DNA of 64,000 nt from Bacteroidota bacterium (GTDB taxonomy: Bacteria; Bacteroidota; Ignavibacteria; UBA10030; SZUA-254). Below are positions 1 through 64,000 of the stretch, in pieces. The position numbers and the translations under genes were made by a program. The DNA lies in the NCBI GenBank assembly GCA_035495255.1, contig DATJGD010000074.1, positions 318-64,317 on the forward strand. The letters run 5' to 3'. Within the stretch, counting starts at the first letter, position 1; the number at the start of each line of letters is the position of its first letter. Below the pieces are notes generated by a model. The model saw nothing but the letters and a program-made list of their open reading frames with translations. It made no database searches and was not told the origin of the DNA.

Positions 1-19
1 AGAGGAAAAAGCGGAAGGG

Positions 20-48
20 TTGACAACCCCCTCCCAATCATCTATATT
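20..48 (+). promoter_or_regulatory. sigma70-type promoter TTGACA-N17-TATATT upstream of the 85..2889 gene
   Basis: TTGACA at 20-25, 17-nt spacer, TATATT at 43-48, 36 nt before ATG at 85. Confidence 0.45.
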
Positions 49-84
49 ACGAGTGTCATTTCACATCGGGAGAAGAATAGACAA

Positions 85-2889
85 ATGCGCAAGAGAATCA
101 TGCTGAGGACCCATTTCTTCCTCGTATCCATTTCCGTAGTTGGGATTCTCCTGTTACCTTCGCAATCCCCTTCACAGTGGGCACAGCTCAATGGACCCTA
201 TGGCGGAGCTGTTCTTTCGCTAAGGTATGCAAATTCAAAGATGTATGCCGGAACGACGGGAGGCCTGTGGGTGTCTTCCGACACCGGAGCCTCATGGACG
301 CAGCTCTCGCGGGGGCGAACACGACAAGTCGGAGTATTTTCTTCGGGAACAATCATCGCCGGCGAGAACCCGGATCATGTCTTTCGTTCAACGGATGGCG
401 GGGTGAGCTGGGCGCCGGTATCTCTCGGCAATCCTTCGGCAATCCTCATTTCCATCAATTTCCTTCAGGGGGATGTTGCGCTCGCAGGCGCTACGACGGG
501 TCTCTTTAAATCTGTTAATGACGGGCTCACGTGGTCGCAGATCACGACGGGCCTCCCATCCGGGGAAGTCGACGCAATGGCGGTTGATTCCTCCGGCCGC
601 CTGTTTCTGACAAGCGGAGTCGACATATACCGTTCAGCAGACACCGGCGCGTCCTGGAACAAAGTTTATCACGATCCCAATAATCATTCCGTGCGATCAA
701 TTGCGGCTACCTCGTTGGGAAGCGTTTTTGCTGCTCAATACGGCGGAGGTGTTCTTCGCTCAACTGACGGCGGCGTAGTATGGACTCTCCTCAATCCCAC
801 GTTCAGCAATACGTACCAGTCCATTTGCTCAACCCCCTCCGGCGCCGTTGTTGCCGGTCTCGATGGCGGGGGGATGGTACGAACGACTGATAATGGTACA
901 ACATGGACTGACCTCTTGAGGCCTACGTATTATCAGATAATGTCACTCATGTCCGGCGCAGCCGGCGACATATTTGTCGGCTCGGCGGGTGCCGGGGTCT
1001 TCCGTTCCTCCGACCTCGGCTCAACCTGGAGTTCCATCTCTAACGGCATGGCTGCGACGAGCATTGCATCACTCTGCGTCATTCCGGGCGGGACATCTGT
1101 GGCAGCACGTCTGGGTGACGTGTTCCGGTCTACCGACAACGGGTTAAACTGGACTAACAGAGAAATTGATGTGGTCGACTACAACCAAAGCTCTGTCATT
1201 CGAAGTGACTCAGGGAACTACTTCTTTGCCAACTCGTATGGGGTCTACCGTTCGACTGACGACGCACTCACCTGGACAAGCGTGAGCGGCAGTATCGGAT
1301 TCGACTTTTATGGCCTTATCACAACAGCTGAGGGTGCTATCCTTGCCGGCAGCCGATACTTGTATCGATCCTCGGACGAAGGTGCAACGTGGGCGATGGT
1401 ACTTTCTGACCCTGTCAGCACCTACGATTTTGCCAGGTTGCGGACAGGCGAGCTGTTTGCAGGCACGGCCGCAGGGATCTACCGTTCAACCAATGACGGC
1501 CGCAGTTGGCAGGCGTTCAGCGATAGCTTCCACACCAGGTATGTCGCCTCGATCGTTGTCTATGGTGACAGCACGCTCTACGCCGGGATCGGCGGTCAGA
1601 CCGGCGGAATCTATCGTTCTACAAATCACGGAAGCTCATGGAAGTTAGTTTTCCACGATAACGCGTCGAATCCGGATTATCACCTGTCTATCAATCGGAA
1701 TGGTGATGTCTATGCCGCCATCTCAAGGCAGGACGTTCGCCGTTCCACGGATGGAGGATCAACCTGGAGTCTCATGAATGACGAAATCTCCGACAGGGAG
1801 CCGTTGTGCATTCAGATAGCCAAGGATCATTTTGCGTACGTCGGAACCGCCCGGGGCGGCGTGTATCGCACCGTCTCGTGGACGCTTCGCCCTCCCGACG
1901 CGCCGATCGGCCTCCGCCCGTCAAACGATACGGTGAACGCTCCGCTCAGCGTCACGTTGCGTTGGCGTGAGCAACTCGCCGCGGACACATACCATCTTCA
2001 GGTATCCACCGACTCACTCTTCGCATCAAATATCATCGTCGATGACTCGGCCCTGAGCGTTTTGTACCGTGAGGTATCTAACCTTATTCCCGGCGTACGC
2101 TACTTTTGGAGATTGAACGGAACCAATGAAGCGGGGACGGGACCCTTTTCTGAAATCTGGCATTTTACAACGATGCCTCCTCCCGCAATCGTAACCTTAG
2201 TTTCTCCGGCAAACGGGGCGATGCTTCCCGGGGACAATGTTGCAGTTGTCTGGAAGAAGAGCTTCCCCGCCGTCACGCGGTACTGGGTCGAGTACGGATC
2301 TGACTCCCTTTTCCTGAACTCGGTGGTGGATTCTGCCGTCGTCGACACGCAACAACATCTTTCCGGATTCGGACTCGATACGACGTATTGGTGGAAGGTG
2401 CGTGCGTACAATGCATCGGGGTGGGGTGGGTTCAGCGAACTCCGCCGGTTCTCCCCTTTCACGACCGGCATCGATGTACGGCCTGCCTGGAATATGGTCT
2501 CCGTACCCCGCACCGTTTCTGATTACCGTAAGACTGTCCTCTTCCCGACCGCATCATCAAGCGCCTTTGCATATGATACTTCGGGATACGGAACTGCAGA
2601 CACGCTCATGAACGGCAAGGGATATTGGGTGAAATTCCCTTCGAGCAACGTAGTCGCTATCACCGGATCGTCAAGAACAACCGATACTATATCTGTGAAT
2701 GCGGACTGGAATCTCGTCGGAACCATTTCGGTCCCGGTTCCCGCCACTTCCATCCTTTCAATCCCCGATGGAATTTTGGCGAGCGGTTTCTTCGGATACA
2801 GCACAAGCTATTTTACAGCGGATACATTGAAGCCGGGGGGCGCGTATTGGGTGAAGGTGAGTTCTCCGGGGAAGATAATTTTGAAGTAG
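85..2889 (+). CDS. secreted Asp-box (BNR) repeat beta-propeller protein with two FN3-like domains and a C-terminal duplicated GWN..GYWVK module
   Basis: N-terminal signal peptide; ~13 repeats of S/T-x-D-G-x-S/T-W (STDGGVSW, SADTGASW, TTDNGTTW...); FN3-like segments (LRWRE..YHLQVSTD, VVWKK..YWVEYGSD); C-terminal 138 aa paralogous to C-termini of 11542..13809 and 17892..19409; no T9SS CTD. Confidence 0.75.
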   Translation: MRKRIMLRTHFFLVSISVVGILLLPSQSPSQWAQLNGPYGGAVLSLRYANSKMYAGTTGGLWVSSDTGASWTQLSRGRTRQVGVFSSGTIIAGENPDHVFRSTDGGVSWAPVSLGNPSAILISINFLQGDVALAGATTGLFKSVNDGLTWSQITTGLPSGEVDAMAVDSSGRLFLTSGVDIYRSADTGASWNKVYHDPNNHSVRSIAATSLGSVFAAQYGGGVLRSTDGGVVWTLLNPTFSNTYQSICSTPSGAVVAGLDGGGMVRTTDNGTTWTDLLRPTYYQIMSLMSGAAGDIFVGSAGAGVFRSSDLGSTWSSISNGMAATSIASLCVIPGGTSVAARLGDVFRSTDNGLNWTNREIDVVDYNQSSVIRSDSGNYFFANSYGVYRSTDDALTWTSVSGSIGFDFYGLITTAEGAILAGSRYLYRSSDEGATWAMVLSDPVSTYDFARLRTGELFAGTAAGIYRSTNDGRSWQAFSDSFHTRYVASIVVYGDSTLYAGIGGQTGGIYRSTNHGSSWKLVFHDNASNPDYHLSINRNGDVYAAISRQDVRRSTDGGSTWSLMNDEISDREPLCIQIAKDHFAYVGTARGGVYRTVSWTLRPPDAPIGLRPSNDTVNAPLSVTLRWREQLAADTYHLQVSTDSLFASNIIVDDSALSVLYREVSNLIPGVRYFWRLNGTNEAGTGPFSEIWHFTTMPPPAIVTLVSPANGAMLPGDNVAVVWKKSFPAVTRYWVEYGSDSLFLNSVVDSAVVDTQQHLSGFGLDTTYWWKVRAYNASGWGGFSELRRFSPFTTGIDVRPAWNMVSVPRTVSDYRKTVLFPTASSSAFAYDTSGYGTADTLMNGKGYWVKFPSSNVVAITGSSRTTDTISVNADWNLVGTISVPVPATSILSIPDGILASGFFGYSTSYFTADTLKPGGAYWVKVSSPGKIILK

Positions 2890-3108
2890 ATTATCTTACG
2901 AACTTGTACCCCGCGGCATGAATCGTGAGGAGATGTTTGGGGTTCGCCGGGTCGTCGGGATGTTCTCGTCGTCTTCATATCCCAATACGTCTGTCAGGAG
3001 CATAGCTCTCGACAAAATCCCCCCAATTCTTGCCAGAACGGCTACCACGATGGGTCTATTTCTCTGTTGATAATAGTTGCCCCATTTGTTAAGCTTTAAG
3101 AGGCTCTC

Positions 3109-3339
3109 ATGAAATTAAAGATTGTGATCTTAATTGCGTTCCCTTCCATTGCATTCGCGCAGGGGGATAGATGGCTGCCGACAAATGGCCCTTTCGTAAA
3201 CGGAAGAACGATTCGTTCCTTGTGCATTGACTCGAGCGGAATAATTTTTGCAGGCGCCCTGAACGATCGCGTGTATTTCTCACGACCCCAACCACAGCAT
3301 CCGTCCTCTGGGATGAAACAAGACAGCCGGGCATCATGA
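3109..3339 (+). pseudogene. possible remnant of a BNR-propeller paralog (signal peptide plus first blade only)
   Basis: MKLKIVILIAFPSIAFAQGDRWLPTNGPFVNGRTIRSLCIDSSGIIFAGALNDRVY parallels the N-terminus of the 85..2889 protein (QWAQLNGPYGGAVLSLRYANSKMYAGTTGGLWVS); ORF ends after 76 aa. Confidence 0.3.
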
Positions 3340-3869
3340 ACCCTTCCGATTATCACTGTGGCGACTGTGGAGGGAATATTTCTGAAAGTGATCTGCTCTG
3401 TCCAACATGCGGGGCAACTCTCGAGTGGCCCGATGCCAAACAAGCCGACGATAGCAAGATACCAATCGAGCATACACATTTTGTTCGTGCGTTCAGGTCC
3501 GGCAGGCTGTGGGAAATCGATATGGCGCGTGATGAACTCAAGAATGCCGACATCCCCTTTTTCGTGCGCGAAGAAAATCTTAGCGGACTTTCATTGGCTT
3601 TTCCGGCGATTCCCGCACCCGGTATCGGAGTAACATGGAGTATTCTTGTACCGGAATCCTTCGTTGACAAGGCGAAGGAAGCCCTTACTTCCTTGCCGAT
3701 TGAAGTCGATAAGCAACCTGGCTTTTGGGACTTTACCACTGACTCGAAAGTGCAACGAGGCCTGAAGATTTTTATTTGGACAATGCTGATTTTTTATGGG
3801 TATATGATTTTCGGAAGAATGATTTATGGTTTGTTCGCGGGCCTCCTCCGTGGTATCTTCAGACATTAG
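3336..3869 (+). CDS. zinc-ribbon / DUF2007-like (putative signal-transducing) membrane protein
   Basis: N-terminal CGDCGG..CPTCG zinc ribbon; middle segment FVRAFRSGRLWEIDMARDELKNADIPFFV resembles the DUF2007 fold; C-terminal hydrophobic helix. Confidence 0.45.
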   Translation: MNPSDYHCGDCGGNISESDLLCPTCGATLEWPDAKQADDSKIPIEHTHFVRAFRSGRLWEIDMARDELKNADIPFFVREENLSGLSLAFPAIPAPGIGVTWSILVPESFVDKAKEALTSLPIEVDKQPGFWDFTTDSKVQRGLKIFIWTMLIFYGYMIFGRMIYGLFAGLLRGIFRH

Positions 3870-3984
3870 ATGAAATAAGCACACTTCAGTTCACAATGAC
3901 GTGTGGATATGTATATCGAGAATACTTCCGTCACAGAACGCCAACAAGAATCTCAATAATGTGCGTAACTGAATTGAGAGTACG

Positions 3985-4635
3985 ATGATGAAAGTAATCC
4001 TCACAGGCGCAACAGGTATGGTCGGCGAGGGCGTTCTATTCGAATGCCTGGATAATGCCGCCGTTTCCGAAGTGCTGATGGTTAATCGGAGGCATTACAA
4101 TATTTCACATCCGAAACTGAAGGAACTTTTGGTCACTAACTTTCTTCTGATCGAAAAATATTCTGAGCAATTACGCGGATACGACGCGTGCTTCTACTGT
4201 GCCGGTGTAAGCTCCGTAGGAATGAATGAAGCAGATTATTCCAGAATTACCTACGACACAACCCTGGCATTCGCAAACGCGGTTTTGCAGCAAAATCCAA
4301 CCATGGTGTTCATATTTGTCACCGGAGCCAGAACTGACAGTTCGGAAAAAGGAAAGGTTATGTGGGCGCGGGTAAAAGGCAGGACCGAAAACGCGTTGAT
4401 GCAGCTCGCCTTTAAGCATGTGTTCACTTTCCGGCCGGCAATAATGAAGGCGACGAAGGGACAGGTTAACGTAAAGACAATCTACAGGATTTTGGGTCCG
4501 ATCATAGCACCCTTCTATCCCGCAAAGACTCTTACACTGAAGCAGGTGGCACAGGCAATGATTCATGCCGTGGTGAAAGGCTATCCCAAACCAATTTTAG
4601 AAGTGGACGATATCTTAAAATTATCTCAGCAATAG
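3985..4635 (+). CDS. NAD(P)H-binding Rossmann-fold protein (atypical SDR/epimerase-like)
   Basis: MKVILTGATGMVGEGVL glycine-rich dinucleotide-binding N-terminus; 216 aa. Confidence 0.6.
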   Translation: MMKVILTGATGMVGEGVLFECLDNAAVSEVLMVNRRHYNISHPKLKELLVTNFLLIEKYSEQLRGYDACFYCAGVSSVGMNEADYSRITYDTTLAFANAVLQQNPTMVFIFVTGARTDSSEKGKVMWARVKGRTENALMQLAFKHVFTFRPAIMKATKGQVNVKTIYRILGPIIAPFYPAKTLTLKQVAQAMIHAVVKGYPKPILEVDDILKLSQQ

Positions 4636-4665
4636 TTACCGGAATAAACCTTTATTGACGAGGCC

Positions 4666-5145
4666 TTGATGGACGACTATCTTGAAAACGCAACGCTTCA
4701 CTCCACCACCAACTCCGGCACAATCCGTCGTATCGCGTTCGCCAACCTTCCCAGGATGGCAAAGCTTGAAATTATGTGGGAGTGGTTCTGGAGGTCAATG
4801 ATCGTTACGGTCGTAGCCCTTATTGTGGCGATGATAGTCGGATTTTTCTTCGGCGTCGGGATTGGCCTCTTCCTCGTCGCCCTGAAGATTCCCACTGAAC
4901 CGTTTAAGCTCCTCTTTCAGGTGCTGGGATTCGCGCTCGGGCTTGCCACCGGATTTCTCAGCCTTAATTTTCTTATAGCGTGGCTCACGCGGTCTCAGCT
5001 CGGCGCATACGAGCTGTGGCTTGTCCAGCCTGCCGGTTTCGAAATCCCTGCATCCGAAGTATCCAACAAACTTACTTCTCCGGATACTTCGCAACGCACT
5101 CCCTCGTCAATCTCTCATAATTCTCCGGATCCAGCTTCCTGGTGA
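4666..5145 (+). CDS. hypothetical membrane protein
   Basis: three predicted TM helices (MIVTVVALIVAMIVGFFFGVGIGLFLVAL..); no recognisable motifs. Confidence 0.4.
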   Translation: MMDDYLENATLHSTTNSGTIRRIAFANLPRMAKLEIMWEWFWRSMIVTVVALIVAMIVGFFFGVGIGLFLVALKIPTEPFKLLFQVLGFALGLATGFLSLNFLIAWLTRSQLGAYELWLVQPAGFEIPASEVSNKLTSPDTSQRTPSSISHNSPDPASW

Positions 5146-5352
5146 TATAGTCCAGCTTTTCTTCCTTCCGGCTGTCCCCCTCTTTTGACGCGGGAGCTTT
5201 CCTTTTGAGAATGCCCGGTTTCATTTTTCCTCCGATAACATGATGTATAGTATTGAGAACAAAAGTTTGCGGAAGGACGTCCTCCCATCAGGAACATCAA
5301 TCCAAGGAACTGCACCCACCCCTCCATCGTTGCACGTAAGGAGGGGGATGGT

Positions 5353-5673
5353 ATGGATACTACATCGTACTGTATCGACACTACTCCGGTTCCACGCTTT
5401 CCTAAAGTGTCACGAAACCTCCGGGCCGACGTCGTTGTCGTGGGGGGTGGGATCGCCGGCGTCACCGCAGCTTACCTGTTCAAGAAAGCGGGCTGCGATG
5501 TCGTTCTCGCCGGGCCTGCGGAGGAGGATTTGGAGAAAGTGCACGTAGAAGCTACCTGGGACAAGACCCTCGTCCTCGGGGATTTCATTCACCCTTCTCC
5601 TTTGCACAATTCCCGTTTTTTTTGCATCTTGTGCGATCACAAAGGGCCGCCATGCCCTAAAAACAGCCCGTAA
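5353..5673 (+). pseudogene. FAD-dependent oxidoreductase N-terminal fragment
   Basis: ADVVVVGGGIAGVTAAYLFKKAGCDVVL GxGxxG FAD/NAD fold followed by only ~60 aa; no continuation in other frames. Confidence 0.3.
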
Positions 5674-5724
5674 CTCATTCCCATGGCGTCCGTTCCTCAG
5701 AACTTCACATAAAGGATTACCATC

Positions 5725-7914
5725 ATGTACAAACGCATTGTATTGCTGACTATTCTTGTCGGATGCCTTGTTGTGCTTCCCACAACGATCTTCTCCGACG
5801 AAGGAATGTGGCTTCTCACACAGCTCGACAAGCTTCCCTGGGCGCACATGAAGCAACACGGCCTGGAGCTCACTCCCGAACAGATTTATAACCCGAATGG
5901 AACGAGCATCACCGATGCGATCGTCCTCTTCGGCGGCGGAACAAGCTCGTTCGTTTCAGCCGACGGGCTCGTCCTGACGAACCACCACGTCGCCTTCTCC
6001 GCGATTCAATCGGTCAGCTCCGTCCAGGAAGATTATCTGAAGGATGGATTCTATGCCGAGACCCGCGACAAAGAACTTTCTGTTCCGTCCTACACGGCCC
6101 AGATTGTCATCGGCATTAAAGATGTCTCGTCGGAAGTCCTAAGCGCAGTGAGCGACACAATGTCGGCCGAGGCCAGAGCGAAAGCGATCACGGCAAAATC
6201 GCGCGAGATCGAAAAATCTGCCAAAGGCACGAGCGACAACGAATGCCGCATTTCCGAAATGTACTTCGGCGTGAAATACATTCTTTACACGTATGAAGTT
6301 CTGCGCGACTGCCGCCTCGTCTACGCCCCTCCGACTTCCATCGGCAACTACGGCGGCGAGATCGACAACTGGTACTGGCCGCGTCACACGGGCGATTTCT
6401 CGTTCATGCGCGTCTACACGGGCCCGGACGGAAAGCCGGCGAAGTATTCGAAGCAGAACGTTCCGTATAAACCGCGGACATTCCTTCCTTTTTCAATTTC
6501 GGGACTTAATGAAGGCGACTTCGCCATGATCATGGGCTTCCCGGGACGCACATTCCGCTACCGCACCTCCATGGAAATCCAGCTCGCGAAAGACGAAACG
6601 CTTCCGCTGACGATGGATATATTTAAGACGCGGATGGATATTATCGAGGCGGGCGGAAATAATAACCGCGCGGTGCAAATCCAGTATGCCAGCAAGTGGC
6701 GAGGAATGGCAAACACCTATAAAAATTACGAAGGGGTCCTTGAAGGGATGAAGCGGTCCGATATCATGAAAGAACGGACGGCGGTGGAGGCGGATTTTAC
6801 GAAGTTTCTCGCCGCAAAGCCCGAGCTGCAGGCCAAATACGGCAACGTCATGAAACAGATCGCGGACAACTACGAGACGCTTAAAGGATTCAGCCGGAAG
6901 CAGGTGGTGATGGGCGCGCTGCTGAGCGCCACCGATCTGGTGCAGGTCGCACTCCGGTTCAACAACTTTGCCGGGGCGTTTGTGAAGGATTCAGTGTCGG
7001 GTAAGATGAAGCCGACTGACGCGAGCGTCGCCGACATGAACGATTTTCTTGCGGGAGTGTTCAAGAACTTCGACCTCACTGTCGATAAGGACCTCCTCGC
7101 CGCAATGATTACGAAGGCGGGAGATCTGCCCGCAGGCCAGCGCATTGCCCGCGTCGACAAAATCGTCGGCCAGCACACCGGCGAGGGCTTAAAGAAATCG
7201 GCCCGCGAGTTTGTGGATGATCTTTACAAACACGGCAAGATCACCACGCTCGAGGATTGCATGAACCTCATGAAGAAATCCGCCGACGACATCAAGGATA
7301 ACGACTTCGTGAAGTTCGCGGTTGACCTTACGACAGAGAATACCCCGCTTCAGGCTCAGGCGGCGAGCTTTAACGCCAAGATCGGGCTTGCGCGCGCGAG
7401 ACTTCTCGAAGCGTGGATGGCATGGAAAGGCCCCGACATTTATCCGGATGCCAACCGCACACTCCGGTTAACCTACGGAGAAGTGAAATCGTATGACGCC
7501 CGCGACGCGGTGCACTACAAATACGAGACAACGCTCGGCGGCGTGATGGAAAAAGAGACCGGCGTCGATCCGTTCATCGTTTCGCCGAAGCTGCGCGATC
7601 TGTGGGAGAAAAAGGATTTCGGACAGTACGCGGACAAGAAGGTCGGAGACGTGCCGGTGGCATTCCTGGCGAACCTCGACATTACCGGCGGCAACTCCGG
7701 CAGCCCCGTCATCAACGGCAGAGGCGAGGTCATCGGGCTTGCGTTCGACGGCAACTGGGAAGCGGTGGTCGGAGACTACCTCTACCAGGACGAGCTTAAC
7801 CGCTCGATCAACGTCGATTCGCGGTATATATTGTTCGTGTTGGATAAGTTCTCCAACGCACGCACCCTCCTGAACGAACTCAGCGTGAAGGACGGCCAGC
7901 GGTCCATGAAGTAA
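5725..7914 (+). CDS. S46 family dipeptidyl-peptidase (DPP7/DPP11-like serine peptidase)
   Basis: signal peptide then the hallmark DEGMWLL N-terminus of mature S46 peptidases; catalytic-serine motif GGNSGSPV near C-terminus; ~720 aa typical length. Confidence 0.9.
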   Translation: MYKRIVLLTILVGCLVVLPTTIFSDEGMWLLTQLDKLPWAHMKQHGLELTPEQIYNPNGTSITDAIVLFGGGTSSFVSADGLVLTNHHVAFSAIQSVSSVQEDYLKDGFYAETRDKELSVPSYTAQIVIGIKDVSSEVLSAVSDTMSAEARAKAITAKSREIEKSAKGTSDNECRISEMYFGVKYILYTYEVLRDCRLVYAPPTSIGNYGGEIDNWYWPRHTGDFSFMRVYTGPDGKPAKYSKQNVPYKPRTFLPFSISGLNEGDFAMIMGFPGRTFRYRTSMEIQLAKDETLPLTMDIFKTRMDIIEAGGNNNRAVQIQYASKWRGMANTYKNYEGVLEGMKRSDIMKERTAVEADFTKFLAAKPELQAKYGNVMKQIADNYETLKGFSRKQVVMGALLSATDLVQVALRFNNFAGAFVKDSVSGKMKPTDASVADMNDFLAGVFKNFDLTVDKDLLAAMITKAGDLPAGQRIARVDKIVGQHTGEGLKKSAREFVDDLYKHGKITTLEDCMNLMKKSADDIKDNDFVKFAVDLTTENTPLQAQAASFNAKIGLARARLLEAWMAWKGPDIYPDANRTLRLTYGEVKSYDARDAVHYKYETTLGGVMEKETGVDPFIVSPKLRDLWEKKDFGQYADKKVGDVPVAFLANLDITGGNSGSPVINGRGEVIGLAFDGNWEAVVGDYLYQDELNRSINVDSRYILFVLDKFSNARTLLNELSVKDGQRSMK

Positions 7915-7937
7915 GCGATCGTTTCAATTATGTCGAA

Positions 7938-7969
7938 GGCTGCCCCGTTCCGCGGGGCAGCTTTTTTTT
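7938..7969 (+). terminator. Rho-independent terminator after the S46 peptidase gene
   Basis: GGCTGCCCCG-TTCC-CGGGGCAGC hairpin followed by TTTTTTTT. Confidence 0.8.
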
Positions 7970-8045
7970 AGCGCCGCCACTCATACGCAATACCTCAAAA
8001 TCTGCAAAAACAGCCCTCCTTTATGGCGGATTAATCTTAATTTAC

Positions 8046-8074
8046 TTGACATTGCAGCCCATCCTTAGTATACT
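8046..8074 (+). promoter_or_regulatory. sigma70-type promoter TTGACA-N17-TATACT
   Basis: TTGACA 8046-8051, 17-nt spacer, TATACT 8069-8074, ~70 nt upstream of ATG 8143. Confidence 0.5.
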
Positions 8075-8142
8075 AAAAGAGTCCCGCACACCTTGCTTGT
8101 TGTCGTTACCGTCCGTTCATGTCCACATTCTAGGGGTCCATT

Positions 8143-11100
8143 ATGAAACACTTTACCGCGTTGTCAAATGTACCGACCCGAATCAATTTAATCGTTCTTA
8201 TCCTCTCGGCAGTCTTTCTTGCCACCGCCACTTCTGCCGATCTGCAGCAGCAATCCCGGGTTGCGTTCAAGCAGCGCGCCATGGATGCTGCCCAGCAGAT
8301 GAAAGAACTCCGGCAGGCCCTTCAGGTTTCAAAGCAGCACCCGCGAGGCATTTCAGCGGAGCGCGAAGAGGTCGGCATCCGGATCAACAGCAAGACGCAA
8401 ACCTCCTCGACGATCTTCTTCTATGATAACATGGAGAGCGGAACGAACGGCTGGACGACACTCGCGTACACCGGCTCCGATCTCTGGCACCAGACGTCGA
8501 ACAATTGGCTCTCGTCAAGCCACAGCTGGTGGCCGGGCCTCGACGGGCAGTCTAATTACGACAACGGCAGCCGGATCAACGGCGCTGTCATCTCCCCCAC
8601 GATCAATCTCACCGCCGCGGTCGCTCCCATATCCCTCCTCTTTGGAGAAAACTACGCGACCGAGCGTGGCTGGGATTATTGCATGGTCGATGTCAGCACC
8701 GACGCCGGGGCAAACTGGACACACCTGCGGGGTGGCTACGGTTCGGCTCCCGCCGGAAGCAGCGACGGATGGATCATCTCGACACTGGATCTGTCGGCCT
8801 ACGCCGGCCAAAACATTCAGATCAGATTTTATTTTGACACCGGCGACCAGAATTTCAACGAGTTCCCGGGCTGGTTCGTCGACGATGTCGTCATCTTCGA
8901 TCAGGGCGGACAGATTACCGGCAAGAAATTTTTCGATGTTAATAATAACGGCATCAAGGATGTCGGAGAGCGCGGCGTCAAGAACTGGCTTATCACAGCC
9001 GAGGGGCCGATCTCATTGACGACAAAAACGAACTACCGCGGGCGCTACTGGCTCACGCTTCCGTTGGGATCCTACACCGTCTCGGAAACGTTCCAGCCGA
9101 ACTGGACACAGACCTATCCGCTCTCGGGCACCTGGTCGCTCACGCTTTCGACCCCTGATACGCTCATCGACAGCGTGCATTTCGGCAATTACATCAACGC
9201 AAGCTTCATCAACGGCAGGAAGTTCCACGATCTCGATAAGGACGGCGCGTTCAACAACGCCGACACATTGATCCCTGAGTGGAAGATCCTTCTCTGCGAT
9301 ACCAACGGCGTCCAGCTTGACTTCGACCGCACTGATTCACTCGGCGAATACTCGCTCTACATTTTCGAGCCGGGAACGTACGTCGTGAAAGAAGTAGAAC
9401 GGAACGGATGGGTACAATCCGCGCCCGTAACAGAGACCTACAAGATTACGATCCCCGACCTTAATACCGACAGCAACGGCAATGATTTCGGAAACTACTA
9501 TTCTCCGTTGACGAACTCCATCCTCGGAATGAAGTTCAACGACCGCGACAGAAGCCATTCATTTACAGCGGGAGAGGAAGGAGTCGAAGGATTCAAGATA
9601 CAATTGTACAAGAAGGGCAACGGCAACAATTACAACCTGTACAAGACGAGGACAACCGACAGCAGCGGGATGTATCAGTTCTCCAGCCTGCCTGCCGATA
9701 CCTACCGGGTCAAGGAAATCCCCCGCCAGGGTTGGTGGCAGTCGTATCCCGACTCGTCGTGGTCGCTTACCCTCAACGACGGCGAAACGCTTGACAGCGT
9801 CGACTTCGGAAATTACGAGATCGTCACCGGATCGGTGAGCGGGCTGAAGTATAACGACCTCAACGATAACGGAAGCATGGATACGAACGAAACGGGACTC
9901 CAGGGCTGGAATATTCTTCTGACCGGGTCGACATATTTTAACGCGTCGGTGAGCCAGTCGTTGTACACCGACGGGAACGGCAACTACTCTTTCAGCGGCA
10001 TTTGGCCCGGCAGCTATGTCGTGAGCGAAGTGTGGCACTCAGGATGGAGACAGACCGAACCTGCGAATCTGGGGCCCCATTTTGTTAACCTCGATGTTGA
10101 GGAAAACAGAACCGGTGTAAATTTCGGGAATGTCCAGGACAGCACGTTCAGCGTGTCGTTCAGAACGTTCAAACCTGAGAGCCTCGCATTTGCCCTCGAC
10201 CTCAAAGGCAAGCATAAACCTGTTCTCACAAAGGCGATCAATACGCAATTCTGGGAAACTATCAGGAACACATATCCGGATTCAGCGATAAGCGCCCGGA
10301 TCAAGTTTAAGTATGCGTACCAGCCCGGTACGCTTGTCGTCCGGCCCGGAGTTACGATAACGCCGGTGAGCGATAAGAACAAGGTAATCGACCTGACATT
10401 CTCTCCTGCATTACAGCCCAACGATACCGTAACGGTTTCCGGATTTACCAAGAAGGCTGTCGTGTGGGTCGACCCCGTGTATACGTTGAACTTTAACGAC
10501 TCATCAAAGAGCGGGAATTGGTGGTCGCACACGGCATACATGAGATCCGCAATGCCGAACGCCGTCAACTTGCTCGAAAAGGTCGGGGTCGGATTGAAGG
10601 TTGGGCTTGGCGGTCCGCACAGCGTGGTTCATTTGGGCTGGAAGAACGTCATTAGTTCGTTGTTCATAAAGCCCGATCGAATTCATATCGGCGATCCGCG
10701 TTGTCTCGATTTCTACGCGGGCACAACGAAGTCTATCAAGAAGCAGCAAAAATATCTTACACCGACAAAAGGAAACAACAAACTGTTTTCCGAGCTGATC
10801 GCGCTGCAGGCGAATATTCGCGGAAGCGACCTGCTTGTTCTGCCCGGCGGATTCGGCAATCTTGTTTTTGACGATACGACCGGCGGCGGTACCCAGATAA
10901 ATGGACTGACGATACGGGAAATCGCCGCCAAAGCAGACAGCTTCATGTCGTCGTATAAAGATACCGTGCCGGCAATCCCGTGCAACATGCCCGAAGGCCT
11001 GGCAACATATACCGTGAACCAGCTGTACGAAAAGATCCGCATGATCGACAGCGTCTTCTCAGGTCCGGTCGATACGGTCAGCTTCTCGGGGAGCGGCGGA

Positions 11101-11520
11101 CTGAAATTTACGCCGGTGGCCCCCCTCTCATCGGTTCCGTTCCTGCGGTTCGATCCGCTTGCAGCGCAGCGGGCAGGATTCATTTCCTTGCCGCCGCAAA
11201 CCGGGTACGCGGTACCGGATGTCTTCGCGCTGAACCAGAATTATCCGAACCCGTTCAATCCGACGACGACGATTTCATTCACCTTAAGCCAGCCATCGCT
11301 CGTGACGGTGAGAGTCTACAATATCCTGGGCCAGGAGGTCGCGACGTTGGTCAGCCGGCAGGAAATGGAGGACGGCGATCAGGAGGTGGAGTTTAACGCG
11401 AACAATCTGCCGTCGGGCGTTTACTTCTGCCGGCTCGTCGCGGAAGGAATTCCGGACGATGACGAAGGGATCACGGCAACAACGTTTACGGCGATAAAGA
11501 AGATGTTGCTCGTAAAATAA
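8143..11520 (+). CDS. T9SS-sorted giant surface protein: MAM-like N-domain, ~7 SdrD-B/Cna-B-type repeats, conserved unknown C-region, T9SS C-terminal domain
   Basis: signal peptide; N-domain ends GWFVDDVVIF (MAM-like GxIAIDDI ending); repeats with DxNxNGxxDxxE (FFDVNNNGIKDVGE, FHDLDKDGAFNNAD, YNDLNDNGSMDTNE); C-terminal NYPNPFNPTTTISFTL..YNILGQEV..KKMLLVK = T9SS (Por) CTD. Confidence 0.85.
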   Translation: MKHFTALSNVPTRINLIVLILSAVFLATATSADLQQQSRVAFKQRAMDAAQQMKELRQALQVSKQHPRGISAEREEVGIRINSKTQTSSTIFFYDNMESGTNGWTTLAYTGSDLWHQTSNNWLSSSHSWWPGLDGQSNYDNGSRINGAVISPTINLTAAVAPISLLFGENYATERGWDYCMVDVSTDAGANWTHLRGGYGSAPAGSSDGWIISTLDLSAYAGQNIQIRFYFDTGDQNFNEFPGWFVDDVVIFDQGGQITGKKFFDVNNNGIKDVGERGVKNWLITAEGPISLTTKTNYRGRYWLTLPLGSYTVSETFQPNWTQTYPLSGTWSLTLSTPDTLIDSVHFGNYINASFINGRKFHDLDKDGAFNNADTLIPEWKILLCDTNGVQLDFDRTDSLGEYSLYIFEPGTYVVKEVERNGWVQSAPVTETYKITIPDLNTDSNGNDFGNYYSPLTNSILGMKFNDRDRSHSFTAGEEGVEGFKIQLYKKGNGNNYNLYKTRTTDSSGMYQFSSLPADTYRVKEIPRQGWWQSYPDSSWSLTLNDGETLDSVDFGNYEIVTGSVSGLKYNDLNDNGSMDTNETGLQGWNILLTGSTYFNASVSQSLYTDGNGNYSFSGIWPGSYVVSEVWHSGWRQTEPANLGPHFVNLDVEENRTGVNFGNVQDSTFSVSFRTFKPESLAFALDLKGKHKPVLTKAINTQFWETIRNTYPDSAISARIKFKYAYQPGTLVVRPGVTITPVSDKNKVIDLTFSPALQPNDTVTVSGFTKKAVVWVDPVYTLNFNDSSKSGNWWSHTAYMRSAMPNAVNLLEKVGVGLKVGLGGPHSVVHLGWKNVISSLFIKPDRIHIGDPRCLDFYAGTTKSIKKQQKYLTPTKGNNKLFSELIALQANIRGSDLLVLPGGFGNLVFDDTTGGGTQINGLTIREIAAKADSFMSSYKDTVPAIPCNMPEGLATYTVNQLYEKIRMIDSVFSGPVDTVSFSGSGGLKFTPVAPLSSVPFLRFDPLAAQRAGFISLPPQTGYAVPDVFALNQNYPNPFNPTTTISFTLSQPSLVTVRVYNILGQEVATLVSRQEMEDGDQEVEFNANNLPSGVYFCRLVAEGIPDDDEGITATTFTAIKKMLLVK

Positions 11521-11541
11521 GAACTTTACCTTGGAGATCAG

Positions 11542-13809
11542 ATGCCCGCATATTTGATCGATCGGAAGACAATACTTGCAATCGCGGGGATGATAGTTCT
11601 CATCCCTGCGATGCTGTTCGCCCAGAAGACATCGCGAACTGCGGCTCAACTGCGTTCGCTGGAGCACGAACACTCCGAAGGCACATACATCACCGTCCCC
11701 ACATCGCAGCAGAAGCTCTCGCCTGCGTTCACACTCTCCTCCTCACGGTTTTTTATGACGCAGGTAAACGTCGCCGGCGGCGCGAACATCTTGGGCGATG
11801 CCGCGAACGAACCGTCGATCGCCATCGATCCGAACGATTCGAACAGAATAGCGATCGGTTGGCGGCAGTTCAATACTGTGGCGGATAATTTCAGGCAGGC
11901 GGGCTGGGGATATTCCACCAACGGAGGACAGACCTGGACATTCCCCGGGGTTATCGAGCCCGGCATTTTTCGCTCAGATCCCATTCTTGAAGCCGATGCG
12001 AACGGAAATTTCTACTATAATAGCCTTACCACCAAGCGAAGCAATTTTTCCTGTGATGTTTACAAATCGACGAATGGCGGGGCGGCGTGGGACACGGGCC
12101 ATCAGGCATGGGGAGGGGACAAAGCATGGATGGTGATCGACCGGACGGATACAGTGGGCAAAGGAAACATTTACTCTTTCTGGACTCCCGGAGTGGGGCC
12201 GAGCATCTGCCCGACCGGTTCCTTCACACGCTCGACAGATGACGACGAAACGTATGAAGCCTGCTCGATCATTCCCGGTTCGCCGTTCTGGGGAACAATG
12301 GCGATCAAAAACAACGGGACGCTGTTCATCGGCGCTCACGGCGATACGAGCTTCATCGTCACCAAATCGACTTCTGCCCGCGACTCCGGAGCGACCGTCA
12401 CGTGGGACACTCTCGCCCCGGTGAACCTGGATGGCGACATTGTCTACGGTTCAGCGCCGAATCCGGGGGGGATTGCGGGACAGACCTGGATCGCGATCGA
12501 CAATTCTTCCGGCCCGACAAAGGGCAATATCTACCTTCTCTGTTCCGTTCAGCGGAAGTCCACTTCAGATCCCCTCGACGTCATGCTCGCGCGAAGCGTT
12601 GACGGCGGATTGACGTGGGGGCCCCCTGTCCGCATCAACGACGATACAAGTTCGACCGCGATGCAATGGTTCGGCACGCTGGCGGTCGCGCCGAACGGGC
12701 GCATCGACGTGATCTGGCTCGACACGCGCGACAATCCCGGAACCGTGATGTCTTCGTTGTATTATTCGTTTTCGAACGACGGCGGACTATCCTGGTCGAC
12801 CAACGAACGGCTGTCGGGTTCCTTCGACCCGCACGTCGGCTGGCCGCAGCAAAATAAGATGGGTGACTATTTCCACATGATCTCCGAGAACGACGGCCCG
12901 CGGTTTGCCTGGGCGGCGACGTTCAACAACGAACAGGATGTCTACTTCGGGCGCATCAATGAAAGCTCCGGAGCGGTTGGAGGCACCAGGATCATCGTCG
13001 CAGGTGGATGGAATCTTCTCTCGGTGCCCGTCACTGTGGGGAATTACGCAAAGGCCACCCTCTTCCCTACGTCGACATCAAGCGCTTTTTGGTTCGATGG
13101 GAACGCGTACGCACAGCAAGACACGCTGGCGAACGGCCTTGGCTACTGGCTCAAGTTCGCTAACCCGGAATCCGTCATCGTTAACGGAGACCCTATTGCC
13201 AGCGAAACAGTCGGCGTAAGCGCCGGGTGGAATCTTCTTGGAACGATCAGCAGCTCAACTCAGGCAGCAAACATCACATCCTCTCCTCCGGGCATCGTCA
13301 CATCACAATTTTTTGGCTACAACGGACAATATTTCAGCTCGGCGAACCTGCTTCCCGGAAGAGGATATTGGGTAAAGACAGACCAGGCGGGAAGCCTTAC
13401 GATTTCGAGCTCTTCGGCGATGCAGACCGCGGCATCTATCCGCATTGTGCAAACATCGGAGCTGCCACCGGTGCCTCCGGATAGAGGCCCGGCCTCAGGC
13501 GCCCCTTCAGTATTCCGGCTTGAACAGAATTATCCCGACCCATTCAACCCATCGACGAAAATCTCGTTTACACTCAGCCATCCTTCCGTTGTCACCATTA
13601 CGCTCTATGATATTCTCGGACGCCAGGCTGCGGTGATCATGGAGAGAAAGCTAATGAATGAAGGGACCCATGAGATCACCTTCGATGCTGGAAATCTTGC
13701 CTCCGGCATCTATTTCTACCATCTGTCCGCGAACGGACAGCCTGGTTCCGCTGATGGATATTCTGCGGAGAATTATACGGCGGTCAAAAAGATGGTCCTC
13801 TTGAGGTAG
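11542..13809 (+). CDS. T9SS-sorted BNR/sialidase-like beta-propeller protein with GWN..GYWVK module
   Basis: signal peptide; Asp-box motifs (YSTNGGQTW, YKSTNGGAAW, RSVDGGLTW, FSNDGGLSW); duplicated GWNLL..GYW(L/V)K module at 13004-13410; NYPDPFNPSTKISFTL..KKMVLLR T9SS CTD; starts 22 nt after the 8143 gene. Confidence 0.8.
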   Translation: MPAYLIDRKTILAIAGMIVLIPAMLFAQKTSRTAAQLRSLEHEHSEGTYITVPTSQQKLSPAFTLSSSRFFMTQVNVAGGANILGDAANEPSIAIDPNDSNRIAIGWRQFNTVADNFRQAGWGYSTNGGQTWTFPGVIEPGIFRSDPILEADANGNFYYNSLTTKRSNFSCDVYKSTNGGAAWDTGHQAWGGDKAWMVIDRTDTVGKGNIYSFWTPGVGPSICPTGSFTRSTDDDETYEACSIIPGSPFWGTMAIKNNGTLFIGAHGDTSFIVTKSTSARDSGATVTWDTLAPVNLDGDIVYGSAPNPGGIAGQTWIAIDNSSGPTKGNIYLLCSVQRKSTSDPLDVMLARSVDGGLTWGPPVRINDDTSSTAMQWFGTLAVAPNGRIDVIWLDTRDNPGTVMSSLYYSFSNDGGLSWSTNERLSGSFDPHVGWPQQNKMGDYFHMISENDGPRFAWAATFNNEQDVYFGRINESSGAVGGTRIIVAGGWNLLSVPVTVGNYAKATLFPTSTSSAFWFDGNAYAQQDTLANGLGYWLKFANPESVIVNGDPIASETVGVSAGWNLLGTISSSTQAANITSSPPGIVTSQFFGYNGQYFSSANLLPGRGYWVKTDQAGSLTISSSSAMQTAASIRIVQTSELPPVPPDRGPASGAPSVFRLEQNYPDPFNPSTKISFTLSHPSVVTITLYDILGRQAAVIMERKLMNEGTHEITFDAGNLASGIYFYHLSANGQPGSADGYSAENYTAVKKMVLLR

Positions 13810-13992
13810 CTGTAACCTATTGTCACGGCACCGCTTGCCCCGTGGACCCGCTCGACCCGCCGGGCACGTTGATTCCCGCCTGAAAGCTCCATACATTTAG
13901 ATGCGCCTTGCAATTCAGCCATTATCCCATCACGCGCTGAACTTGTCCCTTTCCAACCATTCACCAGAATATATTCCGTCAAGGAGGGTGTC

Positions 13993-16900
13993 ATGACGAC
14001 CTCTTGTGCTGCATTCCATAAATATGCTGAAGATCTGTTCTTGAAGATCATTTGCCTGCTTGTTTTCATCACAGCGGGATATTCAGTTTCTTCCGCAGCT
14101 GAGGCACGATTGCAGTCTCGCGGTACGGAAAATCGCGCCGCCGCCGCCGCACGTCAGCTTCGGGATTACAACAATCGCATCGCAAACGGGAAATCGGACG
14201 CATTCAGCCGGCCAAGCCAATCCTCGCGGCCGCCATTTAATAACATCGCCGCTTCATCGTCGACGATCTTCTTCTTCGACGACATGGAAAGCGGGACGAG
14301 CGGTTGGACCGTCGGAACTCATACCGACAGCGCGGTCTGGCATCAATCGACTCTTGCAGCCAACTCGCCGACACACAGCTGGTGGGCCGGCATAGAGGCT
14401 CAGGGAAATTACAACACCGGCACGCGAGTTTCAGAGCGGCTGATCTCGCCCCCCATCCCGCTCACAGGAAGCGTGGGAAGCGTATCCGTATTGTTCACGG
14501 AGAATTATGTGACCGAGCGGGGCTGGGATTTTTGCATGGTCGACGTGTCGACTGACGGCGGCTCCTCATGGGTTCATCTGCGCGGAGCTTACGGGTCTTC
14601 TCCTTCCGGCGACAGTTACGGCTGGAAGGTCTCTTCGCTTGATCTTACTCCGTACGCCGGCCAGACCGTCAATCTGAGCTTCTTCTTCGATACCGGCGAC
14701 TCGATTTTCAACGCGTTCCCGGGCTGGTTCGTCGATAATGTCGCGGTGTTCGACCAGTCAGGCATCGTGGGAGGGATGGTTTACCTCGACATGAACCAGG
14801 ACGGTGTGTTCCAGGGTGTGGAGGTCGGGCTCGCCGGACGGCCCATTCAAATAGCCGGCCCGGTAACTCTCACGGCCACGACAAACGACGACGGCACGTA
14901 CGCACTGCGGCTCCCGCTCGGCTCCTATGATATCTCCGAGATTGTCCCTTCTCCATGGATACTCACCTCGAGCCCTGCCTCGTGGAACGCGAATCTCACG
15001 GTTCCCGATCAGACGATTAATAACCTGTCGTTCGGCAATTACAGATCGGGTAGCCTTCTCAGCGGTACTGTCTTCGACGACATCAACATGGATGGCGTGA
15101 AGGATATCAGCGATCCGGCGCTCCCCGGCGGATATCTCGAGCTCAGGGACTCGCTGGATGATTTGGTGAGCGATGCGTATACCGATACGTCAGGGGCGTA
15201 CAGCTTTTTTGTCTGGAACAGCGGCACCTATTACGTCGCGCATTATCCGGAGGACGGCTGGGTTTCTACAGTCCCGGGTGGGAGCACTCCAACGTACGCC
15301 GTAGTCGTTCCCTCTACTGACACGCTTATTAACGGACTTCTCTTCGGTGAATTTTTCAATGCGTCGCCCGGCGACTCAGGCATAATTTCGGGATGGGTTT
15401 TCGACGACCTGGACCACAACGGAACGCAGGATGACCGCGAGCCTTTCCTATCGCAACGAGTGATTTCGCTCTATCTTTCCGGGGACTTTTTCAACAATAC
15501 AACCACAGATTCGGCGGGAAAATTTTCCTTTACCCATCTTGCCCCGGGAACATACACCGTAGAGCTTGACCCGCTCTACCGGTGGCAGCAGTCGACACCC
15601 GACAGCTTCTACATATTTGCCCTTGCGTCGGGCCAAACGAGGGACAGTGTCATCTTCGGTTCCTATGAGCTTCCTGCAGGTACGGTCCGGGGAACAGTGT
15701 TCAACGACCTGAACCGGAACGGGCAAAAGGACACGCTTGAACAGGGACTTTCGGGCTGGATCGTCTCCGCGCTGGGGCCGGGCAGCTTTTCTGTCGATGC
15801 GGTAACTGACTCTGCGGGAAGGTATTCGCTGAACAATGTGGTCATCGGCCCTCATACCGTCGCGCTCCACCAGCGGGACCAATGGGCCCAGTCCTCTCCG
15901 CCGGGCTCACCCTGGTCGATTTCTCTTTCGGCGCTCGAAATTAGGGACAGTATTGATTTCGGCGTCTATGCTCTCCTTCCCGGCACGATCACCGGGACTG
16001 TGTTTAACGATGCCGACAAAAATTCCGCACGCGATCCGGGAGAGGGGGGACTCGCCAACATGCAGATCCGGCTTGAGGGGGCGGCAACAGGGACGACGAG
16101 CACCAACGACAGCGGGTACTTTCAATTCACCGGGCTGTGGTCCGGGCCGTACACTGTTCGCCTTATTCCAAGCTCGAACCGCCGCCAGACATTACCCGCC
16201 ATGCTGCTTCCGCACCAGGTAAACCTGGGCGATGAAGAGCATCATGCCGGGACGGACTTCGGCGTCGCCTTCGATTCTACATTCAATATCGTCTTTCGGA
16301 CATTTCTGCCGGAGAGCCTCGCCCTGCCGCATGACAGCAAAGGGAAGACAGGCAAAGCGGAGAAGAAAAAGCCCTATGCAAGCGAGGCGACATTCGATTT
16401 GGTGACGCCTGTGGGAGGGCTCACCGGCCTGCATGTGGAGTTTGGCCAGAACCTTCTGCCGGGAAGCCTGACGATAAATTTCTTTACCTCACAAGTACCT
16501 GACGGAGCCTTGCGAAAGTGGAACTTTGCGATGCCGGGGGACGATACTCTTGGCAGCGGAGATCATGTCGTGATATTTGCCCGGGGCAACAAGGGCAAAA
16601 CCCTTCTGATCTCAAAATATTGGTGGATCAGGGGAGCGGAGAACCCGGCAATCGGAACCCAGGCAGTGCGGTCGACGAGTGGAAACGGAAGGCTCCTGCT
16701 GCTGATGCCGAACACGATGAACATGCTCGATGAGGCGTATGCCCGTTTGGGGAATTTGAGCCCTCTCACCATCGGCCTCGGCGGTGCGCACTCGGTCTTC
16801 CAGGTAAAGTCGGCAGACGTCTGGAAATCGCTTCTCGACAAGCACGGGATGCACATCGGCCCACCGAGATGTCTCGGAGTCTATGCAACCACCCTGAAAC

Positions 16901-17655
16901 CGATCTCCCGGTTTATTAAGACCCTGCCCCCGACAAAAGGGAATAATGTGATGTTTGCGGAAATGCTCGCCCTCAAGGTCAACCTGCTCGCAAGCGAACT
17001 CTGGTTAACGCCGCCCGGACTCGGATATCTGCGGTTTGACGAAGGCTCTGCGAACAGATTTAACGGATTGAACATTTACCAAATCGCCGGACAACTCGAC
17101 ACCGCGATGTCTTCGTTCGACGACATTTCCAAAACCTGCCTTTATGACAACGCGTTTTTCGACGAGGCATACCGCACGATCCGCATGATCGATTCGGCGT
17201 TTTCAGGTCCGTTCGATACGCTCTCCTACGCGAGTGTCATGAATCTGACGCCGGTGCGGAATTTGTCGGATGTCGGATTTTTACACCTCGATAGCAGCGC
17301 CGCTTCTGCGGCCGCTCACCTCCGCCTGAACGCGAAGGCCGCTCCGCTGCCGGAAGTTTTTCGCCTTGAACAAAATTACCCGAACCCGTTCAATCCCACG
17401 ACGACGATCGCGTTTACGCTGCCGCAACCCTCCCTCGTCACCCTTACCGTCTATAATATACTTGGGCAGGAAGTGGCGAGCCTCCTGAACCGGGAGGAAA
17501 TGGATGACGGCGATCAGGAAGTTGCGTTCGACGCAGGCAGCTTATCCTCGGGCGTGTATTTCTATCACCTGAAGACGGAAGTCATGACAGATGAGGATCA
17601 GAAGATCGTGGGACAAACGTTTTCGGCGGTACGGAAGATGCTGTTGGTGAAGTAA
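13993..17655 (+). CDS. T9SS-sorted giant surface protein, paralog of 8143..11520
   Basis: same architecture and colinear motifs (STIFFFDDMESGTSGWT; GWFVDNVAVF; SdrD-B repeats FDDINMDGVKDISD, FDDLDHNGTQDDRE, FNDLNRNGQKDTLE; C-region GLGGAHSV..PTKGNN; NYPNPFNPTTTIAFTL..RKMLLVK). Confidence 0.85.
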   Translation: MTTSCAAFHKYAEDLFLKIICLLVFITAGYSVSSAAEARLQSRGTENRAAAAARQLRDYNNRIANGKSDAFSRPSQSSRPPFNNIAASSSTIFFFDDMESGTSGWTVGTHTDSAVWHQSTLAANSPTHSWWAGIEAQGNYNTGTRVSERLISPPIPLTGSVGSVSVLFTENYVTERGWDFCMVDVSTDGGSSWVHLRGAYGSSPSGDSYGWKVSSLDLTPYAGQTVNLSFFFDTGDSIFNAFPGWFVDNVAVFDQSGIVGGMVYLDMNQDGVFQGVEVGLAGRPIQIAGPVTLTATTNDDGTYALRLPLGSYDISEIVPSPWILTSSPASWNANLTVPDQTINNLSFGNYRSGSLLSGTVFDDINMDGVKDISDPALPGGYLELRDSLDDLVSDAYTDTSGAYSFFVWNSGTYYVAHYPEDGWVSTVPGGSTPTYAVVVPSTDTLINGLLFGEFFNASPGDSGIISGWVFDDLDHNGTQDDREPFLSQRVISLYLSGDFFNNTTTDSAGKFSFTHLAPGTYTVELDPLYRWQQSTPDSFYIFALASGQTRDSVIFGSYELPAGTVRGTVFNDLNRNGQKDTLEQGLSGWIVSALGPGSFSVDAVTDSAGRYSLNNVVIGPHTVALHQRDQWAQSSPPGSPWSISLSALEIRDSIDFGVYALLPGTITGTVFNDADKNSARDPGEGGLANMQIRLEGAATGTTSTNDSGYFQFTGLWSGPYTVRLIPSSNRRQTLPAMLLPHQVNLGDEEHHAGTDFGVAFDSTFNIVFRTFLPESLALPHDSKGKTGKAEKKKPYASEATFDLVTPVGGLTGLHVEFGQNLLPGSLTINFFTSQVPDGALRKWNFAMPGDDTLGSGDHVVIFARGNKGKTLLISKYWWIRGAENPAIGTQAVRSTSGNGRLLLLMPNTMNMLDEAYARLGNLSPLTIGLGGAHSVFQVKSADVWKSLLDKHGMHIGPPRCLGVYATTLKPISRFIKTLPPTKGNNVMFAEMLALKVNLLASELWLTPPGLGYLRFDEGSANRFNGLNIYQIAGQLDTAMSSFDDISKTCLYDNAFFDEAYRTIRMIDSAFSGPFDTLSYASVMNLTPVRNLSDVGFLHLDSSAASAAAHLRLNAKAAPLPEVFRLEQNYPNPFNPTTTIAFTLPQPSLVTLTVYNILGQEVASLLNREEMDDGDQEVAFDAGSLSSGVYFYHLKTEVMTDEDQKIVGQTFSAVRKMLLVK

Positions 17656-17891
17656 GTTGCCCAACTATCGCTAGTACCTAATACTCGCAATATCACCCCG
17701 GCAGGAGATACGTTCCGGCTCCTGCCGGCTGTACGTTGACATTTCTAAGTGTCCCAATTGCATGGAGGATGCGGATTGGGCCTGTTCGCCTGCCTTTTTA
17801 CACTTTTTAACTCCGCCCGCTGAACCCAATTCGACACTCTTCCGTATACACTATAAATATTTCCTAACGCGGACCATTATGAGGGGCTGTC

Positions 17892-19409
17892 ATGGCTAAA
17901 TTGTGTTTTGTCGTACTGCTTGTCGCATTGCTGGCCGGTCTGAGCACCGGAACTCAAGCTCAAACGATCACGTGGACCGGAGCCGGCGGCAACAATCAAT
18001 GGTTTTTTCCCGAGAATTGGGACCAGATGAGAATTCCCAATAATTTCGACGACGTGTATACGACCGGAGGGGAAATAAACGCCCCGATGGGCGGCTTGAC
18101 AGTCTACATCCGCTCCCTGCATGTCGGGCCCGGCAGCCTGCTTCTTAACGGAGTGCCGCTTACCATTACCTCGGACCTTGTCATCGATTCGAACGCAACC
18201 TTTGGAGGAGATTTCAGCCTCCTGACAGTGGGAGGCAACATGGTTATCAACGGCCAGCTCAACGCAGCCACATTGAACGCCCCTGAGATACATTGCGGCG
18301 GAGACTTTCTCCCCCGAACACCCTCGTCCTTTATCCCAGGAATTTCGACCGTCTATTTCTCGGCGACGTTCGGATACTTCAGCGGGCAATTCCACAATCT
18401 TCAGTTCATCAATGGCGGCGAGCGGCATTCAAACGGAAACGCCTGGGTCAGCGGAGTCTGCCAGATCGACGACGATATCTATCTGAGGCCGGAGGATACC
18501 CTGTACATTCAGGATACCGCGAGCACGGCCATCTACGGAAATGGGACCGTCGGTGACGGGGCGGTCTCGCGCGCCATCAACCCGGGATCCACCGACAGCT
18601 ACCGCTTTGAGAGCATCTCTACATATGTTCAGTTCAATGGAACCGGCACCTACCCGTCCGCCATCCTCATGCGCACGCATCCGAACGAAACTGCCGCGAC
18701 GTGCTTCGATGTGTGGCATCCGCTCACGAGCACAGTGAATCCCGCGCAGAATATTGTTACGACGCAGGGAGTTCACACGCTCGGCAATTGGGCGATCGGG
18801 GTGCGTAATTCGACGTCGCCTGTGATCAACCGCTATTTTGAAATGCAGGCGAACGGCGGCAGCTCTTTCAGCTGCAAGGTTTCGTTGCGGTACGAGAATA
18901 CCGAAATACCCGGCGGAACTCATGAAGATTCTCTCGTGATCCTGCGGTCCGATGCCATCTCACCGCCAATCGCGAATGCCCCGGGCTGGAACCTTGTCTC
19001 GATACCAACATCCAGAACTTCCTGCAACTTGAAAACAGATTATTTTCCCAATGCGGGATCGCCGGCATTCGCGTTCGACGGCAACACTGGCTCGTATCAG
19101 TCGAAGGATACGCTGGTTCCGGGCGTTGGATATTGGGTCAAGTTTGCGAGTTCCGGCACGCATGCCGCGCCGGGGCTCGAACGGCTCAGCGATACAATCC
19201 AGGTCTATCCGGGCTGGAACATGATCGGAGGATTGAGCAAGCCGATCGCGACGTCGGCGATTGTAACGATCCCTGCCGTCGGTTTGATCAACAGCCCCTT
19301 CTTTTCCTATGAGGGAAGTTACACCGCAGCCGATACGCTCGAACCGGCGAAGGGGTATTGGGTAAAGATCAGTTCCCCCGGGGGATTAATGATACTCAAT
19401 GGGAACTAA
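17892..19409 (+). CDS. secreted protein with C-terminal duplicated GWN..GYWVK module
   Basis: signal peptide (LLVALLAGLSTGTQAQT); C-terminal APGWNLVSIP..GYWVKF..GWNMIGG..GYWVKISSPG paralogous to C-termini of 85..2889 and 11542..13809. Confidence 0.7.
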   Translation: MAKLCFVVLLVALLAGLSTGTQAQTITWTGAGGNNQWFFPENWDQMRIPNNFDDVYTTGGEINAPMGGLTVYIRSLHVGPGSLLLNGVPLTITSDLVIDSNATFGGDFSLLTVGGNMVINGQLNAATLNAPEIHCGGDFLPRTPSSFIPGISTVYFSATFGYFSGQFHNLQFINGGERHSNGNAWVSGVCQIDDDIYLRPEDTLYIQDTASTAIYGNGTVGDGAVSRAINPGSTDSYRFESISTYVQFNGTGTYPSAILMRTHPNETAATCFDVWHPLTSTVNPAQNIVTTQGVHTLGNWAIGVRNSTSPVINRYFEMQANGGSSFSCKVSLRYENTEIPGGTHEDSLVILRSDAISPPIANAPGWNLVSIPTSRTSCNLKTDYFPNAGSPAFAFDGNTGSYQSKDTLVPGVGYWVKFASSGTHAAPGLERLSDTIQVYPGWNMIGGLSKPIATSAIVTIPAVGLINSPFFSYEGSYTAADTLEPAKGYWVKISSPGGLMILNGN

Positions 19410-19449
19410 GAGATGAGGAGAAGACTGGCCGGGAACACGAGTTGAGGGC

Positions 19450-20586
19450 CTACCCCAACCTGCTTTTGAACCTCCACACGCTCAGCGTAAGCACGCTGAC
19501 TCCGATCACGAACAGCGCAACAGCCTGCGGCCACAGCTCTGCGAGGCCGGAACCTTTCAGGAACAATCCCCGCACAATCTCCAGAAAATATCTCAGCGGA
19601 ATAAGGTACGTGATGACTTGAATTATCTTCGGCATGTTCGAAATCGGAAATGTAAAGCCCGAGAGATAGATGAAGGGCATGAAGAAGAAGAACTGAGCGA
19701 TGAGCATCGCCTGCTGCTGGGTTTTTGCGATCGTCGAAATGAACAGGCCCAATCCCAGCGTCGTCAGGATAAACAGCCCGCTGAGAAACCAGAGCGTCAG
19801 CAAATGGCCCCGCAATGGGACTTCGAACCAATAATGCGCGACGCCGAGCACCACCATGACGTCGATGAACCCGATAATGACAAATGGGATAAGCTTCCCG
19901 ATGATGAGTTCGTACGGTTTTATCGGTGTGACAAGAAGCTGCTCGAGCGTTCCCACCTCTTTTTCCCGCACAATACCGAGCGACGTCATCGTCATCGTGA
20001 TGATCATGAGCACGAACGCGACGACCCCGGGCACCATATAGTCCGTACTGGTGAGATCGGGGTTGAACCAGACGCGCGGCTCGGGAAGCACTCTTCCGCC
20101 GGGGGGCGGCCGTTTCATCAGCGAGTTTTCGATCACAACTGTTCTTGCGTACTGTCCGACGATCTGGTTGGCATACCCCAGGAGGATATTTGCCATGTTT
20201 CCGTCGCTTCCGTCCATGATCATTTGCACCTGGGCGGTGCGGCGGGCAGCGATGTCATTCCCGAAATTTACCGGAATTATCAGAGCGACAGCGGCCTTGC
20301 TCTTCTCGATGTATTCATTGACGTCGTTCGGCCCCTTGACCTGGTATTTTAAATCGAAATATTCAGAGTTCGTAAACTGCTCGATGAACTCCCTGCTCGT
20401 CGCTGTGCGGTCCATGTCGCAGACCACCATCGTGCCGTGCCTGATGTCGGTCGTAGCGGCATAGCCCAGAAGAAAGACCTGCATGACCGGCGCCACGAAC
20501 GACGTGATCATCATGCGTCGGTCCTGCCGGATCTGGTAGAACTCCTTCTTGACGATTTCGAGTATGATTTGAATGCTCTTTTTCAT
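19450..20586 (-). CDS. ABC-2 type transporter permease (YbhS/YbhR-like)
   Basis: N-terminal cytoplasmic segment, large periplasmic loop, six C-terminal TM helices; typical ABC-2 family layout. Confidence 0.85.
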   Translation of the reverse strand: MKKSIQIILEIVKKEFYQIRQDRRMMITSFVAPVMQVFLLGYAATTDIRHGTMVVCDMDRTATSREFIEQFTNSEYFDLKYQVKGPNDVNEYIEKSKAAVALIIPVNFGNDIAARRTAQVQMIMDGSDGNMANILLGYANQIVGQYARTVVIENSLMKRPPPGGRVLPEPRVWFNPDLTSTDYMVPGVVAFVLMIITMTMTSLGIVREKEVGTLEQLLVTPIKPYELIIGKLIPFVIIGFIDVMVVLGVAHYWFEVPLRGHLLTLWFLSGLFILTTLGLGLFISTIAKTQQQAMLIAQFFFFMPFIYLSGFTFPISNMPKIIQVITYLIPLRYFLEIVRGLFLKGSGLAELWPQAVALFVIGVSVLTLSVWRFKSRLG

Positions 20587-20649
20587 ACAGTATCTAGGAA
20601 TACGGCATAACCATTTGATGCGGTTGTACGCTCAAAACTTATCATCGAT

Positions 20650-20958
20650 TCAGAACAGGGACAAATAGTCTCTTGCGCCATGGAGTATCCGATGGACATA
20701 CATCGTCTGTCCCTCTATGACATAAAAGATGAGGTAGTTTTCTACAACGAGATATCGATAGTGAAGGCGAACAAGGTCCTCCTCCTCCGGCACTCGACCC
20801 GAATGAGGATTCTCGGCGAGCAGATCGAGATCGTTCTCAATTTTTGTGGCAAGTGCTTCTGCGGCTGATGGTCGATCGGCTGAGATATAGCTGATGATTT
20901 CGGCGAGATCATCCTCAGCAATCCGAAGCAGTTTGATGTTATATTTAGACCGACTCAC
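20650..20958 (-). CDS. type II toxin, ParE/RelE superfamily
   Basis: 102 aa; LLRIAEDDLAEIISYI..HSGRV..YRYLVVENYLIFYVIEGQTMYVHRILHGARD pattern typical of ParE plasmid-stabilisation toxins. Confidence 0.8.
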   Translation of the reverse strand: MSRSKYNIKLLRIAEDDLAEIISYISADRPSAAEALATKIENDLDLLAENPHSGRVPEEEDLVRLHYRYLVVENYLIFYVIEGQTMYVHRILHGARDYLSLF

Positions 20959-21217
20959 GAATTCGCTGTCGAATATCCTTCATAACAGCAGACAGGCTCC
21001 GACCTTTATCACCGTTTGCCCGTTGCGCCTGGGCAACAGCGAGCTTGCTGAAGAGTTCAAGCTTGAGCTGTAATTTACTGTACTGAGCCATGGACATCAC
21101 GACCATGTCTCCTTCACCATTTTTCGTGATGAAAATGGGCTCGCCGGATTTGTGAGCAAGCTCTGAAATTCGATTGGCCTTGTTTCGCAGATCAGAGATC
21201 GGTTTTATTATTGGCAT
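20945..21217 (-). CDS. type II antitoxin, Phd/YefM family
   Basis: 90 aa; MPIIKPISDLRNKANRISELAHKSGEPIFITKNGEGDMVVMSMAQYSKL; 14-nt overlap with downstream toxin gene. Confidence 0.75.
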   Translation of the reverse strand: MPIIKPISDLRNKANRISELAHKSGEPIFITKNGEGDMVVMSMAQYSKLQLKLELFSKLAVAQAQRANGDKGRSLSAVMKDIRQRIRESV

Positions 21218-21283
21218 GTTGGCTCCAAATTGTATATATCAATATAATATCATTTACATGAGAAAGTCAAAATCACGGGGCCT

Positions 21284-22414
21284 CTAGAGGCTTCTCTTCT
21301 GCATTCTCATCGAACTGATCCCCAGCGTCACAAGCGCGAATATCCCCATATAGACGAACTGATCCCATAACTCAAGAACACCGACCCCCTTGAGCATAAT
21401 TCCTCTCACGATGATGAGAAAAAACTTGTTCACCGCGATGTTGGAGAGAATCTGGAGAGCAATGGGCATGTTGCTGATCGGAAAAATAAATCCCGAGAGC
21501 ATAAACGACGGCAGGAGCGAGCTGAAGATCGACAGCATGAACGCGACCTGCTGCGAGTTCGTGACCGTCGAGATCAACAGGCCCTGGCCGAGCGCCCCGA
21601 GGAGCAGGACGAACACCGCGCCATAGAGCAGGAGGAGACTCCCGCGGATCTGCACATCGAAGAGCATATAGCCGAGGAGAAGAATGACCGTCGCGGTTCC
21701 AAGCCCGATGATCATGTAGGGAATCGTCTTTCCGAGGATTACCTGGTACGGGCGCAGCGGCGACACCATGATCTGCTCCATCGTGCCTCTCTCCTTTTCG
21801 CGAACGACCGTCAGGGAGGTCGATACCACCGCCGTGAGCATGAGGATAGAACCGATCAGGCCGGGCACAAGAAACTTCGACGAGATAAGATCGGGATTAT
21901 ACCAGACGCGCGGCCGGAAATCGATGGGGACATACTGCTGTATCCCCTTTCGTTCGAGCATCTGCGTCAGAAGTTTTCCGGAATAGCTCGACGTCAGGCC
22001 GGCGGCATATCCCAGGGCCTGGGCCGCTTTCGTATTGTCGGATCCGTCGATGAGGATCTGCACATGCGCGTCTCTCCCTGCCAGCACGTCCTCCGCGAAT
22101 TTCGTGGGAATGACGATGGCGACAACGGCTTTGCTATGCGCGAAGAGTTCTTCGGCCTCGTCATACGAATAAATCGTATAGCGATGGTCGAAATATTCGG
22201 TCTGCTTGAACGTCTTGAGGAAGTCGCGGCTTTGCGCCGTGTTGCTTTCGTCGAGGACGGCCATCGGAATGTGCCGGACGTCGAAGTTCAGGGCGTAGCC
22301 GACAAGGATGATGAGAAACGCGGGAAGAAAGAGCAGCATGCCGAGCGATGTGGGATCGCGGCGCACCTGCCGGAATTCTTTCACGATCACCGGACGTAAT
22401 GCCTTGAAGATCAT
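21284..22414 (-). CDS. ABC-2 type transporter permease
   Basis: paralog of 19450..20586; true start MIFKALRPV at 22414 forming an ATGA overlap with the upstream ATPase stop (the longer ORF-track 5' extension to 22612 is Arg/Gly-rich and spurious). Confidence 0.85.
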   Translation of the reverse strand: MIFKALRPVIVKEFRQVRRDPTSLGMLLFLPAFLIILVGYALNFDVRHIPMAVLDESNTAQSRDFLKTFKQTEYFDHRYTIYSYDEAEELFAHSKAVVAIVIPTKFAEDVLAGRDAHVQILIDGSDNTKAAQALGYAAGLTSSYSGKLLTQMLERKGIQQYVPIDFRPRVWYNPDLISSKFLVPGLIGSILMLTAVVSTSLTVVREKERGTMEQIMVSPLRPYQVILGKTIPYMIIGLGTATVILLLGYMLFDVQIRGSLLLLYGAVFVLLLGALGQGLLISTVTNSQQVAFMLSIFSSLLPSFMLSGFIFPISNMPIALQILSNIAVNKFFLIIVRGIMLKGVGVLELWDQFVYMGIFALVTLGISSMRMQKRSL

Positions 22415-23355
22415 GCCGCCTCCTTCTTTCCGCCGGGATCGCGGTCCAGCAGATAGAGAAATACATCTTCCAGCGACGGGATGATGCGCTCGATGTGGTC
22501 GACCTCGATGTTGCTCTCCAGGAGCGTCCTGGCAATCTGCAGCCGCCCCTCTCCCTCTTCGGCGACCATGACGTGGAGCTGCGTGCCGAAGATCGAAGTT
22601 TCCTTTGCCCACGGCTGCTGCCGCACAAGTTCAAGAGCCTCGACTACCTTGGTACAAGCAACTTCCAGAATCGGATACTTGATGTAGTCTCGTTTCAGGT
22701 CCGAAGGGCTGCCGCTGGCGATGAGCTTCCCGGCATTGATGAGAATAATATCGTTGCAGTATTCCGCTTCATCGAGAAAATGTGTCGTGACAAGAACCGT
22801 GATTCCCTCTGAGGACAGGCGGTTGATCAGCTCCCAAAAATTTCTTCGGGAGATCGGATCGACTCCCCCGGTCGGTTCATCAAGAAAGACAATCTTCGGC
22901 TGATGAAGTATCGCACAGCCGAGGGCCAGCCGCTGTTTCCACCCTCCCGAGAGGGTCTTCGTCAGACGGCCTTCGCTTCCCTGAAGATCGGCAAGCTGCA
23001 GCACCCATTGCATTCGCTCGTCGAGCCGGCTATTTCGCAGGCCGTACACGCCGCCGTAAAACCGGATGTTCTGTTCGACGGTGAGATCGTCATAGAGGGA
23101 AAAGCGCTGCGACATGTAGCCGATGTTCTGCTTCACGAGATCTGTCTGCCGCACGATGTCGTACCCGCCCACCGTGGCGGTTCCGGAGGTGGGCTGCAAT
23201 AATCCGCAGAGCATCCGGATCGTCGTCGATTTGCCGGCGCCGTTGGCGCCGAGAAATCCAAATATCTCTCCTTCCCGTACGCTGAAGCTCACCGCGTCGA
23301 CGGCGGTGAAGTTGCCGAATTTCTTGGAGAGCTGGTTGACTTCGATGGCGCTCAT
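22411..23355 (-). CDS. ABC transporter ATP-binding protein
   Basis: Walker A GANGAGKST, signature LSGGWKQRL, Walker B IVFLDEPT. Confidence 0.9.
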   Translation of the reverse strand: MSAIEVNQLSKKFGNFTAVDAVSFSVREGEIFGFLGANGAGKSTTIRMLCGLLQPTSGTATVGGYDIVRQTDLVKQNIGYMSQRFSLYDDLTVEQNIRFYGGVYGLRNSRLDERMQWVLQLADLQGSEGRLTKTLSGGWKQRLALGCAILHQPKIVFLDEPTGGVDPISRRNFWELINRLSSEGITVLVTTHFLDEAEYCNDIILINAGKLIASGSPSDLKRDYIKYPILEVACTKVVEALELVRQQPWAKETSIFGTQLHVMVAEEGEGRLQIARTLLESNIEVDHIERIIPSLEDVFLYLLDRDPGGKKEAA

Positions 23356-24275
23356 GCGGCCTTCGCCTTCGTGAGGAGAGAGATAAAAATGTTTTCCAGC
23401 GATGGTGCGATGACGCGGGAGTTTTCCACGGTAATGCCGTTGACCGCCAGACGGGCGATGATGCGGGGAATGTCCGATGAACTTTTATGTACGATGACAT
23501 TCAAACGGTCGCCGTAGGCCTGAACTTCTCCGATGCCGGGGTCGTTTTTCAAAATATTGTACGCGTCGCGGACCCGTTCGCAGACGATCTCGACAATTTC
23601 CCCTTTCATGAGTTTCTTGAGGTTCAGGGGAGTGTCGACGTGCATGATGCGTCCCTCGTTCATGAGCGCGACGCGCATGCAGCGCTCGGCTTCGTCGAGA
23701 TACGGGGTCGTCATGATGATCGTAATGCCGCTTTTCAATAAATTCTGGAGAATCCTCCAGAAGTCCCTTCGCGAGACGGGATCGACGCCCGTGGTCGGTT
23801 CGTCGAGAAAGATAATTTTCGGCTGATGGATGAGCGTGCAGGCGAGGGCAAGTTTTTGTTTCATGCCGCCCGAGAGCTTTTCGGCAAGGCGGTCGCGAAA
23901 CGGCTTGAGCCGCGTAAACTCCAGCAGTTCCTCGCGGCGCTGTTTGTAATCATAGACCTTGTTGATCTCCGCGAAGAACTCGATGTTTTCATCGATGCTG
24001 AGATCGCCGTAGAGGGTGAATCTCTGTGAGAGGTACCCGATCTCCGCTTTGACTTTATCGGGATCTTTGACGATGTCGCTGCCGAGGACCGTTGCCGTGC
24101 CGCCGGTCGGAGAGAGGATGCCGCAGAGCATCCGGATGGTTGTCGTTTTGCCGGAGCCGTCCGGGCCGACGATGCCGAACATTTCACCACGATTGACGGT
24201 GAGATCCAGCCCGTCAACCGCTTTTCTGTCGTCAAAAGATTTGGAGAGGCCGGTTATGACTATGACTTCGTTCAT
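23352..24275 (-). CDS. ABC transporter ATP-binding protein
   Basis: Walker A GPDGSGKTT, signature LSGGMKQKL, Walker B IIFLDEPT; 4-nt overlap with next ATPase gene. Confidence 0.9.
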   Translation of the reverse strand: MNEVIVITGLSKSFDDRKAVDGLDLTVNRGEMFGIVGPDGSGKTTTIRMLCGILSPTGGTATVLGSDIVKDPDKVKAEIGYLSQRFTLYGDLSIDENIEFFAEINKVYDYKQRREELLEFTRLKPFRDRLAEKLSGGMKQKLALACTLIHQPKIIFLDEPTTGVDPVSRRDFWRILQNLLKSGITIIMTTPYLDEAERCMRVALMNEGRIMHVDTPLNLKKLMKGEIVEIVCERVRDAYNILKNDPGIGEVQAYGDRLNVIVHKSSSDIPRIIARLAVNGITVENSRVIAPSLENIFISLLTKAKAA

Positions 24276-24302
24276 ACGCTCATCACGAAGCTGTAACCAG
24301 GG

Positions 24303-25217
24303 TCATTCTCTCCTCAATGCCGCGTCCGCCGGCATCCCCGGCTTGAGGATTCCGTGCGGGTTGTCGATCAGAAGCTTCACCGCGAAGACAAGCTTCGAGC
24401 GCTCTTCTTTTGTCTGAACGTTTTTCGGGGTAAATTCCGCCGTCGATGAGATGAAGTTCACCGTTCCGGCAAACGAGCTGTCTTTGTAGGTATCGATCGT
24501 GACACTCGCCGTCTGCCCGAGCCTGATACTGCCCAGATCGGACTCGCCGACATAGATCGTGAGTTTGACAGCCTGGAGATATGTCACGCGGAGGAGGTTG
24601 GCGCCGACAGTAACGAACTCGCCCCGTTCGACAGATTTTACTGACACGACTCCGTCGGAGGGAGATACGACATTACAGTCGCGGATTTTCTTGCGAAGCT
24701 GGTCGGATTGCGCCTGTGCCTGCTCGCGCCGTGCGCGCGCGCCAAGAATTTCCTCCTGCCGCGAACCGGTCTGGAGCTTCCGGTACCCTTGTTCGGCGGA
24801 GACGTATCGCGCTTTCGCGTCGTCGTACTGTTTCTGCGTCACCGTATGCGAGGCGAGCAGCGACTCCATGCGTTTAAAGTCCTCTTCGGCATTTTTGAAG
24901 GCGGCTTCCGCCTGCGCGATGTCTTCTTTTCGCGGGCCTTCGACGGTGAGCTTGTATTGCGCAACCGCGGCGTCTTCATTTGCCAGAGCCTGGCGAAGCT
25001 GGATCTGAAAATCTGTATCGTCGATAACCAGGAGCGTGTCTCCGGTTTTCACGCGGGTTCCTTCATCGGCGCGAAGGTCTTTTATTTTCCCCGCAACTTC
25101 GGCGGCGATGGTGGTTTCGGTCCCTTCGATCGTCCCCGACGCCGTGATGTTATTCTTATCGTCTTTGCTGCACCCGGCAACAAAAAAAAGTGCAGCGAGA
25201 AGGAGAAGTGATCGCAT
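24303..25217 (-). CDS. HlyD-family periplasmic adaptor (YbhG-like) lipoprotein
   Basis: start MRSLLLLAALFFVAGCS (lipobox) at 25217; coiled-coil region and beta-barrel C-terminus typical of HlyD/membrane-fusion proteins. Confidence 0.8.
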   Translation of the reverse strand: MRSLLLLAALFFVAGCSKDDKNNITASGTIEGTETTIAAEVAGKIKDLRADEGTRVKTGDTLLVIDDTDFQIQLRQALANEDAAVAQYKLTVEGPRKEDIAQAEAAFKNAEEDFKRMESLLASHTVTQKQYDDAKARYVSAEQGYRKLQTGSRQEEILGARARREQAQAQSDQLRKKIRDCNVVSPSDGVVSVKSVERGEFVTVGANLLRVTYLQAVKLTIYVGESDLGSIRLGQTASVTIDTYKDSSFAGTVNFISSTAEFTPKNVQTKEERSKLVFAVKLLIDNPHGILKPGMPADAALRRE

Positions 25218-25221
25218 GATA

Positions 25222-26439
25222 TTATCGTAAGATTGGAACAATTTCCGTCTGCCGGGGCTCGCCCGGGACGACGACTTCCCGGTTTTTGGAAATGTACACA
25301 TTCAGCTCGCTCCGGATGCCAAAGTCTCCCATAAAATATATTCCGGGCTCGATGGAAAATGAAGTTTCCGGAATAATTGAACGCTCGTCGCGCGTTTCGA
25401 GATTATCGATATTCGCTCCGCTCCCGTGGAGGTCTTCCGTGATCGAATGTCCTGTCCGGTGAATAAAATATTCTCCGTAACCTGCTTTGTTGATTACGCT
25501 GCGGGATGCGTCATCCACGTCGCAGCCGCGGACCGTCTTCCCTTCGGCAAATGACTTTTTCAGATAATCGACCGCCGCATCGCGGGCATCCCGGACGACG
25601 TTGAAGACCTTCGTGTATTTTTCAGGCACGGAGGTTCCGAGATAACCGGTCCAGGTGATGTCATTGAACGTGGAACCCGGTGTATCCTTCTTGGCCCAGA
25701 GATCGATGAGAACGAAGTCCCCCTCGTGCAATTCGGAATGAACGTCGGCAGTCGGCTCGTAATGAGGATTGCCGCTATTCGCATTCACGGAACAATTTGG
25801 CGCCTCCATCGTCTTAAGGCCGTTGTCGGTAAACCGTTTGGCCATAAACTGTTGAACATCGTATTCGGTGATTCGTTCCTTGCGCGAGATGCGCTGCTTC
25901 ATGAATCCGAAGGCCTCGTCGACAATGCCGCGCATGATTTTTGCGGTGACAAGATTATCGCCGTATGCCTCTTCGGACCATCGCGCTTCAAAGTACTGTG
26001 TAAGATTCATCGAGGAGACGATAGTGACGCCGGTCTTCCGGATCATCTCGATTGTGCCGGCATCGACTTTGGAGATGTAGGGAATCGCGTTCGACGGCGA
26101 GTATTCCATCGCGATCGACTTCACGTTCCTGAGAATTTTCGCGAGCCCCTCTTCGAGCGACTGCCAGCTCAGATAAATCGTTTTTTCTCCGGGCAAATGG
26201 TCGAGGTTCCAGCGCTCGATGCTGTGGACAAGCTTTTGCGGCGTGCCATTTGCAGGGACAAGGTAGAAAAAACGACGCGTGTTAAGAATATGTTTCGGAC
26301 ATTCGAGGATTCGCTGGGCGTACTCGTTCCGTTTCCAGAAATCGTAGAACAGCCACGCCTCGATCTTGTTTTCTTTGAGTGCTGATTGGATTGATTGAAT
26401 TTTTGCGGCGGCGGCAGGAGTAGGCTGGATCTCTGACAT
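25222..26439 (-). CDS. M24 family metallopeptidase (Xaa-Pro aminopeptidase-like)
   Basis: C-terminal pita-bread fold motifs (DLWAKKD.., FIHRTGHSITEDLHGSG, SIEPGIY); start MSEIQP at 26439. Confidence 0.8.
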   Translation of the reverse strand: MSEIQPTPAAAAKIQSIQSALKENKIEAWLFYDFWKRNEYAQRILECPKHILNTRRFFYLVPANGTPQKLVHSIERWNLDHLPGEKTIYLSWQSLEEGLAKILRNVKSIAMEYSPSNAIPYISKVDAGTIEMIRKTGVTIVSSMNLTQYFEARWSEEAYGDNLVTAKIMRGIVDEAFGFMKQRISRKERITEYDVQQFMAKRFTDNGLKTMEAPNCSVNANSGNPHYEPTADVHSELHEGDFVLIDLWAKKDTPGSTFNDITWTGYLGTSVPEKYTKVFNVVRDARDAAVDYLKKSFAEGKTVRGCDVDDASRSVINKAGYGEYFIHRTGHSITEDLHGSGANIDNLETRDERSIIPETSFSIEPGIYFMGDFGIRSELNVYISKNREVVVPGEPRQTEIVPILR

Positions 26440-26584
26440 ACTAAGGCTGTTGGTTGTGCGTATAATTGCATGAATATACGCAGGATGGAAGGAAGAAACA
26501 AAAAAGCCCGGCGTGTCAACACCCATTGTGACCTGCGCAACATTCTCCGTTGCACGTCGCAACAAACCGACGTATTTTCGGGAG

Positions 26585-27013
26585 ATGCCTGATCGCCGCT
26601 ATAGAATTGTCATCTTTGATGACAACGAATTGTTGGGGATTACCCTCTGGCGGGAATTCCACGCCACCGGATACGAAGCATATTACCTCCGCTCAAAAGT
26701 CAACGGGCTCGACTGGATAAAGCAGTATCACCCGGATCTCATTATCTCCGACATCGAATCGCCGGAATTGGATGGATTCGAGTTTCTCAGGATCCTCAAG
26801 AGCGATCCGGCCGCATCACAAATTCCATTTATCTTCCTGACTTCCCGGGCGAGCCTCGAATCAGCGATCGAAGCAAAGAACATGGGCGCAGCTGATTTTG
26901 TCAGCAAGCCCTACGACCCGACAGACCTCCAGGAAGTCGTACGCAGGGTGCTGCAGGAGCATTCCGGACACGACCTTCATGCAAGCACGAGCGGGAAAAT
27001 GCCGATGTACTGA
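26585..27013 (+). CDS. single-domain response regulator (CheY-like receiver)
   Basis: IVIFDDNE acidic pocket, phospho-acceptor in PDLIISDIESPELDG, FIFLTS, DFVSKPYD. Confidence 0.8.
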   Translation: MPDRRYRIVIFDDNELLGITLWREFHATGYEAYYLRSKVNGLDWIKQYHPDLIISDIESPELDGFEFLRILKSDPAASQIPFIFLTSRASLESAIEAKNMGAADFVSKPYDPTDLQEVVRRVLQEHSGHDLHASTSGKMPMY

Positions 27014-27059
27014 GCTTTTTCTTTTGAACCACCATACACACCAACAACCGGGAGCATTC

Positions 27060-27389
27060 ATGCACAGCAAGAAATTTAAGATCCTTCACCTCGACGACGA
27101 ACGCGAGCTTGGAGCAACTCTCCAGCAGGAGCTGGTGAATAAGGGATATGAGGCGTACTTCCTGCAATTAAAAACTGCCGGAGTAGATTGGATACGGAAC
27201 AATCAACCTGACCTCATTGTCTCTGACATCAGATATTTCGATACCGACGGATTCGAGTTTCTGCGGAACCTGCAATCCGATCCCGTGACATGCAAAATTC
27301 CCTTTATATTTCTCACAGGCTCTGCCGATCTCAATTTTGCGATGTCTGCAATGACGTCGGCGCATGCCACTTGCAACCGGGAGAACTAA
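27060..27389 (+). CDS. receiver-domain protein, C-terminally short/degenerate paralog
   Basis: KILHLDDE, PDLIVSDIRYFDTDG, FIFLTGS, but it ends before the conserved K of the receiver fold; GGAG RBS before the ATG. Confidence 0.6.
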   Translation: MHSKKFKILHLDDERELGATLQQELVNKGYEAYFLQLKTAGVDWIRNNQPDLIVSDIRYFDTDGFEFLRNLQSDPVTCKIPFIFLTGSADLNFAMSAMTSAHATCNREN

Positions 27390-28207
27390 TGTCCGGCAAG
27401 AAAATTAAAATCCTGCACCTCGATGACGAAGACTGCCTTTTGAAGCTTACAGTGGATGAACTTCGGAACGAAGGTTATGACGCGCATGGAATGGATCTGA
27501 AGCGGCAGGGATTTGCCTGGATCATTGAGAATAAGCCGGATCTTGTGTTATCAGATATTAATGCGCCGGAGATAGATGGGTTTACATTTTTGCGCATGCT
27601 GAGATCAGATCCGCGAACGAGAGATACGAAGGTCATTATGATTACTGGAATGTCCGACCTCAAGACTGCGTATGAAGCTGTACAACTTGGCGCCATAGAT
27701 TTTGTATCCAAACCATTTGATTTCAAAGATCTATTCAAAGTTATCGAGCGAGCACTAGCGACACCTTTTGTATATACGCCGACCTCGACCAAGCCGGTCG
27801 CGACAGAGTTGGTTGTTCCCAAGCCGATTTCAAAGAAAAAACTTGTCATAGTGGAGAAGCAGGGAAGCTGGCTTAGGTCGATCTGCGATCGCCTTGGAGA
27901 GGAAAACTACCAGCTAACGCTTGTCAATTCATTTGAAGAATTGCTGTCGCTTCATCTTGCCGAATACAATCTTACAGTTCTTGGCGGACACCAATTTGGA
28001 AAACGCGACGCCTTGCCCGAACTGGTGAGTTATCTTAAAGCGCGTTACCCGAAGATGGATGTCATTGTTGTTTCTGCGCGTGCCGAAATTCGTCATGTCA
28101 CAGGATCTGCTGATGGGGATTCCGAAGCCGCCGTCGCGGTGCCGTATGATCTCGAGCTTATCGTTAAGTCGCTCGAGAGAATGCTGGCGAATTCCCCGGC
28201 AGTGTAA
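27389..28207 (+). CDS. response regulator with an N-terminal receiver and a C-terminal receiver-like domain lacking the acceptor Asp
   Basis: KILHLDDED, PDLVLSDINAPEIDG, IMITGMS, DFVSKPFD; second half (KKKLVIVEKQG..VIVVSARAE) is receiver-like without a conserved Asp; TAATG overlap with the previous gene. Confidence 0.75.
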   Translation: MSGKKIKILHLDDEDCLLKLTVDELRNEGYDAHGMDLKRQGFAWIIENKPDLVLSDINAPEIDGFTFLRMLRSDPRTRDTKVIMITGMSDLKTAYEAVQLGAIDFVSKPFDFKDLFKVIERALATPFVYTPTSTKPVATELVVPKPISKKKLVIVEKQGSWLRSICDRLGEENYQLTLVNSFEELLSLHLAEYNLTVLGGHQFGKRDALPELVSYLKARYPKMDVIVVSARAEIRHVTGSADGDSEAAVAVPYDLELIVKSLERMLANSPAV

Positions 28208-28255
28208 CAGCGTTTGATCCCTGCCCGCCACGGGCGGGAATAGTAACTATCAAGA

Positions 28256-28309
28256 GAAGGTTTCCCTCGGCGCGTAATCTGCCCGCTGAAGGAAACCTTC
28301 TGCGTTTTT
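28256..28309 (+). terminator. putative Rho-independent terminator after the receiver gene cluster
   Basis: GAAGGTTTCC...GGAAACCTTC 10-bp perfect stem (long 25-nt loop) followed by TGCGTTTTT. Confidence 0.45.
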
Positions 28310-28343
28310 GCCGCCTTCCCCAAAAATATATTTCCCAAACCCC

Positions 28344-28372
28344 TTGACAAGTCAATGGGAATTTATTATAAT
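28344..28372 (+). promoter_or_regulatory. lexA promoter, perfect sigma70 consensus TTGACA-N17-TATAAT
   Basis: TTGACA 28344-28349, 17-nt spacer, TATAAT 28367-28372. Confidence 0.6.
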
Positions 28373-28373
28373 A

Positions 28374-28391
28374 GGTATACGTTTGTATACC
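28374..28391 (+). promoter_or_regulatory. candidate LexA operator: perfect inverted repeat GGTATAC-GTTT-GTATACC
   Basis: IR begins 2 nt after the -10 hexamer, covering the predicted +1 of lexA, 18 nt before the lexA ATG. Confidence 0.45.
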
Positions 28392-28408
28392 TATACAGGA
28401 AAGGGCCT

Positions 28409-29047
28409 ATGGCTGAAGAATTAACAAATAGACAGCGCAAAATACTCGAGTTTATTCAGGCATTTATGCAGAAAAACGGCTTCCCGCCGTCAGTACGCGA
28501 AATCGGGGCGAAAATGAATATTGCCTCTCCCCGGGGAGTTGCCAAGCATCTCGAGGCCTTGGAGCGAAAAGGGCACATCCGGCGAAGCGCCGGCATGCAG
28601 CGCGGTCTTAAAGTTAATAACGTCGCCATCGGCAAGGAAACCCCCATTCTCGGCAGGATCGCAGCAGGCAAGCCCCTCACCGCCGTGGAAAACCTGGAAG
28701 GCTCGATGATGCTCGATTCCGCATTTTCGAAGCTCGGCCCGACATTCCTCCTCAAAGTCAAAGGAGAAAGCATGAAAGACGCGGGCATTTTCGACGGTGA
28801 CCTCGTCCTTGTGCGCCAGCAGCAGACAGCGGAGCAGGGAGACATCGTGGCAGCCCTTCTCAATGAAGAAGCGACTGTAAAGTATTTCAAGAAAAAGAAA
28901 GAAACGATCTCTCTCGAGCCGGCAAACGAAGCATTCCGGCCGATCGTCGTGCAGCCGCATGACCAGTTCGCCATCGCCGGCAAAGTCATCGCCGCGATCC
29001 GGGTGCTGGATACTACAGTTGTCAATGCGATGTATGGAAAGAATTGA
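28409..29047 (+). CDS. lexA: LexA repressor (S24 peptidase, SOS regulator)
   Basis: N-terminal winged HTH (LTNRQRKILEFI..PSVREIG), Ala-Gly cleavage site (IAAGKPL), catalytic Ser (VKGESMKDAGI) and Lys (TVKYFKKK). Confidence 0.92.
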   Translation: MAEELTNRQRKILEFIQAFMQKNGFPPSVREIGAKMNIASPRGVAKHLEALERKGHIRRSAGMQRGLKVNNVAIGKETPILGRIAAGKPLTAVENLEGSMMLDSAFSKLGPTFLLKVKGESMKDAGIFDGDLVLVRQQQTAEQGDIVAALLNEEATVKYFKKKKETISLEPANEAFRPIVVQPHDQFAIAGKVIAAIRVLDTTVVNAMYGKN

Positions 29048-29117
29048 TTAAGGGTGACAGCCCGTTAACTATGAAAATCAAAGAACAATCGACGAATCAA
29101 CTACAAAGGAGCAGGTT

Positions 29118-30038
29118 ATGAGCAAGATCTATATTGGCATGGGCGGGTGGGAGCTGCATCCCTTCAATCAGTATTTTTATCCTCCGAAACCTAAAAAGGG
29201 TTTCCGGAAGCTGGAGTTCTACAGCCAGTTCTTCGACAGCATCGAAGTCAACGTGTCGTTTTATAATACGGCGCTGACGCAGGTGCATTCCCGCAGGTGG
29301 CTGCAGGATGTTTCGGCAAATAAAGAATTCATGTTTACGGTAAAGCTGTTCCAGGGGTTCACGCACACTTTCGACGCGACGACACAGGACGTTCAAGGCG
29401 TGCATAAGCTCCTCGAGCCTCTTGCCGCCGAAGGAAAGCTGGGCGGGCTTCTCATGCAGTTCCCCTACTCGTTCACGAATCTCGGAGAACGCAGGAGATA
29501 TCTGGCGCAGCTGAGCAAGGTATTTCATCAGTACAGGCTGTTCGTCGAACTGCGGCACAACTCGTGGAACAGTCCGGCAACGTACAACTTCCTCCAGGAG
29601 CACAAACTCCATCTGGTCAACGTCGATCTCCCCCAGGTTAACCGGAACATGCCACTTACCGCCCTCTCATGGAACGGCGCGGCATACTTCCGCATGATGG
29701 GAAGAAATGTTGATACCTGGAACAATCCCTGGAAGCTGGAGGAAGATAACGAACACGTGGTCGGCAACCGCTACAACTACTCTTATTCCGAGCGCGAGCT
29801 GGAATTACTGCTCTATTATATCAAGAAGGTAAGTTCTGCGAACACGAATGTCTATGTGGTATTTCACAACGACCCTGAGGCGAATTCGCTGATCAATGGG
29901 TTTCAGCTGCGGCATCTCGCACGGCATAACCACCGGGTGCTGGTACCACAGAACCTTATCCGCAAGTATCCTGATCTGAAACATATCAGCTCAGAGGTGA
30001 ATGTCAACCACAAGCTGTTCGCCGAGGTGGAGGCTTAG
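29118..30038 (+). CDS. DUF72 (UPF0759/YecE-like) family protein
   Basis: YIGMGGWELHPFNQYFYPP..KLEFYSQFFDSIEVNVSFYNTALTQVHSRRW matches the DUF72 N-terminal signature (IGTSGW..WY..LEYYA..F..VEVN.TFY). Confidence 0.75.
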   Translation: MSKIYIGMGGWELHPFNQYFYPPKPKKGFRKLEFYSQFFDSIEVNVSFYNTALTQVHSRRWLQDVSANKEFMFTVKLFQGFTHTFDATTQDVQGVHKLLEPLAAEGKLGGLLMQFPYSFTNLGERRRYLAQLSKVFHQYRLFVELRHNSWNSPATYNFLQEHKLHLVNVDLPQVNRNMPLTALSWNGAAYFRMMGRNVDTWNNPWKLEEDNEHVVGNRYNYSYSERELELLLYYIKKVSSANTNVYVVFHNDPEANSLINGFQLRHLARHNHRVLVPQNLIRKYPDLKHISSEVNVNHKLFAEVEA

Positions 30039-30766
30039 TCCTCCTCCTCGATCGGCGTGAGGCATTCGGGAACATCGTTCTTCGAATTGCTGACGAGGCG
30101 TGAAACGAGGTAGGCTTTCATCTTTTTTGCAGGATACGGCGCGAGGAGTTTTTTGAGTTTATCAGTTTCCTTGTAATCCCGGTCGAGCCATTGCTCGAAG
30201 TTTTTTTCCTCGAGGATGACAGGCATTCGGTTATGGATTGGAGCCATCAACGTATTGGGTTCCGTCGTGATGATGGAAAAGGTGGGAAATTCTTCTTCCG
30301 TTTTCGGATTTTTCCAGACGGAAAAGAGTCCTGCGAACATGAACGGTTGTTCGTCGGCCATGCGGATACAGACAGGCTGTTTTTCGACGATCTCTTTCGT
30401 CTTCCCTTTCACTTCCTTGGTGGTTGTGAGTTTCTTCCATTCGTAGAACGCTTCGGCGGGAACGAGGCAGCGGCTTCCTTTGAAATACACTTTCCAGAGG
30501 TTGCTCGTATCAAGAGATTCCGCCTTTGCGTTGAACGCGCTGAACCCGGGCTTGTTCTCTTTCGACCAGTGCGGAATAAGCCACCACTGCATCGCCTGGA
30601 TGGCATCTTCGCCGTTGCGCTGGGCGACAACCGGCATCTTCTGCATCGGCGAAGCGTTGTACCGGGGCAGCATCTCAAAGACCTGGCCCATCTGCCGCAT
30701 TTTTTTCATCTGCTCGAACGTCAAAAATACCTTTTTGGCGTTCACGAGCGCGTAACGTCCACACAT
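30035..30766 (-). CDS. SOS response-associated peptidase (SRAP/YedK/HMCES family, abasic-site DNA-protein crosslinking)
   Basis: protein begins MCGRYAL (catalytic Cys2 after Met removal), 244 aa, conserved ..WK..T.. and ..NMP..L.. motifs; start ATG at 30766. Confidence 0.85.
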   Translation of the reverse strand: MCGRYALVNAKKVFLTFEQMKKMRQMGQVFEMLPRYNASPMQKMPVVAQRNGEDAIQAMQWWLIPHWSKENKPGFSAFNAKAESLDTSNLWKVYFKGSRCLVPAEAFYEWKKLTTTKEVKGKTKEIVEKQPVCIRMADEQPFMFAGLFSVWKNPKTEEEFPTFSIITTEPNTLMAPIHNRMPVILEEKNFEQWLDRDYKETDKLKKLLAPYPAKKMKAYLVSRLVSNSKNDVPECLTPIEEED

Positions 30767-30809
30767 ATGTCTATAATATACGCATTGGCAGCCTAAGAAT
30801 CGATAGTGT

Positions 30810-31433
30810 ATGATACCCATCCCGTTAACATCGCACACGCTGACGCGATCGCTGCTGCGGCCCGCCGGCAACATGTCGCTCGTCTACGGAGACTCGCTCG
30901 TATTCCGTCTCTCCATGATCACTGCGGCGGAATTGCTGGCGAGCGGCGGAACCATCGCCGTCGTCGACGGCTGCAACAGGTTCGACCTTCACGCAATTAC
31001 AAAGTACGCCCGCGAGCGGAAACTCGATCCGCATCCCCTGCTCGACCGCGTCTTCGTGTCCCGCGGATTTACCTGCTACCAGATGGAAGCGGCCGTAACG
31101 ACCAAGCTTCCCGAGTTTCTTTTCCGGCATAACGGACAGACCGCGATGATCTTCGGCCTTCTCGATACGTTCTACGACGAACAGGTGTCCTTGCAGGAAG
31201 TTCAGCACATCCTTCAACGCGTCCTCCGTGCCCTCGACGAAATGAAACAGAAAAATATTTCCATCCTCCTCGCCTGCACGGAGTGGAACGTGCATCCGAA
31301 GGAGCGCAACATGCTCTTCGACCACCTGAAAAACGGCATGGACCGCATCTACCGGCTCGTGAGGGACGAAGCAGAGCAGCCGAAACTGTTTCTTGAAGAA
31401 CAATATCCGGTACAGCTGCAGAAGAGCGCCTAA
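30810..31433 (+). CDS. ImuA/SulA-like RecA-fold protein (no Walker A)
   Basis: 207 aa; ELLASGGTIAVVDGCNRFDLHAI...AMIFGLLDTFYDE...ISILLAC resembles the inactive RecA/KaiC-like core of ImuA/SulA proteins; divergent from SRAP and directly upstream of a polymerase gene. Confidence 0.4.
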   Translation: MIPIPLTSHTLTRSLLRPAGNMSLVYGDSLVFRLSMITAAELLASGGTIAVVDGCNRFDLHAITKYARERKLDPHPLLDRVFVSRGFTCYQMEAAVTTKLPEFLFRHNGQTAMIFGLLDTFYDEQVSLQEVQHILQRVLRALDEMKQKNISILLACTEWNVHPKERNMLFDHLKNGMDRIYRLVRDEAEQPKLFLEEQYPVQLQKSA

Positions 31434-31714
31434 TGGGCAGAACCGTACCGACATTTACGAATATCATCGATGCCGAGCTGGCGTCATGGGGAAAGTACCG
31501 CCGGGGATTGCGAAAGAAGGACCAGGAGACGTTCGACGAGATGTTCCGCGCCGCGAAACAGCATCTCGCCGAAAACTTTTACGCGATGCGCACGATCCCG
31601 TTCGAAAGCATCATCGTCTCGCTCGTCCTGGAACAGCACAAGCGCATCAAACAACTTGAACAACGGGTGGCGGAATTAAAAAATGACGCAAACGATCAAC
31701 GGATGGCTCTTTGA
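31433..31714 (+). CDS. small hypothetical protein (93 aa) translationally coupled between the ImuA-like and polymerase genes
   Basis: TAATG overlap with the upstream gene, 32-nt overlap with the polymerase start; C-terminal coiled-coil-like KQLEQRVAELKNDANDQ. Confidence 0.35.
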   Translation: MGRTVPTFTNIIDAELASWGKYRRGLRKKDQETFDEMFRAAKQHLAENFYAMRTIPFESIIVSLVLEQHKRIKQLEQRVAELKNDANDQRMAL

Positions 31715-34004
31715 CATCTATCCCGCCCCCTCGGGGGTCACGCTCTGGTTCATCGACACGAACGGAAATAAACATTGCTGTTTCCGCACGTTCACCCCTT
31801 CATTTTTTCTCCATGTCGATGCCAACGACGCGCGCCGGGCCGAAGTCCTCGGGCAGCGGTGCCCTGTACCGGTAACATTCCAGAAGACGAGCCGGCAGGA
31901 GCTCTTCTCCGGCGAATGGCGGGACGTCGTGCAGGTTTTCGTGCACAACCCGATGCGGTTCCGGCAGGCGGTGATCTATTATGAACGTTTCTTTCCGCAT
32001 TTCGCGCTCTACAATTCAGACATCCGTGTCGAGCAGTTGTTTCTCTACGAAACGCAGCTCTTCCCTCTGGGCTACGGCGATTACCTCGTCGATGAAAAAG
32101 GGGAACTGACCGGCTGGACCTTGCGCGACTCCCGGGACGCGGTGGAGTACACCCTCCCGCCCCTCTCGATGATGATGATCCGGAACGCGAACGATTTTGT
32201 CCCTCCGAAATACCAGAGATTTCTCCAGCTTGAGGTGATGTACGACGGCATGACCTACGCGCTCGAGCAGGAGACTCCGGTCGAGATGCTCGAAGCGCTC
32301 AACGGGCACATCTACAGATACGACCCCGACATTATCCTCACGGAGTACGGAGATCCCGTGCTCATGCCGAAAATCACCCAGATGGCGCACCGTTATAACG
32401 TCCCACTTTTATTTAACAGGGACCTGCGCGCCACCTATAAAGTTTCCCGCGAATCGAGCTTCTTCCAGTACGGGAAGGTCGTCCACAAGGACGGCGCGTT
32501 CGAGCTGCGGGGGCGGTGGCACGTCGACGCAAATAACTCATTTACTATTATCGAATCAGACCTGGAAGGTTTATATGAACTCATTCGTGTCACGCAGCTT
32601 TGTCCGCAGCACCAGGCCCGCGCCTCGATCGGCACGGGTCTCTCTTCCCTTCAGCTTTCCTGGGCATACCGCAACAAGGTCCTCATTCCCTCGAAGAAAC
32701 GGGAACCGGAAGAATTCAAGCCTGCCTCCCTCTTATTACTTGCCGACCGTGGCGGTCTCATTTATATGCCGCCCCTCGGATATCACGAAGAGGTCGCCGA
32801 GCTCGATTTTGCTTCGATGTACCCTTCCATTATGGTGACGCAGAACGTCTCGCCGGAAACGGTGAACTGCCGGTGCTGCCATAACAGTGCGGTGCCGGAG
32901 CTCGGGTACACGATCTGCGAGCGCCGGGAAGGGATCATTCCGGCGACATTACGCTCGATCGTCGAAAAGCGGGCATACTATAAGCAGCGGAAAAAAGAAT
33001 TCAAGGGGAAGAACCCGTTGCTGTATAACATGTACGACCGCCGGCAGAATTCATTGAAGTGGATGCTCGTCAGCTGTTTCGGATACCTGGGTTACAAGAA
33101 CGCGCGGTTCGGAAGGATCGAGGCGCATGAATCTGTCAACGCCTTCTCGCGCGACGCCATCCTCACCGCAAAAGAAATCGCCGAAGAGCGCGGCTACGAG
33201 CTTCTCCACGCGATCATCGATTGCATGTGGCTGAAAAAAGAAGGGGCGACGGAACAGGACTACCTGGACCTCTGCCGGGAAATTGCCGAACGTGTAAACA
33301 TCCAGATTTCTCTCGAAGGCATCTACGATTGGATTCTTTTTCCGTCGTCGAAGATGGACGCGGGAATGCCCACCGGCACGCGGTACGTGGGATGGTACCA
33401 TCACGGGGACATCAAAATACGGGGAATAGAATCGCGCCGCCGTGATACGCCGAAGTTCATCAAGAACATGCAGGCTGCGATGCTCGACCATATGTCGGCA
33501 GCCCGCCGCACCTCCGAACTTGAAGCGATCGTCCCCGAGCTGCTGGATGTTGCCCGCGAGCATGTCATGGTCCTTCGGAGCGGCAAAGCAAATCCGATGG
33601 AGCTTGTCTTGCGGCGGCATATCACGAAGGAAGCAGAAGAATACTCGAACAACAGCATCAGCGCCACAGTCACGCAGATGCTCGAAGAGTGCGGCGTTCA
33701 CCTCGCCGCCGGCGAGCTCATCGAGTTTATTATCATCGACGCGACCGGAAAGAAGCAGCCGGATAAGGCCAAACCGCTTTCCCTCTATGCGTTTGAGGAC
33801 GGGTACGATATCGAGAAGTATACCGAACTGGCGCTCAAAGCGGTCGAAACGCTCCTCAGCCCGTTCGGTTATTCGTACGAGCGGCTGCAGGAGGAGTTCG
33901 ACTGCACGCCGAAGAAAAAGCGCAGAATACAACTCAAAAAGGTGGAACCTTCTGAGTTAACTCTCTTTCACGAGCTGCAGAACACGGGGACGGAAAGAGC
34001 CTAA
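31683..34004 (+). CDS. polB: family B DNA polymerase, E. coli Pol II-like, predicted exonuclease-deficient
   Basis: N-terminus LWFIDTNG parallels Pol II SFWLATDNG; motif A DFASMYPSIM, motif B KWMLVSCFGYLGYKNARFG, KxY-like TRYVGWY, motif C replaced by LLHAIIDCMWL; Exo I position reads LSMMMIRNAND instead of (S)IDIETT, Exo III YELIR instead of YxxxD. Confidence 0.85.
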   Translation: MTQTINGWLFDIYPAPSGVTLWFIDTNGNKHCCFRTFTPSFFLHVDANDARRAEVLGQRCPVPVTFQKTSRQELFSGEWRDVVQVFVHNPMRFRQAVIYYERFFPHFALYNSDIRVEQLFLYETQLFPLGYGDYLVDEKGELTGWTLRDSRDAVEYTLPPLSMMMIRNANDFVPPKYQRFLQLEVMYDGMTYALEQETPVEMLEALNGHIYRYDPDIILTEYGDPVLMPKITQMAHRYNVPLLFNRDLRATYKVSRESSFFQYGKVVHKDGAFELRGRWHVDANNSFTIIESDLEGLYELIRVTQLCPQHQARASIGTGLSSLQLSWAYRNKVLIPSKKREPEEFKPASLLLLADRGGLIYMPPLGYHEEVAELDFASMYPSIMVTQNVSPETVNCRCCHNSAVPELGYTICERREGIIPATLRSIVEKRAYYKQRKKEFKGKNPLLYNMYDRRQNSLKWMLVSCFGYLGYKNARFGRIEAHESVNAFSRDAILTAKEIAEERGYELLHAIIDCMWLKKEGATEQDYLDLCREIAERVNIQISLEGIYDWILFPSSKMDAGMPTGTRYVGWYHHGDIKIRGIESRRRDTPKFIKNMQAAMLDHMSAARRTSELEAIVPELLDVAREHVMVLRSGKANPMELVLRRHITKEAEEYSNNSISATVTQMLEECGVHLAAGELIEFIIIDATGKKQPDKAKPLSLYAFEDGYDIEKYTELALKAVETLLSPFGYSYERLQEEFDCTPKKKRRIQLKKVEPSELTLFHELQNTGTERA

Positions 34005-34099
34005 GCGGCAAAATGTCCGGACGTACCAAACCCTTTCGAATTCGGCATTCCCCCAAAGATGCGTGTGAATCCTACCCCTGATGAACCTATGTTGTTGAG

Positions 34100-34321
34100 T
34101 TAGTTCTGGAAGATCTTCATCGCCTCATCGATCGCGTCACGAAACTGATCGATCTGGGTGTCGAAAACCATGATGCTCGAACGGGTGAACTTCGTTTCAC
34201 CCTCCTTCGGCGGCTTGCTCTCCGAAATCGTCATATACTTCGACTTGTTTTTAGCCTCTTTGACGTCGAAAAAATACGTCCTGCCTCCCGCCTTGAGCGA
34301 GCGTGAAAATAATGCGTCCAT
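34100..34321 (-). CDS. DUF3276 (PUR-alpha-like nucleic-acid-binding) family protein, short form
   Basis: GGRTYFFDVKEAKNKSKYMTISESK matches the RTYFFDV..YL.ITESK core of DUF3276. Confidence 0.5.
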   Translation of the reverse strand: MDALFSRSLKAGGRTYFFDVKEAKNKSKYMTISESKPPKEGETKFTRSSIMVFDTQIDQFRDAIDEAMKIFQN

Positions 34322-34497
34322 ACTGCCTCCAGAATGATAAGTAAATTTAGATAACGGCTTGCGGCCGCTGGTGTGATGAATCGATAGGACATAAGGTGAA
34401 GAACGTATAGCGCTTCTACGCTTCGGGAGAGGAGCCCTGGGTGTTACAGCTAGGTTATGCGAAAAAGATAGTGAATTACTTTTGTGATGTCAAGCCC

Positions 34498-34531
34498 ATA
34501 AAAAAGAAAATCCCGACTCGAAAGAGTCGGG
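34498..34531 (-). terminator. Rho-independent terminator downstream of groEL
   Basis: on the minus strand, hairpin CCCGACTCTTTCGAGTCGGG followed by ATTTTCTTTTTT; a second hairpin with the same stem (GTCCCGACT..AGTCGGGAC) lies at 34551-34572. Confidence 0.6.
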
Positions 34532-34587
34532 ACTTCCTGGACTGACGAGCTGTCCCGACTATGCAGTCGGGACAAGCAGTCGGTTTC

Positions 34588-36237
<1,650 letters not shown>

Positions 36238-36275
36238 TCAATTATTCTGTAATGATTCTGCGTTCGATGAGTTAA

Positions 36276-36557
36276 TTATACTTTTGCGAAAATGTCGCTC
36301 TCGCGCATGATCAGGAATTCCTGACCATCGAGGGTGACTTCGGTTCCGGAGTACTTTCCGTAGAGAACCTTGTCTCCGACTTTCAATTCCGTTTCAAAAA
36401 ACTTTCCGTCGTCTCGTTTGCCCGGTCCAACGGCGACAACTTCACCGACCACAGGCTTTTCTTTCGCTGTGTCCGGCAGAATGATTCCACCTTTCGTCTT
36501 CTCCTCAGCGGGTGAAGGCTTAATGATCACGCGGTCGGACAATGGATTGATTTTCAT
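36276..36557 (-). CDS. groS: co-chaperonin GroES (Cpn10)
   Basis: [41 protein letters not shown]; 50 nt upstream of groEL. Confidence 0.95.
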
Positions 36558-36873
36558 AGGTAACTCTCCTTAAAAAGTGCCAAAATTGAATGAAATTACT
36601 GGATTAAGCTTGAAAGGATGGGGAAACCCCCGTTTGGAATCCTTAAATATAGCCTATTTCTGTCAGAAAACCAAGCAGGTACCGAACCCGCGTTCGTTTC
36701 TTCGTCCATTCAAAATATCAAACTGCATGCCAAGGAATCATGAAAAAATCTCGCGAAAGAAAAGCGATTTGAAGGATATTTTTGGTGGGTAAATTCTGCC
36801 AATCGACGTTTTGTCAGTTCCTTGTTGAACTGGCGAAACGGTACCGTCATTCTGTCGCTTAACCTGTCAGCAA

Positions 36874-37563
36874 TTACTCTTTGGCGCCTTCAATAACTAA
36901 CACAAACTCGCCCCGAATAGTGGCCTTTTCGAAATGACGGATAGCGAACGATATTTTTCCCCTGACGATCTCTTCGAACTTCTTCGTCATCTCGCGGGCG
37001 ACAGCGATCTCCCGGTCGCCAAAAGCCTCCAGCAGGTCGTTCAACGTCCTCATGAGCCGGTGAGGAGATTCATAGAGGACGATGGTGCGCTCCTCGGTTT
37101 TCAGCTTGTTCAGCATCGTCATCCTCCCCTTCTTCACGGGAAGAAATCCTTCGTAGGCGAACCTATGGGTTGCCAGGCCGCTGGTCACCAACGCCGGAAG
37201 AAACGCGGTCGCGCCGGGCACGGCAATCACGGTCAAATGTTCGTCAAGCGCCGCGCGGATGATCCGGTACGCGGGGTCGGAGATGCCCGGAGTGCCCGCG
37301 TCGGAGACGACGGCAATCGACGCGCCCCCTTTCAGCTTCGCGATGAGTTCGGGAACCCGCCGTACTTCGTTGAAGCTGTAATAGCTTACGAGAGGTTTGG
37401 AAATGTTGTAGCGATCAAGGAGGACTTTCGTCGTGCGGGTGTCTTCGGCGGCAATGAGGTCTACCGCGCCGAGCACGTTCACCGCACGGTAGGTGATATC
37501 CTCGAGATTGCCGATGGGGGTGCTGACGATAAAAAGGGTGCCTGATTGGACAGGTTCGGTCAT
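36874..37563 (-). CDS. rsmI: 16S rRNA (cytidine1402-2'-O)-methyltransferase RsmI
   Basis: LFIVSTPIGNLEDITYRAVNVLGAVDLIAAEDTRTTKVLLDRY tetrapyrrole-methylase fold signature of RsmI. Confidence 0.9.
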   Translation of the reverse strand: MTEPVQSGTLFIVSTPIGNLEDITYRAVNVLGAVDLIAAEDTRTTKVLLDRYNISKPLVSYYSFNEVRRVPELIAKLKGGASIAVVSDAGTPGISDPAYRIIRAALDEHLTVIAVPGATAFLPALVTSGLATHRFAYEGFLPVKKGRMTMLNKLKTEERTIVLYESPHRLMRTLNDLLEAFGDREIAVAREMTKKFEEIVRGKISFAIRHFEKATIRGEFVLVIEGAKE

Positions 37564-37618
37564 AGTAGTTCTTGAGCGGTGTGGCTACTCTCTGCGAGCC
37601 GGGGACGTTCAGTGGTAC

Positions 37619-38479
37619 TCAGATTCCCCAGTCTCTCGGATAACGAAAATCGATGTTGACAGTCCGGTGAGAGACTTTCGCGATCACCGGAGGACGGCGC
37701 TTGAACTGATTGCGCCGAACCAAACGCCGGATCTTCTCGATAAAATGCTGTTCAAATCCCCGTTCCATCAGCTCGTGATCGGTCCGCCTCTCGTCGATCA
37801 TATAGAAGAGAAGCTGGTCGACCAGCTTATAGGAAAATCCAAGCTCGTCTTCGTCCGTTTGTCCGCTCCAGAGGTCCGCGGTCGGTTTTTTCTCCACGAT
37901 TTTTTGCGGAACGCCTATCGCCGCCGCAAGCTGCCATATCTGAGTCTTATAAAGATCGCCCAGGGGATTGATCGCGCAGGCTGTATCGCCGAATTGGGTG
38001 CCGTAGCCGAGCATAATCTCCGTCTTGTTGCTTGTGCCCACGACAAGCCCGCATTCGCGCGCAGAAAGATCATAGAGCACGATCATCCGGGAGCGCGCCA
38101 TGATATTTCCCCGGCGGACGTTGTTGATATCTCCGTTGCGGGAGAGGTAAGCGTCCACCATCGAAGAAATTTCGACCGTCTCCGTCCGTATACCAAGCTG
38201 GCCGGATACGAGCTTCGCGTCCTCAAGGCTGTCCTTACTGCTGGAGGAATACGGCATCATTACCGCGAGAACGTTCTCTTTCCCCAACGCCTCGGCCGCA
38301 AGAAAGGCTGCCAGAGCGGAATCGACACCTCCGGAGAGGCCTAGAACGGCTTTCGAAAAGCCGGCATTGGTGGTCTCGTCGCGAATAAATTCGACGAGAA
38401 GGTTCCTGACAATGTCCGTATTGAGCTTTAATTGGGAAGCGAGCGTAGTTTCCATAGCCAAAAGATAAGGAAATGGCAA
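37619..38479 (-). CDS. nadE: NH3-dependent NAD+ synthetase
   Basis: PP-loop LGLSGGVDSALAAFLAAEAL, 286 aa. Confidence 0.9.
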   Translation of the reverse strand: MPFPYLLAMETTLASQLKLNTDIVRNLLVEFIRDETTNAGFSKAVLGLSGGVDSALAAFLAAEALGKENVLAVMMPYSSSSKDSLEDAKLVSGQLGIRTETVEISSMVDAYLSRNGDINNVRRGNIMARSRMIVLYDLSARECGLVVGTSNKTEIMLGYGTQFGDTACAINPLGDLYKTQIWQLAAAIGVPQKIVEKKPTADLWSGQTDEDELGFSYKLVDQLLFYMIDERRTDHELMERGFEQHFIEKIRRLVRRNQFKRRPPVIAKVSHRTVNIDFRYPRDWGI

Positions 38480-38503
38480 AGGAATTCAAATGTCAGGGCC
38501 ATA

Positions 38504-38532
38504 TTGACTATCCTTCCACGTTTCCTTATGTT
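38504..38532 (+). promoter_or_regulatory. sigma70-type promoter TTGACT-N17-TATGTT for the sensor kinase gene
   Basis: hexamers 38504-38509 and 38527-38532 in the nadE/kinase divergent spacer. Confidence 0.35.
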
Positions 38533-38592
38533 ACGGATAATCGACAGCACTTGTCCTTTTCCACGACCTCATTTCCTCGTATTCATCGATCA

Positions 38593-41559
38593 ATGTCCGG
38601 CATTTGGACATATTGTCATTGCTCTGTACTATTCGCTCTGTTGGCGCTGTCTCTTCCGGCCGGCGCTTCGCCTCAATTTCGGGAACTGTACGACGACTGG
38701 CGCTGGGTTCACTTCACGACAGAGGCCGGCCTCCCTTCGAATCATGTGCTCGACCTTGTCGAAACTTCCGACGGGACGATGTGGGCTGCCACCACAGCAG
38801 GCATCGCGAGGTATGACGGGTTCCAATGGCACGTCGCTCTTGCATCGTCATCACCCGAAGTTACCAGCGAAGAAATCAGGTTATCAACGGACGCGAAGGG
38901 GAATCTCATTGCGCTCCTTGAAGGAAAACTCTACAAAGAGGTAGACGACCAGCTTGTACGCGTCGACATCAGGAAGGACGGGAAAAGCATTTCTATCTGG
39001 TTCGCCTGCCGCACCGGCGACGATGAGTACATTTGTTTTGATGAGAAGCAGCGGTGTTACCGGTATCTGAGCGGGAGACTCGATTCGATACCTGTCCCGG
39101 GCCAACTTATCAATACCGTAGCCCATGGGGTTCAGGTATCCCAATACACTATGTGGTTGAGTACGACACAAGGGCTTTACGAGTGGTCGAAGTCAGGATG
39201 GGTTCAGCGTATCCCTGTCAGGGACGGCCGCTACGAGATGCAGACTATTTCACACAATGTGCAGGACGTAACGCTTGTCTCCCTCGTTCAGCCGCCGAGC
39301 GCCCGGGGACTCTGGATTTTTAAAGGCGAGGAAAAGGGCAGATATGTGGCTGAGGAAGGCGCGGAGCTTATTCGCGCGATGGATATTTCGCCTCTCTCGG
39401 ACACGATGATCGTCGTCTACAAGTCCGGGGAGGTCCGCTTCTATCAAAACAAGACCTGGAGTTCGCTCGAACATCCGCCGCAGCAGCTTCGCAGCGCTCT
39501 TATGGTGCGGTTCAGTACGAAAGGATTGTGGATCGGCACCGAATCCGGGCTCTATCTCGCAAAGATTTTTTCTCGACGTTGGTCATATTGGAGCCATCCA
39601 TTCCCGAGCACGATGTGCTCCATACATGAAATTGTCCGTTCACGGGACGGCTTGATATGGCTGGGGACAATGGGAGGAATCGAAATCCGGGACTCGAACG
39701 GGACGATGGTCCGCCAGATCACCGAGATCAACGGAAATAAGATACCCGTCATCACGGGCCTTGCCGAGGACAACGAAGGGAATATCTGGACATCCAGCGG
39801 CCTGACCTTCGACGGCGCCTATCAATGGAACGGACAGCGATGGAAACATTTTGGCGAAGCAGAAGGCCTTGCCTCGCCGAGGATCCATAAGATCCGGAAC
39901 GATCTTAACGGAAGAGTGTGGTTCATCGGGCTTCAGGCACGCGATGGCGACAGAACCCCGGGTGCCTTTCTTTACGATCATGGTGTTATCAGCCGGTGGA
40001 AGTCGGGCCCTGAAATTATGACCGGGCGTTTGTATTCGTTCGTTCAAACTGCGGATAGCGCGTTATGGTTCGGAGGCAGTGGCGGAGTGAGCCGGTGGAA
40101 GGAAGGCCAATGGCAGTACTGGCGGTTCGGCGTTAACATCAATGCCAATCCGTTCGTGCTCGCAGCGGGCCTGAACAATACCATGTGGCTCGGAGATCGA
40201 AATACCGGCGTGACGACGATTGATCCGGCCGACAAAGTCCATGCCGATACGAACCTGAGCATGCCCAGCCCCGCCGTTTGGGATCTCGGTCTCGACAACT
40301 ACGGCACGATGTGGATCGCCACCCGGAACGGCATCGTCGGCTGTAGAGACTCGACGGATTTTATGATCACCACGTCGGCAGGCCTCACGAACACGGAAAT
40401 CTGGCCTATCCTCCCGGCAAACGACCGCTTGTACATCGGGACGGACGGGGGCAGTGTCTGCGTCCTGAATTTCGAAGAACGGGAGAACCCGCCGCCACAG
40501 GTGGAAATTGAACCTCCGTCCGTCGATGTCAGCGACGTCCTTCTTCGCTGGCACGCCTTTTCCTACTGGGGTGAAGTGCGCGAAGATAATATCCTGACCA
40601 GATACAGCCTCGACGGCAAAACCTGGTCGAAGTGGTCGCCGGAGCGGGAGCTCACGCTGAACTCGGTTCCTGAGGGAAAGCACCGTTTTCTCGTGCAGGC
40701 GAAAGGGCTCTTCGGAAAATTCCGGGACACCCCGTACATCAAAGCATTTACCATCGCCCCGCCGCTCTATCGCAGGGCAAGCGTGATGGTCCCCGCGGGG
40801 ATTCTCGTGTTCGCGGTGATTTATCTTGCCGCCGCGCTGGTCATTCGAAAGCGCCAGCACACGAGCTCCCTTATCGTCTACCGCGATCAGCTGCGCTCTC
40901 TCGCATCGCAGCTCTCGATTACCGAAGACCGGGAACGGCGCCGCATGGCCACGTACGTACACGATTCGATAAGCCAGGCGCTCGCATTCTGCAAGATCAA
41001 GCTTGCCGCGCTGAGAGATGCACAATCCCCGACCGACGTTACAAGGGCTGTCGACGAGGTGAGCGAACTCATGAGCCAGTCGATAGAAAGCGCTCAAACG
41101 CTCACCTTCGAGCTGAGCCCGCCGGTGTTGTACGAGCTCACGTTTGTTGAAGCCCTCGAATGGCTTGCCGACGTTATGGAGGGGAAGCACGGCCTCAGGA
41201 TCGACTTCTCCGACGACGGCGCGCCGAAACCTCTCGGTGAGGACGTCCGCGGGATCCTCTTTCACGCTGTCAAGGAATGCCTCGTGAACGTCGTCAAACA
41301 TTCGAAGTCGCGTCACGCTCAGATCTCCGTGATGAGATTGGGTGATACTATCAGGATTACCGTCAAGGATGAGGGGGTCGGCATGGCGAGAGAGCAGCTT
41401 CAAACACGGACAACAACATTCGGCTTGTTCAATATCCGGGAAAGGATCTCCAGCCTTGGCGGGAGCGTCATCATCGATTCGAAGCCGGGACTCGGCACGA
41501 CGGTCAGCCTTACAACTCCGTTGAGTACTCAATCCTCCGGTCAGGGAATCAGAATATGA
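38593..41559 (+). CDS. hybrid-type sensor histidine kinase with periplasmic two-component-regulator beta-propeller and Y_Y_Y domain, HisKA_3/HATPase_c output
   Basis: signal peptide; long WD/propeller-like periplasmic region with repeated W..GT..GL motifs; TM (VMVPAGILVFAVIYLAAALVI); H-box HDSISQALAFCKIKL (NarX/DegS-type); G-boxes DEGVGM, GLFNIRERISSLGG. Confidence 0.85.
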   Translation: MSGIWTYCHCSVLFALLALSLPAGASPQFRELYDDWRWVHFTTEAGLPSNHVLDLVETSDGTMWAATTAGIARYDGFQWHVALASSSPEVTSEEIRLSTDAKGNLIALLEGKLYKEVDDQLVRVDIRKDGKSISIWFACRTGDDEYICFDEKQRCYRYLSGRLDSIPVPGQLINTVAHGVQVSQYTMWLSTTQGLYEWSKSGWVQRIPVRDGRYEMQTISHNVQDVTLVSLVQPPSARGLWIFKGEEKGRYVAEEGAELIRAMDISPLSDTMIVVYKSGEVRFYQNKTWSSLEHPPQQLRSALMVRFSTKGLWIGTESGLYLAKIFSRRWSYWSHPFPSTMCSIHEIVRSRDGLIWLGTMGGIEIRDSNGTMVRQITEINGNKIPVITGLAEDNEGNIWTSSGLTFDGAYQWNGQRWKHFGEAEGLASPRIHKIRNDLNGRVWFIGLQARDGDRTPGAFLYDHGVISRWKSGPEIMTGRLYSFVQTADSALWFGGSGGVSRWKEGQWQYWRFGVNINANPFVLAAGLNNTMWLGDRNTGVTTIDPADKVHADTNLSMPSPAVWDLGLDNYGTMWIATRNGIVGCRDSTDFMITTSAGLTNTEIWPILPANDRLYIGTDGGSVCVLNFEERENPPPQVEIEPPSVDVSDVLLRWHAFSYWGEVREDNILTRYSLDGKTWSKWSPERELTLNSVPEGKHRFLVQAKGLFGKFRDTPYIKAFTIAPPLYRRASVMVPAGILVFAVIYLAAALVIRKRQHTSSLIVYRDQLRSLASQLSITEDRERRRMATYVHDSISQALAFCKIKLAALRDAQSPTDVTRAVDEVSELMSQSIESAQTLTFELSPPVLYELTFVEALEWLADVMEGKHGLRIDFSDDGAPKPLGEDVRGILFHAVKECLVNVVKHSKSRHAQISVMRLGDTIRITVKDEGVGMAREQLQTRTTTFGLFNIRERISSLGGSVIIDSKPGLGTTVSLTTPLSTQSSGQGIRI

Positions 41560-42212
41560 CCCAGACAAGAGTTATCGTTGCCGACGATCACCGGATCTTG
41601 CGGGAAGGAATCCGCACGCTGCTTCTCAAGCATAAAGATATGGCGGTCGTCGCCGAAGCAGACAACGGGCGTGAAACGGTCCGGCTGGCAAGGGAGCTTT
41701 CACCCCATGTCGTGATTATGGATATCACGATGCCGGGGATGAACGGCATGGAAGCCACACGGCAGATCCTGGCAGAGCAGCCGGAGATAAAGATAATCGC
41801 GTTGTCGATGCACTCCGACAAACGGTTCGTCGCGAGCATGCTCAACGCGGGGGCATCGGGCTATCTCCGGAAAGACTGTGCCGCGGATGAGCTCATTGTC
41901 GCGATCGGCACTGTCATGAGGGGAGAAATCCACCTCAGCCCAAAACTCATCGGGGTGGTGGCGAAGGACCTTGCCAAAGTTAACAGCGAAGGGGCAGAAG
42001 AATCGGACTCGGTCCGGCTTACCTCGCGTGAAAACGAAGTGCTCCAGCTGCTCGTCGAAGGGAAATCCACCAAACAGATGGCGGAGATCCTGAATATCAG
42101 CGGAAAAACGATTGAGAAGTACCGCAAGAGCATCATGGAGAAGGTCAACGTACGCTCGCTGTCTGAGCTGACAAAATACGCCGTACGGGAAGGCATCACG
42201 CCGCTCGAATAA
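41556..42212 (+). CDS. NarL/FixJ-family response regulator (receiver + LuxR-type HTH)
   Basis: VIVADDHRILREG, VIMDITMPGMNG, C-terminal LTSRENEVLQLLVEGKSTKQMAEILNISGKTIEKYR; ATGA overlap with the kinase gene. Confidence 0.9.
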   Translation: MTQTRVIVADDHRILREGIRTLLLKHKDMAVVAEADNGRETVRLARELSPHVVIMDITMPGMNGMEATRQILAEQPEIKIIALSMHSDKRFVASMLNAGASGYLRKDCAADELIVAIGTVMRGEIHLSPKLIGVVAKDLAKVNSEGAEESDSVRLTSRENEVLQLLVEGKSTKQMAEILNISGKTIEKYRKSIMEKVNVRSLSELTKYAVREGITPLE

Positions 42213-42220
42213 AATGAAAA

Positions 42221-42249
42221 GCCCCGGGACGTCCCTACTGTCACGGGGC
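42221..42249. terminator. possible bidirectional terminator hairpin between convergent genes
   Basis: GCCCCG-GGACGTCCCTACTGTCA-CGGGGC; no strong T-tract. Confidence 0.35.
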
Positions 42250-42307
42250 CTGTTCAGGCACTAATCCACCAGCGTGCCTTCACTTCGAAACAACATAGAA
42301 TTTTCCC

Positions 42308-43681
42308 TTACAACCCGTGCAGAGATTCCCTGAGGATCGTGATGCCTTCGTCGACTTCCTTTTCGGAAATATTCAGCGGCGGCCTGAATCTGAGTGAACG
42401 ATCGCCGGATCCGAGAATGACCAGCCCCTTCTCGTAGGCTTTTTTCCGGACGGCTGTACGATCTTCCGCGTTTCGAAGATCGAACGCGCAGAATAATCCT
42501 TTGCCCCGCACGTTGCTCACCATTGCGGGAAACTCCCGCGCAAGATCGGAAAGCTGCTGCAGCAAATGATCACCCACCACGCGCGCGTTCTCGACAAGGT
42601 TTTCCTCTTCGATGATCTCCAGGAATCGCTGAGAACGCACCATGTCGACAAGCCCTCCGCCCCACGTAGAATTAAGCCTGCTCGCAAGCTTAAACACGTT
42701 ATTGTCAACCTCGTTCACACGGTCGCTCGCCATGAACCCGCACACCTGCGTCTTCTTTCCGAAGGTGATCATGTCGGGTTTGACAAAGTATTCGTGCGCC
42801 CACATTCTTCCCGTGAGCCCGACGCCCGTCTGGACCTCGTCGAAGATGAGCATCATGTCGTGCTCATCCGCGATGCGGCGGAGCTCGACGAAGAACTCTT
42901 TGCGGAAATGGTTGTCTCCCCCTTCTCCCTGGATGGGTTCGAGAATGATCGCCGCGATGTCGTCTCCGTTTGACCGGATCGCAGACATGATCTGGTCGAG
43001 CGACGCCTGTTCGGCGTTCTTTACCGCAGCGAGATTCTCCTCGTTGAGCGGAAAATGAATTGCCGGATTGAGCACTCTCGGCCACCGGAATTTCGGGAAC
43101 AGATCCGTTTTTGTCGGATCCGTATTTGTCAGCGAAAGCGTGTACCCCGTGCGTCCGTGGAAGCATTTCTGCAAATGAATGACCTGCGTCCCTTTGTCTC
43201 CGTTTCGTCCTTTCGCCCTGTTCTTCCGGATCTTCCAGTCGAACGCGGTCTTCAGCGCGTTCTCGACCGCAAGCGCGCCTCCTTCGATGAAGAAGACATG
43301 GGGAAGATACGCCGGCATGGCGATACGGGCAAACGTGTCGACAAATTCCGCAAATTCGACAGACAAAGCGTCAGAGTTTGTCAGTTTGTTCAACGCCGCA
43401 GCCAGAAGTTTTTCCTGGAACTGCGGGTCTGCCAGTTTCGGATGGTTCATGCCGATCGGCATTGAGGCCACGAACGTAAAAAAGTCCAGGAACTTCCTGT
43501 TTGTTTTGGAATCGTAGATGTAGGATCCCTGACTCCGCTCGAGATCGACGACGAAGTCAAGCGCGTCGACAAGCATGTGCTTGCCGATGGTTTCGTGGAC
43601 AGCCATCGGATGGATGGATGACCGCACGTTATGTTGTACTACCATTTCAGTGGAAGCGATTCGCCCTGAATCGAATTTCAT
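42308..43681 (-). CDS. class-III aminotransferase, L-lysine 6-(epsilon)-aminotransferase-like
   Basis: ~450 aa PLP fold-type I; N-terminal HETIGKHMLVDALDFVVDLERSQGSYIYD resembles lysine epsilon-aminotransferases. Confidence 0.6.
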   Translation of the reverse strand: MKFDSGRIASTEMVVQHNVRSSIHPMAVHETIGKHMLVDALDFVVDLERSQGSYIYDSKTNRKFLDFFTFVASMPIGMNHPKLADPQFQEKLLAAALNKLTNSDALSVEFAEFVDTFARIAMPAYLPHVFFIEGGALAVENALKTAFDWKIRKNRAKGRNGDKGTQVIHLQKCFHGRTGYTLSLTNTDPTKTDLFPKFRWPRVLNPAIHFPLNEENLAAVKNAEQASLDQIMSAIRSNGDDIAAIILEPIQGEGGDNHFRKEFFVELRRIADEHDMMLIFDEVQTGVGLTGRMWAHEYFVKPDMITFGKKTQVCGFMASDRVNEVDNNVFKLASRLNSTWGGGLVDMVRSQRFLEIIEEENLVENARVVGDHLLQQLSDLAREFPAMVSNVRGKGLFCAFDLRNAEDRTAVRKKAYEKGLVILGSGDRSLRFRPPLNISEKEVDEGITILRESLHGL

Positions 43682-44017
43682 ATGGCACCTTTATGAATGA
43701 GCCGTTGAACATGACAACGGACTTCTGGTACAATGATAATGGGTTTGTTAAGCAGCTGCTACAGAGAGATCCCCGCGCAGCTATCGGGGAGGGCGAAGCT
43801 TAGAAGAATTCCTGGTGCTCGAAGAGGGAGACGATATAGGGGCGTCCAAGAATGCGGAGTTTGGAGTTCTTTTTACGGATTCCGGTATGTTGGACGGTCT
43901 TCATGGGAGTAATATACGGAAAAAAAGCTTCGGATTCAATGGAAAAGATTACCCCATAAAACACAAAAGCCATCGACCGAAATCGAAGGCTTCCGCATTA
44001 GTAGTGTCTTCGATAGC

Positions 44018-44758
44018 CTACTTGGATATTGTCACAGGCACATCAATGCTGTCGGGATAAACGTTCGCGCCTTCATTGATGAAGCCGGATCTGTTAATAA
44101 CTACTTCTATGAAGTATTTCCCCGGAGGCACACCGGTGACATCAAGCCACTGGCAATCCAGATAACTTCCATACACGTCGCCCCAGCCGACTGAAATTCC
44201 CTGATTGGAGCAGGTGTATCCCTGTGAGGGATACCCTTTCCAGTATTGGGCAACGTCCATGAGGCAGAACGCCTGTTTGTGGCCGGTGACAACCACTCCT
44301 GTGGTATTGCGCAAACGGTACTCGGAAAAGCCTCTGAGGTGGTAGTGTCCGTGGCACGGGCTATACACAAACCAATCGGGATGCGCCGCGGGATCCCCTA
44401 AGATGACATCCGCGGTTCCCAGGTTCGGCGTCGCTACGTCGAATCGCATGATTCTCCGCTTGCCGGAAACAATGCAGCTTTCGACAACCGCGCAGTCGGT
44501 CGGCTTAAATACTTTCCCGGAAAACTTTATGCTTCCTGCCAGCCGCGCCGAGTCGATGGTTATGTCGGGATATGCCGTAGTAACGGTCACGGGAGTCTCT
44601 GTCGGAGGCTGCGTTCCAATTTTTGTCCCGGTCGAAGGAGCAATGGGAGTCGGTGGCTCGGTTGAGCAATCCCATTGCATGAATGCCAGCACGATGAGAA
44701 TGATTCCCGCGAAGGCAATGTATAGCGCTTTGTAATTATTCATGGCACAATCCGGCAA
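44018..44758 (-). CDS. secreted lysyl oxidase (LOX, copper amine oxidase, LTQ cofactor) family protein
   Basis: signal peptide; copper site SPCHGHYH (LOX WEWHSCHQHYH); GHKQAFCLMD (LOX GHKASFCLED, LTQ Lys); QGISVGWGDVYGSYLDCQWLDVTGVPPGKYFIEV (LOX [34 protein letters not shown]). Confidence 0.7.
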   Translation of the reverse strand: MPDCAMNNYKALYIAFAGIILIVLAFMQWDCSTEPPTPIAPSTGTKIGTQPPTETPVTVTTAYPDITIDSARLAGSIKFSGKVFKPTDCAVVESCIVSGKRRIMRFDVATPNLGTADVILGDPAAHPDWFVYSPCHGHYHLRGFSEYRLRNTTGVVVTGHKQAFCLMDVAQYWKGYPSQGYTCSNQGISVGWGDVYGSYLDCQWLDVTGVPPGKYFIEVVINRSGFINEGANVYPDSIDVPVTISK

Positions 44759-44918
44759 AGTTGTTGAAGAAATTCAGGAATACCGTCCCAATTGGGGAGG
44801 TAATATAGATAAAAGGGACGGGAGAGTCAATGAAAGATTCTTATTAGAATGAGGACCTCACTCTTCCGCAACTTAACAGGTTTTCGCAGCTAAGGAAGGA
44901 CAGAACTTTAGGGGCAAT

Positions 44919-44950
44919 AAAAAACCCTCCCGACTATAGGATCGGGAGGG
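44919..44950 (-). terminator. Rho-independent terminator downstream of the 44989..45654 gene
   Basis: minus-strand hairpin CCCTCCCGA-TCCTATAG-TCGGGAGGG followed by TTTTTT. Confidence 0.65.
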
Positions 44951-44988
44951 TTCGCTACCTAACTATATTTTATTGAGCGTCGTCCGAG

Positions 44989-45654
44989 TTAGTCGTGATC
45001 GTAGCGTTTGTACTTGCGATCACCGTAGCGGTTGTTGTAACCGTAATGGCCTTTATAATCTCTGTCGTTGTCGCGATACCGCGATTGCGAGAACTGGTTG
45101 CAAATGACCGGGAAGCTGTTTCCCGAGGATCGCAGGCGAAGCACCTCGGCAGAGTTCCGATGATATCGGTTTGCCAGGAAGTTCGCATTGATCGTGCTGA
45201 CGACACACGCGTCAGACACCATAATCCGGCGGGGTCTCTTCTTCCAGTAGCCCCACGCTTTTCCGTAGGGAGGGCCGGAAGGCCGGCCGGTCTCATAGTA
45301 ACCGGTCTGCGTGTAGCCATCCTGATTGTAGTACGCCTGATCAATTCCACAACGATCCGAAATCTCGCCCCAGCTTACGCCCTGTCTTCGCATCTGGATA
45401 ATGTCATCAGGTGAATAGCCCGAGCGCTGGGACATGTACAATACGACCGGAATTTCTTCGTCGCAGATTCCCTGCCGCTGAATATAGGTGATGTCATTGG
45501 CCGGTACGCGGTAGTAGTCACCGATCGCCATATGGAAGCCCTGCACCTGGCCGTTCGCAATCGTAATGCCGAAACTTGCTCCCTGAGCCTGAGCTTTGCC
45601 GGTACCCAGAAGGGCGGTGAATAAAAATGTCAGAACAATCAATGCACGTTTCAT
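44989..45654 (-). CDS. secreted hypothetical protein with Tyr/Arg/Asp/Asn-rich low-complexity C-terminal tail
   Basis: signal peptide MKRALIVLTFLFTALLGTGKAQA; tail YRDNDRDYKGHYGYNNRYGDRKYKRYDHD. Confidence 0.5.
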   Translation of the reverse strand: MKRALIVLTFLFTALLGTGKAQAQGASFGITIANGQVQGFHMAIGDYYRVPANDITYIQRQGICDEEIPVVLYMSQRSGYSPDDIIQMRRQGVSWGEISDRCGIDQAYYNQDGYTQTGYYETGRPSGPPYGKAWGYWKKRPRRIMVSDACVVSTINANFLANRYHRNSAEVLRLRSSGNSFPVICNQFSQSRYRDNDRDYKGHYGYNNRYGDRKYKRYDHD

Positions 45655-45923
45655 AGTAGTACTCCTTTTATAAAATGTTCAATTCTTCTTTTGACAAACG
45701 CCGTGCCGATGTTGCTTTTCTGCTATTCTGAATAGAATTGGAAGGAAAAAACGGGAGAATTAAAGCGCGTTAATCTTAATGTCCTAAAAAATGAACAGGC
45801 GAACTGGACAGTCAGGTCGGCAATTTTTGGAAGGAATATTGATGAGGTTGAAATTAGAAAGCCGCAGGGTGAAGAATGACTTCGCCCTGCGGCCTATGTT
45901 GAAACGCAGTACTTGTCGCGATG

Positions 45924-47408
45924 CTACTCGTTATCGATCTGTGCGCGCTGCAGGCCGCCGCTATAATCGACGTAAACGGTCTTCCATTCTGTGAAGAAGT
46001 CGAAGACCGTCCAGCCCCCTTCGCGATGGCCGTTGCCGGTCTGCTTGACCCCTCCGAACGGCATATGTGCTTCCGCGCCGATCGTCGGCGCGTTGATATA
46101 GGTAATTCCCGCCTTAACGTCGCGGATCGCTTTGAACGCGCTGTTAATGTTCGTGGTGTAGATTGAAGACGATAATCCGTAGATGGTATTATTCAGCACG
46201 TTAATACCTTCCTCGAGAGACTTAATCCTGATCACAGAAAGGACCGGCCCAAAGATCTCCTCTTTCGCGATCCGCATCTCAGGAGTGACATCCGAGAAGA
46301 TCGTCGGCTGGTAGAACCATCCCTTCCCTAAACCGTCTCCCGAACCCACGCTGCCCCCTGTTACGAGCTTCGCTCCCTCTTCCTGCCCGATCTGCACATA
46401 ACTGGCGACCGTCTTCCGCTGGTTTTCGTGAATGCACGGTCCGACGTCGGTTGTGGCAAGGAGTCCGTCGCCAAGGCGGAGTTTCTTTGTCCGATCGGTG
46501 AGCATCGACATGAACTTATCGAACGCCTTCTCGTGAAGCAGGAGACGGCTCGTCGCAGTGCAGCGTTGACCTGTCGTGCCGAACGCTCCCCACAATACGC
46601 CGTCGAGCGCGAGACTGAGGTCCGCGTCGTCCATAACGATCTGCGCGTTCTTTCCCCCAAGCTCGAGTGATACGCGCTTCAGGGTTTTGCTGGCAACTTC
46701 GGATATTTTGATCCCGACTCCGGTCGATCCGGTAAAGCTCACGAGATCGACATCCGGGTGTTCGACGATCGCCGTACCGACGTCGCTTCCGCCGCCGTGA
46801 ATGATATTGACCACGCCCTCAGGGATCCCCGCTTCCATGAGAATCTCTACAAGCATGGTTGCTGTTGCCGGAGTATCGTGCGCAGGCTTGAACACGACGG
46901 TATTCCCCGAGACAAGGGCAGGGAAAATTTTCCATGTCGGGATTGCCATGGGAAAATTCCAGGGCGTGATGATGCCGGCGACGCCGATCGGCACACGAAG
47001 CGCCATGTTAAACTTATTCGGCAGTTCCGACGGAACGGTCTTTCCGAAAAGCCGCCGCCCCTCGGAGGCGGCATAAAACGCCGTATCGATGCCTTCCTGG
47101 ACGTCGCCCCGTGTTTCGACGAGGACCTTCCCCATTTCCCGCGTCATCGTTCGGGCGATTTCTTCCTTTTTCGCCACCATGAGATCACCGACCTTCTTCA
47201 TGATATCGCCCCGCTTCGGCGCGGGCACGAGCCGCCATTTGTCGAACGCAGTCCGCGCGGCTTTTACCGCCGCAGTGACATCGTCTTTCGACGACTTCGG
47301 GAATGTCCCGACGACTTCTTCCCAGTTCGCGGGGTTGCGGTCTTCGAAGACCTGTCCCGATGCCGCATCGACCCATTTGCCATTGATAAAATTCTGATAT
47401 TTTCTCAT
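45924..47408 (-). CDS. NAD(P)-dependent aldehyde dehydrogenase
   Basis: 494 aa ALDH fold; catalytic regions ELGGKNAQIV and GQRCTATSRLL. Confidence 0.85.
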   Translation of the reverse strand: MRKYQNFINGKWVDAASGQVFEDRNPANWEEVVGTFPKSSKDDVTAAVKAARTAFDKWRLVPAPKRGDIMKKVGDLMVAKKEEIARTMTREMGKVLVETRGDVQEGIDTAFYAASEGRRLFGKTVPSELPNKFNMALRVPIGVAGIITPWNFPMAIPTWKIFPALVSGNTVVFKPAHDTPATATMLVEILMEAGIPEGVVNIIHGGGSDVGTAIVEHPDVDLVSFTGSTGVGIKISEVASKTLKRVSLELGGKNAQIVMDDADLSLALDGVLWGAFGTTGQRCTATSRLLLHEKAFDKFMSMLTDRTKKLRLGDGLLATTDVGPCIHENQRKTVASYVQIGQEEGAKLVTGGSVGSGDGLGKGWFYQPTIFSDVTPEMRIAKEEIFGPVLSVIRIKSLEEGINVLNNTIYGLSSSIYTTNINSAFKAIRDVKAGITYINAPTIGAEAHMPFGGVKQTGNGHREGGWTVFDFFTEWKTVYVDYSGGLQRAQIDNE

Positions 47409-47419
47409 TTCATTCTCCG

Positions 47420-48715
47420 TTAATTCAAACCTGCTTGTTCAAAGATATAGTCCACGTGTTTGATACTCTTTTCCAGATCGAACAACTCATCTATTTCGTC
47501 GGTTGGCAGATACGCGGCGATCGACCCGTCGCACTGCAAGAGCTGCTTAAAATCCTGTTTCGTTTGCCAAGACTGCATCGCATTGCGCTGGACGATGGCG
47601 TACGCTTCTTCCCGTTTCATTCCTTTTTTTGTAAGAGCAAGCAGCACTGACTGAGAAAACACAAGCCCGTGCGTCAGCTCCAGATTTTTCTTCATGTTTT
47701 CCGGATACACAAGGAGCTTATCGACAACATCGGTAAACGTCGCGATCATATAGTCCAGCAGTATGCAGCTGTCCGGAATGATGATGCGTTCCACCGACGA
47801 ATGCGTGATATCCCGTTCATGCCAGAGGGCGACGTTCTCGAGAGCCGCCTGGGCGTTTCCGCGCAGCACTCTCGCCAGTCCTGCGACGCGCTCGCAGGTA
47901 ATCGGGTTGCGCTTGTGCGGCATCGCCGATGAGCCCTTCTGCCCTTTTGAGAAAAACTCTTCCGCCTCGAGCACCTCGGTTTTTTGAAGATGGCGGATCT
48001 CGGTGGCAAATTGCTCGAGAGAACTGGCGATGACGGCGAGCGTCGTCATGAATTCAGCATGGATATCGCGCTGGAGAACCTGCGTCGACACCGGTGCAGC
48101 CTTTAAGCCAAGTTTTTCACAGACATACTTCTCGACGTACGGGTCAAGATGTTCATATGTCCCGACCGCGCCTGAAATCTGCCCGACCGAGATCGTGGCG
48201 ATGGCGTGCTGAAGGCGATCGATATTTCGTTTGTTTTCGTCGTACCAGAGGGCGAGCTTGAGCCCGAAGGTTGTCGGCTCGGCATGAATGCCGTGTGTCC
48301 TGCCGACCATGATCGTGCGTTTGAACTCTTTCGCTCTGCGGGCAAGGACATCGGAAAACTTGTTCAAATCTTTCAGAAGCAGCTCGCCTGATTGCTTCAT
48401 CTGGACTGCAAGTCCTGTATCCAGAACATCGGAAGATGTCATCCCGAGGTGAATGAACCGTGAGTCGGGGCCGACATATTCTCCCACGTTCGTGAGGAAC
48501 GCAATAACGTCGTGCTTTACTTCAGCCTCGATTTCTTCGATGCGCGCGGCGTCGAACTTCGCCCGCTGCCGGATCGTGAGAGCCGCCGTCTCGGGGATCG
48601 CTTTGAGCTCAGCCTGCGCTTCGCAGGCGAGGATTTCGATTTCGAGCCATGTGCGGAATTTGTTTTCTTCGGTCCAGATTGCGCCCATCGCCGGGCGCGT
48701 ATACCGTGGGATCAT
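47420..48715 (-). CDS. purB: adenylosuccinate lyase
   Basis: [37 protein letters not shown]; fumarate-lyase signature [11 protein letters not shown]. Confidence 0.92.
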
Positions 48716-49950
48716 GAAGGGCCGCGTTCGAGTCGTAGTTCGAGATTCATCGGCTTTTTCTCGCGGAGGATTTTCATTTTCAGGAGGGTGCCTTCGGAGG
48801 ATTCGACGACCATACCGATGAGCGTATCATCGTCGTTGACCTTTTCACCATTCACCTCGAGGATGATATCGCCTACTTTAAATCCTGCCTTCTGAGCGGG
48901 GCTTGCCCGTTTCACGTCGCTGACAATGACACCTTCGACCTGATCGAGACCGAAGTAGCGCGCGACACGCCGGTCGACCGTCTGAATTTCCAGCCCGGTC
49001 CAGAGATTGCGTTCGATCTTTCCGGTTTTCTTAAGCTCGGAAAGGACGCCTTTAACTCTGTTGATCGGTATCGCAAATCCGAGACCGATGCTTCCCTGGT
49101 TCGGCGTAAAGATAACGGCATTGACACCGATAACTTCGCCAAGAGAATTCAGCAGAGGCCCGCCGCTGTTCCCTGAATTGATCGCGGCGTCCGTCTGTAT
49201 CATGTTTCTGTAATAGCGCCCCCCTTCGGCATTGAGGTTCATGCCCGTCGCGCTCACGACGCCCACGGTTACTGTGGGCTTATCGCTGATCTCGAACAAT
49301 CCGAAGGGATTTCCCATCGCGATGACCCACTCGCCGATGAGCACGTCATCGGAGTTACCGAGCTTGATAAAAGGAAGATCTTTGCCATCGATTTTCAATA
49401 ATGAAATGTCCGACACCATATCGGTACCAACGAGCTTCGCGGTATATTTTCCCTTGTTCGTCAGGGTTATAGTAATTTCTTTCGCATTGCCGGCGACGTG
49501 ATCGTTGGTGAGAATGTAGCCGTCCGCGGAAATGAGAAATCCTGATCCGAGCCCTTTGACCTCCTGGCGATAGGTTTTGTTGCCGAAGTATTGACGGAAG
49601 AAGGGATCGTTGCCGAAGAATTGGGAGAATGGATCCTGGTATTGATATTCGCGAACTTCGGTAACGTTGATGCCAACCACTGCAGGGCTGGCAACCGCAA
49701 CTGCCCGCGTTATCGCGTTGTGGCGCTGGCCTGAAATTTTTTCGTTGACGCTGTCGCGGGATGCTGTCTGAAATACGGGGGGTGTGGATTCATCGTCGCT
49801 CGATTGGTCGACACGATGTACGGCGGCCGTAGCGTGATGGCCTACCCTATATCCGGATAAAAATCCCGCAAGAAACGGTATCGAGATGATCGCCAGCAGT
49901 ATAAATAGCTTCTTGGGCATAGTGTTTTGCTCCTTCCCCTTTCTCAACAC
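48712..49950 (-). CDS. HtrA/DegP-family serine endopeptidase (trypsin domain + PDZ)
   Basis: signal/anchor; His-box ILTNDHV, Ser-box GNSGGPL, C-terminal PDZ ([12 protein letters not shown]). Confidence 0.85.
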
Positions 49951-49955
49951 TCAGG

Positions 49956-50912
49956 CTATTTCTTGCGTTTCAATACCGCGCGCGCTGCTTTGACGATATC
50001 GTCTTTGGCGATCCCGTATTTCTTCATGAGCTCGTCTCCCTTGCCCGATTCCCCGTACGTGTCGTTGACGGCGACGGACTCGAGCGGCGCGGGTGAATGC
50101 CATGCAAGCACCTCTGCGACGGCGCCTGCGAGGCCCGCATGCTTCTGATGATCTTCGGCCGTGACGATTGCGCCAGTTTCCCTGGCGGCTTTGATAACGA
50201 TGTCGTTATCGAGAGGCTTGATCGTGTGCATGTTGATGAGGCGAACGCTGATGCCTTCGGCAGCGAGCACTTCCTCGGCCAGCACCGCTTCCCATACCTG
50301 CAGTCCGCAAGAAATAATCGTAACGTCCTTGCCGTCGATGAGAGTATCTGCTTTGCCGAATTCGAATTTGGCGTTTGCGTCGGTGAAGACCGGGGTGTTA
50401 TCGCGGAAGAAACGGATGTATATCGGATGATTCCATTGAATGGAAGCATGGATCATTTTCTTGGTCTGATTGTAATCGCATGGCGTCGCTACGGTCATAT
50501 GCGGAAGAACGCGCATGATCGCAAGATCTTCGAGCGATTGATGCGTCGCACCATCGGGACCGACGGTGATGCCGCAGTGCGAAGCGCAGATTTTTACCGG
50601 CAACCTGCTGTACGCGACCGACTGGCGGATCTGATCGAACGGACGGCCGACGGCAAATTCGCCGTACGTCGACGCGAACGGAATTTTTCCTGCAACGGCA
50701 AATCCGGCTGCGGTTCCGATCATATCCTGTTCAGCTACTCCGACTGAGAAAAACCGGTCGGGAAACGCTTTCATGAAGAGATCGGTGCGCACGGAACCGG
50801 TTACGTCTCCCCCGAGAACGACAACGTTGGGGTTTACTTTACCGAGCTCGACGAGAGCTTCTCCGAATCCGAGGCGGGTGGCTTTGAGTTCTTTAGTTTG
50901 AAGTTTAGGCAT
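49956..50912 (-). CDS. transketolase, C-terminal (pyrimidine-binding) subunit
   Basis: 318 aa matching the transketolase PYR and C-terminal domains; adjacent to the N-terminal-subunit gene. Confidence 0.85.
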   Translation of the reverse strand: MPKLQTKELKATRLGFGEALVELGKVNPNVVVLGGDVTGSVRTDLFMKAFPDRFFSVGVAEQDMIGTAAGFAVAGKIPFASTYGEFAVGRPFDQIRQSVAYSRLPVKICASHCGITVGPDGATHQSLEDLAIMRVLPHMTVATPCDYNQTKKMIHASIQWNHPIYIRFFRDNTPVFTDANAKFEFGKADTLIDGKDVTIISCGLQVWEAVLAEEVLAAEGISVRLINMHTIKPLDNDIVIKAARETGAIVTAEDHQKHAGLAGAVAEVLAWHSPAPLESVAVNDTYGESGKGDELMKKYGIAKDDIVKAARAVLKRKK

Positions 50913-50993
50913 AGATGAATTTCAGGTTTTAGGTTTCTATAAGATTGCAGCATTCACTAACCGGCAGTACGTTGCCGGATCGCAGATACCGAA

Positions 50994-51893
50994 TTACTTC
51001 GCTCCTGCTTCGACCGGCTCTCTTTCCCAGGCAAACTCAATAAAATCTCCGTACTTCGTCGGGGCGAGCTCACTTAGCGCCTGCTTGCCCTGCTCGTCGT
51101 TCGGCGGAACGCCGTGCCATTTGTAATCATCTTCCATGAATGAAACGCCCTTACCCATGAAGGTCTGGGCAATGATCACAGACGGCTTGCCCTTCAGCTG
51201 CTGGGCTTGCTGAATGGTTTTCAGGAACTGGTCAATGTCGTTGCCGTTGCATTCGAGGACATTCCAGCCGAAAGACTTCCATTTATCGGCGAGCGGTTCG
51301 AGCTCCATCACCTTGTCGGTGCGGTTGTCGATCTGGCAATGATTGCGGTCTACGATTGCGATAAGGTTATCAACCTTATGATGGCCAGCCGTCATCATCG
51401 CTTCCCATACCTGTCCTTCATCAAGTTCTCCGTCGCCGTGCAGTACATACACGCGATTCGGCTTTTTGTCCAGCGTAAGCGCAAGCGCGCAGCCGACGCC
51501 AACAGACAAACCCTGCCCTAACGCTCCGGAAGCGATTTCGACGCCCGGAACGCCGTGCGTGTACGCGGGCGCGGGATGCCCCTGCAAACGTCCGTTCATT
51601 TTTCTCAGCGTGTCCAGTTCCTTTGTGGGAATATATCCCCGGCGGGCCAGCGTCGCATACCATACCGGGCACAAGTGCCCGGCAGAGAGGAAGAAATAAT
51701 CTCTCTCGGGCATCGTCGGCTTCTCATGATCGATGTTCATGATGCTAAAGTAGAGGCTTGCAAAAATATCGGCAAGGCCGAGCGGGCCTCCTGAGTGACC
51801 CGACTTCGAGATCATCAGCATCTTGATGATGTCGCGCCGGATCTGGCGGGCGATTTCGTTTAATTCAGATACGTCGGATGTTCGCATTGTCAT
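50994..51893 (-). CDS. transketolase, N-terminal (TPP-binding) subunit
   Basis: SKSGHSGGPLGLADIF and GDGELDEGQVWEA TPP-binding motifs. Confidence 0.85.
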   Translation of the reverse strand: MTMRTSDVSELNEIARQIRRDIIKMLMISKSGHSGGPLGLADIFASLYFSIMNIDHEKPTMPERDYFFLSAGHLCPVWYATLARRGYIPTKELDTLRKMNGRLQGHPAPAYTHGVPGVEIASGALGQGLSVGVGCALALTLDKKPNRVYVLHGDGELDEGQVWEAMMTAGHHKVDNLIAIVDRNHCQIDNRTDKVMELEPLADKWKSFGWNVLECNGNDIDQFLKTIQQAQQLKGKPSVIIAQTFMGKGVSFMEDDYKWHGVPPNDEQGKQALSELAPTKYGDFIEFAWEREPVEAGAK

Positions 51894-52516
51894 TAAGAAG
51901 AAATGTTCGTGATAGAATCTTTCAGCGTCGCAAGATAATCGTGGTGCCGGACAACGATCAGCAGGCAGACGAAAATAACCAGGTATTGAAAATTTGTGCT
52001 GTCAGAAATCGGCGGAAGCGTCGTTCTCCAGAGCTGGTCGGAAGTCGTAATCAAAATCACGGGACCGATGATGCTTGCGGTGATGTTCGCGAGATGGATG
52101 TCTTTGTCCAGCAAGTAGACGATCGCCCACGGCACAATCCAGATAATAACAAAGACCCAGCCAAAATATAAGATAACCCCCAACGCAGTCGCGAGACCTC
52201 GTCCTCCCCGGAACCTCAGCCACGCGGAATAGCTATGGCCGAATATTGCTCCAAGGCCTGCCATCCCCGTAACCCAAAATTCGCTGCCCATGACGACAGA
52301 GGCGGCGTACACCGCGAGAACTCCTTTTAACAGATCGATGATTAATACGGAGACGCCAAGGAACGTTGAGCCGCTCACTTCGAAGGTGTTCATTGCCCCT
52401 ACATTTCCGCTGCCTGCGTGGCGAATATCAACGCGCGACTTCCATTTCACCAGGAGGTAGGCCGTCGGAAATGAACCGACAAGGTAACCGATCAGGAAAC
52501 TCAGAAAATACTGCAT
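51893..52516 (-). CDS. plsY: glycerol-3-phosphate acyltransferase PlsY
   Basis: MQYFLSFLIGYLVGSFPTAYLLVK..HAGSGNVGAMN. Confidence 0.9.
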   Translation of the reverse strand: MQYFLSFLIGYLVGSFPTAYLLVKWKSRVDIRHAGSGNVGAMNTFEVSGSTFLGVSVLIIDLLKGVLAVYAASVVMGSEFWVTGMAGLGAIFGHSYSAWLRFRGGRGLATALGVILYFGWVFVIIWIVPWAIVYLLDKDIHLANITASIIGPVILITTSDQLWRTTLPPISDSTNFQYLVIFVCLLIVVRHHDYLATLKDSITNISS

Positions 52517-52663
52517 CTGGTTATCAGTTGAAAGCAGTCACAAAATACGAAAAATGGGGTAAACAATCAACCATCCTTGAGTCTCCATTCTTGCTTCTCC
52601 ATCGAAAAACGGTTATATTTTTGTCGCATTTGAGCCTGCCTCAAGAGCAAAACTCATTCATTC

Positions 52664-53416
52664 ATGACGAAAGACGAACTCAAGCATCTTCTCCAGCAAT
52701 ACAAGCGCGGCAAAATCTCCGAACAGGAGATCGTCCATGCGTTGAGCGTGCCTGCGTACGAGAAACTTGATTTCGCGACGATCGATCATCACCGTCAGCT
52801 GCGTCAGGGCTTTCCGGAAGTCATACTGTGCCAGGGAAAAACGCCTCAGCAAACCGGAGAGATTGCGGCAAGGATCGCCAAACATAAACTCCCGCTTCTG
52901 GCGACCCGGGCGGCAAAAGAGCATTTTCAGTCTGTGAAGAAGAAGGTACCGAAGGCCCGGTACCATGAGCTGGCCCGCACTATTACGGCGTTCGAACCAG
53001 CTAAGCCAAATAAGAAACTCGGCACTATCCTTGTGATCACTGCCGGAACTGCGGATATTCCGGTTGCGGAGGAAGCGGCAATTACCGCATCCATGTTCGG
53101 CAATCCTGTGGAACGGCTCTTTGACGTTGGGGTTGCGGGCATTCACCGGCTTTTGTCCCAAAGCAGGAAGCTCATCGAAGCGAGTGTCATCATTGTAGTT
53201 GCGGGAATGGAAGGGGCACTGCCAAGCGTGGTCGGCGGACTTGTCGACGTCCCTGTGATCGCGGTCCCCACTTCGATCGGATATGGCGCGAGCTTTGGCG
53301 GCATTACCGCGCTCCTTGCAATGCTCAACTCTTGCGCCAGCGGAATCACTGTCGTTAATATCGATAACGGGTTCGGGGCAGGATTTGCCGCGAGCCTGAT
53401 GAACAAGAATACATAA
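52664..53416 (+). CDS. larB: nickel-pincer cofactor biosynthesis protein LarB (PurE-like carboxylase)
   Basis: N-terminal ~110 aa extension plus PurE-like GTILVITAGTADIPVAEEA..VVAGMEGALPSVVGG. Confidence 0.7.
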   Translation: MTKDELKHLLQQYKRGKISEQEIVHALSVPAYEKLDFATIDHHRQLRQGFPEVILCQGKTPQQTGEIAARIAKHKLPLLATRAAKEHFQSVKKKVPKARYHELARTITAFEPAKPNKKLGTILVITAGTADIPVAEEAAITASMFGNPVERLFDVGVAGIHRLLSQSRKLIEASVIIVVAGMEGALPSVVGGLVDVPVIAVPTSIGYGASFGGITALLAMLNSCASGITVVNIDNGFGAGFAASLMNKNT

Positions 53417-53427
53417 CAAGAAAAACT

Positions 53428-54816
53428 ATGCTGACTGATCTTAAGAAAATAACCTACTACGAAAATATCCTCGGCACCCTCGGCAATACGCCGCTTATAA
53501 AGCTCAATAAGATTACGCGCGGGTTCAAGGGGCATTACTTTGTTAAAATGGAGACCTTTAATCCCGGCGGTTCCGTCAAGGACAGAATCGGCATCGAGAT
53601 CATTGAAGAAGCAGAGCAGGAAGGGAGACTGCGTCCCGGCGGCACGATCGTGGAAGCGACATCGGGCAATACCGGGATGGGACTTGCGATCGCCGCTGCC
53701 ATCAAAGGATACAAATGTGTCTTTACGCTTCCCGACAAGATGAGCATCGAGAAGATTCGATTGTTGAAAGCGTTCGGCGCCGAGGTCATCGTTACCCCGA
53801 CGGCCGTGCCGCACGACTCGCCTGAAAGCTATACTGAAGTCGCGAAACGTGTCGTTCGTGAGACACCGAATTCCATCCTCGCGAACCAGTATTTCAATCC
53901 GAAAAACCCCGAATCGCATGTTAAAACGACCGGCCCCGAAATATGGAATCAGACCGGCGGCCAGCTCGATTATTTTGTCTGCGGCGTAGGGACCGGCGGC
54001 ACGATCTCCGGCGTAGGAAAGTATCTCAAAGAACAGAATCCCAAAGTTAAGATTGTCGGAATCGATCCGAAAGGCTCGGTACTCAAGGAATATTTCTACA
54101 CGAAGAAATTTAGCCCGGTATTGAAGACCTATAAGGTCGAAGGAATCGGACAGGACTGGCTCCCGGGCACTCTGAACTTCGACGTCATCGACGACATGGT
54201 GGAAGCGAATGACAAAGAGTCGTTTCTGATGGCGCGGCGGCTGACCCGCGAAGAAGGGCTCTTCGTCGGAGGTTCAGGCGGTACTGCAATGGCAGGCGCG
54301 CTGAAGTATGCAGACCGGATGCAAGATAACGACATCATGGTCATTCTGCTGCCCGATACCGGAGAACGATACCTGAGCAAAGTGTATAATGACGACTGGA
54401 TGCGTGAAAACGGGTTCCTGATTCCTGACCGCGTGACAGTTCGTTACGTACTCCAGAGCAAATCAAAGAACGTCCCACAGCTTGTGGTCGTCGATACGAC
54501 AACAACGGTGCGCAAGGCGCTCGACCTGTTGAAAGAGCACGATGTGTCTCAGCTTCCGGTCATTGACAAGGGAAAGCCAGTCGGCACAATCATCGACAAC
54601 GATCTGCTTTCGGCGGTACTCGAAGACAATAAGAAACTCGATGCTCCGGTGAAAGAGCTCATGAAGCCCTCCTACCCTATTCTCGGGGCGGCCGCGCCGA
54701 TCGAGCACGCGATCGACTTCTTAAAGAAGAAAGATTCTGCAGTGCTCATCGAAGAAGATCATCATATCGTGGGAATACTGACGCGGTATGATGTGATTGA
54801 GTATATGGCGAGGTAA
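53428..54816 (+). CDS. cystathionine beta-synthase (fold-type II PLP domain + CBS pair)
   Basis: PLP-lysine motif NPGGSVKDRIG, glycine loop GVGTGGTISG, C-terminal tandem CBS domains. Confidence 0.8.
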   Translation: MLTDLKKITYYENILGTLGNTPLIKLNKITRGFKGHYFVKMETFNPGGSVKDRIGIEIIEEAEQEGRLRPGGTIVEATSGNTGMGLAIAAAIKGYKCVFTLPDKMSIEKIRLLKAFGAEVIVTPTAVPHDSPESYTEVAKRVVRETPNSILANQYFNPKNPESHVKTTGPEIWNQTGGQLDYFVCGVGTGGTISGVGKYLKEQNPKVKIVGIDPKGSVLKEYFYTKKFSPVLKTYKVEGIGQDWLPGTLNFDVIDDMVEANDKESFLMARRLTREEGLFVGGSGGTAMAGALKYADRMQDNDIMVILLPDTGERYLSKVYNDDWMRENGFLIPDRVTVRYVLQSKSKNVPQLVVVDTTTTVRKALDLLKEHDVSQLPVIDKGKPVGTIIDNDLLSAVLEDNKKLDAPVKELMKPSYPILGAAAPIEHAIDFLKKKDSAVLIEEDHHIVGILTRYDVIEYMAR

Positions 54817-54851
54817 CAACTCAACTCATTTTCACTCAACTACCAGACAAT

Positions 54852-55985
54852 ATGAAATTCTCAACCAAAGCAATCCACGCAGGCCAAAAGCCTGATCCCG
54901 TAAGCGGCGCAGTAATGACGCCGGTCTATTTAACGTCAACGTATGTCCAGCAGGAACTGGGAAAGAACAAAGGCTACGAATACTCCCGCGTCAATAACCC
55001 GACGCGTGACGCGCTCGAAGCGAACATTGCCGCGCTTGAAAACGGAAAGCACGGGATGGCGTTCGGCTCGGGCATGGCTGCGATCGACGCCATCTTCCGC
55101 CTCCTCAAACCGGGCGACCACGTCCTTGTCTCTCACAATGTCTACGGCGGGACTTATAGGATCGGCAAGATGGTGTGGGAAGATTTCGGATTGCAGTTCG
55201 ATTTCGTCGATACGACGGACATTCCGCTGGTGAAGAAGTCGTTGAAGAAGAACACGAAGATGATCTTCATCGAAACACCTACCAATCCTACGATGGAGGT
55301 GACGGATCTCCATGCGATCGCGAAGATTGCGTGGGAACATCGCCTGCTTTCGGTCTGCGATAACACGTTTGCGACTCCGTATCTTCAGCAGCCTCTGAAT
55401 CACGGCATCGATATCGTGGTTCACAGCCTCACGAAGTATCTCAACGGACACAGCGACATGCTGGGCGGGATGGTTGTCACCAACAGCGCAAAGACTGAAG
55501 AGCGGCTCCGCTTCTTCCAGAAGGCGACAGGCGGCATCCTGAGCCCGTTCGACGCATGGCTCTGCTTGCGCGGGACAAAGACGCTCGCGGTCCGGATGGA
55601 ACGTCACGGAAAGAGCGCAATGCTCATCGCCAAATGGCTCAATAAGCATCGCAAGGTTTCCAAGGTCTATTATCCCGGCCTCGCCTCGCATCCGCAGCAC
55701 GCGCTTGCAAAACGCGAAATGAAAAACTTTGGCGGCATGATCTCGTTCGATCTCGGCAGCCTCTCCAATGCCAGGAAATTTCTCAAACGCGTAAAGCTTT
55801 GCGCTCTGGCCGAGAGCCTGGGCGGCGTCGAGTCGCTGATCTCTCATCCTGTCACGATGACGCACGCGTCGATCCCCCCCGACCAGCGCCAGAAGATCGG
55901 CGTAACGGACGGATTGGTGAGACTTTCCGTCGGACTGGAAGACGTCGAGGATATTATCGCGGATTTGAAGCAGGCGCTGCGGTAG
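54852..55985 (+). CDS. cystathionine gamma-lyase/gamma-synthase family (Cys/Met PLP-dependent)
   Basis: MKFSTKAIHAGQKPDP..; PLP-Lys region HSLTKYLNGHSDMLGG. Confidence 0.8.
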   Translation: MKFSTKAIHAGQKPDPVSGAVMTPVYLTSTYVQQELGKNKGYEYSRVNNPTRDALEANIAALENGKHGMAFGSGMAAIDAIFRLLKPGDHVLVSHNVYGGTYRIGKMVWEDFGLQFDFVDTTDIPLVKKSLKKNTKMIFIETPTNPTMEVTDLHAIAKIAWEHRLLSVCDNTFATPYLQQPLNHGIDIVVHSLTKYLNGHSDMLGGMVVTNSAKTEERLRFFQKATGGILSPFDAWLCLRGTKTLAVRMERHGKSAMLIAKWLNKHRKVSKVYYPGLASHPQHALAKREMKNFGGMISFDLGSLSNARKFLKRVKLCALAESLGGVESLISHPVTMTHASIPPDQRQKIGVTDGLVRLSVGLEDVEDIIADLKQALR

Positions 55986-56101
55986 AAAGTTGTTGGAATG
56001 AGTTTTTTTCCTTACATTCTAACCGTCTTTTTTCTGCGCCGCGTACGCGCAGGCATTTAAAAACAGCATATCAACAGGTTCCCTTTCCGGGATTTTTAGT
56101 A

Positions 56102-56572
56102 ATGAAAATCAGCGACATCCTTGAAGAAAAGCTCGTCGTTACCCAGCTTCAGGGCAACTCCAAAGACGACATCATCAACTCGATGGTCAACCTTGTCGGC
56201 CAGTCGTCCAAAGTCCTCGACAAAGAAAAAGTGCGCGCGGCAATTTTCGAACGCGAAAAGATTATGTCGACAGGCGTCGGCAACGGATTTGCGATCCCGC
56301 ACGGCAAAACCGACGCAGTTACCGACATCGTTGCCGCATTCGGTATTACCAAAGAGCCGATCAATTATCAGTCGCTCGACGAAAAGCCCGTACGCCTCGT
56401 CTTCCTCCTCGTCGGCAAAGATAACCTTGTCGGCCCGCATATTAAACTTTTGAGCCGGATCTCGCGCCTGATGAATAAAGAAGAGTTCCGCACAAAGCTT
56501 ATCGGGCTTGAAACCCCGAAAGAAGTGATCGATTCGTTCAAGCAAGAGGAAGCATCCTACTTCGATATGTAA
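56102..56572 (+). CDS. ptsN: PTS EIIA-Ntr-type protein (PtsN-like)
   Basis: 156 aa; phospho-His motif FAIPHGKTDAV; start MKISDIL at 56102 (the longer ORF-track extension is spurious). Confidence 0.75.
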   Translation: MKISDILEEKLVVTQLQGNSKDDIINSMVNLVGQSSKVLDKEKVRAAIFEREKIMSTGVGNGFAIPHGKTDAVTDIVAAFGITKEPINYQSLDEKPVRLVFLLVGKDNLVGPHIKLLSRISRLMNKEEFRTKLIGLETPKEVIDSFKQEEASYFDM

Positions 56573-56659
56573 ATAATTGCGGTCGCCGCGATTATAGCAA
56601 CTTGTACCCTATCACCATGTTCCAACCCCGTAGCGTAGAATAGTGGAACCGGAGTCTCA

Positions 56660-57928
56660 TTGAAGTTCAAATCAGTTAAAGGCACGAAGGATGTTTTGCC
56701 GGAGGAGTCGCATCGGTGGCAAGCCGCCGAGCAGGCGATCCGTTCGGTCATGCACGCGTTCAACTATAAAGAGATCCGCACCCCCGTTTTCGAGGAGACC
56801 GCGCTCTTTGCCCGCGGTATCGGCGAACTCACCGACATCGTTGGGAAAGAAATGTACACCTTCATCGACCGGAGCGAGACGAGCCTCACCCTGAAGCCCG
56901 AAATGACCGCCTCGGTCATCCGCGCCTACATCCAGCACAACCTCGGGGAACTACAACCGCTCACAAAAGTGTATTATCTTTCACCGATGTTTCGCCAGGA
57001 GCGTCCCCAGGCGGGGCGTTTGAGGCAGTTTCACCAATTCGGGGCTGAGGCAATCGGCGGACCGAATGCCGAAATCGACGCCGAATGCATCGCACTTGCC
57101 GTCGCAGTTTACGAGAAATTGGGAGTGAAAAACTTTACCCTGAAAGTCAATTCCGTCGGATGCGAAAAATGCCGTCCGGCCTACAAGGAAAAGCTTGTCG
57201 CGTTTCTGCGCGGTGTGCAGGACAAGCTGTCCCCGGAGAGCAGGGAACGGCTTGAACAGAATCCGCTGAGGGTACTCGATTCCAAGGATGAAGGCGACAA
57301 CGCGCTTACCAGGAATGCGCCGCTCATGAAAGACAATTTGTGTGAAGAGTGTGCGAACCATTTTAGCCGGCTGTTATCCGGGCTGACGTCGCTGGGGCTT
57401 AGTCACGAAGTAGATGGGAGAATCGTCCGCGGTCTGGATTACTATACAAAGACAGCATTTGAAATAATCACGGGAGACCTTGGATCCCAGGATGCGCTCG
57501 CCGGCGGTGGACGGTACGACCTTCTCACGGCACAGCTTGGCGGAAAGCCGACGCCTGCAGTGGGATTCGCCGCGGGCATCGAACGCCTCCTCATGGTTAT
57601 GGAAAAACAGCAGCTGATCGCTTCTAACGACATCCGGCCTGTTCTATTTATAGCAGGTGCCGACGACGAGGGACGCACGTGGGCAAGATCGAAAGCGTTC
57701 GAACTTCGCCGCGCAGGGATTGCGTGTGAAACCGATCTCCTGGGCAGAAGCCTGAAGGCGCAGATGCGTGAAGCCGACCGGCAGAAGGCGCAATTTGTGG
57801 CTGTCGTGGGGAGCCAGGAGCTTCAGCAACAACAGGTTACTCTGAAGAACATGTCGTCGGGAGACCAGACGACCGTTGCAACCGACAATCTGTCAGCGGA
57901 ACTTCAACACAGGGCCGATTCGAAATGA
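56660..57928 (+). CDS. hisS: histidine--tRNA ligase
   Basis: MKFKSVKGTKDVLPEES..; class II motifs and HisA/HisB regions; 422 aa. Confidence 0.93.
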   Translation: MKFKSVKGTKDVLPEESHRWQAAEQAIRSVMHAFNYKEIRTPVFEETALFARGIGELTDIVGKEMYTFIDRSETSLTLKPEMTASVIRAYIQHNLGELQPLTKVYYLSPMFRQERPQAGRLRQFHQFGAEAIGGPNAEIDAECIALAVAVYEKLGVKNFTLKVNSVGCEKCRPAYKEKLVAFLRGVQDKLSPESRERLEQNPLRVLDSKDEGDNALTRNAPLMKDNLCEECANHFSRLLSGLTSLGLSHEVDGRIVRGLDYYTKTAFEIITGDLGSQDALAGGGRYDLLTAQLGGKPTPAVGFAAGIERLLMVMEKQQLIASNDIRPVLFIAGADDEGRTWARSKAFELRRAGIACETDLLGRSLKAQMREADRQKAQFVAVVGSQELQQQQVTLKNMSSGDQTTVATDNLSAELQHRADSK

Positions 57929-58335
57929 AAAAAGGCAAACGCGTTAAGCCGAAATTTCCGATCGAGTACAGGGTCCTCATGCTCCAGCAGCTGGATGACC
58001 GCGAAAAAGAAATCGTCACGATGGTCGCGATTCGCACAACCATCGAGTTCAAAAATTTTCTCTACGAAATCATCGTGGAACCAATCGTCGAGGACCGCAC
58101 GTTACACCTGAAGATACGCGGCCTGCGCGCGCCTCAGGTCACCATCCCGGGAACCGGTCCCGCAAAGTTCTCGACGACATTCAGCAAACTGAGCGGCAAC
58201 TACAACCTGATTATCGCAAAACCAAACGGAGAAGAAAACACCTTCGGCGTCGCGATCTCGAAAGACCTCGTGACGGTGGAACCGAATCCCCATAAGAAAT
58301 TCGTTGATGTCGTCACCAAGGAAGAAGAGTGGTGA
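57925..58335 (+). CDS. hypothetical protein
   Basis: 136 aa, ATGA overlap with hisS; no recognisable motif. Confidence 0.45.
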   Translation: MKKGKRVKPKFPIEYRVLMLQQLDDREKEIVTMVAIRTTIEFKNFLYEIIVEPIVEDRTLHLKIRGLRAPQVTIPGTGPAKFSTTFSKLSGNYNLIIAKPNGEENTFGVAISKDLVTVEPNPHKKFVDVVTKEEEW

Positions 58336-58361
58336 TGTTGAGTAATCATTCCTGACCCGCA

Positions 58362-59192
58362 GTGTATCCTGTCCTTTTCAAAATAGGCCCCATTTCCATC
58401 TACAGCTTCGGGCTGATGATGGGCCTCGGTTTTCTGACAGCGAGCTACATTCTCACAAAAGAGCTCCGCCGAAAGGAAATGGATCCGAACCTCGGCAATA
58501 CCATCACATTGCTCGCGCTAATTTTCGGCATCGTCGGATCAAAGGTGCTGTTTCTGCTGGAAAATTGGTCTGATTTTTCACGCGATCCGAGCATAGCATT
58601 TTCACCGGGAGGACTGACCTGGTACGGCGGTCTCATTCTGGCAACAGTCGTAATATTCTACTACACGCGTAAGCGAGGCCTGCCGTTTCTGAAGATTTGC
58701 GATGCCTCGGCACCGGCACTCATGCTTGGATATGGCGTCGCGCGCATAGGCTGTCATCTTGCCGGAGACGGCGATTACGGAATGCCGTCTGATCTTCCGT
58801 GGGCCACGGTGTATGCCAAAGGGACATATCCTCCGTCCATTGCGTTCAGGGATTTTCCCGATATCGTGCAGAAATACGGCGTTAACGGCGTCGTCCCCGA
58901 TACGATTCCGGTGCACCCCGCCCCGCTCTATGAATTTATTATGGCGGTTTTGTTGTTCACACTGTTATGGAAGCTGAGAAAACGGGCGTATCCTGACGGC
59001 AAACTATTCATGATCTATCTCCTTCTTTCAGGAGCCGCGCGATTTTTGGTGGAGTTCATCCGCGTCAATCCAAGAATCTTGATGGGCCTCTCCGAAGCAC
59101 AACTCATCGCCCTTAGTATGATCGTTATCGGGATCTTCGGCATCTCTGCGCTTTCGAAAAAGTCTCCGGACCCCGGGGTTGCAGCCCGATGA
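58362..59192 (+). CDS. lgt: prolipoprotein diacylglyceryl transferase
   Basis: MYPVLFKIGPISIYSFGLMMGLGFL.., conserved Lgt signature GAARFLVEFIR. Confidence 0.9.
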   Translation: MYPVLFKIGPISIYSFGLMMGLGFLTASYILTKELRRKEMDPNLGNTITLLALIFGIVGSKVLFLLENWSDFSRDPSIAFSPGGLTWYGGLILATVVIFYYTRKRGLPFLKICDASAPALMLGYGVARIGCHLAGDGDYGMPSDLPWATVYAKGTYPPSIAFRDFPDIVQKYGVNGVVPDTIPVHPAPLYEFIMAVLLFTLLWKLRKRAYPDGKLFMIYLLLSGAARFLVEFIRVNPRILMGLSEAQLIALSMIVIGIFGISALSKKSPDPGVAAR

Positions 59193-59428
59193 ACCTGGTA
59201 GAACTTTATTCGAAAGACGATTGCCCTCTTTGCGATGTCGCGAGGGAGGTTCTGGTGAACATTCAGCAGAAGTACCCCTTTGAGCTGAAGATCGTGAAGA
59301 TTCATGATGGGGATCCGGCGTACGACCGGTTCAAGGAACGCATCCCTGTCATCCATATTAACGGGAAATTCGCGTTCCAGTACAAAGTATCGGAGCACGA
59401 TTTTATTACGAAATTGCAAACCGCCTGA
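59189..59428 (+). CDS. glutaredoxin-like small redox protein
   Basis: 79 aa, CPLC active-site motif, thioredoxin-fold pattern; ATGA overlap with lgt. Confidence 0.6.
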   Translation: MNLVELYSKDDCPLCDVAREVLVNIQQKYPFELKIVKIHDGDPAYDRFKERIPVIHINGKFAFQYKVSEHDFITKLQTA

Positions 59429-59625
59429 TGACCCTGCAGCAGAAGGCGTTCCTGGCAAAGGGACTGGAAGCGGTCGGCATCGCAGCCGTTATGATAGGCC
59501 TGATTCAGGGCGTGTACGGAAACGATCAGTGGGGCGAGCTGTATTTCTTTCTTGGAGGTATGCTTGTGTTTTTTATTGGGAGACGCATGGAAAAGAGACT
59601 CGAGCGGCAAAGTGTGAAACAATAG
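59428..59625 (+). CDS. small hypothetical membrane protein
   Basis: 65 aa with two hydrophobic helices; TGATG overlap with the previous gene. Confidence 0.3.
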   Translation: MTLQQKAFLAKGLEAVGIAAVMIGLIQGVYGNDQWGELYFFLGGMLVFFIGRRMEKRLERQSVKQ

Positions 59626-59657
59626 ACAACCTATGACTTATTATCAACGAGGAACAT

Positions 59658-60479
59658 ATGTACGAACCACAAGCGAACGAAGCAACAGTCGAAAAAGAAT
59701 TTGTCAATCCCTTACGAGTGATACACGATAGGAAACCCTCGGCGAATATTATCGCCGGCAGGCAGCCGGTGATCGAGGCGCTCCGCGCGGGAACAACGAT
59801 CATCGAAAAGGTCGTCATCCTGGCAGGCGTCAAGGGCGGAATTATTGAAAAGATCAAGCAGATGGCGAAACGTAACCGCGTCCCCGTCGTCGAGGTTGGA
59901 AAGCAAAAGTTCCGGGATCTCGTGAGCGATACGACGACGCAGGGCGTCGTGGCAATCGTCGGGACAAAGACCTATGTCGAGATCGACACACTTCTCGATA
60001 TCGCGAAGGAACGGAACGAACCGGCGTTTATTTTGATCTTAGACGAGATTGAAGATCCACACAACCTCGGCGCGCTCATCCGGACTGGGGAATGCGCGGG
60101 CATCCACGGCGCCGTCATCCCGAAGCACCATGCCGCCTCCGTAAATCAGACGGTCGCCAAAACATCGGCCGGAGCGAGCGAACATGTTCCGGTGGCAAAG
60201 GTGACGAACATCGCAAACACGATCGATGAGCTTAAGGAGCAGGGTGTCTGGACGGTCGGATTGGATCCTGAGGCTGAGAAAACGTATACAGAAATCGATT
60301 ACTCTTCACCCATTGCCATTGTCATCGGCAACGAGGGAAAAGGTATCCGCCAGTTGGTCCGGGAAAAGTGTGATTTTCTTGCGAAGATTCCGGTGTTCGG
60401 GCAGGTTGATTCTCTGAATGCGTCGGTCGCGGGCGCTCTCGTCATGTACGAGGTGGTAAGACGAAGAAAGAAATTGTAG
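59658..60479 (+). CDS. rlmB: TrmH/SpoU-family 23S rRNA 2'-O-methyltransferase (RlmB-like)
   Basis: N-terminal L30e-like domain, SpoU motifs ILDEIEDPHNLGALIRT and IVIGNEGKGIRQLV. Confidence 0.8.
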   Translation: MYEPQANEATVEKEFVNPLRVIHDRKPSANIIAGRQPVIEALRAGTTIIEKVVILAGVKGGIIEKIKQMAKRNRVPVVEVGKQKFRDLVSDTTTQGVVAIVGTKTYVEIDTLLDIAKERNEPAFILILDEIEDPHNLGALIRTGECAGIHGAVIPKHHAASVNQTVAKTSAGASEHVPVAKVTNIANTIDELKEQGVWTVGLDPEAEKTYTEIDYSSPIAIVIGNEGKGIRQLVREKCDFLAKIPVFGQVDSLNASVAGALVMYEVVRRRKKL

Positions 60480-60506
60480 GACTAACTTGTAAGCTCAATT
60501 ACAACA

Positions 60507-60538
60507 AAGCCCTGGCTTGCGAGCCGGGGCTTTCTGTT
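60507..60538. terminator. possible bidirectional terminator between convergent rlmB and the sigma54 activator
   Basis: AGCCCTGGC-TTGCGA-GCCGGGGCT hairpin (one G:U pair) followed by TTCTGTT. Confidence 0.4.
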
Positions 60539-60572
60539 ATTATCACACTCTCAATGATAGTGTCCGCAGAAG

Positions 60573-61934
60573 TTACTCTCCACCCGACTTCCCTTCCCTT
60601 TCAAGTCCGAACTTCTTAATCTTCGTATAAAGGTGGCTTCGTTCCATCTCAAGCGCCTCGGCAGTCTTTGAAACGTTCCAGTTGTGCTGCTCAAGCTGAT
60701 GCTTGATAAACGCCGCCTCTGCCCTGTCCTTAAATTCCTGGAACGAATGGCTGGTATAGATAATCCCGCCTACTTCATCTTCGTTCTTCGCTGAGGGGTT
60801 TTCCGCGTCCGCGCTTTCTATGGTATCCCCGGCCGCCATGATGACCATCCGTTCGACGACGTTTCGTAGTTCGCGGACGTTGCCGTTCCAGTCTTTGTTG
60901 ATCAGCGCGTCCATTGTCTCCGGGGCAACCCGTTTCTTGGGGATCCCGTTGCGGGCGCATACTTCCTCCACGAACGCGCCGACGAGCACGGCAATGTCCT
61001 CCCGGCGCTCGCGCAGAGGCGGAATGAAGATCGGGATAACATTTAATCGATGATAGAGATCGTCTCTGAACTTGCCCAGCTTAATTTCTTCCGGAAGGTT
61101 CTTGTTTGTCGCGGCGATGACGCGGACATCGACGGGGATCGTCTTGTTTCCTCCGACGCGCTCGACCTTTCCTTCTTCCAGCACGCGGAGAACTTTCGCC
61201 TGCGCCTGCATGCTCATATCGCCGATTTCGTCAAGGAAGATTGTGCCGCCATCGGCCTGCTCAAACTTCCCGATCCGTTGCGCAGTCGCGCCGGTAAACG
61301 AGCCCTTTTCGTGGCCGAAAAGTTCAGATTCGATAAGCTCGGAGGGGATCGCTGCGCAATTGACCTCGACGAGCACCTTGTTGGCACGCTTGCTTCCCCT
61401 ATGAATAGCCTTTGCAACGAGTTCTTTGCCGGTTCCGCTCTCTCCCGTGATGAGTACCCGGGCATCGGTTGGGGCGACGCGTTGGATGAGTTTCAGAATT
61501 TCCTTAATCTTGGCGCTTTCCCCCAAGATCATTTCTTTCGCGCGAAGCTGTTTGATCTCCGAAGCGAGCTGGCGGTGTTCGAGGCTATTGCGCAGGGTAA
61601 TAAGCAGCTTGTCGCGGTCAAGGGGTTTCGCCAGGTAGTCAAAGGCACCCAACTTCGTGGCTTCAACCGCCGTATCGAACGTCCCGTGCCCTGAAATCAT
61701 GATCACCGGTACGTCAGGATTGATTTGTTTGATCTCCTTCAACACCTCGATGCCGTCTTTTCCCGGAGGCATCTTGATGTCCAGTAAGACCGCATCAAAC
61801 GTATGCTCGCGAAACTCCGAGATGGCCTTACTGCCATCCTCCGCGAACATGACCTGGTACTTTTCGTACTCCAGGATCATCTTCAGGGAATCGCGAATGC
61901 CCTTCTCGTCGTCCGCCACTAGAATCATTTTCAT
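60573..61934 (-). CDS. sigma54-dependent Fis-family response regulator (NtrC-like)
   Basis: receiver (ILVADDEKGIRDS..LLDIKMP), sigma54 AAA+ (Walker A GESGTGKE, GAFTGA loop as GSFTGA), C-terminal Fis HTH; ATG at 61934 (ORF-track TTG at 61952). Confidence 0.88.
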   Translation of the reverse strand: MKMILVADDEKGIRDSLKMILEYEKYQVMFAEDGSKAISEFREHTFDAVLLDIKMPPGKDGIEVLKEIKQINPDVPVIMISGHGTFDTAVEATKLGAFDYLAKPLDRDKLLITLRNSLEHRQLASEIKQLRAKEMILGESAKIKEILKLIQRVAPTDARVLITGESGTGKELVAKAIHRGSKRANKVLVEVNCAAIPSELIESELFGHEKGSFTGATAQRIGKFEQADGGTIFLDEIGDMSMQAQAKVLRVLEEGKVERVGGNKTIPVDVRVIAATNKNLPEEIKLGKFRDDLYHRLNVIPIFIPPLRERREDIAVLVGAFVEEVCARNGIPKKRVAPETMDALINKDWNGNVRELRNVVERMVIMAAGDTIESADAENPSAKNEDEVGGIIYTSHSFQEFKDRAEAAFIKHQLEQHNWNVSKTAEALEMERSHLYTKIKKFGLEREGKSGGE

Positions 61935-62704
61935 TACCACACTCCCGCACAAAGTGGAACGTTGTTAACCATCATAGCTGAGCCCGGCTTACCGCTCACC
62001 AGCGGCGTTATAATAAATGTTGATGGGAAGCAGAGATTGTTTTCGAGTAACGCGACGCCAAAATCCTGTCCCTGCCGGTCGGATCTCAGGTCCCGATCGT
62101 CGTTTATCCCTCCGACGATGATCGCCTCTTCTCCCTGCTCGACAAATTCTCCGAACCGCATCGAGGCGTTTCGGGATTCAAACACGACTGTCAGAAATGC
62201 CGATCCAAAAAAATGCTGCAGCTTGTCACGATCTCCCGATTCCGTTCTCGGCCCGTCTTCGTAGAGCTTCACCGGCAAATGGCTCAGTCTCCGCTCAAAC
62301 TCCTCTTCGGATTCATTTGACAGAGGGAAATAAAAACTTAGTATCGGCACATTGAGGCCGACATACCTGTGGTCGAAACAGGCGATCGTCGAAATCAGAA
62401 GCGCAAGAGCCGTATTATTGTTCGTCATCTGCATGGCGCGGACGTAGATCGCGTCGACCGCCTTGCGGTCGCCGAACTGGCCGCGGATGCGCCGGAATGC
62501 CGCACTGCGGATAAAGTCTTTCAGCTCCATGCCGTGCTGAATAAAGAACGGCGGAAAATAGGAATACAGGCAGCTGAGCGGCGCGGGATCTTCGAACCGG
62601 AAGTAGCGCGCCAGCACATCCTTTCGCGGCAGCGGTTTCGCAACAATTGAACTGGAGTCACCCACGCACAAAACTGCAACCAGGATGAAGTATGCCGCTC
62701 GCAT
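61934..62704 (-). CDS. hypothetical exported protein
   Basis: MRAAYFILVAVLCVGDSSS signal peptide; TAATG overlap with the downstream sigma54 activator gene. Confidence 0.45.
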   Translation of the reverse strand: MRAAYFILVAVLCVGDSSSIVAKPLPRKDVLARYFRFEDPAPLSCLYSYFPPFFIQHGMELKDFIRSAAFRRIRGQFGDRKAVDAIYVRAMQMTNNNTALALLISTIACFDHRYVGLNVPILSFYFPLSNESEEEFERRLSHLPVKLYEDGPRTESGDRDKLQHFFGSAFLTVVFESRNASMRFGEFVEQGEEAIIVGGINDDRDLRSDRQGQDFGVALLENNLCFPSTFIITPLVSGKPGSAMMVNNVPLCAGVW

Positions 62705-62706
62705 GG

Positions 62707-64000
62707 CTAAACCTGGATAACACCGGGATTGAAATGAGGCATGTGCGGATTGTTCGAGGCAATCTCGATGCACCGGGAGATATAATGCCGCGTATCGACC
62801 GGGTCGATGATCTCATCTACCCAGAGCCTCGCGGCCGCGAACAACGGATCAAGCTCGCTCTCGTACTTGCCGGAGATTTCTTTCAGAAGCTTTTCCTGCT
62901 CCGCCTGGGAAATGTCCTTTCCGGATTTTGAGGACATCTGCTGGAGCTTGATGCTTAAAAGCGTTTCGCTCGCCTGTTTTCCTCCCATGACGGCGATCTG
63001 CGCAGTCGGCCATCCAAAGATGAAACGCGGATCGTACGCTTTCCCGCACATCGCATAGTTGCCGGCGCCGTAGCTGTTTCCGACAATGCAGGTGATCTTC
63101 GGGACGACGCTGTTGGCGACGGCATTCACCATCTTCGCGCCGTCTTTTATGATTCCTCCCTGCTCTGCCCGTGTACCGACCATGAATCCCGCGACGTCCT
63201 GGAAAAACACCAGTGGGATTTTCTTCTGGTTGCAGTTCAATATAAACCGGGCTCCTTTGTCGGCGCTTTCGCTATAGATTACTCCCCCGACCTGCATTTC
63301 TCCTTTTTTGGTCTTTGTCACCAGCCGCTGATTCGCGACGATCCCGACGGCCCAGCCGTCGATGCGCGCGTACGCAGTGATGATCGTCTTGCCGTAGCTT
63401 GCTTTGTATTCATCCAGCTCGCTGTTGTCGACAATCCGCGCGAGGATCTGATGCATGTCGTACGGTTTGGCGCGGTCAGGCGGCATGATTCCATAAATAT
63501 CGGTTGGCGGAAAGAGCGGGGGCTTTGACGCAATCCGGTCGAAGCCTGCCTTCTCGTTCGCTCCAAGCTTGCTGATGATGCTCCGTATCGTCTCGAGGCA
63601 CACTTCGTCGTTCGGCATTTTATAATCTGTGACGCCGCTAATTTCGGAGTGCATCTCCGCGCCGCCAAGCTTCTCACTATCGGCATCTTCTCCGATAGCT
63701 GCCTTCACAAGGAACGGCCCGGCAAGAAATACACTTCCCGTTTTGTCGACGATCATTGCTTCGTCGCTCATGATCGGCAAATACGCTCCCCCTGCCACAC
63801 ACGGCCCCATAATTGCCGCGATCTGCGTGATTCCCATAGAAGACATAACCGCATTGTTGCGAAATATTCTCCCGAAGTGCTCTTTGTCCGGAAAAATCTC
63901 GCTTTGGAGAGGGAGAAATACCCCCGCGGAATCGACAAGATAGACGATCGGCAGCCGATTCTCCATGGAGATTTCCTGGGCACGCAGATTCTTCTTGCAG
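62707..64000 (-). CDS. acyl-CoA carboxylase carboxyltransferase subunit (propionyl-CoA carboxylase beta / methylmalonyl-CoA carboxyltransferase family), 5' end beyond window
   Basis: LPIVYLVDSAGVFLP, MGPCVAGGAYLP, second CT lobe ..GWPTAQIAVMGG..; reading frame remains open upstream of 63966 to the window edge. Confidence 0.8.
   Translation of the reverse strand, partial: CKKNLRAQEISMENRLPIVYLVDSAGVFLPLQSEIFPDKEHFGRIFRNNAVMSSMGITQIAAIMGPCVAGGAYLPIMSDEAMIVDKTGSVFLAGPFLVKAAIGEDADSEKLGGAEMHSEISGVTDYKMPNDEVCLETIRSIISKLGANEKAGFDRIASKPPLFPPTDIYGIMPPDRAKPYDMHQILARIVDNSELDEYKASYGKTIITAYARIDGWAVGIVANQRLVTKTKKGEMQVGGVIYSESADKGARFILNCNQKKIPLVFFQDVAGFMVGTRAEQGGIIKDGAKMVNAVANSVVPKITCIVGNSYGAGNYAMCGKAYDPRFIFGWPTAQIAVMGGKQASETLLSIKLQQMSSKSGKDISQAEQEKLLKEISGKYESELDPLFAAARLWVDEIIDPVDTRHYISRCIEIASNNPHMPHFNPGVIQV

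Follow-up and report, generated by a model that had tools for sequence, protein, structure and literature searches.

A large family of internally duplicated ~140-aa modules, predicted to be all-beta and commonly placed ahead of the T9SS sorting domain, in exported proteins of Ignavibacteria-like Bacteroidota

The window, that is, the whole stretch of 64,000 nucleotides analysed here, contains three copies of a module of ~140 amino acids (nt 2473-2886, 12979-13407 and 18978-19406), carried by three proteins designated A, B and C, which are called secreted on the basis of N-termini judged by eye to resemble signal peptides and of the T9SS CTD of protein B. The features of the locus are the following.

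2473..2886, + strand: module copy A, aa 797-934 of protein A (85..2889), HMM E 8e-74
2473-2682 and 2683-2886, + strand: half 1 and half 2 of copy A, by half-boundary mapping
12979..13407, + strand: module copy B, aa 480-622 of protein B (11542..13809), HMM E 7e-72
12979-13203 and 13204-13407, + strand: half 1 and half 2 of copy B
13408..13479, + strand: conserved post-module tail of protein B, aa 623-646, SSSAMQTAASIRIVQTSELPPVPP
13531..13806, + strand: type A T9SS CTD of protein B, with the Pfam match at aa 664-732 and the domain reaching the stop
18978..19406, + strand: module copy C, aa 363-505 of protein C (17892..19409), HMM E 1e-70
18978-19190 and 19191-19406, + strand: half 1 and half 2 of copy C

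Protein A (934 aa) comprises a BNR/sortilin propeller and two fn3 domains, its Pfam matches being confined to the N-terminal parts, and its last 138 aa are copy A, located at the extreme C-terminus with no CTD after it. Protein B is a 755-aa BNR/sialidase-like T9SS cargo in which the module is followed by a linker and then by the Por_Secre_tail; this CTD (31.5 bits against PF18962, cutoff 27; 31.7 bits against TIGR04183; E 1e-27 with a local CTD HMM) is a domain of its own, outside the module. Protein C, a hypothetical protein of 505 aa with zero Pfam or NCBIfam matches over its full length, ends in the 143 aa of copy C, again at the extreme C-terminus and with the CTD absent. Downstream of protein C, the end of a convergent gene for an ABC-2 permease lies at 19450. 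The translations thus agree with the sequence-only reading, which had placed the module in these three proteins and at the C-terminus of those encoded at 85..2889 and 17892..19409; the copy that it had put at 13004..13410 is the same real stretch, but was one base out of frame and is corrected here to 12979-13407.

When a profile HMM of the three copies was searched through the ORFs of the window in all six frames, only these three matched, with E-values from 1e-70 to 1e-74 and coverage of HMM positions 1-138 by every copy, and the next-best ORF stood at E 0.2. Pairwise identity among the copies is 41-48% for protein and only 47-52% for DNA, and they are therefore old paralogous domains and no DNA repeat. 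A chance resemblance or low-complexity artefact was rejected as having virtually no probability, given window HMM E-values of 1e-70, thousands of homologues and a reproducible AF2 model.

The module consists of two homologous halves of ~70 aa derived from an internal duplication. Alignment of half 1 with half 2 by hhalign gave a probability of 98.6 (E 9e-16) with 8 sequences and of 99.2 (E 3e-19) with 242 sequences, the latter value bearing out the two-half-repeat structure proposed earlier. The motif that had been ascribed to both half-repeats is shared only in part, since both halves contain GWN and G.GYW.K, whereas LFP..AF.YD is found in half 1 only, its counterpart in half 2 being P.GI.TS.FFGY. 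Invariant or near-invariant residues mirrored across the halves are W-N, Y, D-T and G-x-G-Y-W-x-K, and the invariant columns of the window copies are common to 38-76 homologues. The window copies show the features by which the family is defined, namely halves of ~70 aa that open with W-N and have G-x-G-Y-W-x-K close to their end.

No match to the module was obtained in Pfam-A (2025 copy), NCBIfam 20.0 or PDB sequences, the last searched by phmmer and hmmsearch with one sequence and three profiles; the empty Pfam-A and NCBIfam scans uphold the view that it belongs to no recognised Pfam family. When 38 module sequences and 22 divergent members were compared with Pfam at E<=10 and E<=1, there were scattered single matches and nothing consistent. 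The profile scans assigned the module with confidence neither to a known CBM nor to the CTD, the two identities against which the sequence-only reading had set its claim. A literature search with motif strings and with T9SS and Ignavibacteria topics found no description of the domain.

AlphaFold2 modelled the 143-aa module with a pLDDT of 95.7. For the module plus CTD of protein B, modelled with a 76-sequence alignment, the five models agreed, each at 89-90, with regional values of 94-98 for the module, ~96 for the tail strand and 45-58 for the linker. The fold is predicted to be all-beta, apparently with two six-strand halves, and the CTD of protein B was modelled as a separate seven-strand sandwich; in the tail between them, a short beta-strand (SIRIV) is modelled, after which a disordered Pro-rich linker begins. 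Foldseek retrieved no PDB neighbour of the module model (best E 0.13, with insignificant matches to cupin, cNMP-binding and EF-Tu-barrel structures), and PDB CBM, SH3-like and significant Ig-like structures were absent from the matches of the module-only model, while the module plus CTD model gave only generic Ig-sandwich matches, driven by the CTD. One real structural neighbour was detected in BFVD, A0A8D9C8P8 (TMq 0.76). Its annotation, 'putative hemin binding protein', is uninformative, and it is probably a diverged homologue.

Like the type A CTD (PF18962/TIGR04183), the module is a C-terminal beta domain of the same proteins, and one explanation would be that it is itself an outer-membrane translocation or attachment signal, or part of one, acting as an extended 'long' T9SS signal or as an alternative signal in A and C. 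In favour of this, 19 of the 243 homologues (about 8%) have no more than 12 aa after the module, as is the case for A and C, the module endings of the type GYWVKVxxxGKIILK superficially resemble CTD motifs D and E (the motif definitions, B, D = GxY and E = basic residue, follow PMC11969387), and short three-strand CTDs are functional in Prevotella. Unlike the CTD, however, the module shows no profile similarity to it: comparison by hhalign of the module, half 1 and half 2 (242 sequences) with a 178-sequence CTD alignment gave probabilities of 0.1-0.3%, and the Pfam and NCBIfam CTD models matched neither the module nor proteins A and C at E<=1. The local CTD HMM detected three CTDs in the whole window, none of them in A or C. 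In addition, a complete CTD normally lies downstream of the module, which is N-terminal in some proteins, and a Cloacimonadota carrier ends in a dockerin, so that we regard such a signal function as very improbable. These results support the earlier statement that the module is distinct from the sorting signal, and hhalign, the CTD HMMs and the architecture together rule out that the module or half 2 is a disguised T9SS CTD. Loss of the CTD by frameshift in A and C was also discarded, there being no CTD-like ORF downstream in any frame; protein A also has equal length in an independent copy from JGI.

A CTD was present after the module in 186 of the 243 homologues, at a distance of 30-49 aa in 160 and of 120-199 aa in 26, and PF18962 was found in 59 of the 64 long homologues. 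In the CTD-bearing proteins, a family-wide motif, RIRIVPTxELPPxPP, lies ~10 aa past the module; tails of this type are missing ahead of the CTDs in the two T9SS proteins of the window that lack the module. The usual order of the cassette is module, RIRIV strand, Pro-rich linker and type A CTD. The fixed spacing before the CTD is a feature absent from the sequence-only reading. This fixed pre-CTD position points to a surface-proximal or cassette role at least as much as to the glycan or cell-surface binding suggested there.

In the gingipains of Porphyromonas gingivalis, an Ig-like (IgSF) domain separates the catalytic domain from the CTD. Like this domain, the module is the last folded domain ahead of the CTD linker, and therefore it would be membrane-proximal in mature LPS-anchored cargo; unlike it, the module belongs to a different family with a different architecture, apparently of two six-strand halves, and also occurs away from CTDs. 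A structural pedestal or folding aid without a ligand, which would space and stabilise the passenger during its export by the T9SS and its display, as an Ignavibacteria-type counterpart of the gingipain pre-CTD domain, is a possible but rather unlikely explanation. It agrees with the constant position and spacing before the CTD, with the conserved docking strand, with conserved aromatics that could form the cores of two small beta units and with partners atypical for CBMs, but it does not easily accommodate the polar Asn, Asp, Thr and Lys residues conserved and repeated in both halves, nor the retention of the module in proteins without any CTD. Moreover, the module was also found directly after the signal peptide, in tandem, before Fib_succ_major and in small proteins of little else, and five divergent copies occur in a PKD/dockerin protein from Cloacimonadota that has no T9SS CTD and ends in a dockerin. 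Because of these N-terminal, tandem, pre-Fib_succ_major and CTD-less placements, a strictly CTD-linked role cannot be general.

Among the 64 long homologues, Sortilin/BNR propellers were the partner in 19, and FG-GAP, LamG, Kelch, beta-helix and SdrD_B domains were also found, a diversity typical of a mobile accessory module. Partners were mostly beta-propellers without assigned function and rarely classical glycoside hydrolases, and no classical GH, PL or CE domain was among the 25 most frequent partner families. In Melioribacter, enzymes with a CBM mostly finish in a Por domain (PMC3534657). As in these Melioribacter roseus CBM + Por proteins, the module is a non-catalytic beta domain of ~140 aa in Sec/T9SS-exported multi-domain proteins, and like T9SS-cargo CBMs in general it is aromatic-rich and mobile among many passenger types. 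It could accordingly be a classical substrate-targeting CBM of a new family that tethers secreted enzymes to insoluble polysaccharide, as might be suggested by its aromatic-rich conserved positions and by its fusion to BNR/sortilin propellers, protein A reaching 164 bits against the F510_1955 glycosylhydrolase model (cutoff 175). Unlike T9SS-cargo CBMs, however, it is internally duplicated, lies at a fixed distance before the CTD, has mostly uncharacterised propellers as partners and lacks a CBM neighbour in the PDB by Foldseek, and no CBM or lectin model of Pfam matched the 38 + 22 members even at E<=10, NCBIfam giving the same result. We consider this reading unlikely, and it is further weakened because classical CAZyme catalytic domains are rare among the partners.

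We tentatively favour, at somewhat under an even chance, the explanation of the module as an extracellular all-beta domain that is autonomous and non-catalytic, would have a binding function and a surface-proximal location after processing, and forms a cassette with the CTD. Carriers would be Sec-exported, mostly T9SS-dependent multi-domain surface proteins. T9SS cargo loses its CTD by cleavage within the flexible linker, and the C-terminus of the cargo carries a glycosylation (PMC11969387). The passenger protein would leave the cell via the T9SS; next, as judged by analogy to Porphyromonas and Prevotella, the flexible linker would be cut with loss of the CTD, and the new C-terminus would be joined to LPS. 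The module would then be the final folded domain and would stand at the foot of the protein on display. There its two symmetric halves, with their conserved Trp, Tyr, Asn, Asp and Lys, would most likely bind glycan, either an envelope polysaccharide or a substrate, and this contact would hold or orient the passenger at the cell surface. In module-terminal proteins such as A and C, the module would be the sole retention device. Against the favoured explanation, classical CAZyme catalytic partners are rare, the constant CTD spacing could be mere cassette inheritance, the module also has the placements away from a CTD described above, and the crossing of the outer membrane by the CTD-less A and C is left unaccounted for.

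The GW repeats of Listeria and bacterial SH3b repeats are C-terminal on surface proteins and are held non-covalently on envelope polymers. The module resembles them in being made of tandem beta-rich units of ~70-80 aa with conserved Gly-Trp, and their mode of retention may offer a functional analogy for A and C, but no Pfam GW/SH3 model matched the module sequences at E<=10, Foldseek gave no SH3-like match, and the GW dipeptide lies at the start of the unit in the module and at its end in GW/SH3b repeats. A further and quite doubtful idea is that the module is a new-fold, self-sufficient surface-retention or T9SS-piggyback device, which would bind an envelope glycan or an LPS-anchored module-bearing protein and so display A, C and the ~8% of homologues without a CTD. 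If this self-sufficient retention were true, FCB bacteria would have a second, non-covalent anchoring route beside CTD/A-LPS attachment.

Sediments, aquifers and bioreactors harbour abundant Ignavibacteria-like Bacteroidota, which display many T9SS cargo proteins, most of the passengers being without annotation. If the module binds envelope or substrate glycans, this would explain how its carriers are held and oriented at the surface, and a further anchoring route would come to light if the CTD-less carriers proved to be surface-exposed; should the module be no more than a spacer, its definition would still improve annotation and domain parsing for thousands of proteins. An exhaustive profile search recovered 12,634, 6,931 and 3,264 clusters at E<=1e-3, 1e-10 and 1e-30, respectively, counted as representatives at 50% identity. 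The family is thus very large and so far uncurated, in bacteria of the FCB group, and more than 10,000 protein clusters without a curated family are a clear gap in domain databases. The module has a structure predicted with confidence, lacks solved relatives and shows a strict placement next to the CTD, and it could reasonably be put forward as a Pfam family; its novelty is that of a well-founded domain family and does not extend to a new type of system. A link to phages received no support, as tblastn with two types of module gave no match in a set of 50,697 phage records, and IMG/VR, when scanned, gave none either. The carriers come mainly from Ignavibacteria-like Bacteroidota MAGs, with source names such as Ignavibacteriae, Ignavibacteriales and Bacteroidota MAG and annotations such as 'T9SS type A sorting domain-containing' or 'hypothetical', and a divergent branch, aligned to the main family by hhalign with a probability of 99.5 (E 7e-23), extends to Cloacimonadota.

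The three ORFs singled out in the sequence-only reading, and a module in each, were confirmed by ORF checks and translation. The ~140-aa module, made of two ~70-aa halves, lies as follows in proteins A, B and C (85..2889, 11542..13809 and 17892..19409):

Protein A (934 aa): nt 2473-2886, aa 797-934, module at the C-terminal end
Protein B (755 aa): nt 12979-13407, aa 480-622, module, then a linker and a C-terminal T9SS sorting domain (CTD) of type A
Protein B: aa 664-732, T9SS CTD (PF18962, 31.5 bits; TIGR04183, 31.7 bits)
Protein C (505 aa): nt 18978-19406, aa 363-505, module at the C-terminal end

The position first proposed for the copy in protein B (13004..13410) falls on the same stretch, with the frame shifted by one base. 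A search of all six-frame ORFs of the window with an HMM of the three copies matched no others (E 1e-70 to 1e-74; next E 0.2). Protein identity among the copies is 41-48% and DNA identity ~50%, which makes them old paralogous domains and not a DNA repeat. When aligned with hhalign, half 1 matched half 2 with a probability of 98.6 (E 9e-16) using 8 sequences and 99.2 (E 3e-19) using 242; the internal duplication is significant. The single motif ascribed earlier to both halves holds in part: GWN and G.GYW.K recur in both, but LFP..AF.YD is confined to half 1; P.GI.TS.FFGY is found only in half 2.

The module had no match at E<=1 in Pfam-A (24,736 models) or NCBIfam 20.0, in agreement with the earlier statement that it belongs to no known Pfam family. 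At the looser limit of E<=10, scanning 38 diverse module sequences against these collections gave only scattered single matches, and no match came from phmmer or profile searches covering every PDB chain sequence. Literature searches for the motif strings and for such a domain in T9SS cargo of Ignavibacteria found no paper or description. Proteins A, B and C match exactly the NCBI entries HTK82711.1, HTK82718.1 and HTK82720.1, which come from a MAG of a Bacteroidota bacterium and are named by PGAP 'YCF48-related protein', 'T9SS type A sorting domain-containing protein' and 'hypothetical protein'; the module is therefore unannotated in that record.

A word-indexed search with a single query sequence found few relatives. 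An eight-sequence profile searched against 1.84 billion cluster representatives retrieved 12,634 proteins at E<=1e-3, of which 6,931 had E<=1e-10 and 3,264 had E<=1e-30. Some of the 237 profile positions are flanking columns, and the weakest matches may therefore not all reflect the module; the listed matches do cover module positions. Named sources were MAG proteins of Ignavibacteriae, Ignavibacteriales or Bacteroidota, called either 'hypothetical' or 'T9SS type A sorting domain-containing'. Scanning genome representatives added one Ignavibacteriales MAG and one MAG labelled Chlorobiaceae, in which each of three adjacent giant proteins carries the module. A divergent branch, with longer loops and VLxSIxGxY instead of LFP..AF, aligned with the main branch over the full module (hhalign probability 99.5, E 7e-23) and had no match in Pfam or PDB. 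It includes small proteins and the Cloacimonadota homologue P0008 (3,424 aa), which has PKD domains, a dockerin and five module copies. P0008 ends in a type I dockerin, not a T9SS CTD, and an unannotated unit, YGxVxxDGxPAxxGxxIxAFxxxGxxCGxxxxxxxGxYGLLxCYGDD, occurs repeatedly alongside this branch (P0008, P0254, P0275). That the module represents a new domain family of considerable size is well supported, and this family is closely tied to the T9SS cargo proteins of Ignavibacteria-like bacteria. The novelty lies in the family, accessory modules of secreted multi-domain proteins being familiar; it is not a new type of system.

Among 243 retrieved homologues, a T9SS CTD follows the module in 186, after 30-49 aa in 160 of them and after 120-199 aa, with another unannotated domain between, in 26. 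This intervening domain (~100 aa; motifs ITDxxGxxQxLYF and FDLPPSPPxGFDVRF) was seen in P0009, P0013, P0024, P0056, P0065, P0126 and the three giant proteins of homologue locus L001. The module lies <=12 aa from the protein end in 19 homologues, and among the other 38 are truncated contigs as well as proteins whose module lies close to the N-terminus. Two modules occur in a few proteins (one directly behind the signal peptide and one before the CTD, or both in tandem), some have the module before a Fib_succ_major domain and no CTD, and small module-terminal proteins are located within T9SS cargo gene clusters. In 20/243 homologues, including P0003, P0010, P0013 and P0024, a ~50-aa unit without a Pfam match (HPWWVVDxGGGxSxSGxxxLxxSIGQP…LExGYIPG) stands directly between signal peptide and module.

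It could be supposed that the module is an alternative or extended secretion or attachment signal; this is very improbable, being contradicted by its N-terminal and non-T9SS occurrences and by profile comparisons, in which hhalign against 178 CTDs from the same proteins gave a probability of 0.1-0.3%. The module is thereby rejected as a relative of the sorting domain, and the earlier view that it is not the sorting signal is upheld. Of 64 long homologues, 59 contain PF18962; their commonest partner domains are Sortilin/BNR/PSII_BNR propellers (19), with FlgD_ig, LamG, FG-GAP, Kelch, SBBP, beta-helix and SdrD_B also frequent. A classical substrate-binding CBM is an unlikely reading of the module, as CAZyme partners are lacking and no CBM matched. 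The module is an extracellular accessory domain, autonomous and internally duplicated; it is mobile among many passengers and is usually passed on together with the T9SS tail as one cassette, the two being unrelated.

For the 143-aa module of protein B, AlphaFold2 modelling from eight sequences reached a pLDDT of 95.7 in the best model, the five models disagreeing (pLDDT 42 to 96). With a 76-sequence alignment, module, linker and CTD together gave pLDDT 89-90 in five of five models (module 94-98). The modelled module has an all-beta structure: each half contributes six to seven strands, and half 1 also contains a single short helical turn. The CTD forms a separate sandwich, reached through a disordered Pro-rich linker (pLDDT 45-58). 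Foldseek against the PDB gave nothing significant for the module model (best E 0.13, TM ~0.2; weak matches to cupins, cNMP-binding domains and EF-Tu-type barrels), and the predicted fold is possibly new, a lack of structural relatives being valid only at Foldseek/PDB sensitivity. The longer model gave generic Ig-sandwich matches only, attributable to the CTD. The only significant BFVD neighbour was A0A8D9C8P8 (E 1.4e-5, TMq 0.76, 17% identity), a 587-aa protein from an uncultured marine phage; it is most simply a divergent homologue, and its name, 'putative hemin binding protein', is uninformative on the module. Because searches of phage records and IMG/VR found no module relatives, the phage assignment of its contig may be doubtful.

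Approximately 10 aa after the module, most CTD-bearing members (homologues P0006-P0243) carry RIRIVPTxELPPxPP (window 13435-13479, aa 632-646 in protein B). The two T9SS proteins of the window that have no module lack this motif ahead of their CTDs. In the model SIRIV, ten residues past the module, forms a beta bridge (pLDDT ~96) and the PP stretch starts the disordered linker; the motif may combine a docking strand with a stalk, or may be an element related to processing. Cleavage in the flexible linker removes T9SS CTDs, and the C-terminus thus exposed becomes glycosylated and anchored (PMC11969387), so that in the mature protein the module would be the final folded domain, proximal to the membrane. 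There it could serve as a ligand-free pedestal or folding aid, by analogy with the gingipain Ig-like domain, which we regard as rather doubtful. We tentatively favour a putative binding role, for a glycan of the envelope or substrate, because the W-N, Y, D-T and G-x-G-Y-W-x-K conservation is mirrored in both halves, fusions are promiscuous and some proteins are little more than a module. The sequence-only reading was correct in its observation, and the binding function it proposed is plausible.

Neighbouring genes, and one further gene of the window (31683-34004), are:

3109-3339, +: 76-aa ORF whose start resembles a signal peptide (MKLKIVILIAFPSIAFAQ) and whose beginning is BNR-propeller-like
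5725-7914: S46 peptidase
8143-11520, +: large protein with InhA-like MAM, several SdrD_B/CarboxypepD_reg repeats and T9SS CTD
13993-17655, +: paralogue of the preceding protein, also large, same domain set
31683-34004, +: 773-aa family B DNA polymerase (PF00136, E 4.5e-35)

The two paralogues flank protein B and, with the S46 peptidase, make up a cluster whose members are secreted or surface proteins. The window has only three T9SS CTDs in all. No CTD remnant was found downstream of protein A or C and a JGI copy of protein A is of equal length; the module-terminal ending is therefore genuine. Protein A consists of a BNR/sortilin-type propeller and two fn3 domains, and protein B is weakly BNR/sialidase-like. 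Protein C, including its passenger (aa 1-362, window 17892-18977), had no match in Pfam or NCBIfam; the likeness of its N-terminus (ITWTGAGGNNQWFFPENW…) to that of P0127, a module-terminal homologue of 1,384 aa, suggests a common beta-helix-like surface-protein family. The remaining window is ordinary chromosome (GroEL, HisRS, family B polymerase, regulators) with a uniform GC of ~53%, and the surroundings of the polymerase are otherwise housekeeping. The 76-aa ORF, just downstream of protein A and adjoining a DUF2007 gene at 3336, looks like a truncated paralogue or gene fragment.

Follow-up and report, generated by a model that had tools for sequence, protein, structure and literature searches.

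Whether a bacterial locus has grown by copying a functional gene pair, or by gathering unrelated genes around one old one, is the question raised by positions 8143 to 19409 of the DNA analysed here, a stretch of 64,000 nucleotides referred to as the window. A preliminary description of this region proposed a segmentally duplicated two-gene module, in which a giant T9SS cargo protein is followed each time by a second protein ending in a GWN..GYWVK module, and in which the locus is expanding by duplication. The four open reading frames are confirmed at the coordinates given for them, all on the + strand: A1 (8143..11520; 1125 aa) and A2 (11542..13809; 755 aa), followed by B1 (13993..17655; 1220 aa) and B2 (17892..19409; 505 aa). 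Upstream of A1 lies a gene for a DPP7-like S46 dipeptidyl-peptidase (5725..7914, + strand), which matches Pfam Peptidase_S46 with E=3e-224 and the NCBIfam Dpp7 model with 556 bits, under the cutoff of 1200. Downstream of B2 lies a convergent conserved cluster (19450..26565, - strand) encoding two ABC-2 permeases, two ABC ATPases, an HlyD-family protein and an M24 peptidase, as assigned by Pfam.

The two giants are built on the same plan. A1 possesses a signal peptide, a MAM-like or choice-of-anchor-J-like domain (~8398-8907), four SdrD_B repeats (~8908-10122), an unannotated domain of ~345 aa termed C-dom (~10138-11178) and a T9SS type A CTD (~11224-11517). B1 contains a MAM-like domain (~14248-14757), five SdrD_B stretches, one more than A1, a C-dom (~16273-17316) and a CTD (~17359-17652). 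The N-terminal domain of ~170 aa matches PF20773 in A1 and B1 with 41 and 34 bits (cutoff 26.9), while NF038128 (choice-of-anchor J) is matched over its full model length with 22.3 bits in A1 and 26.8 bits in B1, under its cutoff of 30. The SdrD_B scores of the giants, 113 and 173 bits, exceed the cutoff of 29.7. Hydrophobic N-termini are visible in A1, A2, and B1, and these three proteins combine a signal peptide with a CTD above the curated cutoffs of Por_Secre_tail and TIGR04183 (27 and 23 bits; A1 43.3/38.6, A2 31.5/31.7, B1 38.9/37.3), which makes them T9SS type A cargo. B2 and a further protein of the window, U1, have no CTD and fall outside this class. All motifs by which the giants had been recognized are found in both, including IFF(Y/F)D(N/D)MESGT(N/S)GWT, GWFVD(D/N)V(V/A)(I/V)F, GLGG(P/A)HSV, PTKGNN, and the NYPNPFNPTT type A CTD. 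The two proteins are alignable end to end, with 35-39% identity at E of about 1e-137 in BLASTP and 40.9% identity over the full alignment, and their description as colinear paralogs was thus correct.

The second genes do not share such a relationship. A2 encodes a signal peptide, a weak BNR/sialidase-like propeller, a double beta module (~12991-13413) and a CTD (~13513-13806). B2 encodes a signal peptide, an N-terminal part of ~355 aa and a double beta module (~18975-19397) at the very C-terminus. The statement that the second genes end in the module therefore holds for B2, which lacks a CTD, but not for A2, since a linker and the T9SS CTD follow its module. A third copy of the module (~2467-2886) is located C-terminally in U1 (85..2889, + strand; 934 aa), which also carries a BNR/sortilin-type propeller and fn3 but has neither a CTD nor an adjoining giant. 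Similarity between A2 and B2 is confined to this module of ~140 aa, at 36% identity, so that the proteins are homologous over only about 140 of their 755 and 505 aa, which is at odds with a segmentally duplicated unit. The module of U1 is 46% identical to that of A2 and 48% identical to that of B2, both above the A2-B2 value, and the A2 and B2 modules are 44-49% identical to modules of other genomes. The N-terminal parts are unrelated. That of A2 weakly resembles BNR_2 (24-26 bits, under the cutoff of 31.4) and sialidases of the PDB (E=0.004-0.04 over about 80 aa), whereas that of B2 is a region without a detectable family, with nothing usable in Pfam (E up to 10), NCBIfam, or PDB sequences. 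Among the 39 loci examined, no homolog of either N-terminal part was found, nor did any related giant have a homolog of the A2 N-terminal part within 10 kb.

The DNA itself agrees with this picture. A dot-plot of 8143-13809 against 13993-19409 yielded no more than four short patches, at 67-84% identity, each of them in the MAM-like domain of the giants or in sequence that codes for a CTD, with no match between A2 and B2 and none in intergenic DNA. The two pairs had also been said to repeat the same logic, yet their operon layout differs. A1 and A2 are separated by 21 nt, while the 236 nt between B1 and B2 contain a perfect 10-bp hairpin 3′ of the B1 stop (CCGGCAGGAG...CTCCTGCCGG; 17698..17729, + strand), followed by terminator-like sites at 17771-17792. 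The hairpin, a predicted terminator, is also present in the centroid fold with a fold z-score that is not significant, and no intergenic fold was significant against shuffles. Upstream of A1, a putative sigma-70-like promoter (TTGACA-17-TATACT, 8046..8074, + strand) matches the consensus at 11/12 positions. Since the second genes share only a common end-piece, the region resembles an ordinary patch of variable content, made up of genes for secreted proteins, rather than a duplicated unit.

MAM-type giants occur exactly once in each of 22 MAGs, and the window is alone among 23 genomes in encoding two. In the closest relatives, the S46 peptidase gene is followed by a single giant and then by a convergent ABC-2 transporter operon. 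At 11 distinct related loci, the S46 gene immediately precedes the giant, and tblastx synteny places the ABC-2 cluster directly after the giant's stop in L002, L004, and L023 and about 4.5 kb after the giant in L015 and L020. Given this layout with one giant, the segment 11542..19409 on the + strand, comprising A2, B1, and B2, appears to be a lineage-specific addition of 7.9 kb. Its GC, GC3, and codon usage resemble those of the host, leaving recent horizontal transfer of A2-B1-B2 unsupported, though the segment may have been acquired through an old or within-lineage transfer. The pairing of a giant with a module gene, which related genomes were expected to repeat, is found at only one of 18 informative MAM-type loci (L022), whereas the gene downstream of the giant is convergent at 14 of the 18.

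The position of B1 among these giants bears on how the addition arose. In a neighbour-joining tree of the C-dom (345 columns), a method that could place a fast-evolving B1 wrongly through long-branch attraction, B1 falls outside the whole clade of 22 A1 orthologs in 78 of 100 bootstraps, and none of the 100 unites it with A1. A1 is sister to the giant of L002, its ortholog, with 69.5% identity and the same synteny. B1 is nearly equidistant from all giants (40-43%), being 42-43% identical to those of L008, L004, L002, and L003 compared with 40.9% to A1, and at 17 positions that are derived in A1 and the L002 giant, B1 shares the derived state at three and the family consensus at seven. With this placement outside the orthologs, and with no replicate uniting it with A1, B1 does not behave as a recent local duplicate, and as part of the explanation favoured below it is probably a paralog of A1 that is old or has diverged strongly. 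The claim of expansion by duplication is thus sustained only insofar as the locus exceeds that of relatives in size; recent duplication is not, as B1 is not the sister of A1. Database searches recovered no close homolog of B1, with one distant locus from a metagenome scan, five matches from a protein search with its C-dom (the best 52% identical over half the length) and no record from an exact-sequence look-up. The gene order B1-B2-ABC-2 recurs in a second assembly.

Taken together as a single explanation, the region is probably a variable patch, in which genes for secreted proteins adjoin a single conserved gene, and not a duplicated two-gene module. A1 would be the conserved member, corresponding to the single giant between the S46 gene and the convergent ABC-2 operon in Ignavibacteria-type relatives. 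The 7.9 kb with A2, B1, and B2 would have been added after A1 in this lineage, with A2 and B2 being unrelated proteins that each carry a mobile module of ~140 aa known on hundreds of secreted proteins. It could be proposed instead that B1 is a recent, very fast-evolving tandem duplicate of A1, with its basal tree position a long-branch artefact and A2 inserted later. The giants share a strand and are separated by 2.5 kb, no other genome of the 23 has two, the codon usage of B1 is host-typical, and the tree was built by neighbour-joining only, all of which would suit such an origin. This is nevertheless unlikely in view of the lower identity of B1 to A1 than to four other giants, its preference for the family consensus at the derived positions, and a DNA similarity of only 67-70% in two domain-coding patches. 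A further alternative holds that an ancestral pair of giant and partner was duplicated as a unit, after which the second genes changed, through divergence or the replacement of their N-terminal parts, and retained only the module. Consistent with this, order and strand are equal in both pairs, both second genes carry the module, and domain shuffling is frequent in these families, as illustrated by proteins of L030 and L041 that join a MAM-like domain to the module. However, A2 and B2 are dissimilar outside the module, as is the intergenic DNA, and a CTD is present in A2 and absent from B2. In addition, the giant stands alone in the closest relatives, and the copies are not each other's closest relatives as a duplication would have it, with A1 and B1 never grouping and the two modules closer to U1 and to foreign modules. 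Duplication of the pair is largely refuted by these observations and must be considered highly improbable.

A different form of association, partnership without duplication, would have C-dom proteins dock or carry neighbouring module proteins at the cell surface, so that their adjacency is selected. Outside the window, C-dom proteins of other architectures directly adjoin module proteins in seven loci (L022, L024, L028, L033, L036, L037, and L038), amounting to 8 of 42 C-dom genes in five MAGs, often with gaps of 4-75 nt. The dot-plot speaks against duplication and the orthologs against the pairing, but these seven loci lend residual support to a link of some kind, so that the preliminary description is not refuted in full. 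The adjacency was counted against the variable-patch explanation, as were the identical order and strand of both pairs in the window and the failure of C-dom and module to occur in a single polypeptide. Partnership is favoured by the two direct adjacencies in the window together with the seven loci, some with gaps of 4-28 nt, by the mutual exclusion of C-dom and module within one polypeptide (0 of 147 C-dom proteins), and by CTD-less module proteins lying beside C-dom proteins, namely B2 and those at 8455-11994 of L028 and 6410-8308 of L037. Conversely, such a neighbour is found for only one of the 18 MAM-type giants, and in eight module-centred loci none of the 11 module genes has a C-dom gene in its flanks, nor does U1. 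Among the secreted neighbours of C-dom genes, 11 of 27 carry the module (41%), compared with 3 of 14 (21%) in the module-centred loci; the two frequencies, small samples on which the chance expectation is based, are not clearly different. As many secreted-protein genes in these loci carry the module, the adjacency may stem from chance clustering, and selection for partnership is unlikely. A docking pair of C-dom and module, restricted to Ignavibacteria-type bacteria, is very doubtful. If it were real, C-dom proteins anchored by their CTD would retain module proteins such as B2 or assist in their export, in a cohesin-dockerin-like surface assembly built on T9SS, the module being found on hundreds of enzymes and propellers of which many have no CTD. 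The variable-patch explanation makes the finding a mostly ordinary one, namely paralogous T9SS surface proteins in a variable patch, where a shared accessory domain was mistaken for the duplication of a pair.

The two domains themselves are a useful outcome of the analysis. The module has 253 database matches on many protein types, with or without a CTD, where it accompanies GH53, fn3, SdrD_B, Big_3_5, BACON, and BNR domains and also occurs in polysaccharide-lyase and S8-peptidase contexts. Its AF2 model reaches a pLDDT of 95.8, and a Foldseek comparison with the PDB gave no match below E=0.1 (best E=0.16, TM at most 0.32), with only a weak likeness to translation-factor beta-barrels. The module is most likely a C-terminal accessory domain for binding or anchoring. 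The C-dom forms 758 clusters at 50% identity and lies just before the type A CTD in every match checked. Conserved in it are His165, His169, His187, Cys193, and Cys286, candidates for a metal site or a disulfide. Its AF2 model, built with 12 sequences, had a pLDDT of 59 and was rejected as uninformative, as were its Foldseek matches, limited to generic Ig-like sandwiches and a T9SS CTD. For both domains, nothing usable was found in Pfam (E up to 10), NCBIfam, or PDB sequences, and the literature on Ignavibacteria T9SS cargo and choice-of-anchor domains held nothing on either. These are therefore two sizeable families without a Pfam, NCBIfam, or PDB counterpart. Defining them would allow the secretomes of Ignavibacteria and relatives to be annotated better, and would reveal by what means proteins that have a signal peptide but lack a CTD arrive at the surface or are retained there.

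For the giants, the families and order of their domains suggest a route to the cell surface. They would be exported by Sec and then by T9SS through the type A CTD and attached at the cell surface. The C-dom, given its place just before the CTD in the matches checked, would lie nearest the outer membrane, also in the docking proposal. The SdrD_B repeats would form a rigid stalk and the N-terminal MAM-like jelly-roll a distal binding head. Because of this predicted arrangement, each giant is a putative stalked adhesin or substrate-capture protein. The neighbouring S46 and M24 peptidases point to a possible part in capturing peptides or proteins.

Several known systems share parts of this design. 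For the docking proposal, cohesin and dockerin offer an analogy only, in that a small C-terminal module occurs on many enzymes and propellers, sometimes beside large anchored proteins. The module has no sequence or fold relation to that system (Foldseek best E=0.16 against the PDB), and the putative receptor, the C-dom, is present once per protein instead of in arrays. A1, A2, and B1 resemble T9SS type A cargo of Bacteroidota (Por_Secre_tail, TIGR04183/PF18962) in their CTD. The giants differ from T9SS cargo families in that no curated family covers the ~345 aa that precede the CTD, and B2 and U1 in having no CTD. With NF052323, the T9SS-dependent M6-like inactivated metalloprotease, the giants share the CTD and the InhA-like MAM domain of M6-type proteins, but they have no M6 peptidase domain and match the model in the CTD only (26-32 bits against a cutoff of 600). 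Their N-terminal domain matches InhA-like MAM (PF20773) above its cutoff and spans the choice-of-anchor J model (NF038128) in full, with scores just under the cutoff of the latter. In comparison with the MSCRAMM proteins SdrD and SdrC of Staphylococcus aureus, the giants lack the A-domain, SD repeats, and LPXTG anchor, and match the SdrD model NF012181 by the B-repeats alone (34.5 and 74.2 bits, where the cutoff is 2500). Although they are anchored by a T9SS CTD in a cell envelope of the opposite kind, they resemble these adhesins in their four to five SdrD_B repeats, plausibly a rigid stalk for a distal binding domain.

The four ORFs named in the preliminary description lie on the + strand at 8143-11520 (A1, 1125 aa), 11542-13809 (A2, 755 aa), 13993-17655 (B1, 1220 aa), and 17892-19409 (B2, 505 aa), and each has a hydrophobic N-terminus resembling a signal peptide. 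A1 and B1, the two giants, both contain the motifs quoted there and have an identical architecture by Pfam and NCBIfam. An InhA-like MAM / choice-of-anchor-J-like domain (~aa 86-255) is followed by SdrD_B repeats (four in A1, five in B1), a region of ~345 aa that matches no Pfam or NCBIfam family in either protein (here termed C-dom), and a C-terminal T9SS type A CTD that scores above the Por_Secre_tail / TIGR04183 cutoffs. With one architecture and an end-to-end alignment at 35-39% identity, the giants are colinear paralogs, as had been described.

The genes that follow the giants were said to end in a shared module and to complete a duplicated two-gene unit. B2 does end in this ~140-aa double beta module, preceded by an N-terminal part of ~355 aa without a match in Pfam, NCBIfam, or PDB, and has no CTD, whereas A2 starts with a weak BNR/sialidase-like propeller, and its module is followed by a linker and then by a type A CTD. 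BLASTP similarity between A2 and B2 is confined to the module (36% identity). A DNA dot-plot of the two pair segments gave four short patches (67-84% identity), all within the MAM-like domain or CTD-coding sequence of the giants, and none between A2 and B2 or in the spacers. A third copy of the module is located at the very C-terminus of U1 (85-2889, + strand), which has a signal peptide, a BNR/sortilin-type propeller with a partial match to the F510_1955 glycosylhydrolase family (164 bits; cutoff 175), and an fn3 domain, and is without a T9SS CTD or a giant nearby. The U1 module is 46% identical to that of A2 and 48% to that of B2, so that each is nearer to U1 than to the other. Thus, the ORFs, motifs, and colinear giants of the preliminary description stand, but A2 and B2 are alike in the module only, and the duplicated two-gene unit is largely unsupported.

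A profile built from the three module copies matched 253 proteins in a word-indexed database, with GH53, fn3, SdrD_B, Big_3_5, BACON, Ig_Rha78A_N, and FlgD_ig as partner domains. Among the best 120 of these matches, a CTD follows the module in 17, and most of the others end 0-30 aa past it. In genomic look-ups, the module was carried by a chondroitinase-B/NosD-type lyase, by small proteins, and by module+CTD genes arranged in tandem, and it also occurred next to an S8 peptidase ORF. An AlphaFold2 model (122 sequences; pLDDT 95.8, pTM 0.90) is all-beta with two ~70-aa repeats, and Foldseek found no PDB match below E=0.16 (TM at most 0.32). The module is a promiscuous domain; therefore, its presence in A2 and B2 is no evidence for their descent from one gene. 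Two proteins from comparison loci (L030, 9223-12435; L041, 9209-13462) join a MAM-like domain and the module in a single polypeptide. It thus appears that the module and the C-dom+CTD cassette can replace one another as the C-terminal end of proteins with similar N-terminal parts.

C-dom (10138-11178 in A1, 16273-17316 in B1) is likewise a family without a counterpart in Pfam, NCBIfam, or PDB. An exhaustive profile search returned 758 clusters (50% identity), of which 306 had E-values below 1e-30, and among the matches listed C-dom always lies ~110 aa from the C-terminus. All 147 retrieved representatives (P0136-P0282) carry a type A CTD after C-dom; the MAM-like domain is present in 21 and the module in none. 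Their N-terminal parts vary from SdrD_B only to FG-GAP + Flg_new_2, TIG + SdrD_B, sortilin + Ig-like domains, or almost nothing. The conserved core (PMPNAIN..GLGGPHSVVH..RCL..PTKxNN..GFGNLxFD) includes an invariant Cys193 and near-invariant Cys286, His165, His169, and His187, which might form a disulfide and a metal site. The structure model was poor (pLDDT 59) and gave no informative match in a fold search.

In GTDB species genomes, a pattern scan with a C-dom alignment yielded 39 loci. Every one belongs to an Ignavibacteria-type MAG, under the label Ignavibacteria, 'Chlorobiaceae', or Bacteroidota, and 22 MAGs each have exactly one MAM-type giant. The giant of MAG CAVQPS01 (contig_37303; L001/L011, 8109-11500) is broken into three ORFs, probably through frameshift errors of long-read assembly rather than as a real pseudogene. 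In 11 distinct loci, the gene immediately 5' of the giant encodes an S46 peptidase. The pairing proposed for the window is rare in these relatives, as the downstream gene is convergent in 14 of 18 informative loci, a + strand non-module gene in three, and a module+CTD gene only in L022 (gap of 4 nt); homologs of the A2 or B2 N-terminal parts occur in none of the 39. In L002 (giant 69.5% identical to A1), L004, and L023, tblastx places orthologs of window 19450-26565, a cluster of two ABC-2 permeases, two ABC ATPases, an HlyD-family protein, and an M24 peptidase, directly after the giant's stop. It is thus parsimonious to read 11542-19409 (A2, B1, and B2; 7.9 kb) as an addition in the lineage of the window. 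The B1-B2-ABC-2 order recurs in a second assembly. Since the two permease genes abut in L002, L004, and L023, the RelE/ParE-like toxin (102 aa, 20650-20958, - strand) and Phd/YefM antitoxin (90 aa, 20945-21217, - strand) genes between them look like a small insertion within a conserved transporter operon. Further along, a family B DNA polymerase gene (31683-34004, +) is surrounded by what are otherwise housekeeping genes, among them those for GroEL, HisRS, adenylosuccinate lyase, and an HtrA-type protease.

A neighbor-joining tree of C-dom (345 columns, 100 bootstraps) places A1 as sister to L002 within the ortholog clade. B1 falls outside this clade altogether in 78 of the 100 replicates and never groups with A1. 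In the family alignment, full-length B1 is 40.9% identical to A1 and 42-43% to L008, L004, L002, and L003. Of 17 positions derived in A1 and L002, B1 has the derived state at three and the family consensus at seven. Judged by its tree position, these identities, and the derived-state counts, B1 is not a recent local duplicate of A1. It may be an old paralog lost elsewhere, or a relocated or imported copy; no close B1 homolog is present in the collections searched, and the host-typical GC, GC3, and codon usage of 11542-19409 give no indication of recent transfer from a donor of foreign composition. B1 may also be a fast-evolving duplicate that long-branch attraction has misplaced in the tree.

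The predicted operon logic of the two pairs is also unlike. A sigma-70-like promoter match (TTGACA-17-TATACT, 11/12) at 8046-8074 (+), 69 nt 5' of the A1 start, suggests transcription of A1 independently of the S46 gene, and the 21-nt gap between A1 and A2 makes their co-transcription likely. Between B1 and B2 there are 236 nt, within which a perfect 10-bp hairpin lies at 17698-17729 and terminator-like sites at 17771-17792.

In more distant loci, C-dom genes directly adjoin module genes (L024, L028 twice, L033, L036, L037, and L038), amounting with L022 to 8 of 42 C-dom genes in five MAGs, with the smallest gaps at 4-28 nt. A selected partnership would account for such neighbors, but it is improbable given that the secreted-protein genes of these loci form tandem arrays and commonly encode the module. 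The module occurs on 11 of 27 recognizable secreted neighbors near C-dom genes (3 of 14 in module-chosen loci), and in eight module-centered loci the flanks of all 11 module genes are free of C-dom genes. If the per-neighbor module frequency is 0.2-0.4, two module neighbors out of two, as in the window, would arise by chance with a probability of roughly 0.04-0.16. A co-functioning two-gene module is largely unsupported.

From the established properties of the domain families, it is proposed that the giants undergo Sec and then T9SS export, after which the type A CTD would be removed and the protein attached at the cell surface. C-dom would then lie nearest the membrane, the SdrD_B repeats would form a stalk, and the MAM-like jelly-roll would be the distal binding head. 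The frequent S46 neighbor and the nearby M24 peptidase weakly suggest the capture of proteinaceous substrates. The module most likely gives diverse secreted proteins a C-terminal means of binding or anchoring. The region adds modest value in exposing two unannotated domain families, the module and C-dom; the region itself, a variable patch that encodes paralogous T9SS cargo proteins, is a known kind of locus.

Follow-up and report, generated by a model that had tools for sequence, protein, structure and literature searches.

An iRadA-PPB2-PolB2 operon, very probably of archaeal descent, beside lexA, DUF72 and SRAP genes in a Bacteroidota bacterium

Organization of the locus

Three overlapping genes located next to lexA, DUF72 and SRAP genes in a Bacteroidota bacterium raise the question of which DNA polymerase module they encode. 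The original prediction was an SOS mutasome not described before, with an ImuA-like protein, a small ORF and an exonuclease-dead Pol II-like polymerase in place of the ImuB and DnaE2 of an imuA-imuB-dnaE2-type cassette. The window, i.e., the whole stretch of DNA analyzed, is 64,000 nucleotides long. All six ORFs were confirmed at their expected coordinates and in the order described, lexA(+), DUF72(+), SRAP(-) and then the 207-aa, 93-aa and 773-aa ORFs (all +). The features are as follows.

28344..28372, + strand: lexA promoter, a perfect TTGACA-17 nt-TATAAT (12/12 in a consensus scan)
28374..28391, no strand: candidate LexA autoregulatory operator, palindrome GGTATAC-GTTT-GTATACC
28409..29047, + strand: lexA, LexA repressor with winged-helix DNA-binding domain and S24 autopeptidase (PF01726 and PF00717), probable start
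29118..30038, + strand: DUF72 protein (PF01904, E=1.9e-44)
30035..30766, - strand: SRAP (PF02586, E=1.3e-63), Met-Cys start (MCGRY)
30772..30777, + strand: candidate -10 box of the operon, TATAAT, read from the sequence
30810..31433, + strand: iRadA, 207 aa (AlphaFold2, Foldseek, motif scan, identity to published iRadA)
31433..31714, + strand: PPB2, 93 aa (25-homologue alignment, AlphaFold2, published MGRT motif)
31683..34004, + strand: PolB2, 773 aa (PF00136, E=4.5e-35), dead exonuclease domain

LexA scored 219 bits against TIGR00498 (cut-off, 111). The lexA ORF as called spans 28355..29047 and its first ATG falls within the promoter; the start was therefore placed at M19 of the ORF (28409), which is probably the true one. 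The long SRAP ORF covers 30035..30874 on the minus strand, and its Pfam match begins at residue 37, at MCGRY, so the true start was set at 30766. SRAP, an abasic-site-shielding protein, is encoded divergently from iRadA with a 43-bp spacer. The overlap of the last three genes was confirmed and amounts to 1 nt, where the iRadA stop codon TAA and the PPB2 start codon ATG share a base (TAATG), and 32 nt between PPB2 and polB. Of 49 related loci, 15 contained the DUF72 gene and 11 the SRAP gene. DUF72 proteins are described in the literature as TIM barrels with kinship to UV-damage endonuclease.

The polymerase

In the 773-aa protein, the polymerase domain could be aligned to archaeal PolB and carries IID where the latter has DTD. 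The protein matched the NCBIfam archaeal type-B model NF004416 over nearly the full length with 390 bits, against 25-56 bits for the E. coli Pol II models, and identity to the Pol II type was rejected on these grounds. The protein was 61% identical to a published PolB2 from Bacteroidota, MBU1299681.1, and 34% identical to the N-terminal half of archaeal PolB2 (E=4e-65). The polymerase is thus an archaeal-type PolB2, and "Pol II-like" was the wrong label. The loss of the exonuclease, also part of the original prediction, held: a Pfam search found no exonuclease domain, residues 1-311 hardly resemble any solved PolB structure, and the residues at Exo I and Exo II were substituted in an alignment with a KOD polymerase sequence that may be approximate.

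Motif A contributes D375 and motif C reads I511-I512-D513; D375 and D513, the second Asp of motif C, are invariant across relatives. An FKPA segment is followed by D355-R356 within ADRGG, which is the D(K/R) motif, at the position of 253-DK-254 in S. islandicus. A clamp-like ELTLF motif, compared across relatives, lies at the C-terminus.

The older view of PolB2 is that of a catalytically inactive polymerase, in which case the complex would serve replication or repair in a structural or regulatory capacity and carry out no DNA synthesis. Inactivation was predicted by Makarova 2014 (PMC4104785), and the replacement of the first Asp of DxD, together with residues of the KKRY region and motif B that differ from those of active PolBs, agrees with it. 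We nonetheless consider this explanation improbable. The invariance of D375 and D513 argues against it, and S. islandicus PolB2, which also carries IID, is reported in PMC11791011 (citing Feng 2020 and 2022) as active in vitro and needed for damage-induced mutagenesis.

The partner proteins

The AlphaFold2 model of the 207-aa protein (mean pLDDT, 86) was compared with known structures using Foldseek. A RecA-superfamily fold was found, as anticipated, and it was of the RadA/DMC1/Rad51 type: the best matches were the ATPase cores of these three proteins (E~1e-10, TM~0.7). In a profile-model search the sole sequence matches, both weak, were RadA and Dmc1, and none of the ImuA models matched. The ImuA/SulA label was therefore rejected. 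The protein corresponds to a RadA/Rad51 core without the N-terminal domain, a motif scan found no Walker A motif (G-x4-GK[ST]), and P-x-LFLE is conserved at the C-terminus. It was 48% identical to the published iRadA MBI3110572.1, and none of its 703 homologues was assigned to a Pfam family. Since the N-terminal residues are conserved among homologues, the start at 30810 is supported. This is an inactivated RadA/Rad51-like protein, iRadA. A comparison with hhalign found no connection between this iRadA family and the very divergent S. islandicus iRadA; consequently, the link to the archaeal protein rests on fold, synteny and published classification.

The 93-aa ORF is PPB2, a small three-helix protein (helices 8-23, 28-48 and 57-92 in the AlphaFold2 model). 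Its N-terminal arm, MGRTVPTFT, was invariant in an alignment of 25 homologues and its N-terminus aligned with that of S. islandicus PPB2. The MGRT arm is a published motif (PMC11791011).

An undescribed SOS mutasome is therefore very unlikely. The RecA-superfamily fold, the adjoining lexA and SRAP genes and the dead exonuclease are in its favor, but the accessory protein resembles RadA, Dmc1 and Rad51 in sequence or structure and matches no ImuA model, the polymerase is of the archaeal and not the Pol II type, all three proteins are closely homologous to published iRadA, PPB2 and PolB2, and the module had been described before, which refutes the claim of novelty. What stood of the mutasome reading is a damage-tolerance module beside lexA and SRAP, in which a family-B polymerase devoid of proofreading has one partner from the RecA superfamily and another that is small; the component identities and the novelty did not.

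Conservation and published operons

Sufficient upstream DNA was present at 59 related loci, of which 54 keep the three genes in the same order, as the predicted linkage implied, and the association is therefore not due to chance. Kazlauskas et al. 2020 is reportedly among the papers describing the PolB2 mutasome operon. The association of its genes was first described by Makarova, Krupovic and Koonin 2014 (PMC4104785). The operon, a pentamer model, the MGRT arm, clamp motifs, the enrichment of lexA, SRAP and DUF72 as polB2 neighbors and the transfer from archaea to bacteria are covered by Timinskas, Timinskas and Venclovas 2025 (PMC11791011). The IID variant and bacterial members had been published as well (PMC4104785, PMC11791011, PMC12926913), bacterial PolB2 being group G2 (PMC12926913, NAR 2026), and Ignavibacteriota and Bacteroidota members are included in the published operon set. 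The exact proteins of this locus, HTK82735-7, were not among the listed rows of the published supplement.

The window shows no essential difference from the published operon. Both have the order iRadA-PPB2-PolB2, the sole one reported in bacteria, the MGRT arm of PPB2, an iRadA devoid of the N-terminal domain and Walker A, a PolB2 with IID for DxD, the D(K/R) motif and a dead exonuclease, and lexA, SRAP and DUF72 neighbors, and the proteins are 48-61% identical to listed Ignavibacteriales/Bacteroidota members. The differences are local: SRAP is inserted divergently ahead of iRadA, no recognizable operator precedes the operon, the neighboring gene encodes a canonical LexA in place of the CI-like S24 repressor found in most close relatives, and clamp-like motifs occur in both PolB2 (ELTLF) and iRadA (LFLE). 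Motifs in both proteins are rare according to the published survey, and the iRadA motif was not called among its listed Ignavibacteriota rows.

The gene cluster is real, already known and an ordinary bacterial copy. That the three genes represent the iRadA-PPB2-PolB2 mutasome operon, descended from archaea through transfer, is very probable. Family-B polymerases of bacteria are often found on mobile elements. An origin of this one in a mobile element or prophage (casposon, pipolin or phage replication module) instead of a chromosomal repair operon would also fit the horizontal acquisition from archaea described in the literature, but it is extremely unlikely, considering that genes for an integrase, Cas1 or a terminal protein and phage genes are absent from the cluster, which has the same GC content as its flanks (0.52-0.56), is flanked by the housekeeping genes groEL/groES and belongs to an operon widespread on Ignavibacteria and Bacteroidota chromosomes with repair-gene neighbors.

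Promoters and LexA control

The palindrome at 28374..28391 begins two bases past the lexA -10 box and is the sole zero-mismatch copy of its sequence within the 64 kb. Its position suggests that it is probably the LexA autoregulatory operator. No operator resembling it was detected upstream of the iRadA-PPB2-PolB2 operon, either in the 64-kb scan or in the iRadA promoter region, so the proposed control by LexA was not borne out in the window. A TATAAT hexamer located 33 nt before the iRadA ATG is a candidate -10 box, for which no good -35 box was found. In most relatives, a conserved operator palindrome overlaps a TTGACA promoter before the operon, beside a divergent S24 repressor.

Proposed mechanism

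The mechanism follows the published model and experiments in archaea; assembly, activity and induction of the complex at this locus are inferred. Archaeal Dpo2 is described as a damage-induced translesion extender (Feng 2020 and 2022, as cited in the papers on the operon). The products of the three overlapping genes, made together, would form a heteropentamer in which single copies of PolB2 and iRadA join a PPB2 trimer. PolB2 would grip the ATPase-dead iRadA through an F-x-x-A segment like that used in Rad51 oligomerization, here FKPA, directly ahead of the conserved ADRGG, and the MGRT arm of one PPB2 would wedge between both proteins beside the DNA. A C-terminal motif of the clamp-binding type, with ELTLF and LFLE as candidates, could bring the complex to the beta clamp. 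Without proofreading and with IID for DxD, PolB2 would then extend distorted primer termini beyond lesions, giving rise to damage-induced mutations as for Sulfolobus Dpo2. SRAP (abasic-site shielding), DUF72 (a UV-damage-endonuclease-like barrel) and LexA probably form part of the same damage-response neighborhood.

Comparison with other systems

The experimentally studied Dpo2 of Sulfolobus/Saccharolobus, an archaeal PolB2, shares with the window protein the IID variant, the inactive exonuclease, the D(K/R) motif (ADKGG versus ADRGG), a PPB2 with the MGRT N-terminus and a damage-response context. In contrast, the Sulfolobales gene order is PPB2-PolB2-iRadA, their iRadA has diverged too far to be aligned with the family found here, Dpo2 is shorter, regulation involves Orc1/Cdc6-type factors and not LexA, and the motifs are of the PCNA and not the beta-clamp type. 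The imuA-imuB-dnaE2 cassette likewise comprises several genes, is associated with DNA damage, provides an error-prone polymerase together with an accessory protein of the RecA superfamily and is often linked to lexA and SRAP. However, the window operon lacks ImuB (inactive Y-family) and DnaE2 (C-family polymerase), its accessory protein is of the RadA/Rad51 type and not ImuA, and its origin is archaeal. E. coli Pol II resembles PolB2 as a family-B extender polymerase and is SOS-inducible, but it consists of one subunit and its DEDDy proofreading is active. E. coli Pol V (UmuD'2C-RecA), unlike PolB2, is a Y-family polymerase; the architectural analogy drawn in PMC11791011 is that in both systems the polymerase binds a RecA/Rad51-family protein via an oligomerization-like motif and a small subunit inserts an N-terminal arm.

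The PolB2 operon and its neighbors

The cluster between 28.3 and 34.0 kb of the window contains an operon, iRadA-PPB2-PolB2. It is a further example, from Bacteroidota/Ignavibacteria, of the PolB2 mutasome operon known from the literature, and is nothing new in kind. The open reading frame (ORF) map is as follows.

Genes of the cluster (window positions, strand, identification)
28355..29047, +, lexA ORF; LexA_DNA_bind and Peptidase_S24; TIGR00498 219 bits (cut-off 111)
29118..30038, +, DUF72; Pfam E=2e-44
30035..30874, -, SRAP ORF; Pfam E=1e-63
30810..31433, +, iRadA (207-aa ORF)
31433..31714, +, PPB2 (93-aa ORF)
31683..34004, +, PolB2 (773 aa); DNA_pol_B E=4.5e-35

The map agrees with the gene order of the original prediction, which had lexA, DUF72 and a reversed SRAP gene followed by three forward genes, and with the overlap claimed for the last three. 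The iRadA stop codon and the PPB2 ATG have one base in common (TAATG, a 1-nt overlap), and PPB2 and polB2 overlap by 32 nt. Since the Pfam match of SRAP begins at MCGRY, its start was placed at 30766, and because the first ATG of the lexA ORF falls within a TTGACA-17-TATAAT promoter, M19 (28409) was taken as the real start of lexA. The ORF map and Pfam revealed no Y-family or C-family polymerase gene between 28.3 and 34.0 kb. The GC content of the cluster (0.52-0.56) is that of its flanks, and a mobile-element origin was ruled out on composition and context. The public annotation says little: HTK82735 and HTK82736 are each a 'hypothetical protein' and HTK82737 is a 'DNA polymerase domain-containing protein'.

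Other genes lie next to the cluster. A small DUF3276 protein (PF11680, E=6e-15), weakly similar to the PurA ssDNA/RNA-binding protein, is encoded at 34100-34321 on the reverse strand; its gene and polB2 converge, with 96 bp between it and the polB2 stop, and it lies between polB2 and groEL/groES. Upstream of lexA, window 26513-28207 holds three consecutive paralogous CheY-like receiver-domain genes (26513..27013, 26898..27389 and 27290..28207), which have the repeated motifs KILHLDDE..., DLI(V/L)SDI... and DGF(E/T)FLR.. in common; the third has an additional C-terminal domain.

Makarova, Krupovic and Koonin predicted in 2014 that PolB2 shares operons with a RadA-family ATPase that has been inactivated and with a helical protein (arCOG07300) some 90 aa long, and they already mentioned bacterial members (PMC4104785). 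A later study (Timinskas, Timinskas and Venclovas 2025; PMC11791011) gave the partners their names, iRadA and PPB2, and reported that iRadA-PPB2-PolB2 is the sole order in bacteria, which fits a single transfer from archaea to bacteria. The three window genes are adjacent, on the same strand and in this bacterial order. The same study found polB2 neighborhoods to be enriched in lexA (in bacteria), SRAP and DUF72, and its tables include operons from Ignavibacteriota and Bacteroidota that lie next to DUF72, SRAP or LexA genes. Taken together, the two studies mean that every element listed in the original prediction, including the three neighbors, had already been described, and the claim of a new module does not stand. 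Its functional guess, a damage-tolerance polymerase module, was a good one; the proteins were mislabelled.

Identity of the polymerase

The polymerase had been labelled Pol II-like. The NCBIfam archaeal type-B model NF004416 matched it nearly end to end with 390 bits, whereas the Pol II models NF004420-22 reached 25-56 bits against cut-offs of 570-1435. It could be aligned to solved structures over residues 312-736 only; the best matches were Thermococcales PolB (E about 1e-43), and no Pol II structure was among the 60 best PDB matches. A Pol II identity was therefore ruled out on the model scores and the structural matches. The N-terminal 395 aa share 61% identity with MBU1299681.1, a Bacteroidota PolB2 of the published table, where the motif HAIIDCMWL is common to both proteins, and the N-terminal half shares 34% identity (E=4e-65) with an archaeal PolB2 of that table. 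These similarities place the polymerase, as judged from sequence, in the PolB2 group and not with Pol II, PolB1 or PolB3.

Alignment to solved PolBs showed that motif A is kept (ELDFASMYPS). At motif C, LLHAIIDCMWL aligns to YIDTDGLY of P. abyssi PolB, with I511-I512-D513 (IID) replacing DTD; relatives have IID (n=58) or IVD (n=20). Replacement of the first Asp of DxD has been reported for most PolB2s (PMC11791011). The claim that the enzyme is exonuclease-dead held up. Pfam DNA_pol_B_exo1 found no match and Pfam does not recognise the N-terminal, exonuclease half; a comparison with the exonuclease region of solved PolBs gave no more than a 6-bit local match. When the protein is aligned with KOD polymerase, its residues at Exo I and Exo II appear substituted. 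The 3'-5' exonuclease active site thus appears to have been lost. In this the protein differs from E. coli-type Pol II (bacterial PolB group G1), a single-subunit enzyme with an intact DEDDy exonuclease. The published D(K/R) motif is found as LLLADRGG (D355-R356), equivalent to MMADKGG (253-DK-254) of the archaeal reference from S. islandicus. ADRGG comes after EEFKPA, where relatives read FK[SPT]A. FKPA resembles the F-x-x-A segment of the Rad51/RadA-oligomerisation kind and is a putative iRadA-binding segment.

Identity of iRadA and PPB2

The 207-aa protein, originally considered ImuA/SulA-like, has no Pfam family. Among NCBIfam models it gave weak RadA and Dmc1 matches (E about 0.01-0.07), and none of the ImuA models matched at E<=0.1. 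Its 703 database homologues are all annotated 'hypothetical' and come mainly from Ignavibacteriales and Bacteroidota metagenome-assembled genomes. An AlphaFold2 model built from 34 sequences had a mean pLDDT of 86 and a pTM of 0.84, and its best 50 PDB matches were without exception ATPase cores of RadA, DMC1 or Rad51 (TM about 0.7, E about 1e-10). The RecA-type fold expected in the original prediction was therefore recovered, in the form of RadA/Rad51 cores, and the similarity to ImuA was not; an ImuA/SulA identity was discarded on the lack of an ImuA match and on these fold neighbors. Compared with the imuA-imuB-dnaE2 cassette, the window locus has no ImuA-family protein, no imuB and no dnaE2.

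The total length of 207 aa leaves no room for the N-terminal helical domain. The Walker A motif is absent, with YGDSLVFRLS at the P-loop position, and none of the 34 homologues has GK[ST] there. The protein shares 48% identity (E=3e-62) with MBI3110572.1, an iRadA of the Timinskas et al. 2025 supplement. An hhalign comparison of the window iRadA family with S. islandicus iRadA gave no significant match, which fits the extreme divergence of Sulfolobales iRadA stated by Makarova 2014. Sequence and model together identify the protein as a predicted iRadA, with a RadA/Rad51 ATPase-core fold and an ATPase site that seems to have been lost.

For many iRadA homologues (P0019, P0020, P0112 and others) the annotation adds a C-terminal extension (..GTNRTDLYEHHRQRD..). 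Such extensions correspond to the conserved PPB2 N-terminal DNA read in another frame, whose counterpart in the window is 31393-31659 (+, alternative frame). They arise because the position of the iRadA stop varies, and are probably annotation artefacts, not true fusions.

The N-terminus of the 93-aa protein, MGRTVPTFT, is invariant among 25 aligned homologues. Three helices are predicted to follow unstructured residues 1-7, and hhalign over residues 1-20 matched the S. islandicus PPB2 (MGRTQPSYT...) with E=2e-4. Its database homologues are assigned to the precomputed Pfam family PF26485. The protein therefore has the predicted features of PPB2, a three-helix protein of about 90 aa with an MGRT arm.

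Conservation in related genomes

Relatives were scanned with one genome per species, which produced 80 loci, nearly all from Ignavibacteria or Bacteroidota metagenome-assembled genomes, with polymerases at 50-72% identity. The linkage of the three genes is conserved: iRadA and PPB2 lie immediately upstream of polB2 on the same strand in 54 of the 59 loci with at least 1.5 kb of upstream sequence. SRAP is a neighbor in 11 of the 49 loci with at least 5 kb upstream, DUF72 in 15 and an S24/LexA-like gene in 28. In five related loci (L001, L002, L079, L059 and L060) polB2 has no adjacent iRadA-PPB2, and in L079 an iRadA match was found about 5.6 kb downstream; these arrangements suggest rearranged or split operons.

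Candidate clamp motifs and proposed mechanism

The PolB2 C-terminus reads ...PSELTLFHELQ..., in which ELTLF is residues 757-761 (window 33951-33965). EL-x-LF is present in 17 PolB2 relatives, 15 of which have ELPLF, mostly as part of QELPLF; further relatives end in QIPLF. These sequences resemble QLSLF and QLTLF, which the published tables record for other bacterial PolB2s (PMC11791011). Relatives of iRadA have a near-invariant C-terminal P-x-LFLE, of which the window copy is PKLFLE (31383-31400). By resemblance, PolB2 ELTLF and iRadA LFLE are candidate beta-clamp-binding motifs. Such motifs have been described in iRadA or PolB2 (PMC11791011), and their presence in both partners of one operon is rare according to that survey.

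Following the published model and archaeal work on Dpo2, the experimentally studied Sulfolobus PolB2, the three proteins would be co-translated and form a PolB2 : iRadA : 3 PPB2 pentamer. PolB2 would dock onto iRadA via the FKPA segment, the PPB2 arm would lie near the DNA, and the complex would be recruited to the beta clamp. Primer termini could then be extended past lesions without proofreading, giving rise to damage-induced mutations. In the modelled PolB2 : iRadA : (PPB2)3 pentamer the MGRT arm lies between PolB2 and iRadA (PMC11791011), and the published models include an Ignavibacteriales operon. In PMC11791011, damage induction and translesion extension are reported for archaeal members only.

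Among the family-B translesion polymerases of prokaryotes, the PolB2 mutasome is to our knowledge the only one with several subunits; its architecture parallels Pol V and Pol zeta. We know of no bacterial PolB2 mutasome that has been purified or genetically tested. The remaining value of the locus is experimental, with the bacterial PolB2 mutasomes.

Regulation

The lexA promoter is a perfect TTGACA-17-TATAAT (28344-28372). The palindrome GGTATAC-GTTT-GTATACC (28374-28391) lies two bases 3' of its -10 box and is the only copy in the window. This is the textbook layout of an autoregulatory operator, and the palindrome is a putative LexA operator. The start codons of iRadA and of the divergent SRAP gene are 43 bp apart, and a TATAAT hexamer between the two genes (30772-30777) is a candidate promoter element for the operon. 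TTGGCA-18-TATGAT (30785-30814), a sigma-70-like match, was rejected as the operon promoter, because it runs into the iRadA start codon and homologues conserve the first 20 residues of the protein.

No operator that would back the LexA control originally proposed was found before the operon. A search for the lexA-type palindrome before the operon, with up to 3 mismatches and spacers of 3-5 nt, returned background-level matches only, and the best match in 30550-30950 had 5/14 mismatches, the background level of the window. The operator found in relatives, ACGACA-N4-TGTCGT, is also absent before the window operon; its sole near match in the window, at 965, is inside a 934-aa gene and was taken as chance. 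These results lower the likelihood of direct LexA control and are compatible with damage induction by another route; what suggests SOS-type control in the window is the proximity of lexA. Rfam searches of the window and five loci yielded two tRNAs only, in two of the related loci.

A 28-bp palindrome, GAACGTCAAAAA-TACC-TTTTTGGCGTTC (window 30716-30743; 12-nt arms, 92% complementary), lies within the first SRAP codons, 29 nt upstream of the candidate TATAAT. Visual inspection of relatives showed no conservation of its DNA sequence, and for this reason it may be a codon-driven coincidence; alternatively, it could be a local regulatory site.

In most relatives a TTGACA box precedes ACGACA-N4-TGTCGT, and this palindrome often occurs twice, at a distance of about 30 or 100 bp. 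It is located before iRadA, before DUF72 in clusters that begin with this gene, or immediately before polB2 (L001, L002 and L079), and it adjoins a divergent HTH (CI-like) plus S24 repressor gene (for example L012 4138..4917, -).

Examples of ACGACA-N4-TGTCGT (related locus, positions in the locus)
L012, 4802 and 4911
L004, 4808 and 4917
L025, 4957 and 8336
L001, 5922 and 5953
L010, 3020

The comparative evidence makes SOS-type control of the operon in relatives appear well supported. Published non-canonical LexA motifs of Bacteroidetes, GGA-N5-TCC and CTAA-N5-TTAG (PMC8565304), differ from both GGTATAC-N4-GTATACC and ACGACA-N4-TGTCGT. The latter was not found in the SOS literature searched; it may represent an SOS-type operator of Ignavibacteria that has yet to be described. 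Together with the repressor candidate, it could make SOS-type control testable in the phylum. The window differs from most relatives in having a canonical LexA with GTATAC-N4-GTATAC nearby in place of a CI-like S24 repressor with ACGACA-N4-TGTCGT. That the PolB2 operon of this lineage was uncoupled from the repressor and operator of its relatives, is constitutive or otherwise controlled, and is maybe tethered to the clamp through the PolB2 and iRadA motifs, seems to us rather unlikely.

Where relatives have a canonical LexA, DUF72 follows a conserved element of about 90 nt (ACATAGC..GGTTGTTGAAATACTCAAGCCCGG...).

Element of about 90 nt before DUF72 (related locus, positions in the locus)
L065, 4075-4185
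L077, 3220-3338
L003, 3270-3378
L014, 3170-3285
L068, 2510-2630

The window, with 70 bp between lexA and DUF72, lacks this element, and Rfam has no match for it. It contains a long hairpin with some compensatory changes, followed by a U-run and a strong AAGGAGG, and looks like an attenuator or leader.

Follow-up and report, generated by a model that had tools for sequence, protein, structure and literature searches.

A probable polymerase of the bacterial PolB2 mutasome that has lost its exonuclease residues, in an Ignavibacteria genome

The open reading frame of 773 residues at positions 31683..34004 (+) of the 64,000-nucleotide stretch of Bacteroidota DNA analysed here (hereafter, the window) very probably codes for the polymerase of a bacterial PolB2 (G2-group) mutasome: a catalytic subunit of the B family, archaeal in origin, whose 3'-5' exonuclease domain has decayed. 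The PolB2 signature is a motif C in which HxxxD replaces YxDTD and the second aspartate is kept (PMC8764526, PMC7544198), together with loss of the catalytic residues of the exonuclease, and the bacterial clade of the family is known as G2 (PMC8764526, PMC7544198, PMC11791011). PolB2 reached bacteria by horizontal transfer from archaea (PMC7544198, PMC11791011). The first-pass annotation had described the product as a Pol II-like polymerase with mutated exonuclease motifs and a non-canonical motif C, and the reading frame and the motifs that it quoted are real (LSMMMIRNAND, residues 161-171; YELIR, residues 298-302; LLHAIIDCMWL, residues 507-517). The same annotation considered such a protein unusual for a bacterial PolB, a view at odds with the cataloguing of PolB2/G2 among the three main groups of PolB in bacteria (PMC12926913). 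The gene, hereafter polB2, is an ordinary member of an already described family, and the gene block in which it lies matches the published description.

The only Pfam domain recognised in the polB2 product is DNA_pol_B (residues 325-721, E 4.5e-35), and the Pfam scan did not find an exonuclease domain. The top NCBIfam models are NF004416 (~390 bits), which covers almost the entire product, and NF004418 (370 bits); other archaeal PolB models reach at most 160 bits and Pol II models at most 56 bits (NF004421: 56 bits, cutoff 570). The same two models ranked best for distant relatives, among them a PolB from Bathyarchaeia that is 33% identical to the polB2 product and collinear with it over 742 aligned columns (query residues 1-728), and that has HxxxD, ADRGG and FK(T/P)A in common with it. 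A fold search with the AF2 model of the product led to archaeal PolBs; the model, computed from a shallow alignment of 32 sequences at 66-79% identity, is mediocre (pLDDT 62, pTM 0.49) and is therefore usable at the level of fold and not for residue-level assignment of the exonuclease sites. Kinship with the Sulfolobus polymerase Dpo2 was judged via family models, motifs quoted in papers and one archaeal MAG protein. These comparisons indirectly favour placing the product in the archaeal-derived PolB2/G2 lineage (PMC7544198, PMC11791011) over that of Pol II; the alignment to E. coli Pol II described in the first-pass annotation is not the best match. Residue conservation, as given below, was counted in 116 diverse relatives that are 31-67% identical to the product.

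Alignment with phmmer to Pyrococcus and Thermococcus PolBs places the catalytic aspartate of motif A at D375 (ELDFASMYPS; 32805..32807, +), which is aspartate in 116/116 relatives and is accompanied by Y380 in 112/116, and the lysine of motif B at K459 (KWMLVSCFGYLGY; 33057..33059, +), which is lysine in 115/116. Motif C has the PolB2 form HxxxD (H509-A-I-I-D513; 33207..33221, +). Here phmmer aligns HAIIDC with the archaeal Y-I-D-T-D-G, the first aspartate of DTD being replaced by Ile511 and the second retained as D513, in agreement with the earlier observation that motif C keeps a single aspartate. H509 is present in 108 and D513 in all 116 of the relatives; position 511 is mostly I, L, Y, N or V, aspartate not being among its five commonest residues. 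The KxY motif is changed as well, with GTRY aligned to KKKY. In B-family structures the first DTD aspartate faces away from the active centre and the second is a metal ligand (PMC8764526); D513, as the alignment places it, is that metal-ligand aspartate. The unusual active-site chemistry that had been suggested for the protein is thus not called for, the retained aspartate being the metal ligand and Dpo2, with its I-I-D, being active (PMC8764526, PMC11791011). A canonical motif displaced to another part of the protein, raised by the first-pass annotation as the case against its own reading, was also sought: the product contains no DTD or conserved DxD elsewhere apart from the structural DPD at residues 214-216, which is general to PolBs and is its sole conserved D-x-D, so that objection falls away.

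The exonuclease domain appears to persist as a remnant without the catalytic acids of Exo I, Exo II and Exo III, and the reported absence of proofreading carboxylates is borne out across the relatives. The Exo I-equivalent segment, LSMMMIRNAND (32163..32195, +), lacks D-x-E, and a conserved acidic residue is absent from the region 158-172 across the 116 relatives. The Exo II equivalent, TEYGDPVLMPKI (32340..32375, +), was located by phmmer alignment to residues 209-258 of P. abyssi PolB; the pairing of TEYGDPVLMP with TYNGDNF(D)FP puts L227 at the position of the catalytic Exo II aspartate, and this position is L, I or V in 93/116 relatives. In the Exo III equivalent, YELIR (32574..32588, +), sequence alignment to YxxxD puts R302 at the aspartate position, which is arginine in 114/116. 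The correspondences at Exo I and Exo III come from our own sequence alignment to archaeal PolB motifs and not from structural superposition.

Directly upstream on the same strand lie the genes of two partner proteins. The iRadA gene (30810..31433, +) encodes a protein of 207 residues with a RadA/Rad51 fold that lacks the N-terminal domain as well as the residues of Walker A and Walker B. A profile search of the PDB with this protein returned RadA/Rad51 only (E 1.9e-5), and the top Foldseek matches of its AF2 model (pLDDT 88, pTM 0.86) are the ATPase cores of DMC1, RadA and Rad51 (E 1e-10, TM ~0.7). No GxxxxGK[ST] P-loop was found in its sequence; strand 1 (residues 22-27) is joined to the next helix (from residue 30) by a link of two residues, and glycine aligns at the position of the Walker B aspartate. 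The start was set at 30810 and not at the shorter option of 30873, since homologs conserve the N-terminal extension. The PPB2 gene (31433..31714, +) encodes a small, presumably helical partner protein of 93 residues that starts MGRTVPTFT and has no Pfam or NCBIfam match. The MGRT motif of the N-terminal arm is that defined in PMC11791011, and an MGRT protein of 81-113 residues lies directly upstream of polB2 in 58 related loci. The iRadA stop codon and the PPB2 start codon share 1 nt (TAATG), and PPB2 ends 32 nt inside polB2. The one-strand order iRadA-PPB2-PolB2, besides which no other has been described in bacteria (PMC11791011), is kept in 51/56 related loci; a scan of contigs yielded close Ignavibacteria and Bacteroidota relatives only, with no archaeal loci among them. 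Published models from AlphaFold-Multimer and AlphaFold3 describe a PolB2:iRadA:PPB2 heteropentamer with a stoichiometry of 1:1:3 (PMC11791011).

The polB2 product also carries motifs of its family outside the active site. D355-R356 (32745..32750, +) corresponds by conservation to the PolB2-specific D(K/R) motif (PMC11791011, PMC8764526), described as invariant and as part of a loop that precedes motif A (PMC11791011); the aspartate is present in 116/116 relatives, and the residue after it is K (57) or R (49) in 106/116. Ahead of it in the loop, F345-K-P-A348 (32715..32726, +) is an FxxA-like sequence for which the family gives the consensus F-K-(T/S)-A (F, 65/116; K, 99/116; A, 76/116); the model of the monomer assigns this loop a pLDDT of less than 50. 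It resembles the Rad51 oligomerisation motif and, by analogy with the AlphaFold complexes in PMC11791011, is a candidate iRadA-binding site. In the disordered C-terminal tail (pLDDT <50), E758-L-T-L-F762 (33954..33968, +) is a candidate beta-clamp-binding motif (canonical QLxLF), and a (Q/E)xxLF-like or xLxEF peptide occurs within the last 25 residues in 77/120 close homologs (e.g., ELPLF, QIPLF). The candidate opens with glutamate, the canonical residue being glutamine. Clamp motifs are known on PolB2 or on iRadA, more often on iRadA (PMC11791011). The peptide PKLFLE of iRadA was considered as a clamp motif and rejected, because it is a beta-strand inside the folded domain. By analogy with the published systems, both formation of the complex and its binding to the clamp may be expected here.

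Three genes reported to be enriched around bacterial polB2, lexA, DUF72 and SRAP (PMC11791011), are neighbours of the operon. A canonical SOS repressor gene, lexA (28409..29047, +; TIGR00498, 219 bits against a cutoff of 111; LexA_DNA_bind and Peptidase_S24), lies 1.8 kb upstream of the iRadA-PPB2-polB2 operon. The gene at 29118..30038 (+) encodes a DUF72 protein (Pfam DUF72, E 1.9e-44), a TIM barrel related to UV-damage endonuclease (PMC11791011), and is present in 17/56 relatives. The divergent neighbour at 30035..30766 (-) encodes SRAP, a YedK-like abasic-site shielding protein (Pfam SRAP, E 1.3e-63), and is found beside the operon in 15/56 relatives; the Pfam match begins at residue 37 of the longest open reading frame, and the start MCGRY gives an N-terminal cysteine. 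The SRAP gene and the PolB2 operon stand head-to-head, 43 bp apart.

The lexA promoter (TTGACA-17-TATAAT) is followed by a perfect palindrome, GGTATAC-GTTT-GTATACC (28374-28391; promoter and palindrome together, 28344..28391, +), which is probably the LexA operator. This is the sole perfect copy in the window, a second good copy was not found, and the 43-bp SRAP/iRadA intergenic region holds neither a copy of the palindrome nor any other obvious operator. In half of the relatives the iRadA promoter carries a GACA-N4/5-TGTC operator and adjoins an HTH-S24 repressor gene; in the window this sequence occurs inside coding regions only, probably by chance. The LexA-like motifs of Bacteroidetes, GGA-N5-TCC and CTAA-N5-TTAG (PMC8565304), were set aside as belonging to other regulators, and a sigma-70-like match at 30785-30814 was rejected as the iRadA promoter because it overlaps the iRadA start codon. 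Damage induction of the operon would be expected by analogy with known systems. The head-to-head SRAP gene, the absence of a recognised LexA or S24 operator and the clamp peptide on the polymerase together suggest that the wiring might differ from that of the mutasomes described so far: in the Ignavibacteria-type sub-clade the operon could be co-regulated with SRAP, outside the SOS response, and serve restart past SRAP-shielded abasic sites or SRAP-DNA crosslinks, a proposal that we regard as unlikely.

The first-pass annotation had left open two outcomes, an error-prone polymerase or a largely inactivated one that acts as a scaffold in the way ImuB does. The second, a catalytically dead polymerase homolog serving its mutasome only as scaffold or adaptor, is the view of PolB2 that prevailed before 2020 (the earlier prediction of inactivity is cited in PMC7544198 and PMC8764526), and it would accommodate the missing first aspartate of DTD, the histidine in place of the tyrosine of YxDTD, the altered KxY motif and the association with a small partner and with a protein of the RecA family, as in the ImuA-ImuB cassette. 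We nonetheless give it very little credence. Even in relatives of only 31% identity both metal-ligand aspartates, D375 and D513, are invariant and K459 nearly so, which does not fit a dead enzyme; the operon includes no second polymerase gene for such a protein to scaffold, and Sulfolobus Dpo2, which has the same I-I-D, is a robust polymerase (PMC8764526) that matches replicase activity in primer extension (PMC8764526, PMC11791011). The reading that fits is an active, specialised polymerase without proofreading, its activity and role being extrapolated from proteins that are ~30-35% identical. The label error-prone is apt only in part: Dpo2 is active, free of exonuclease activity and accurate on undamaged DNA, but it is specialised for mismatched and lesion-opposed primer ends, from which it extends efficiently (PMC8764526).

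Two further explanations concern the origin of the gene. In the first, the gene would be a diverged polB, orthologous to that of E. coli Pol II, in which proofreading was lost secondarily. Pol II shares with the polB2 product the standing of a B-family, SOS-linked bacterial polymerase, and Pol II is itself mainly an extender whose C-terminal QLxLF binds the beta clamp. Pol II, however, is of another PolB lineage as judged by the family models, works as a single subunit in which the DEDDy exonuclease is active and YxDTD canonical, and is not among the 60 best PDB sequence matches of the polB2 product; we find this origin scarcely credible. A polymerase of a mobile element or prophage (e.g., a replicative or protein-primed PolB), as opposed to a chromosomal repair enzyme, might be suspected from the frequency with which phages and plasmids carry B-family polymerases, from the horizontal entry of PolB2 into bacteria and from the 5/56 related loci at which adjacent partner genes are absent. 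Yet the operon sits between housekeeping and repair genes, with lexA, DUF72 and SRAP on one flank and groEL/groES on the other, G+C is flat over the region (0.52-0.56), and the syntenic block is shared by dozens of Ignavibacteria-type genomes, multi-megabase contigs among them, which makes a mobile source exceedingly improbable.

Measured against described systems, the polB2 locus matches bacterial PolB2/G2 in every feature tested (Kazlauskas et al., 2020, PMC7544198; Timinskas et al., 2025, PMC11791011; PMC12926913): HxxxD, D(K/R), the decayed exonuclease motifs, an iRadA free of ATPase motifs, an MGRT PPB2, the gene order, the lexA, SRAP and DUF72 neighbours, and a beta-clamp-like C-terminal peptide on one large subunit. 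The differences are of no substance: the clamp-like peptide is on PolB2 (ELTLF) and not on iRadA, its more usual bearer (PMC11791011), and a LexA-type operator is not visible directly upstream of iRadA. With Dpo2 of S. islandicus/solfataricus it shares the I-I-D motif C (401-IID-403 in Dpo2, PMC11791011), the absence of exonuclease motifs, the same partner genes and linkage to a damage regulator, which is Orc1-2 in archaea and LexA here. Whereas Dpo2 is the smallest known PolB2, with a more eroded N-terminal half (PMC8764526), the 773-residue protein retains a recognisable, dead exonuclease-domain scaffold and has a beta-clamp-type peptide instead of a PCNA-type one. The likeness to Pol zeta (Rev3-Rev7-Pol31-Pol32), Pol V and ImuA-ImuB-DnaE2, all multisubunit, damage-induced translesion machines, is one of working mode and not of family, and their accessory subunits bear no relation to those here. 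Pol zeta, too, is an extender of the B family whose exonuclease domain is dead, and Pol V and ImuA'BC likewise use a RecA-family partner, but the catalytic subunit is Y-family in Pol V and C-family in DnaE2.

The sequence comparisons establish that the product belongs to the family, that its catalytic residues are conserved and those of the exonuclease lost, which partners accompany it and that synteny is shared; around these observations we propose a mechanism. The three proteins would be co-translated from the overlapping operon, and in the polymerase D375 and the single motif C aspartate, D513, would hold the catalytic metals. Going by Dpo2 of Sulfolobus and the AlphaFold complexes in the literature, the FxxA-like loop of PolB2 would most probably bind one ATPase-dead RadA homolog; PolB2 would also bind a PPB2 trimer, with the MGRT arm pointing toward the active site, and the C-terminal ELTLF peptide would bring the complex to the beta clamp. 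After DNA damage, this proofreading-free extender would elongate primer ends opposite lesions or mismatches, as its archaeal relatives suggest, and the presumed outcome would be damage tolerance at the price of targeted mutations. The archaeal precedent is Dpo2, which is damage-inducible and needed for targeted mutagenesis (PMC7390963).

As a discovery the locus has little value, since its motif pattern is the textbook PolB2 signature and its gene block has already been published. It is a reminder that annotation pipelines name PolB2 genes "DNA polymerase II" or "hypothetical protein". The searchable literature yielded no biochemical or genetic work on a PolB2 from bacteria, and this clean and complete example of the lexA-DUF72-SRAP-iRadA-PPB2-PolB2 block, which comes from a mesophilic lineage of bacteria, could be used for a first biochemical test of such a mutasome.

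The polB2 ORF (31683-34004, + strand) was confirmed and encodes a 773-residue protein (the query) whose Pfam match is to the family B polymerase domain alone (residues 325-721, E 4.5e-35), with no exonuclease domain found by the Pfam scan. Its best PDB sequence matches by phmmer are archaeal PolBs (Pyrococcus abyssi, KOD, 9°N and Tgo; E ~1e-43, residues 312-736), and these alignments place motif A at ELDFASMYPS, motif B at KWMLVSCFGYLGY and the archaeal Y-I-D-T-D-G opposite HAIIDC. A weaker second aligned stretch pairs the Exo II motif TYNGDNF(D)FP with TEYGDPVLMP, so that the position of the catalytic Asp is occupied by L227. The three peptides from which the first-pass annotation had read lost exonuclease motifs and an unusual motif C lie at residues 161-171, 298-302 and 507-517. 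Its alignment of the protein to E. coli Pol II did not hold: Pol II is missing among the 60 best PDB sequence matches by phmmer, and the NCBIfam Pol II models score just 25-56 bits versus 391 bits for NF004416, which spans nearly the full length, and 370 bits for NF004418 (“type B DNA-directed DNA polymerase”, PRK05761 group).

Relatives of the polB2 product are numerous, with 5024 word-index matches at E ≤ 1e-5 and 784 clusters at E ≤ 1e-30 when representatives at 50% identity were searched exhaustively with HMMER. The best 120 of the 5024 are 66-79% identical and come from Ignavibacteria/Bacteroidota metagenome bins; most relatives are annotated as “DNA polymerase-2”, “DNA polymerase II” or hypothetical. 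We aligned the query with 115 full-length representatives (31-67% identity; n=116). The motif A Asp (D375) and the second motif C Asp (D513) are invariant (116/116 each), and Y380 of motif A (112/116), the motif B Lys K459 (115/116) and H509 of motif C (108/116) are nearly so. At position 511, the first Asp of DTD, the residue is mainly I/L/Y/N/V and Asp is not in the five commonest. The putative Exo I segment (residues 158-172) lacks a conserved acid, the Exo II Asp position 227 is L/I/V in 93/116, and the putative Exo III Asp position 302 is Arg in 114/116. The active-site residues of the polymerase are under strict purifying selection and the exonuclease residues are gone. Because the relatives' alignment holds no other conserved DxD or DTD elsewhere in the polymerase, the sole recurrent D-x-D being a structural DPD (214-216), displacement of intact motifs does not explain the pattern and the original observation stands. 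About 15 representatives are 1210-1306 aa long (including P0243, P0288, P0295, P0308, P0312 and P0329), their match to the query being interrupted at residue 466 within motif B (VSC|FG); these breaks likely mark inteins within the active-site region of the polymerase.

The motif features of the polB2 product are those by which the PolB2 family has been defined. According to Feng et al. (PMC8764526), the YxDTD that is constant in other PolBs “is mutated into HxxxD in PolB2”; motif C of the Sulfolobus islandicus protein is 401-IID-403 (Timinskas et al., PMC11791011), with I-I-D common to both proteins. PolB2 also has an invariant D(K/R) motif within a loop (Timinskas et al., PMC11791011), which in the query is D355-R356 (D in 116/116 relatives, K/R in 106/116). 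G2, one of three major bacterial PolB groups in a 2026 survey (PMC12926913), is a bacterial subclade nested in archaeal B2 and attributed to horizontal transfer from archaea, in which Exo I is unconserved, no Exo III remains and a single conserved Asp is left in motif C (Kazlauskas et al., PMC7544198). One representative, annotated as Candidatus Bathyarchaeia and 34% identical, is collinear with the query across 742 alignment columns (query residues 1-728), carries HGMVD, ADRGG and FKTA as shared motifs and gives the NCBIfam models the same ranking. Such sequence comparisons indirectly support a phylogenetic placement in PolB2/G2.

The two ORFs directly upstream encode the partners already known for PolB2. 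PPB2 (31433-31714, 93 aa) begins MGRTVPTFT, the protein being defined by an “MGRT” N-terminal arm (PMC11791011), and an MGRT protein of 81-113 aa occupies this position in 58 related loci. The ORF at 30810-31433 (207 aa) has no Pfam match; the PDB matches of its homolog profile are RadA/Rad51 chains only (best E 1.9e-5), in an alignment that begins past the Walker A region and has Gly in place of the Walker B Asp. AlphaFold models the ORF product with confidence (pLDDT 88, pTM 0.86), and the model matches the ATPase cores of DMC1, RadA and Rad51 in Foldseek (E 1e-10, TM ~0.7), with a two-residue link from the first strand to the next helix at the expected P-loop site. Given the RadA-type fold, the absent P-loop and the Walker B Gly, the product is iRadA, an ATPase-dead RadA lacking its N-terminal domain. 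A single nucleotide is common to the stop of iRadA and the start of PPB2 (TAATG), and PPB2 overlaps the start of polB2 by 32 nt, which indicates that iRadA-PPB2-polB2 form one translationally coupled operon. Many iRadA homolog ORFs extend beyond the PPB2 start in another frame and end 'NGTNRTDLYEHHR...', which is the conserved DNA of the PPB2 N-terminus (MGRTVPTFTNII) read out of frame, whereas the window (31393-31659, +) has the 1-nt overlap; such run-on could lead gene callers astray over the length of iRadA or over apparent iRadA-PPB2 fusions.

In the 56 related loci that have ≥1.5 kb of sequence upstream, both partner genes are present in 52 and the order iRadA-PPB2-PolB2, the sole order reported in bacteria (PMC11791011), in 51. 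LexA-like, DUF72 and SRAP genes, neighbours enriched around bacterial polB2 (PMC11791011), lie within 6 kb in 28, 17 and 15 of the 56, and all three occur in the window: a canonical lexA (28409-29047; TIGR00498, 219 bits), a DUF72 gene (29118-30038) and a divergent SRAP gene (30035-30766; product starting MCGRY). In five relatives (L001, L015, L059, L060, L079) polB2 is not directly preceded by iRadA and PPB2; PPB2 is 1.4 kb away in L015, and an iRadA fragment lies ~6 kb downstream in L079. Truncated or split PolB2 matches in L047, L061, L075, L053 and L065 suggest insertions or frameshifts. Just 3' of polB2 in the window, a 73-aa ORF (34100-34321, - strand) gives a match to DUF3276 and a weak one to the PurA ssDNA/RNA-binding repeat, covering only about half of the 131-position profile.

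Guidance on what the polymerase might do comes from the archaeal homolog, Sulfolobus Dpo2, the only damage-inducible polymerase there and one needed for targeted mutagenesis (PMC7390963). Purified Dpo2 polymerises robustly, has no exonuclease activity and is accurate on undamaged DNA; it is poor at insertion opposite lesions and an efficient extender of mismatched or lesion-opposed termini (PMC8764526). Structures of B-family enzymes show metal bound by the second Asp of motif C, and the first faces away from the active centre (PMC8764526), so the surviving D513 is the essential one. The ImuB-like dead scaffold that the first-pass annotation had offered as an option is contradicted by the biochemistry of Dpo2 and because both Asp metal ligands and the Lys of motif B are conserved. 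Family-model scores and partner genes likewise contradict a degenerate Pol II ortholog, and a mobile-element polymerase is unlikely given the flat G+C across the region, the housekeeping neighbours (groEL/groES downstream) and the synteny kept on megabase contigs.

For a probably active PolB2 encoded together with iRadA and PPB2, published models of a 1:1:3 PolB2:iRadA:PPB2 heteropentamer (PMC11791011) suggest by analogy that the same assembly may form here. iRadA would be bound by the PolB2 loop preceding D(K/R), an FxxA-like F345-K-P-A348 (family consensus F-K-T/S-A) that is disordered in the monomer model. The beta clamp could be recruited through a candidate peptide, E758-L-T-L-F762, in the disordered C-terminal tail; (Q/E)xxLF- or xLxEF-like peptides occur near the C-terminus in 77 of 120 close homologs. 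As PKLFLE of iRadA is a strand of the fold in the model and was ruled out as a tail motif, the clamp peptide appears to sit on the polymerase in the query's clade.

Regulation is the weakest link of this account. The lexA promoter is consensus sigma-70 (perfect TTGACA-17-TATAAT; 28344-28391 with operator) and is directly followed by a perfect 7+4+7 palindrome, GGTATAC-GTTT-GTATACC (28374-28391), the sole perfect copy in the 64-kb window, which is probably the LexA operator of the source organism and is unlike the LexA boxes of E. coli, Gram-positives and Bacteroidetes. Just 43 bp (30767-30809) separate the start codons of SRAP and iRadA, which lie on opposite strands, so both promoters must lie inside the neighbouring coding sequences or the two genes must share a very compact control region; this intergenic region holds no copy of the palindrome and no other evident operator, and no conserved motif was seen there across SRAP-type loci. 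In 29 of 58 relatives (including L004, L007, L012, L017, L019 and L024) the iRadA promoter carries GACA-N4/5-TGTC palindromes (core ACGACAAAAATGTCGT), often in two copies (background, 0.03 per 290 nt). These overlap a TTGACA promoter ~100-200 nt upstream of iRadA and adjoin a divergent XRE-HTH + S24 peptidase gene (in L012, site ~4800-4930 and gene 4138-4790, - strand); L031 has a GAAC-N4-GTTC box (GAAC-AAAT-GTTC) at the same place. This arrangement suggests that the PolB2 operon in those genomes has a self-cleaving repressor of its own, and it makes damage control of this kind plausible for the family and conjectural for the operon of the window.

The first-pass reading of the motifs was correct, and it equals the defining signature of a family already described: the finding is a rediscovery. 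Described in 2008-2014 as “inactivated”, PolB2 was recast in 2020-2022 as a translesion extender that is active; the bacterial members, including their operon and neighbours, were analysed in studies of 2020, 2025 and 2026. The searchable literature yielded no experiments on a bacterial PolB2 mutasome, for which a complete locus like that of the window could serve.
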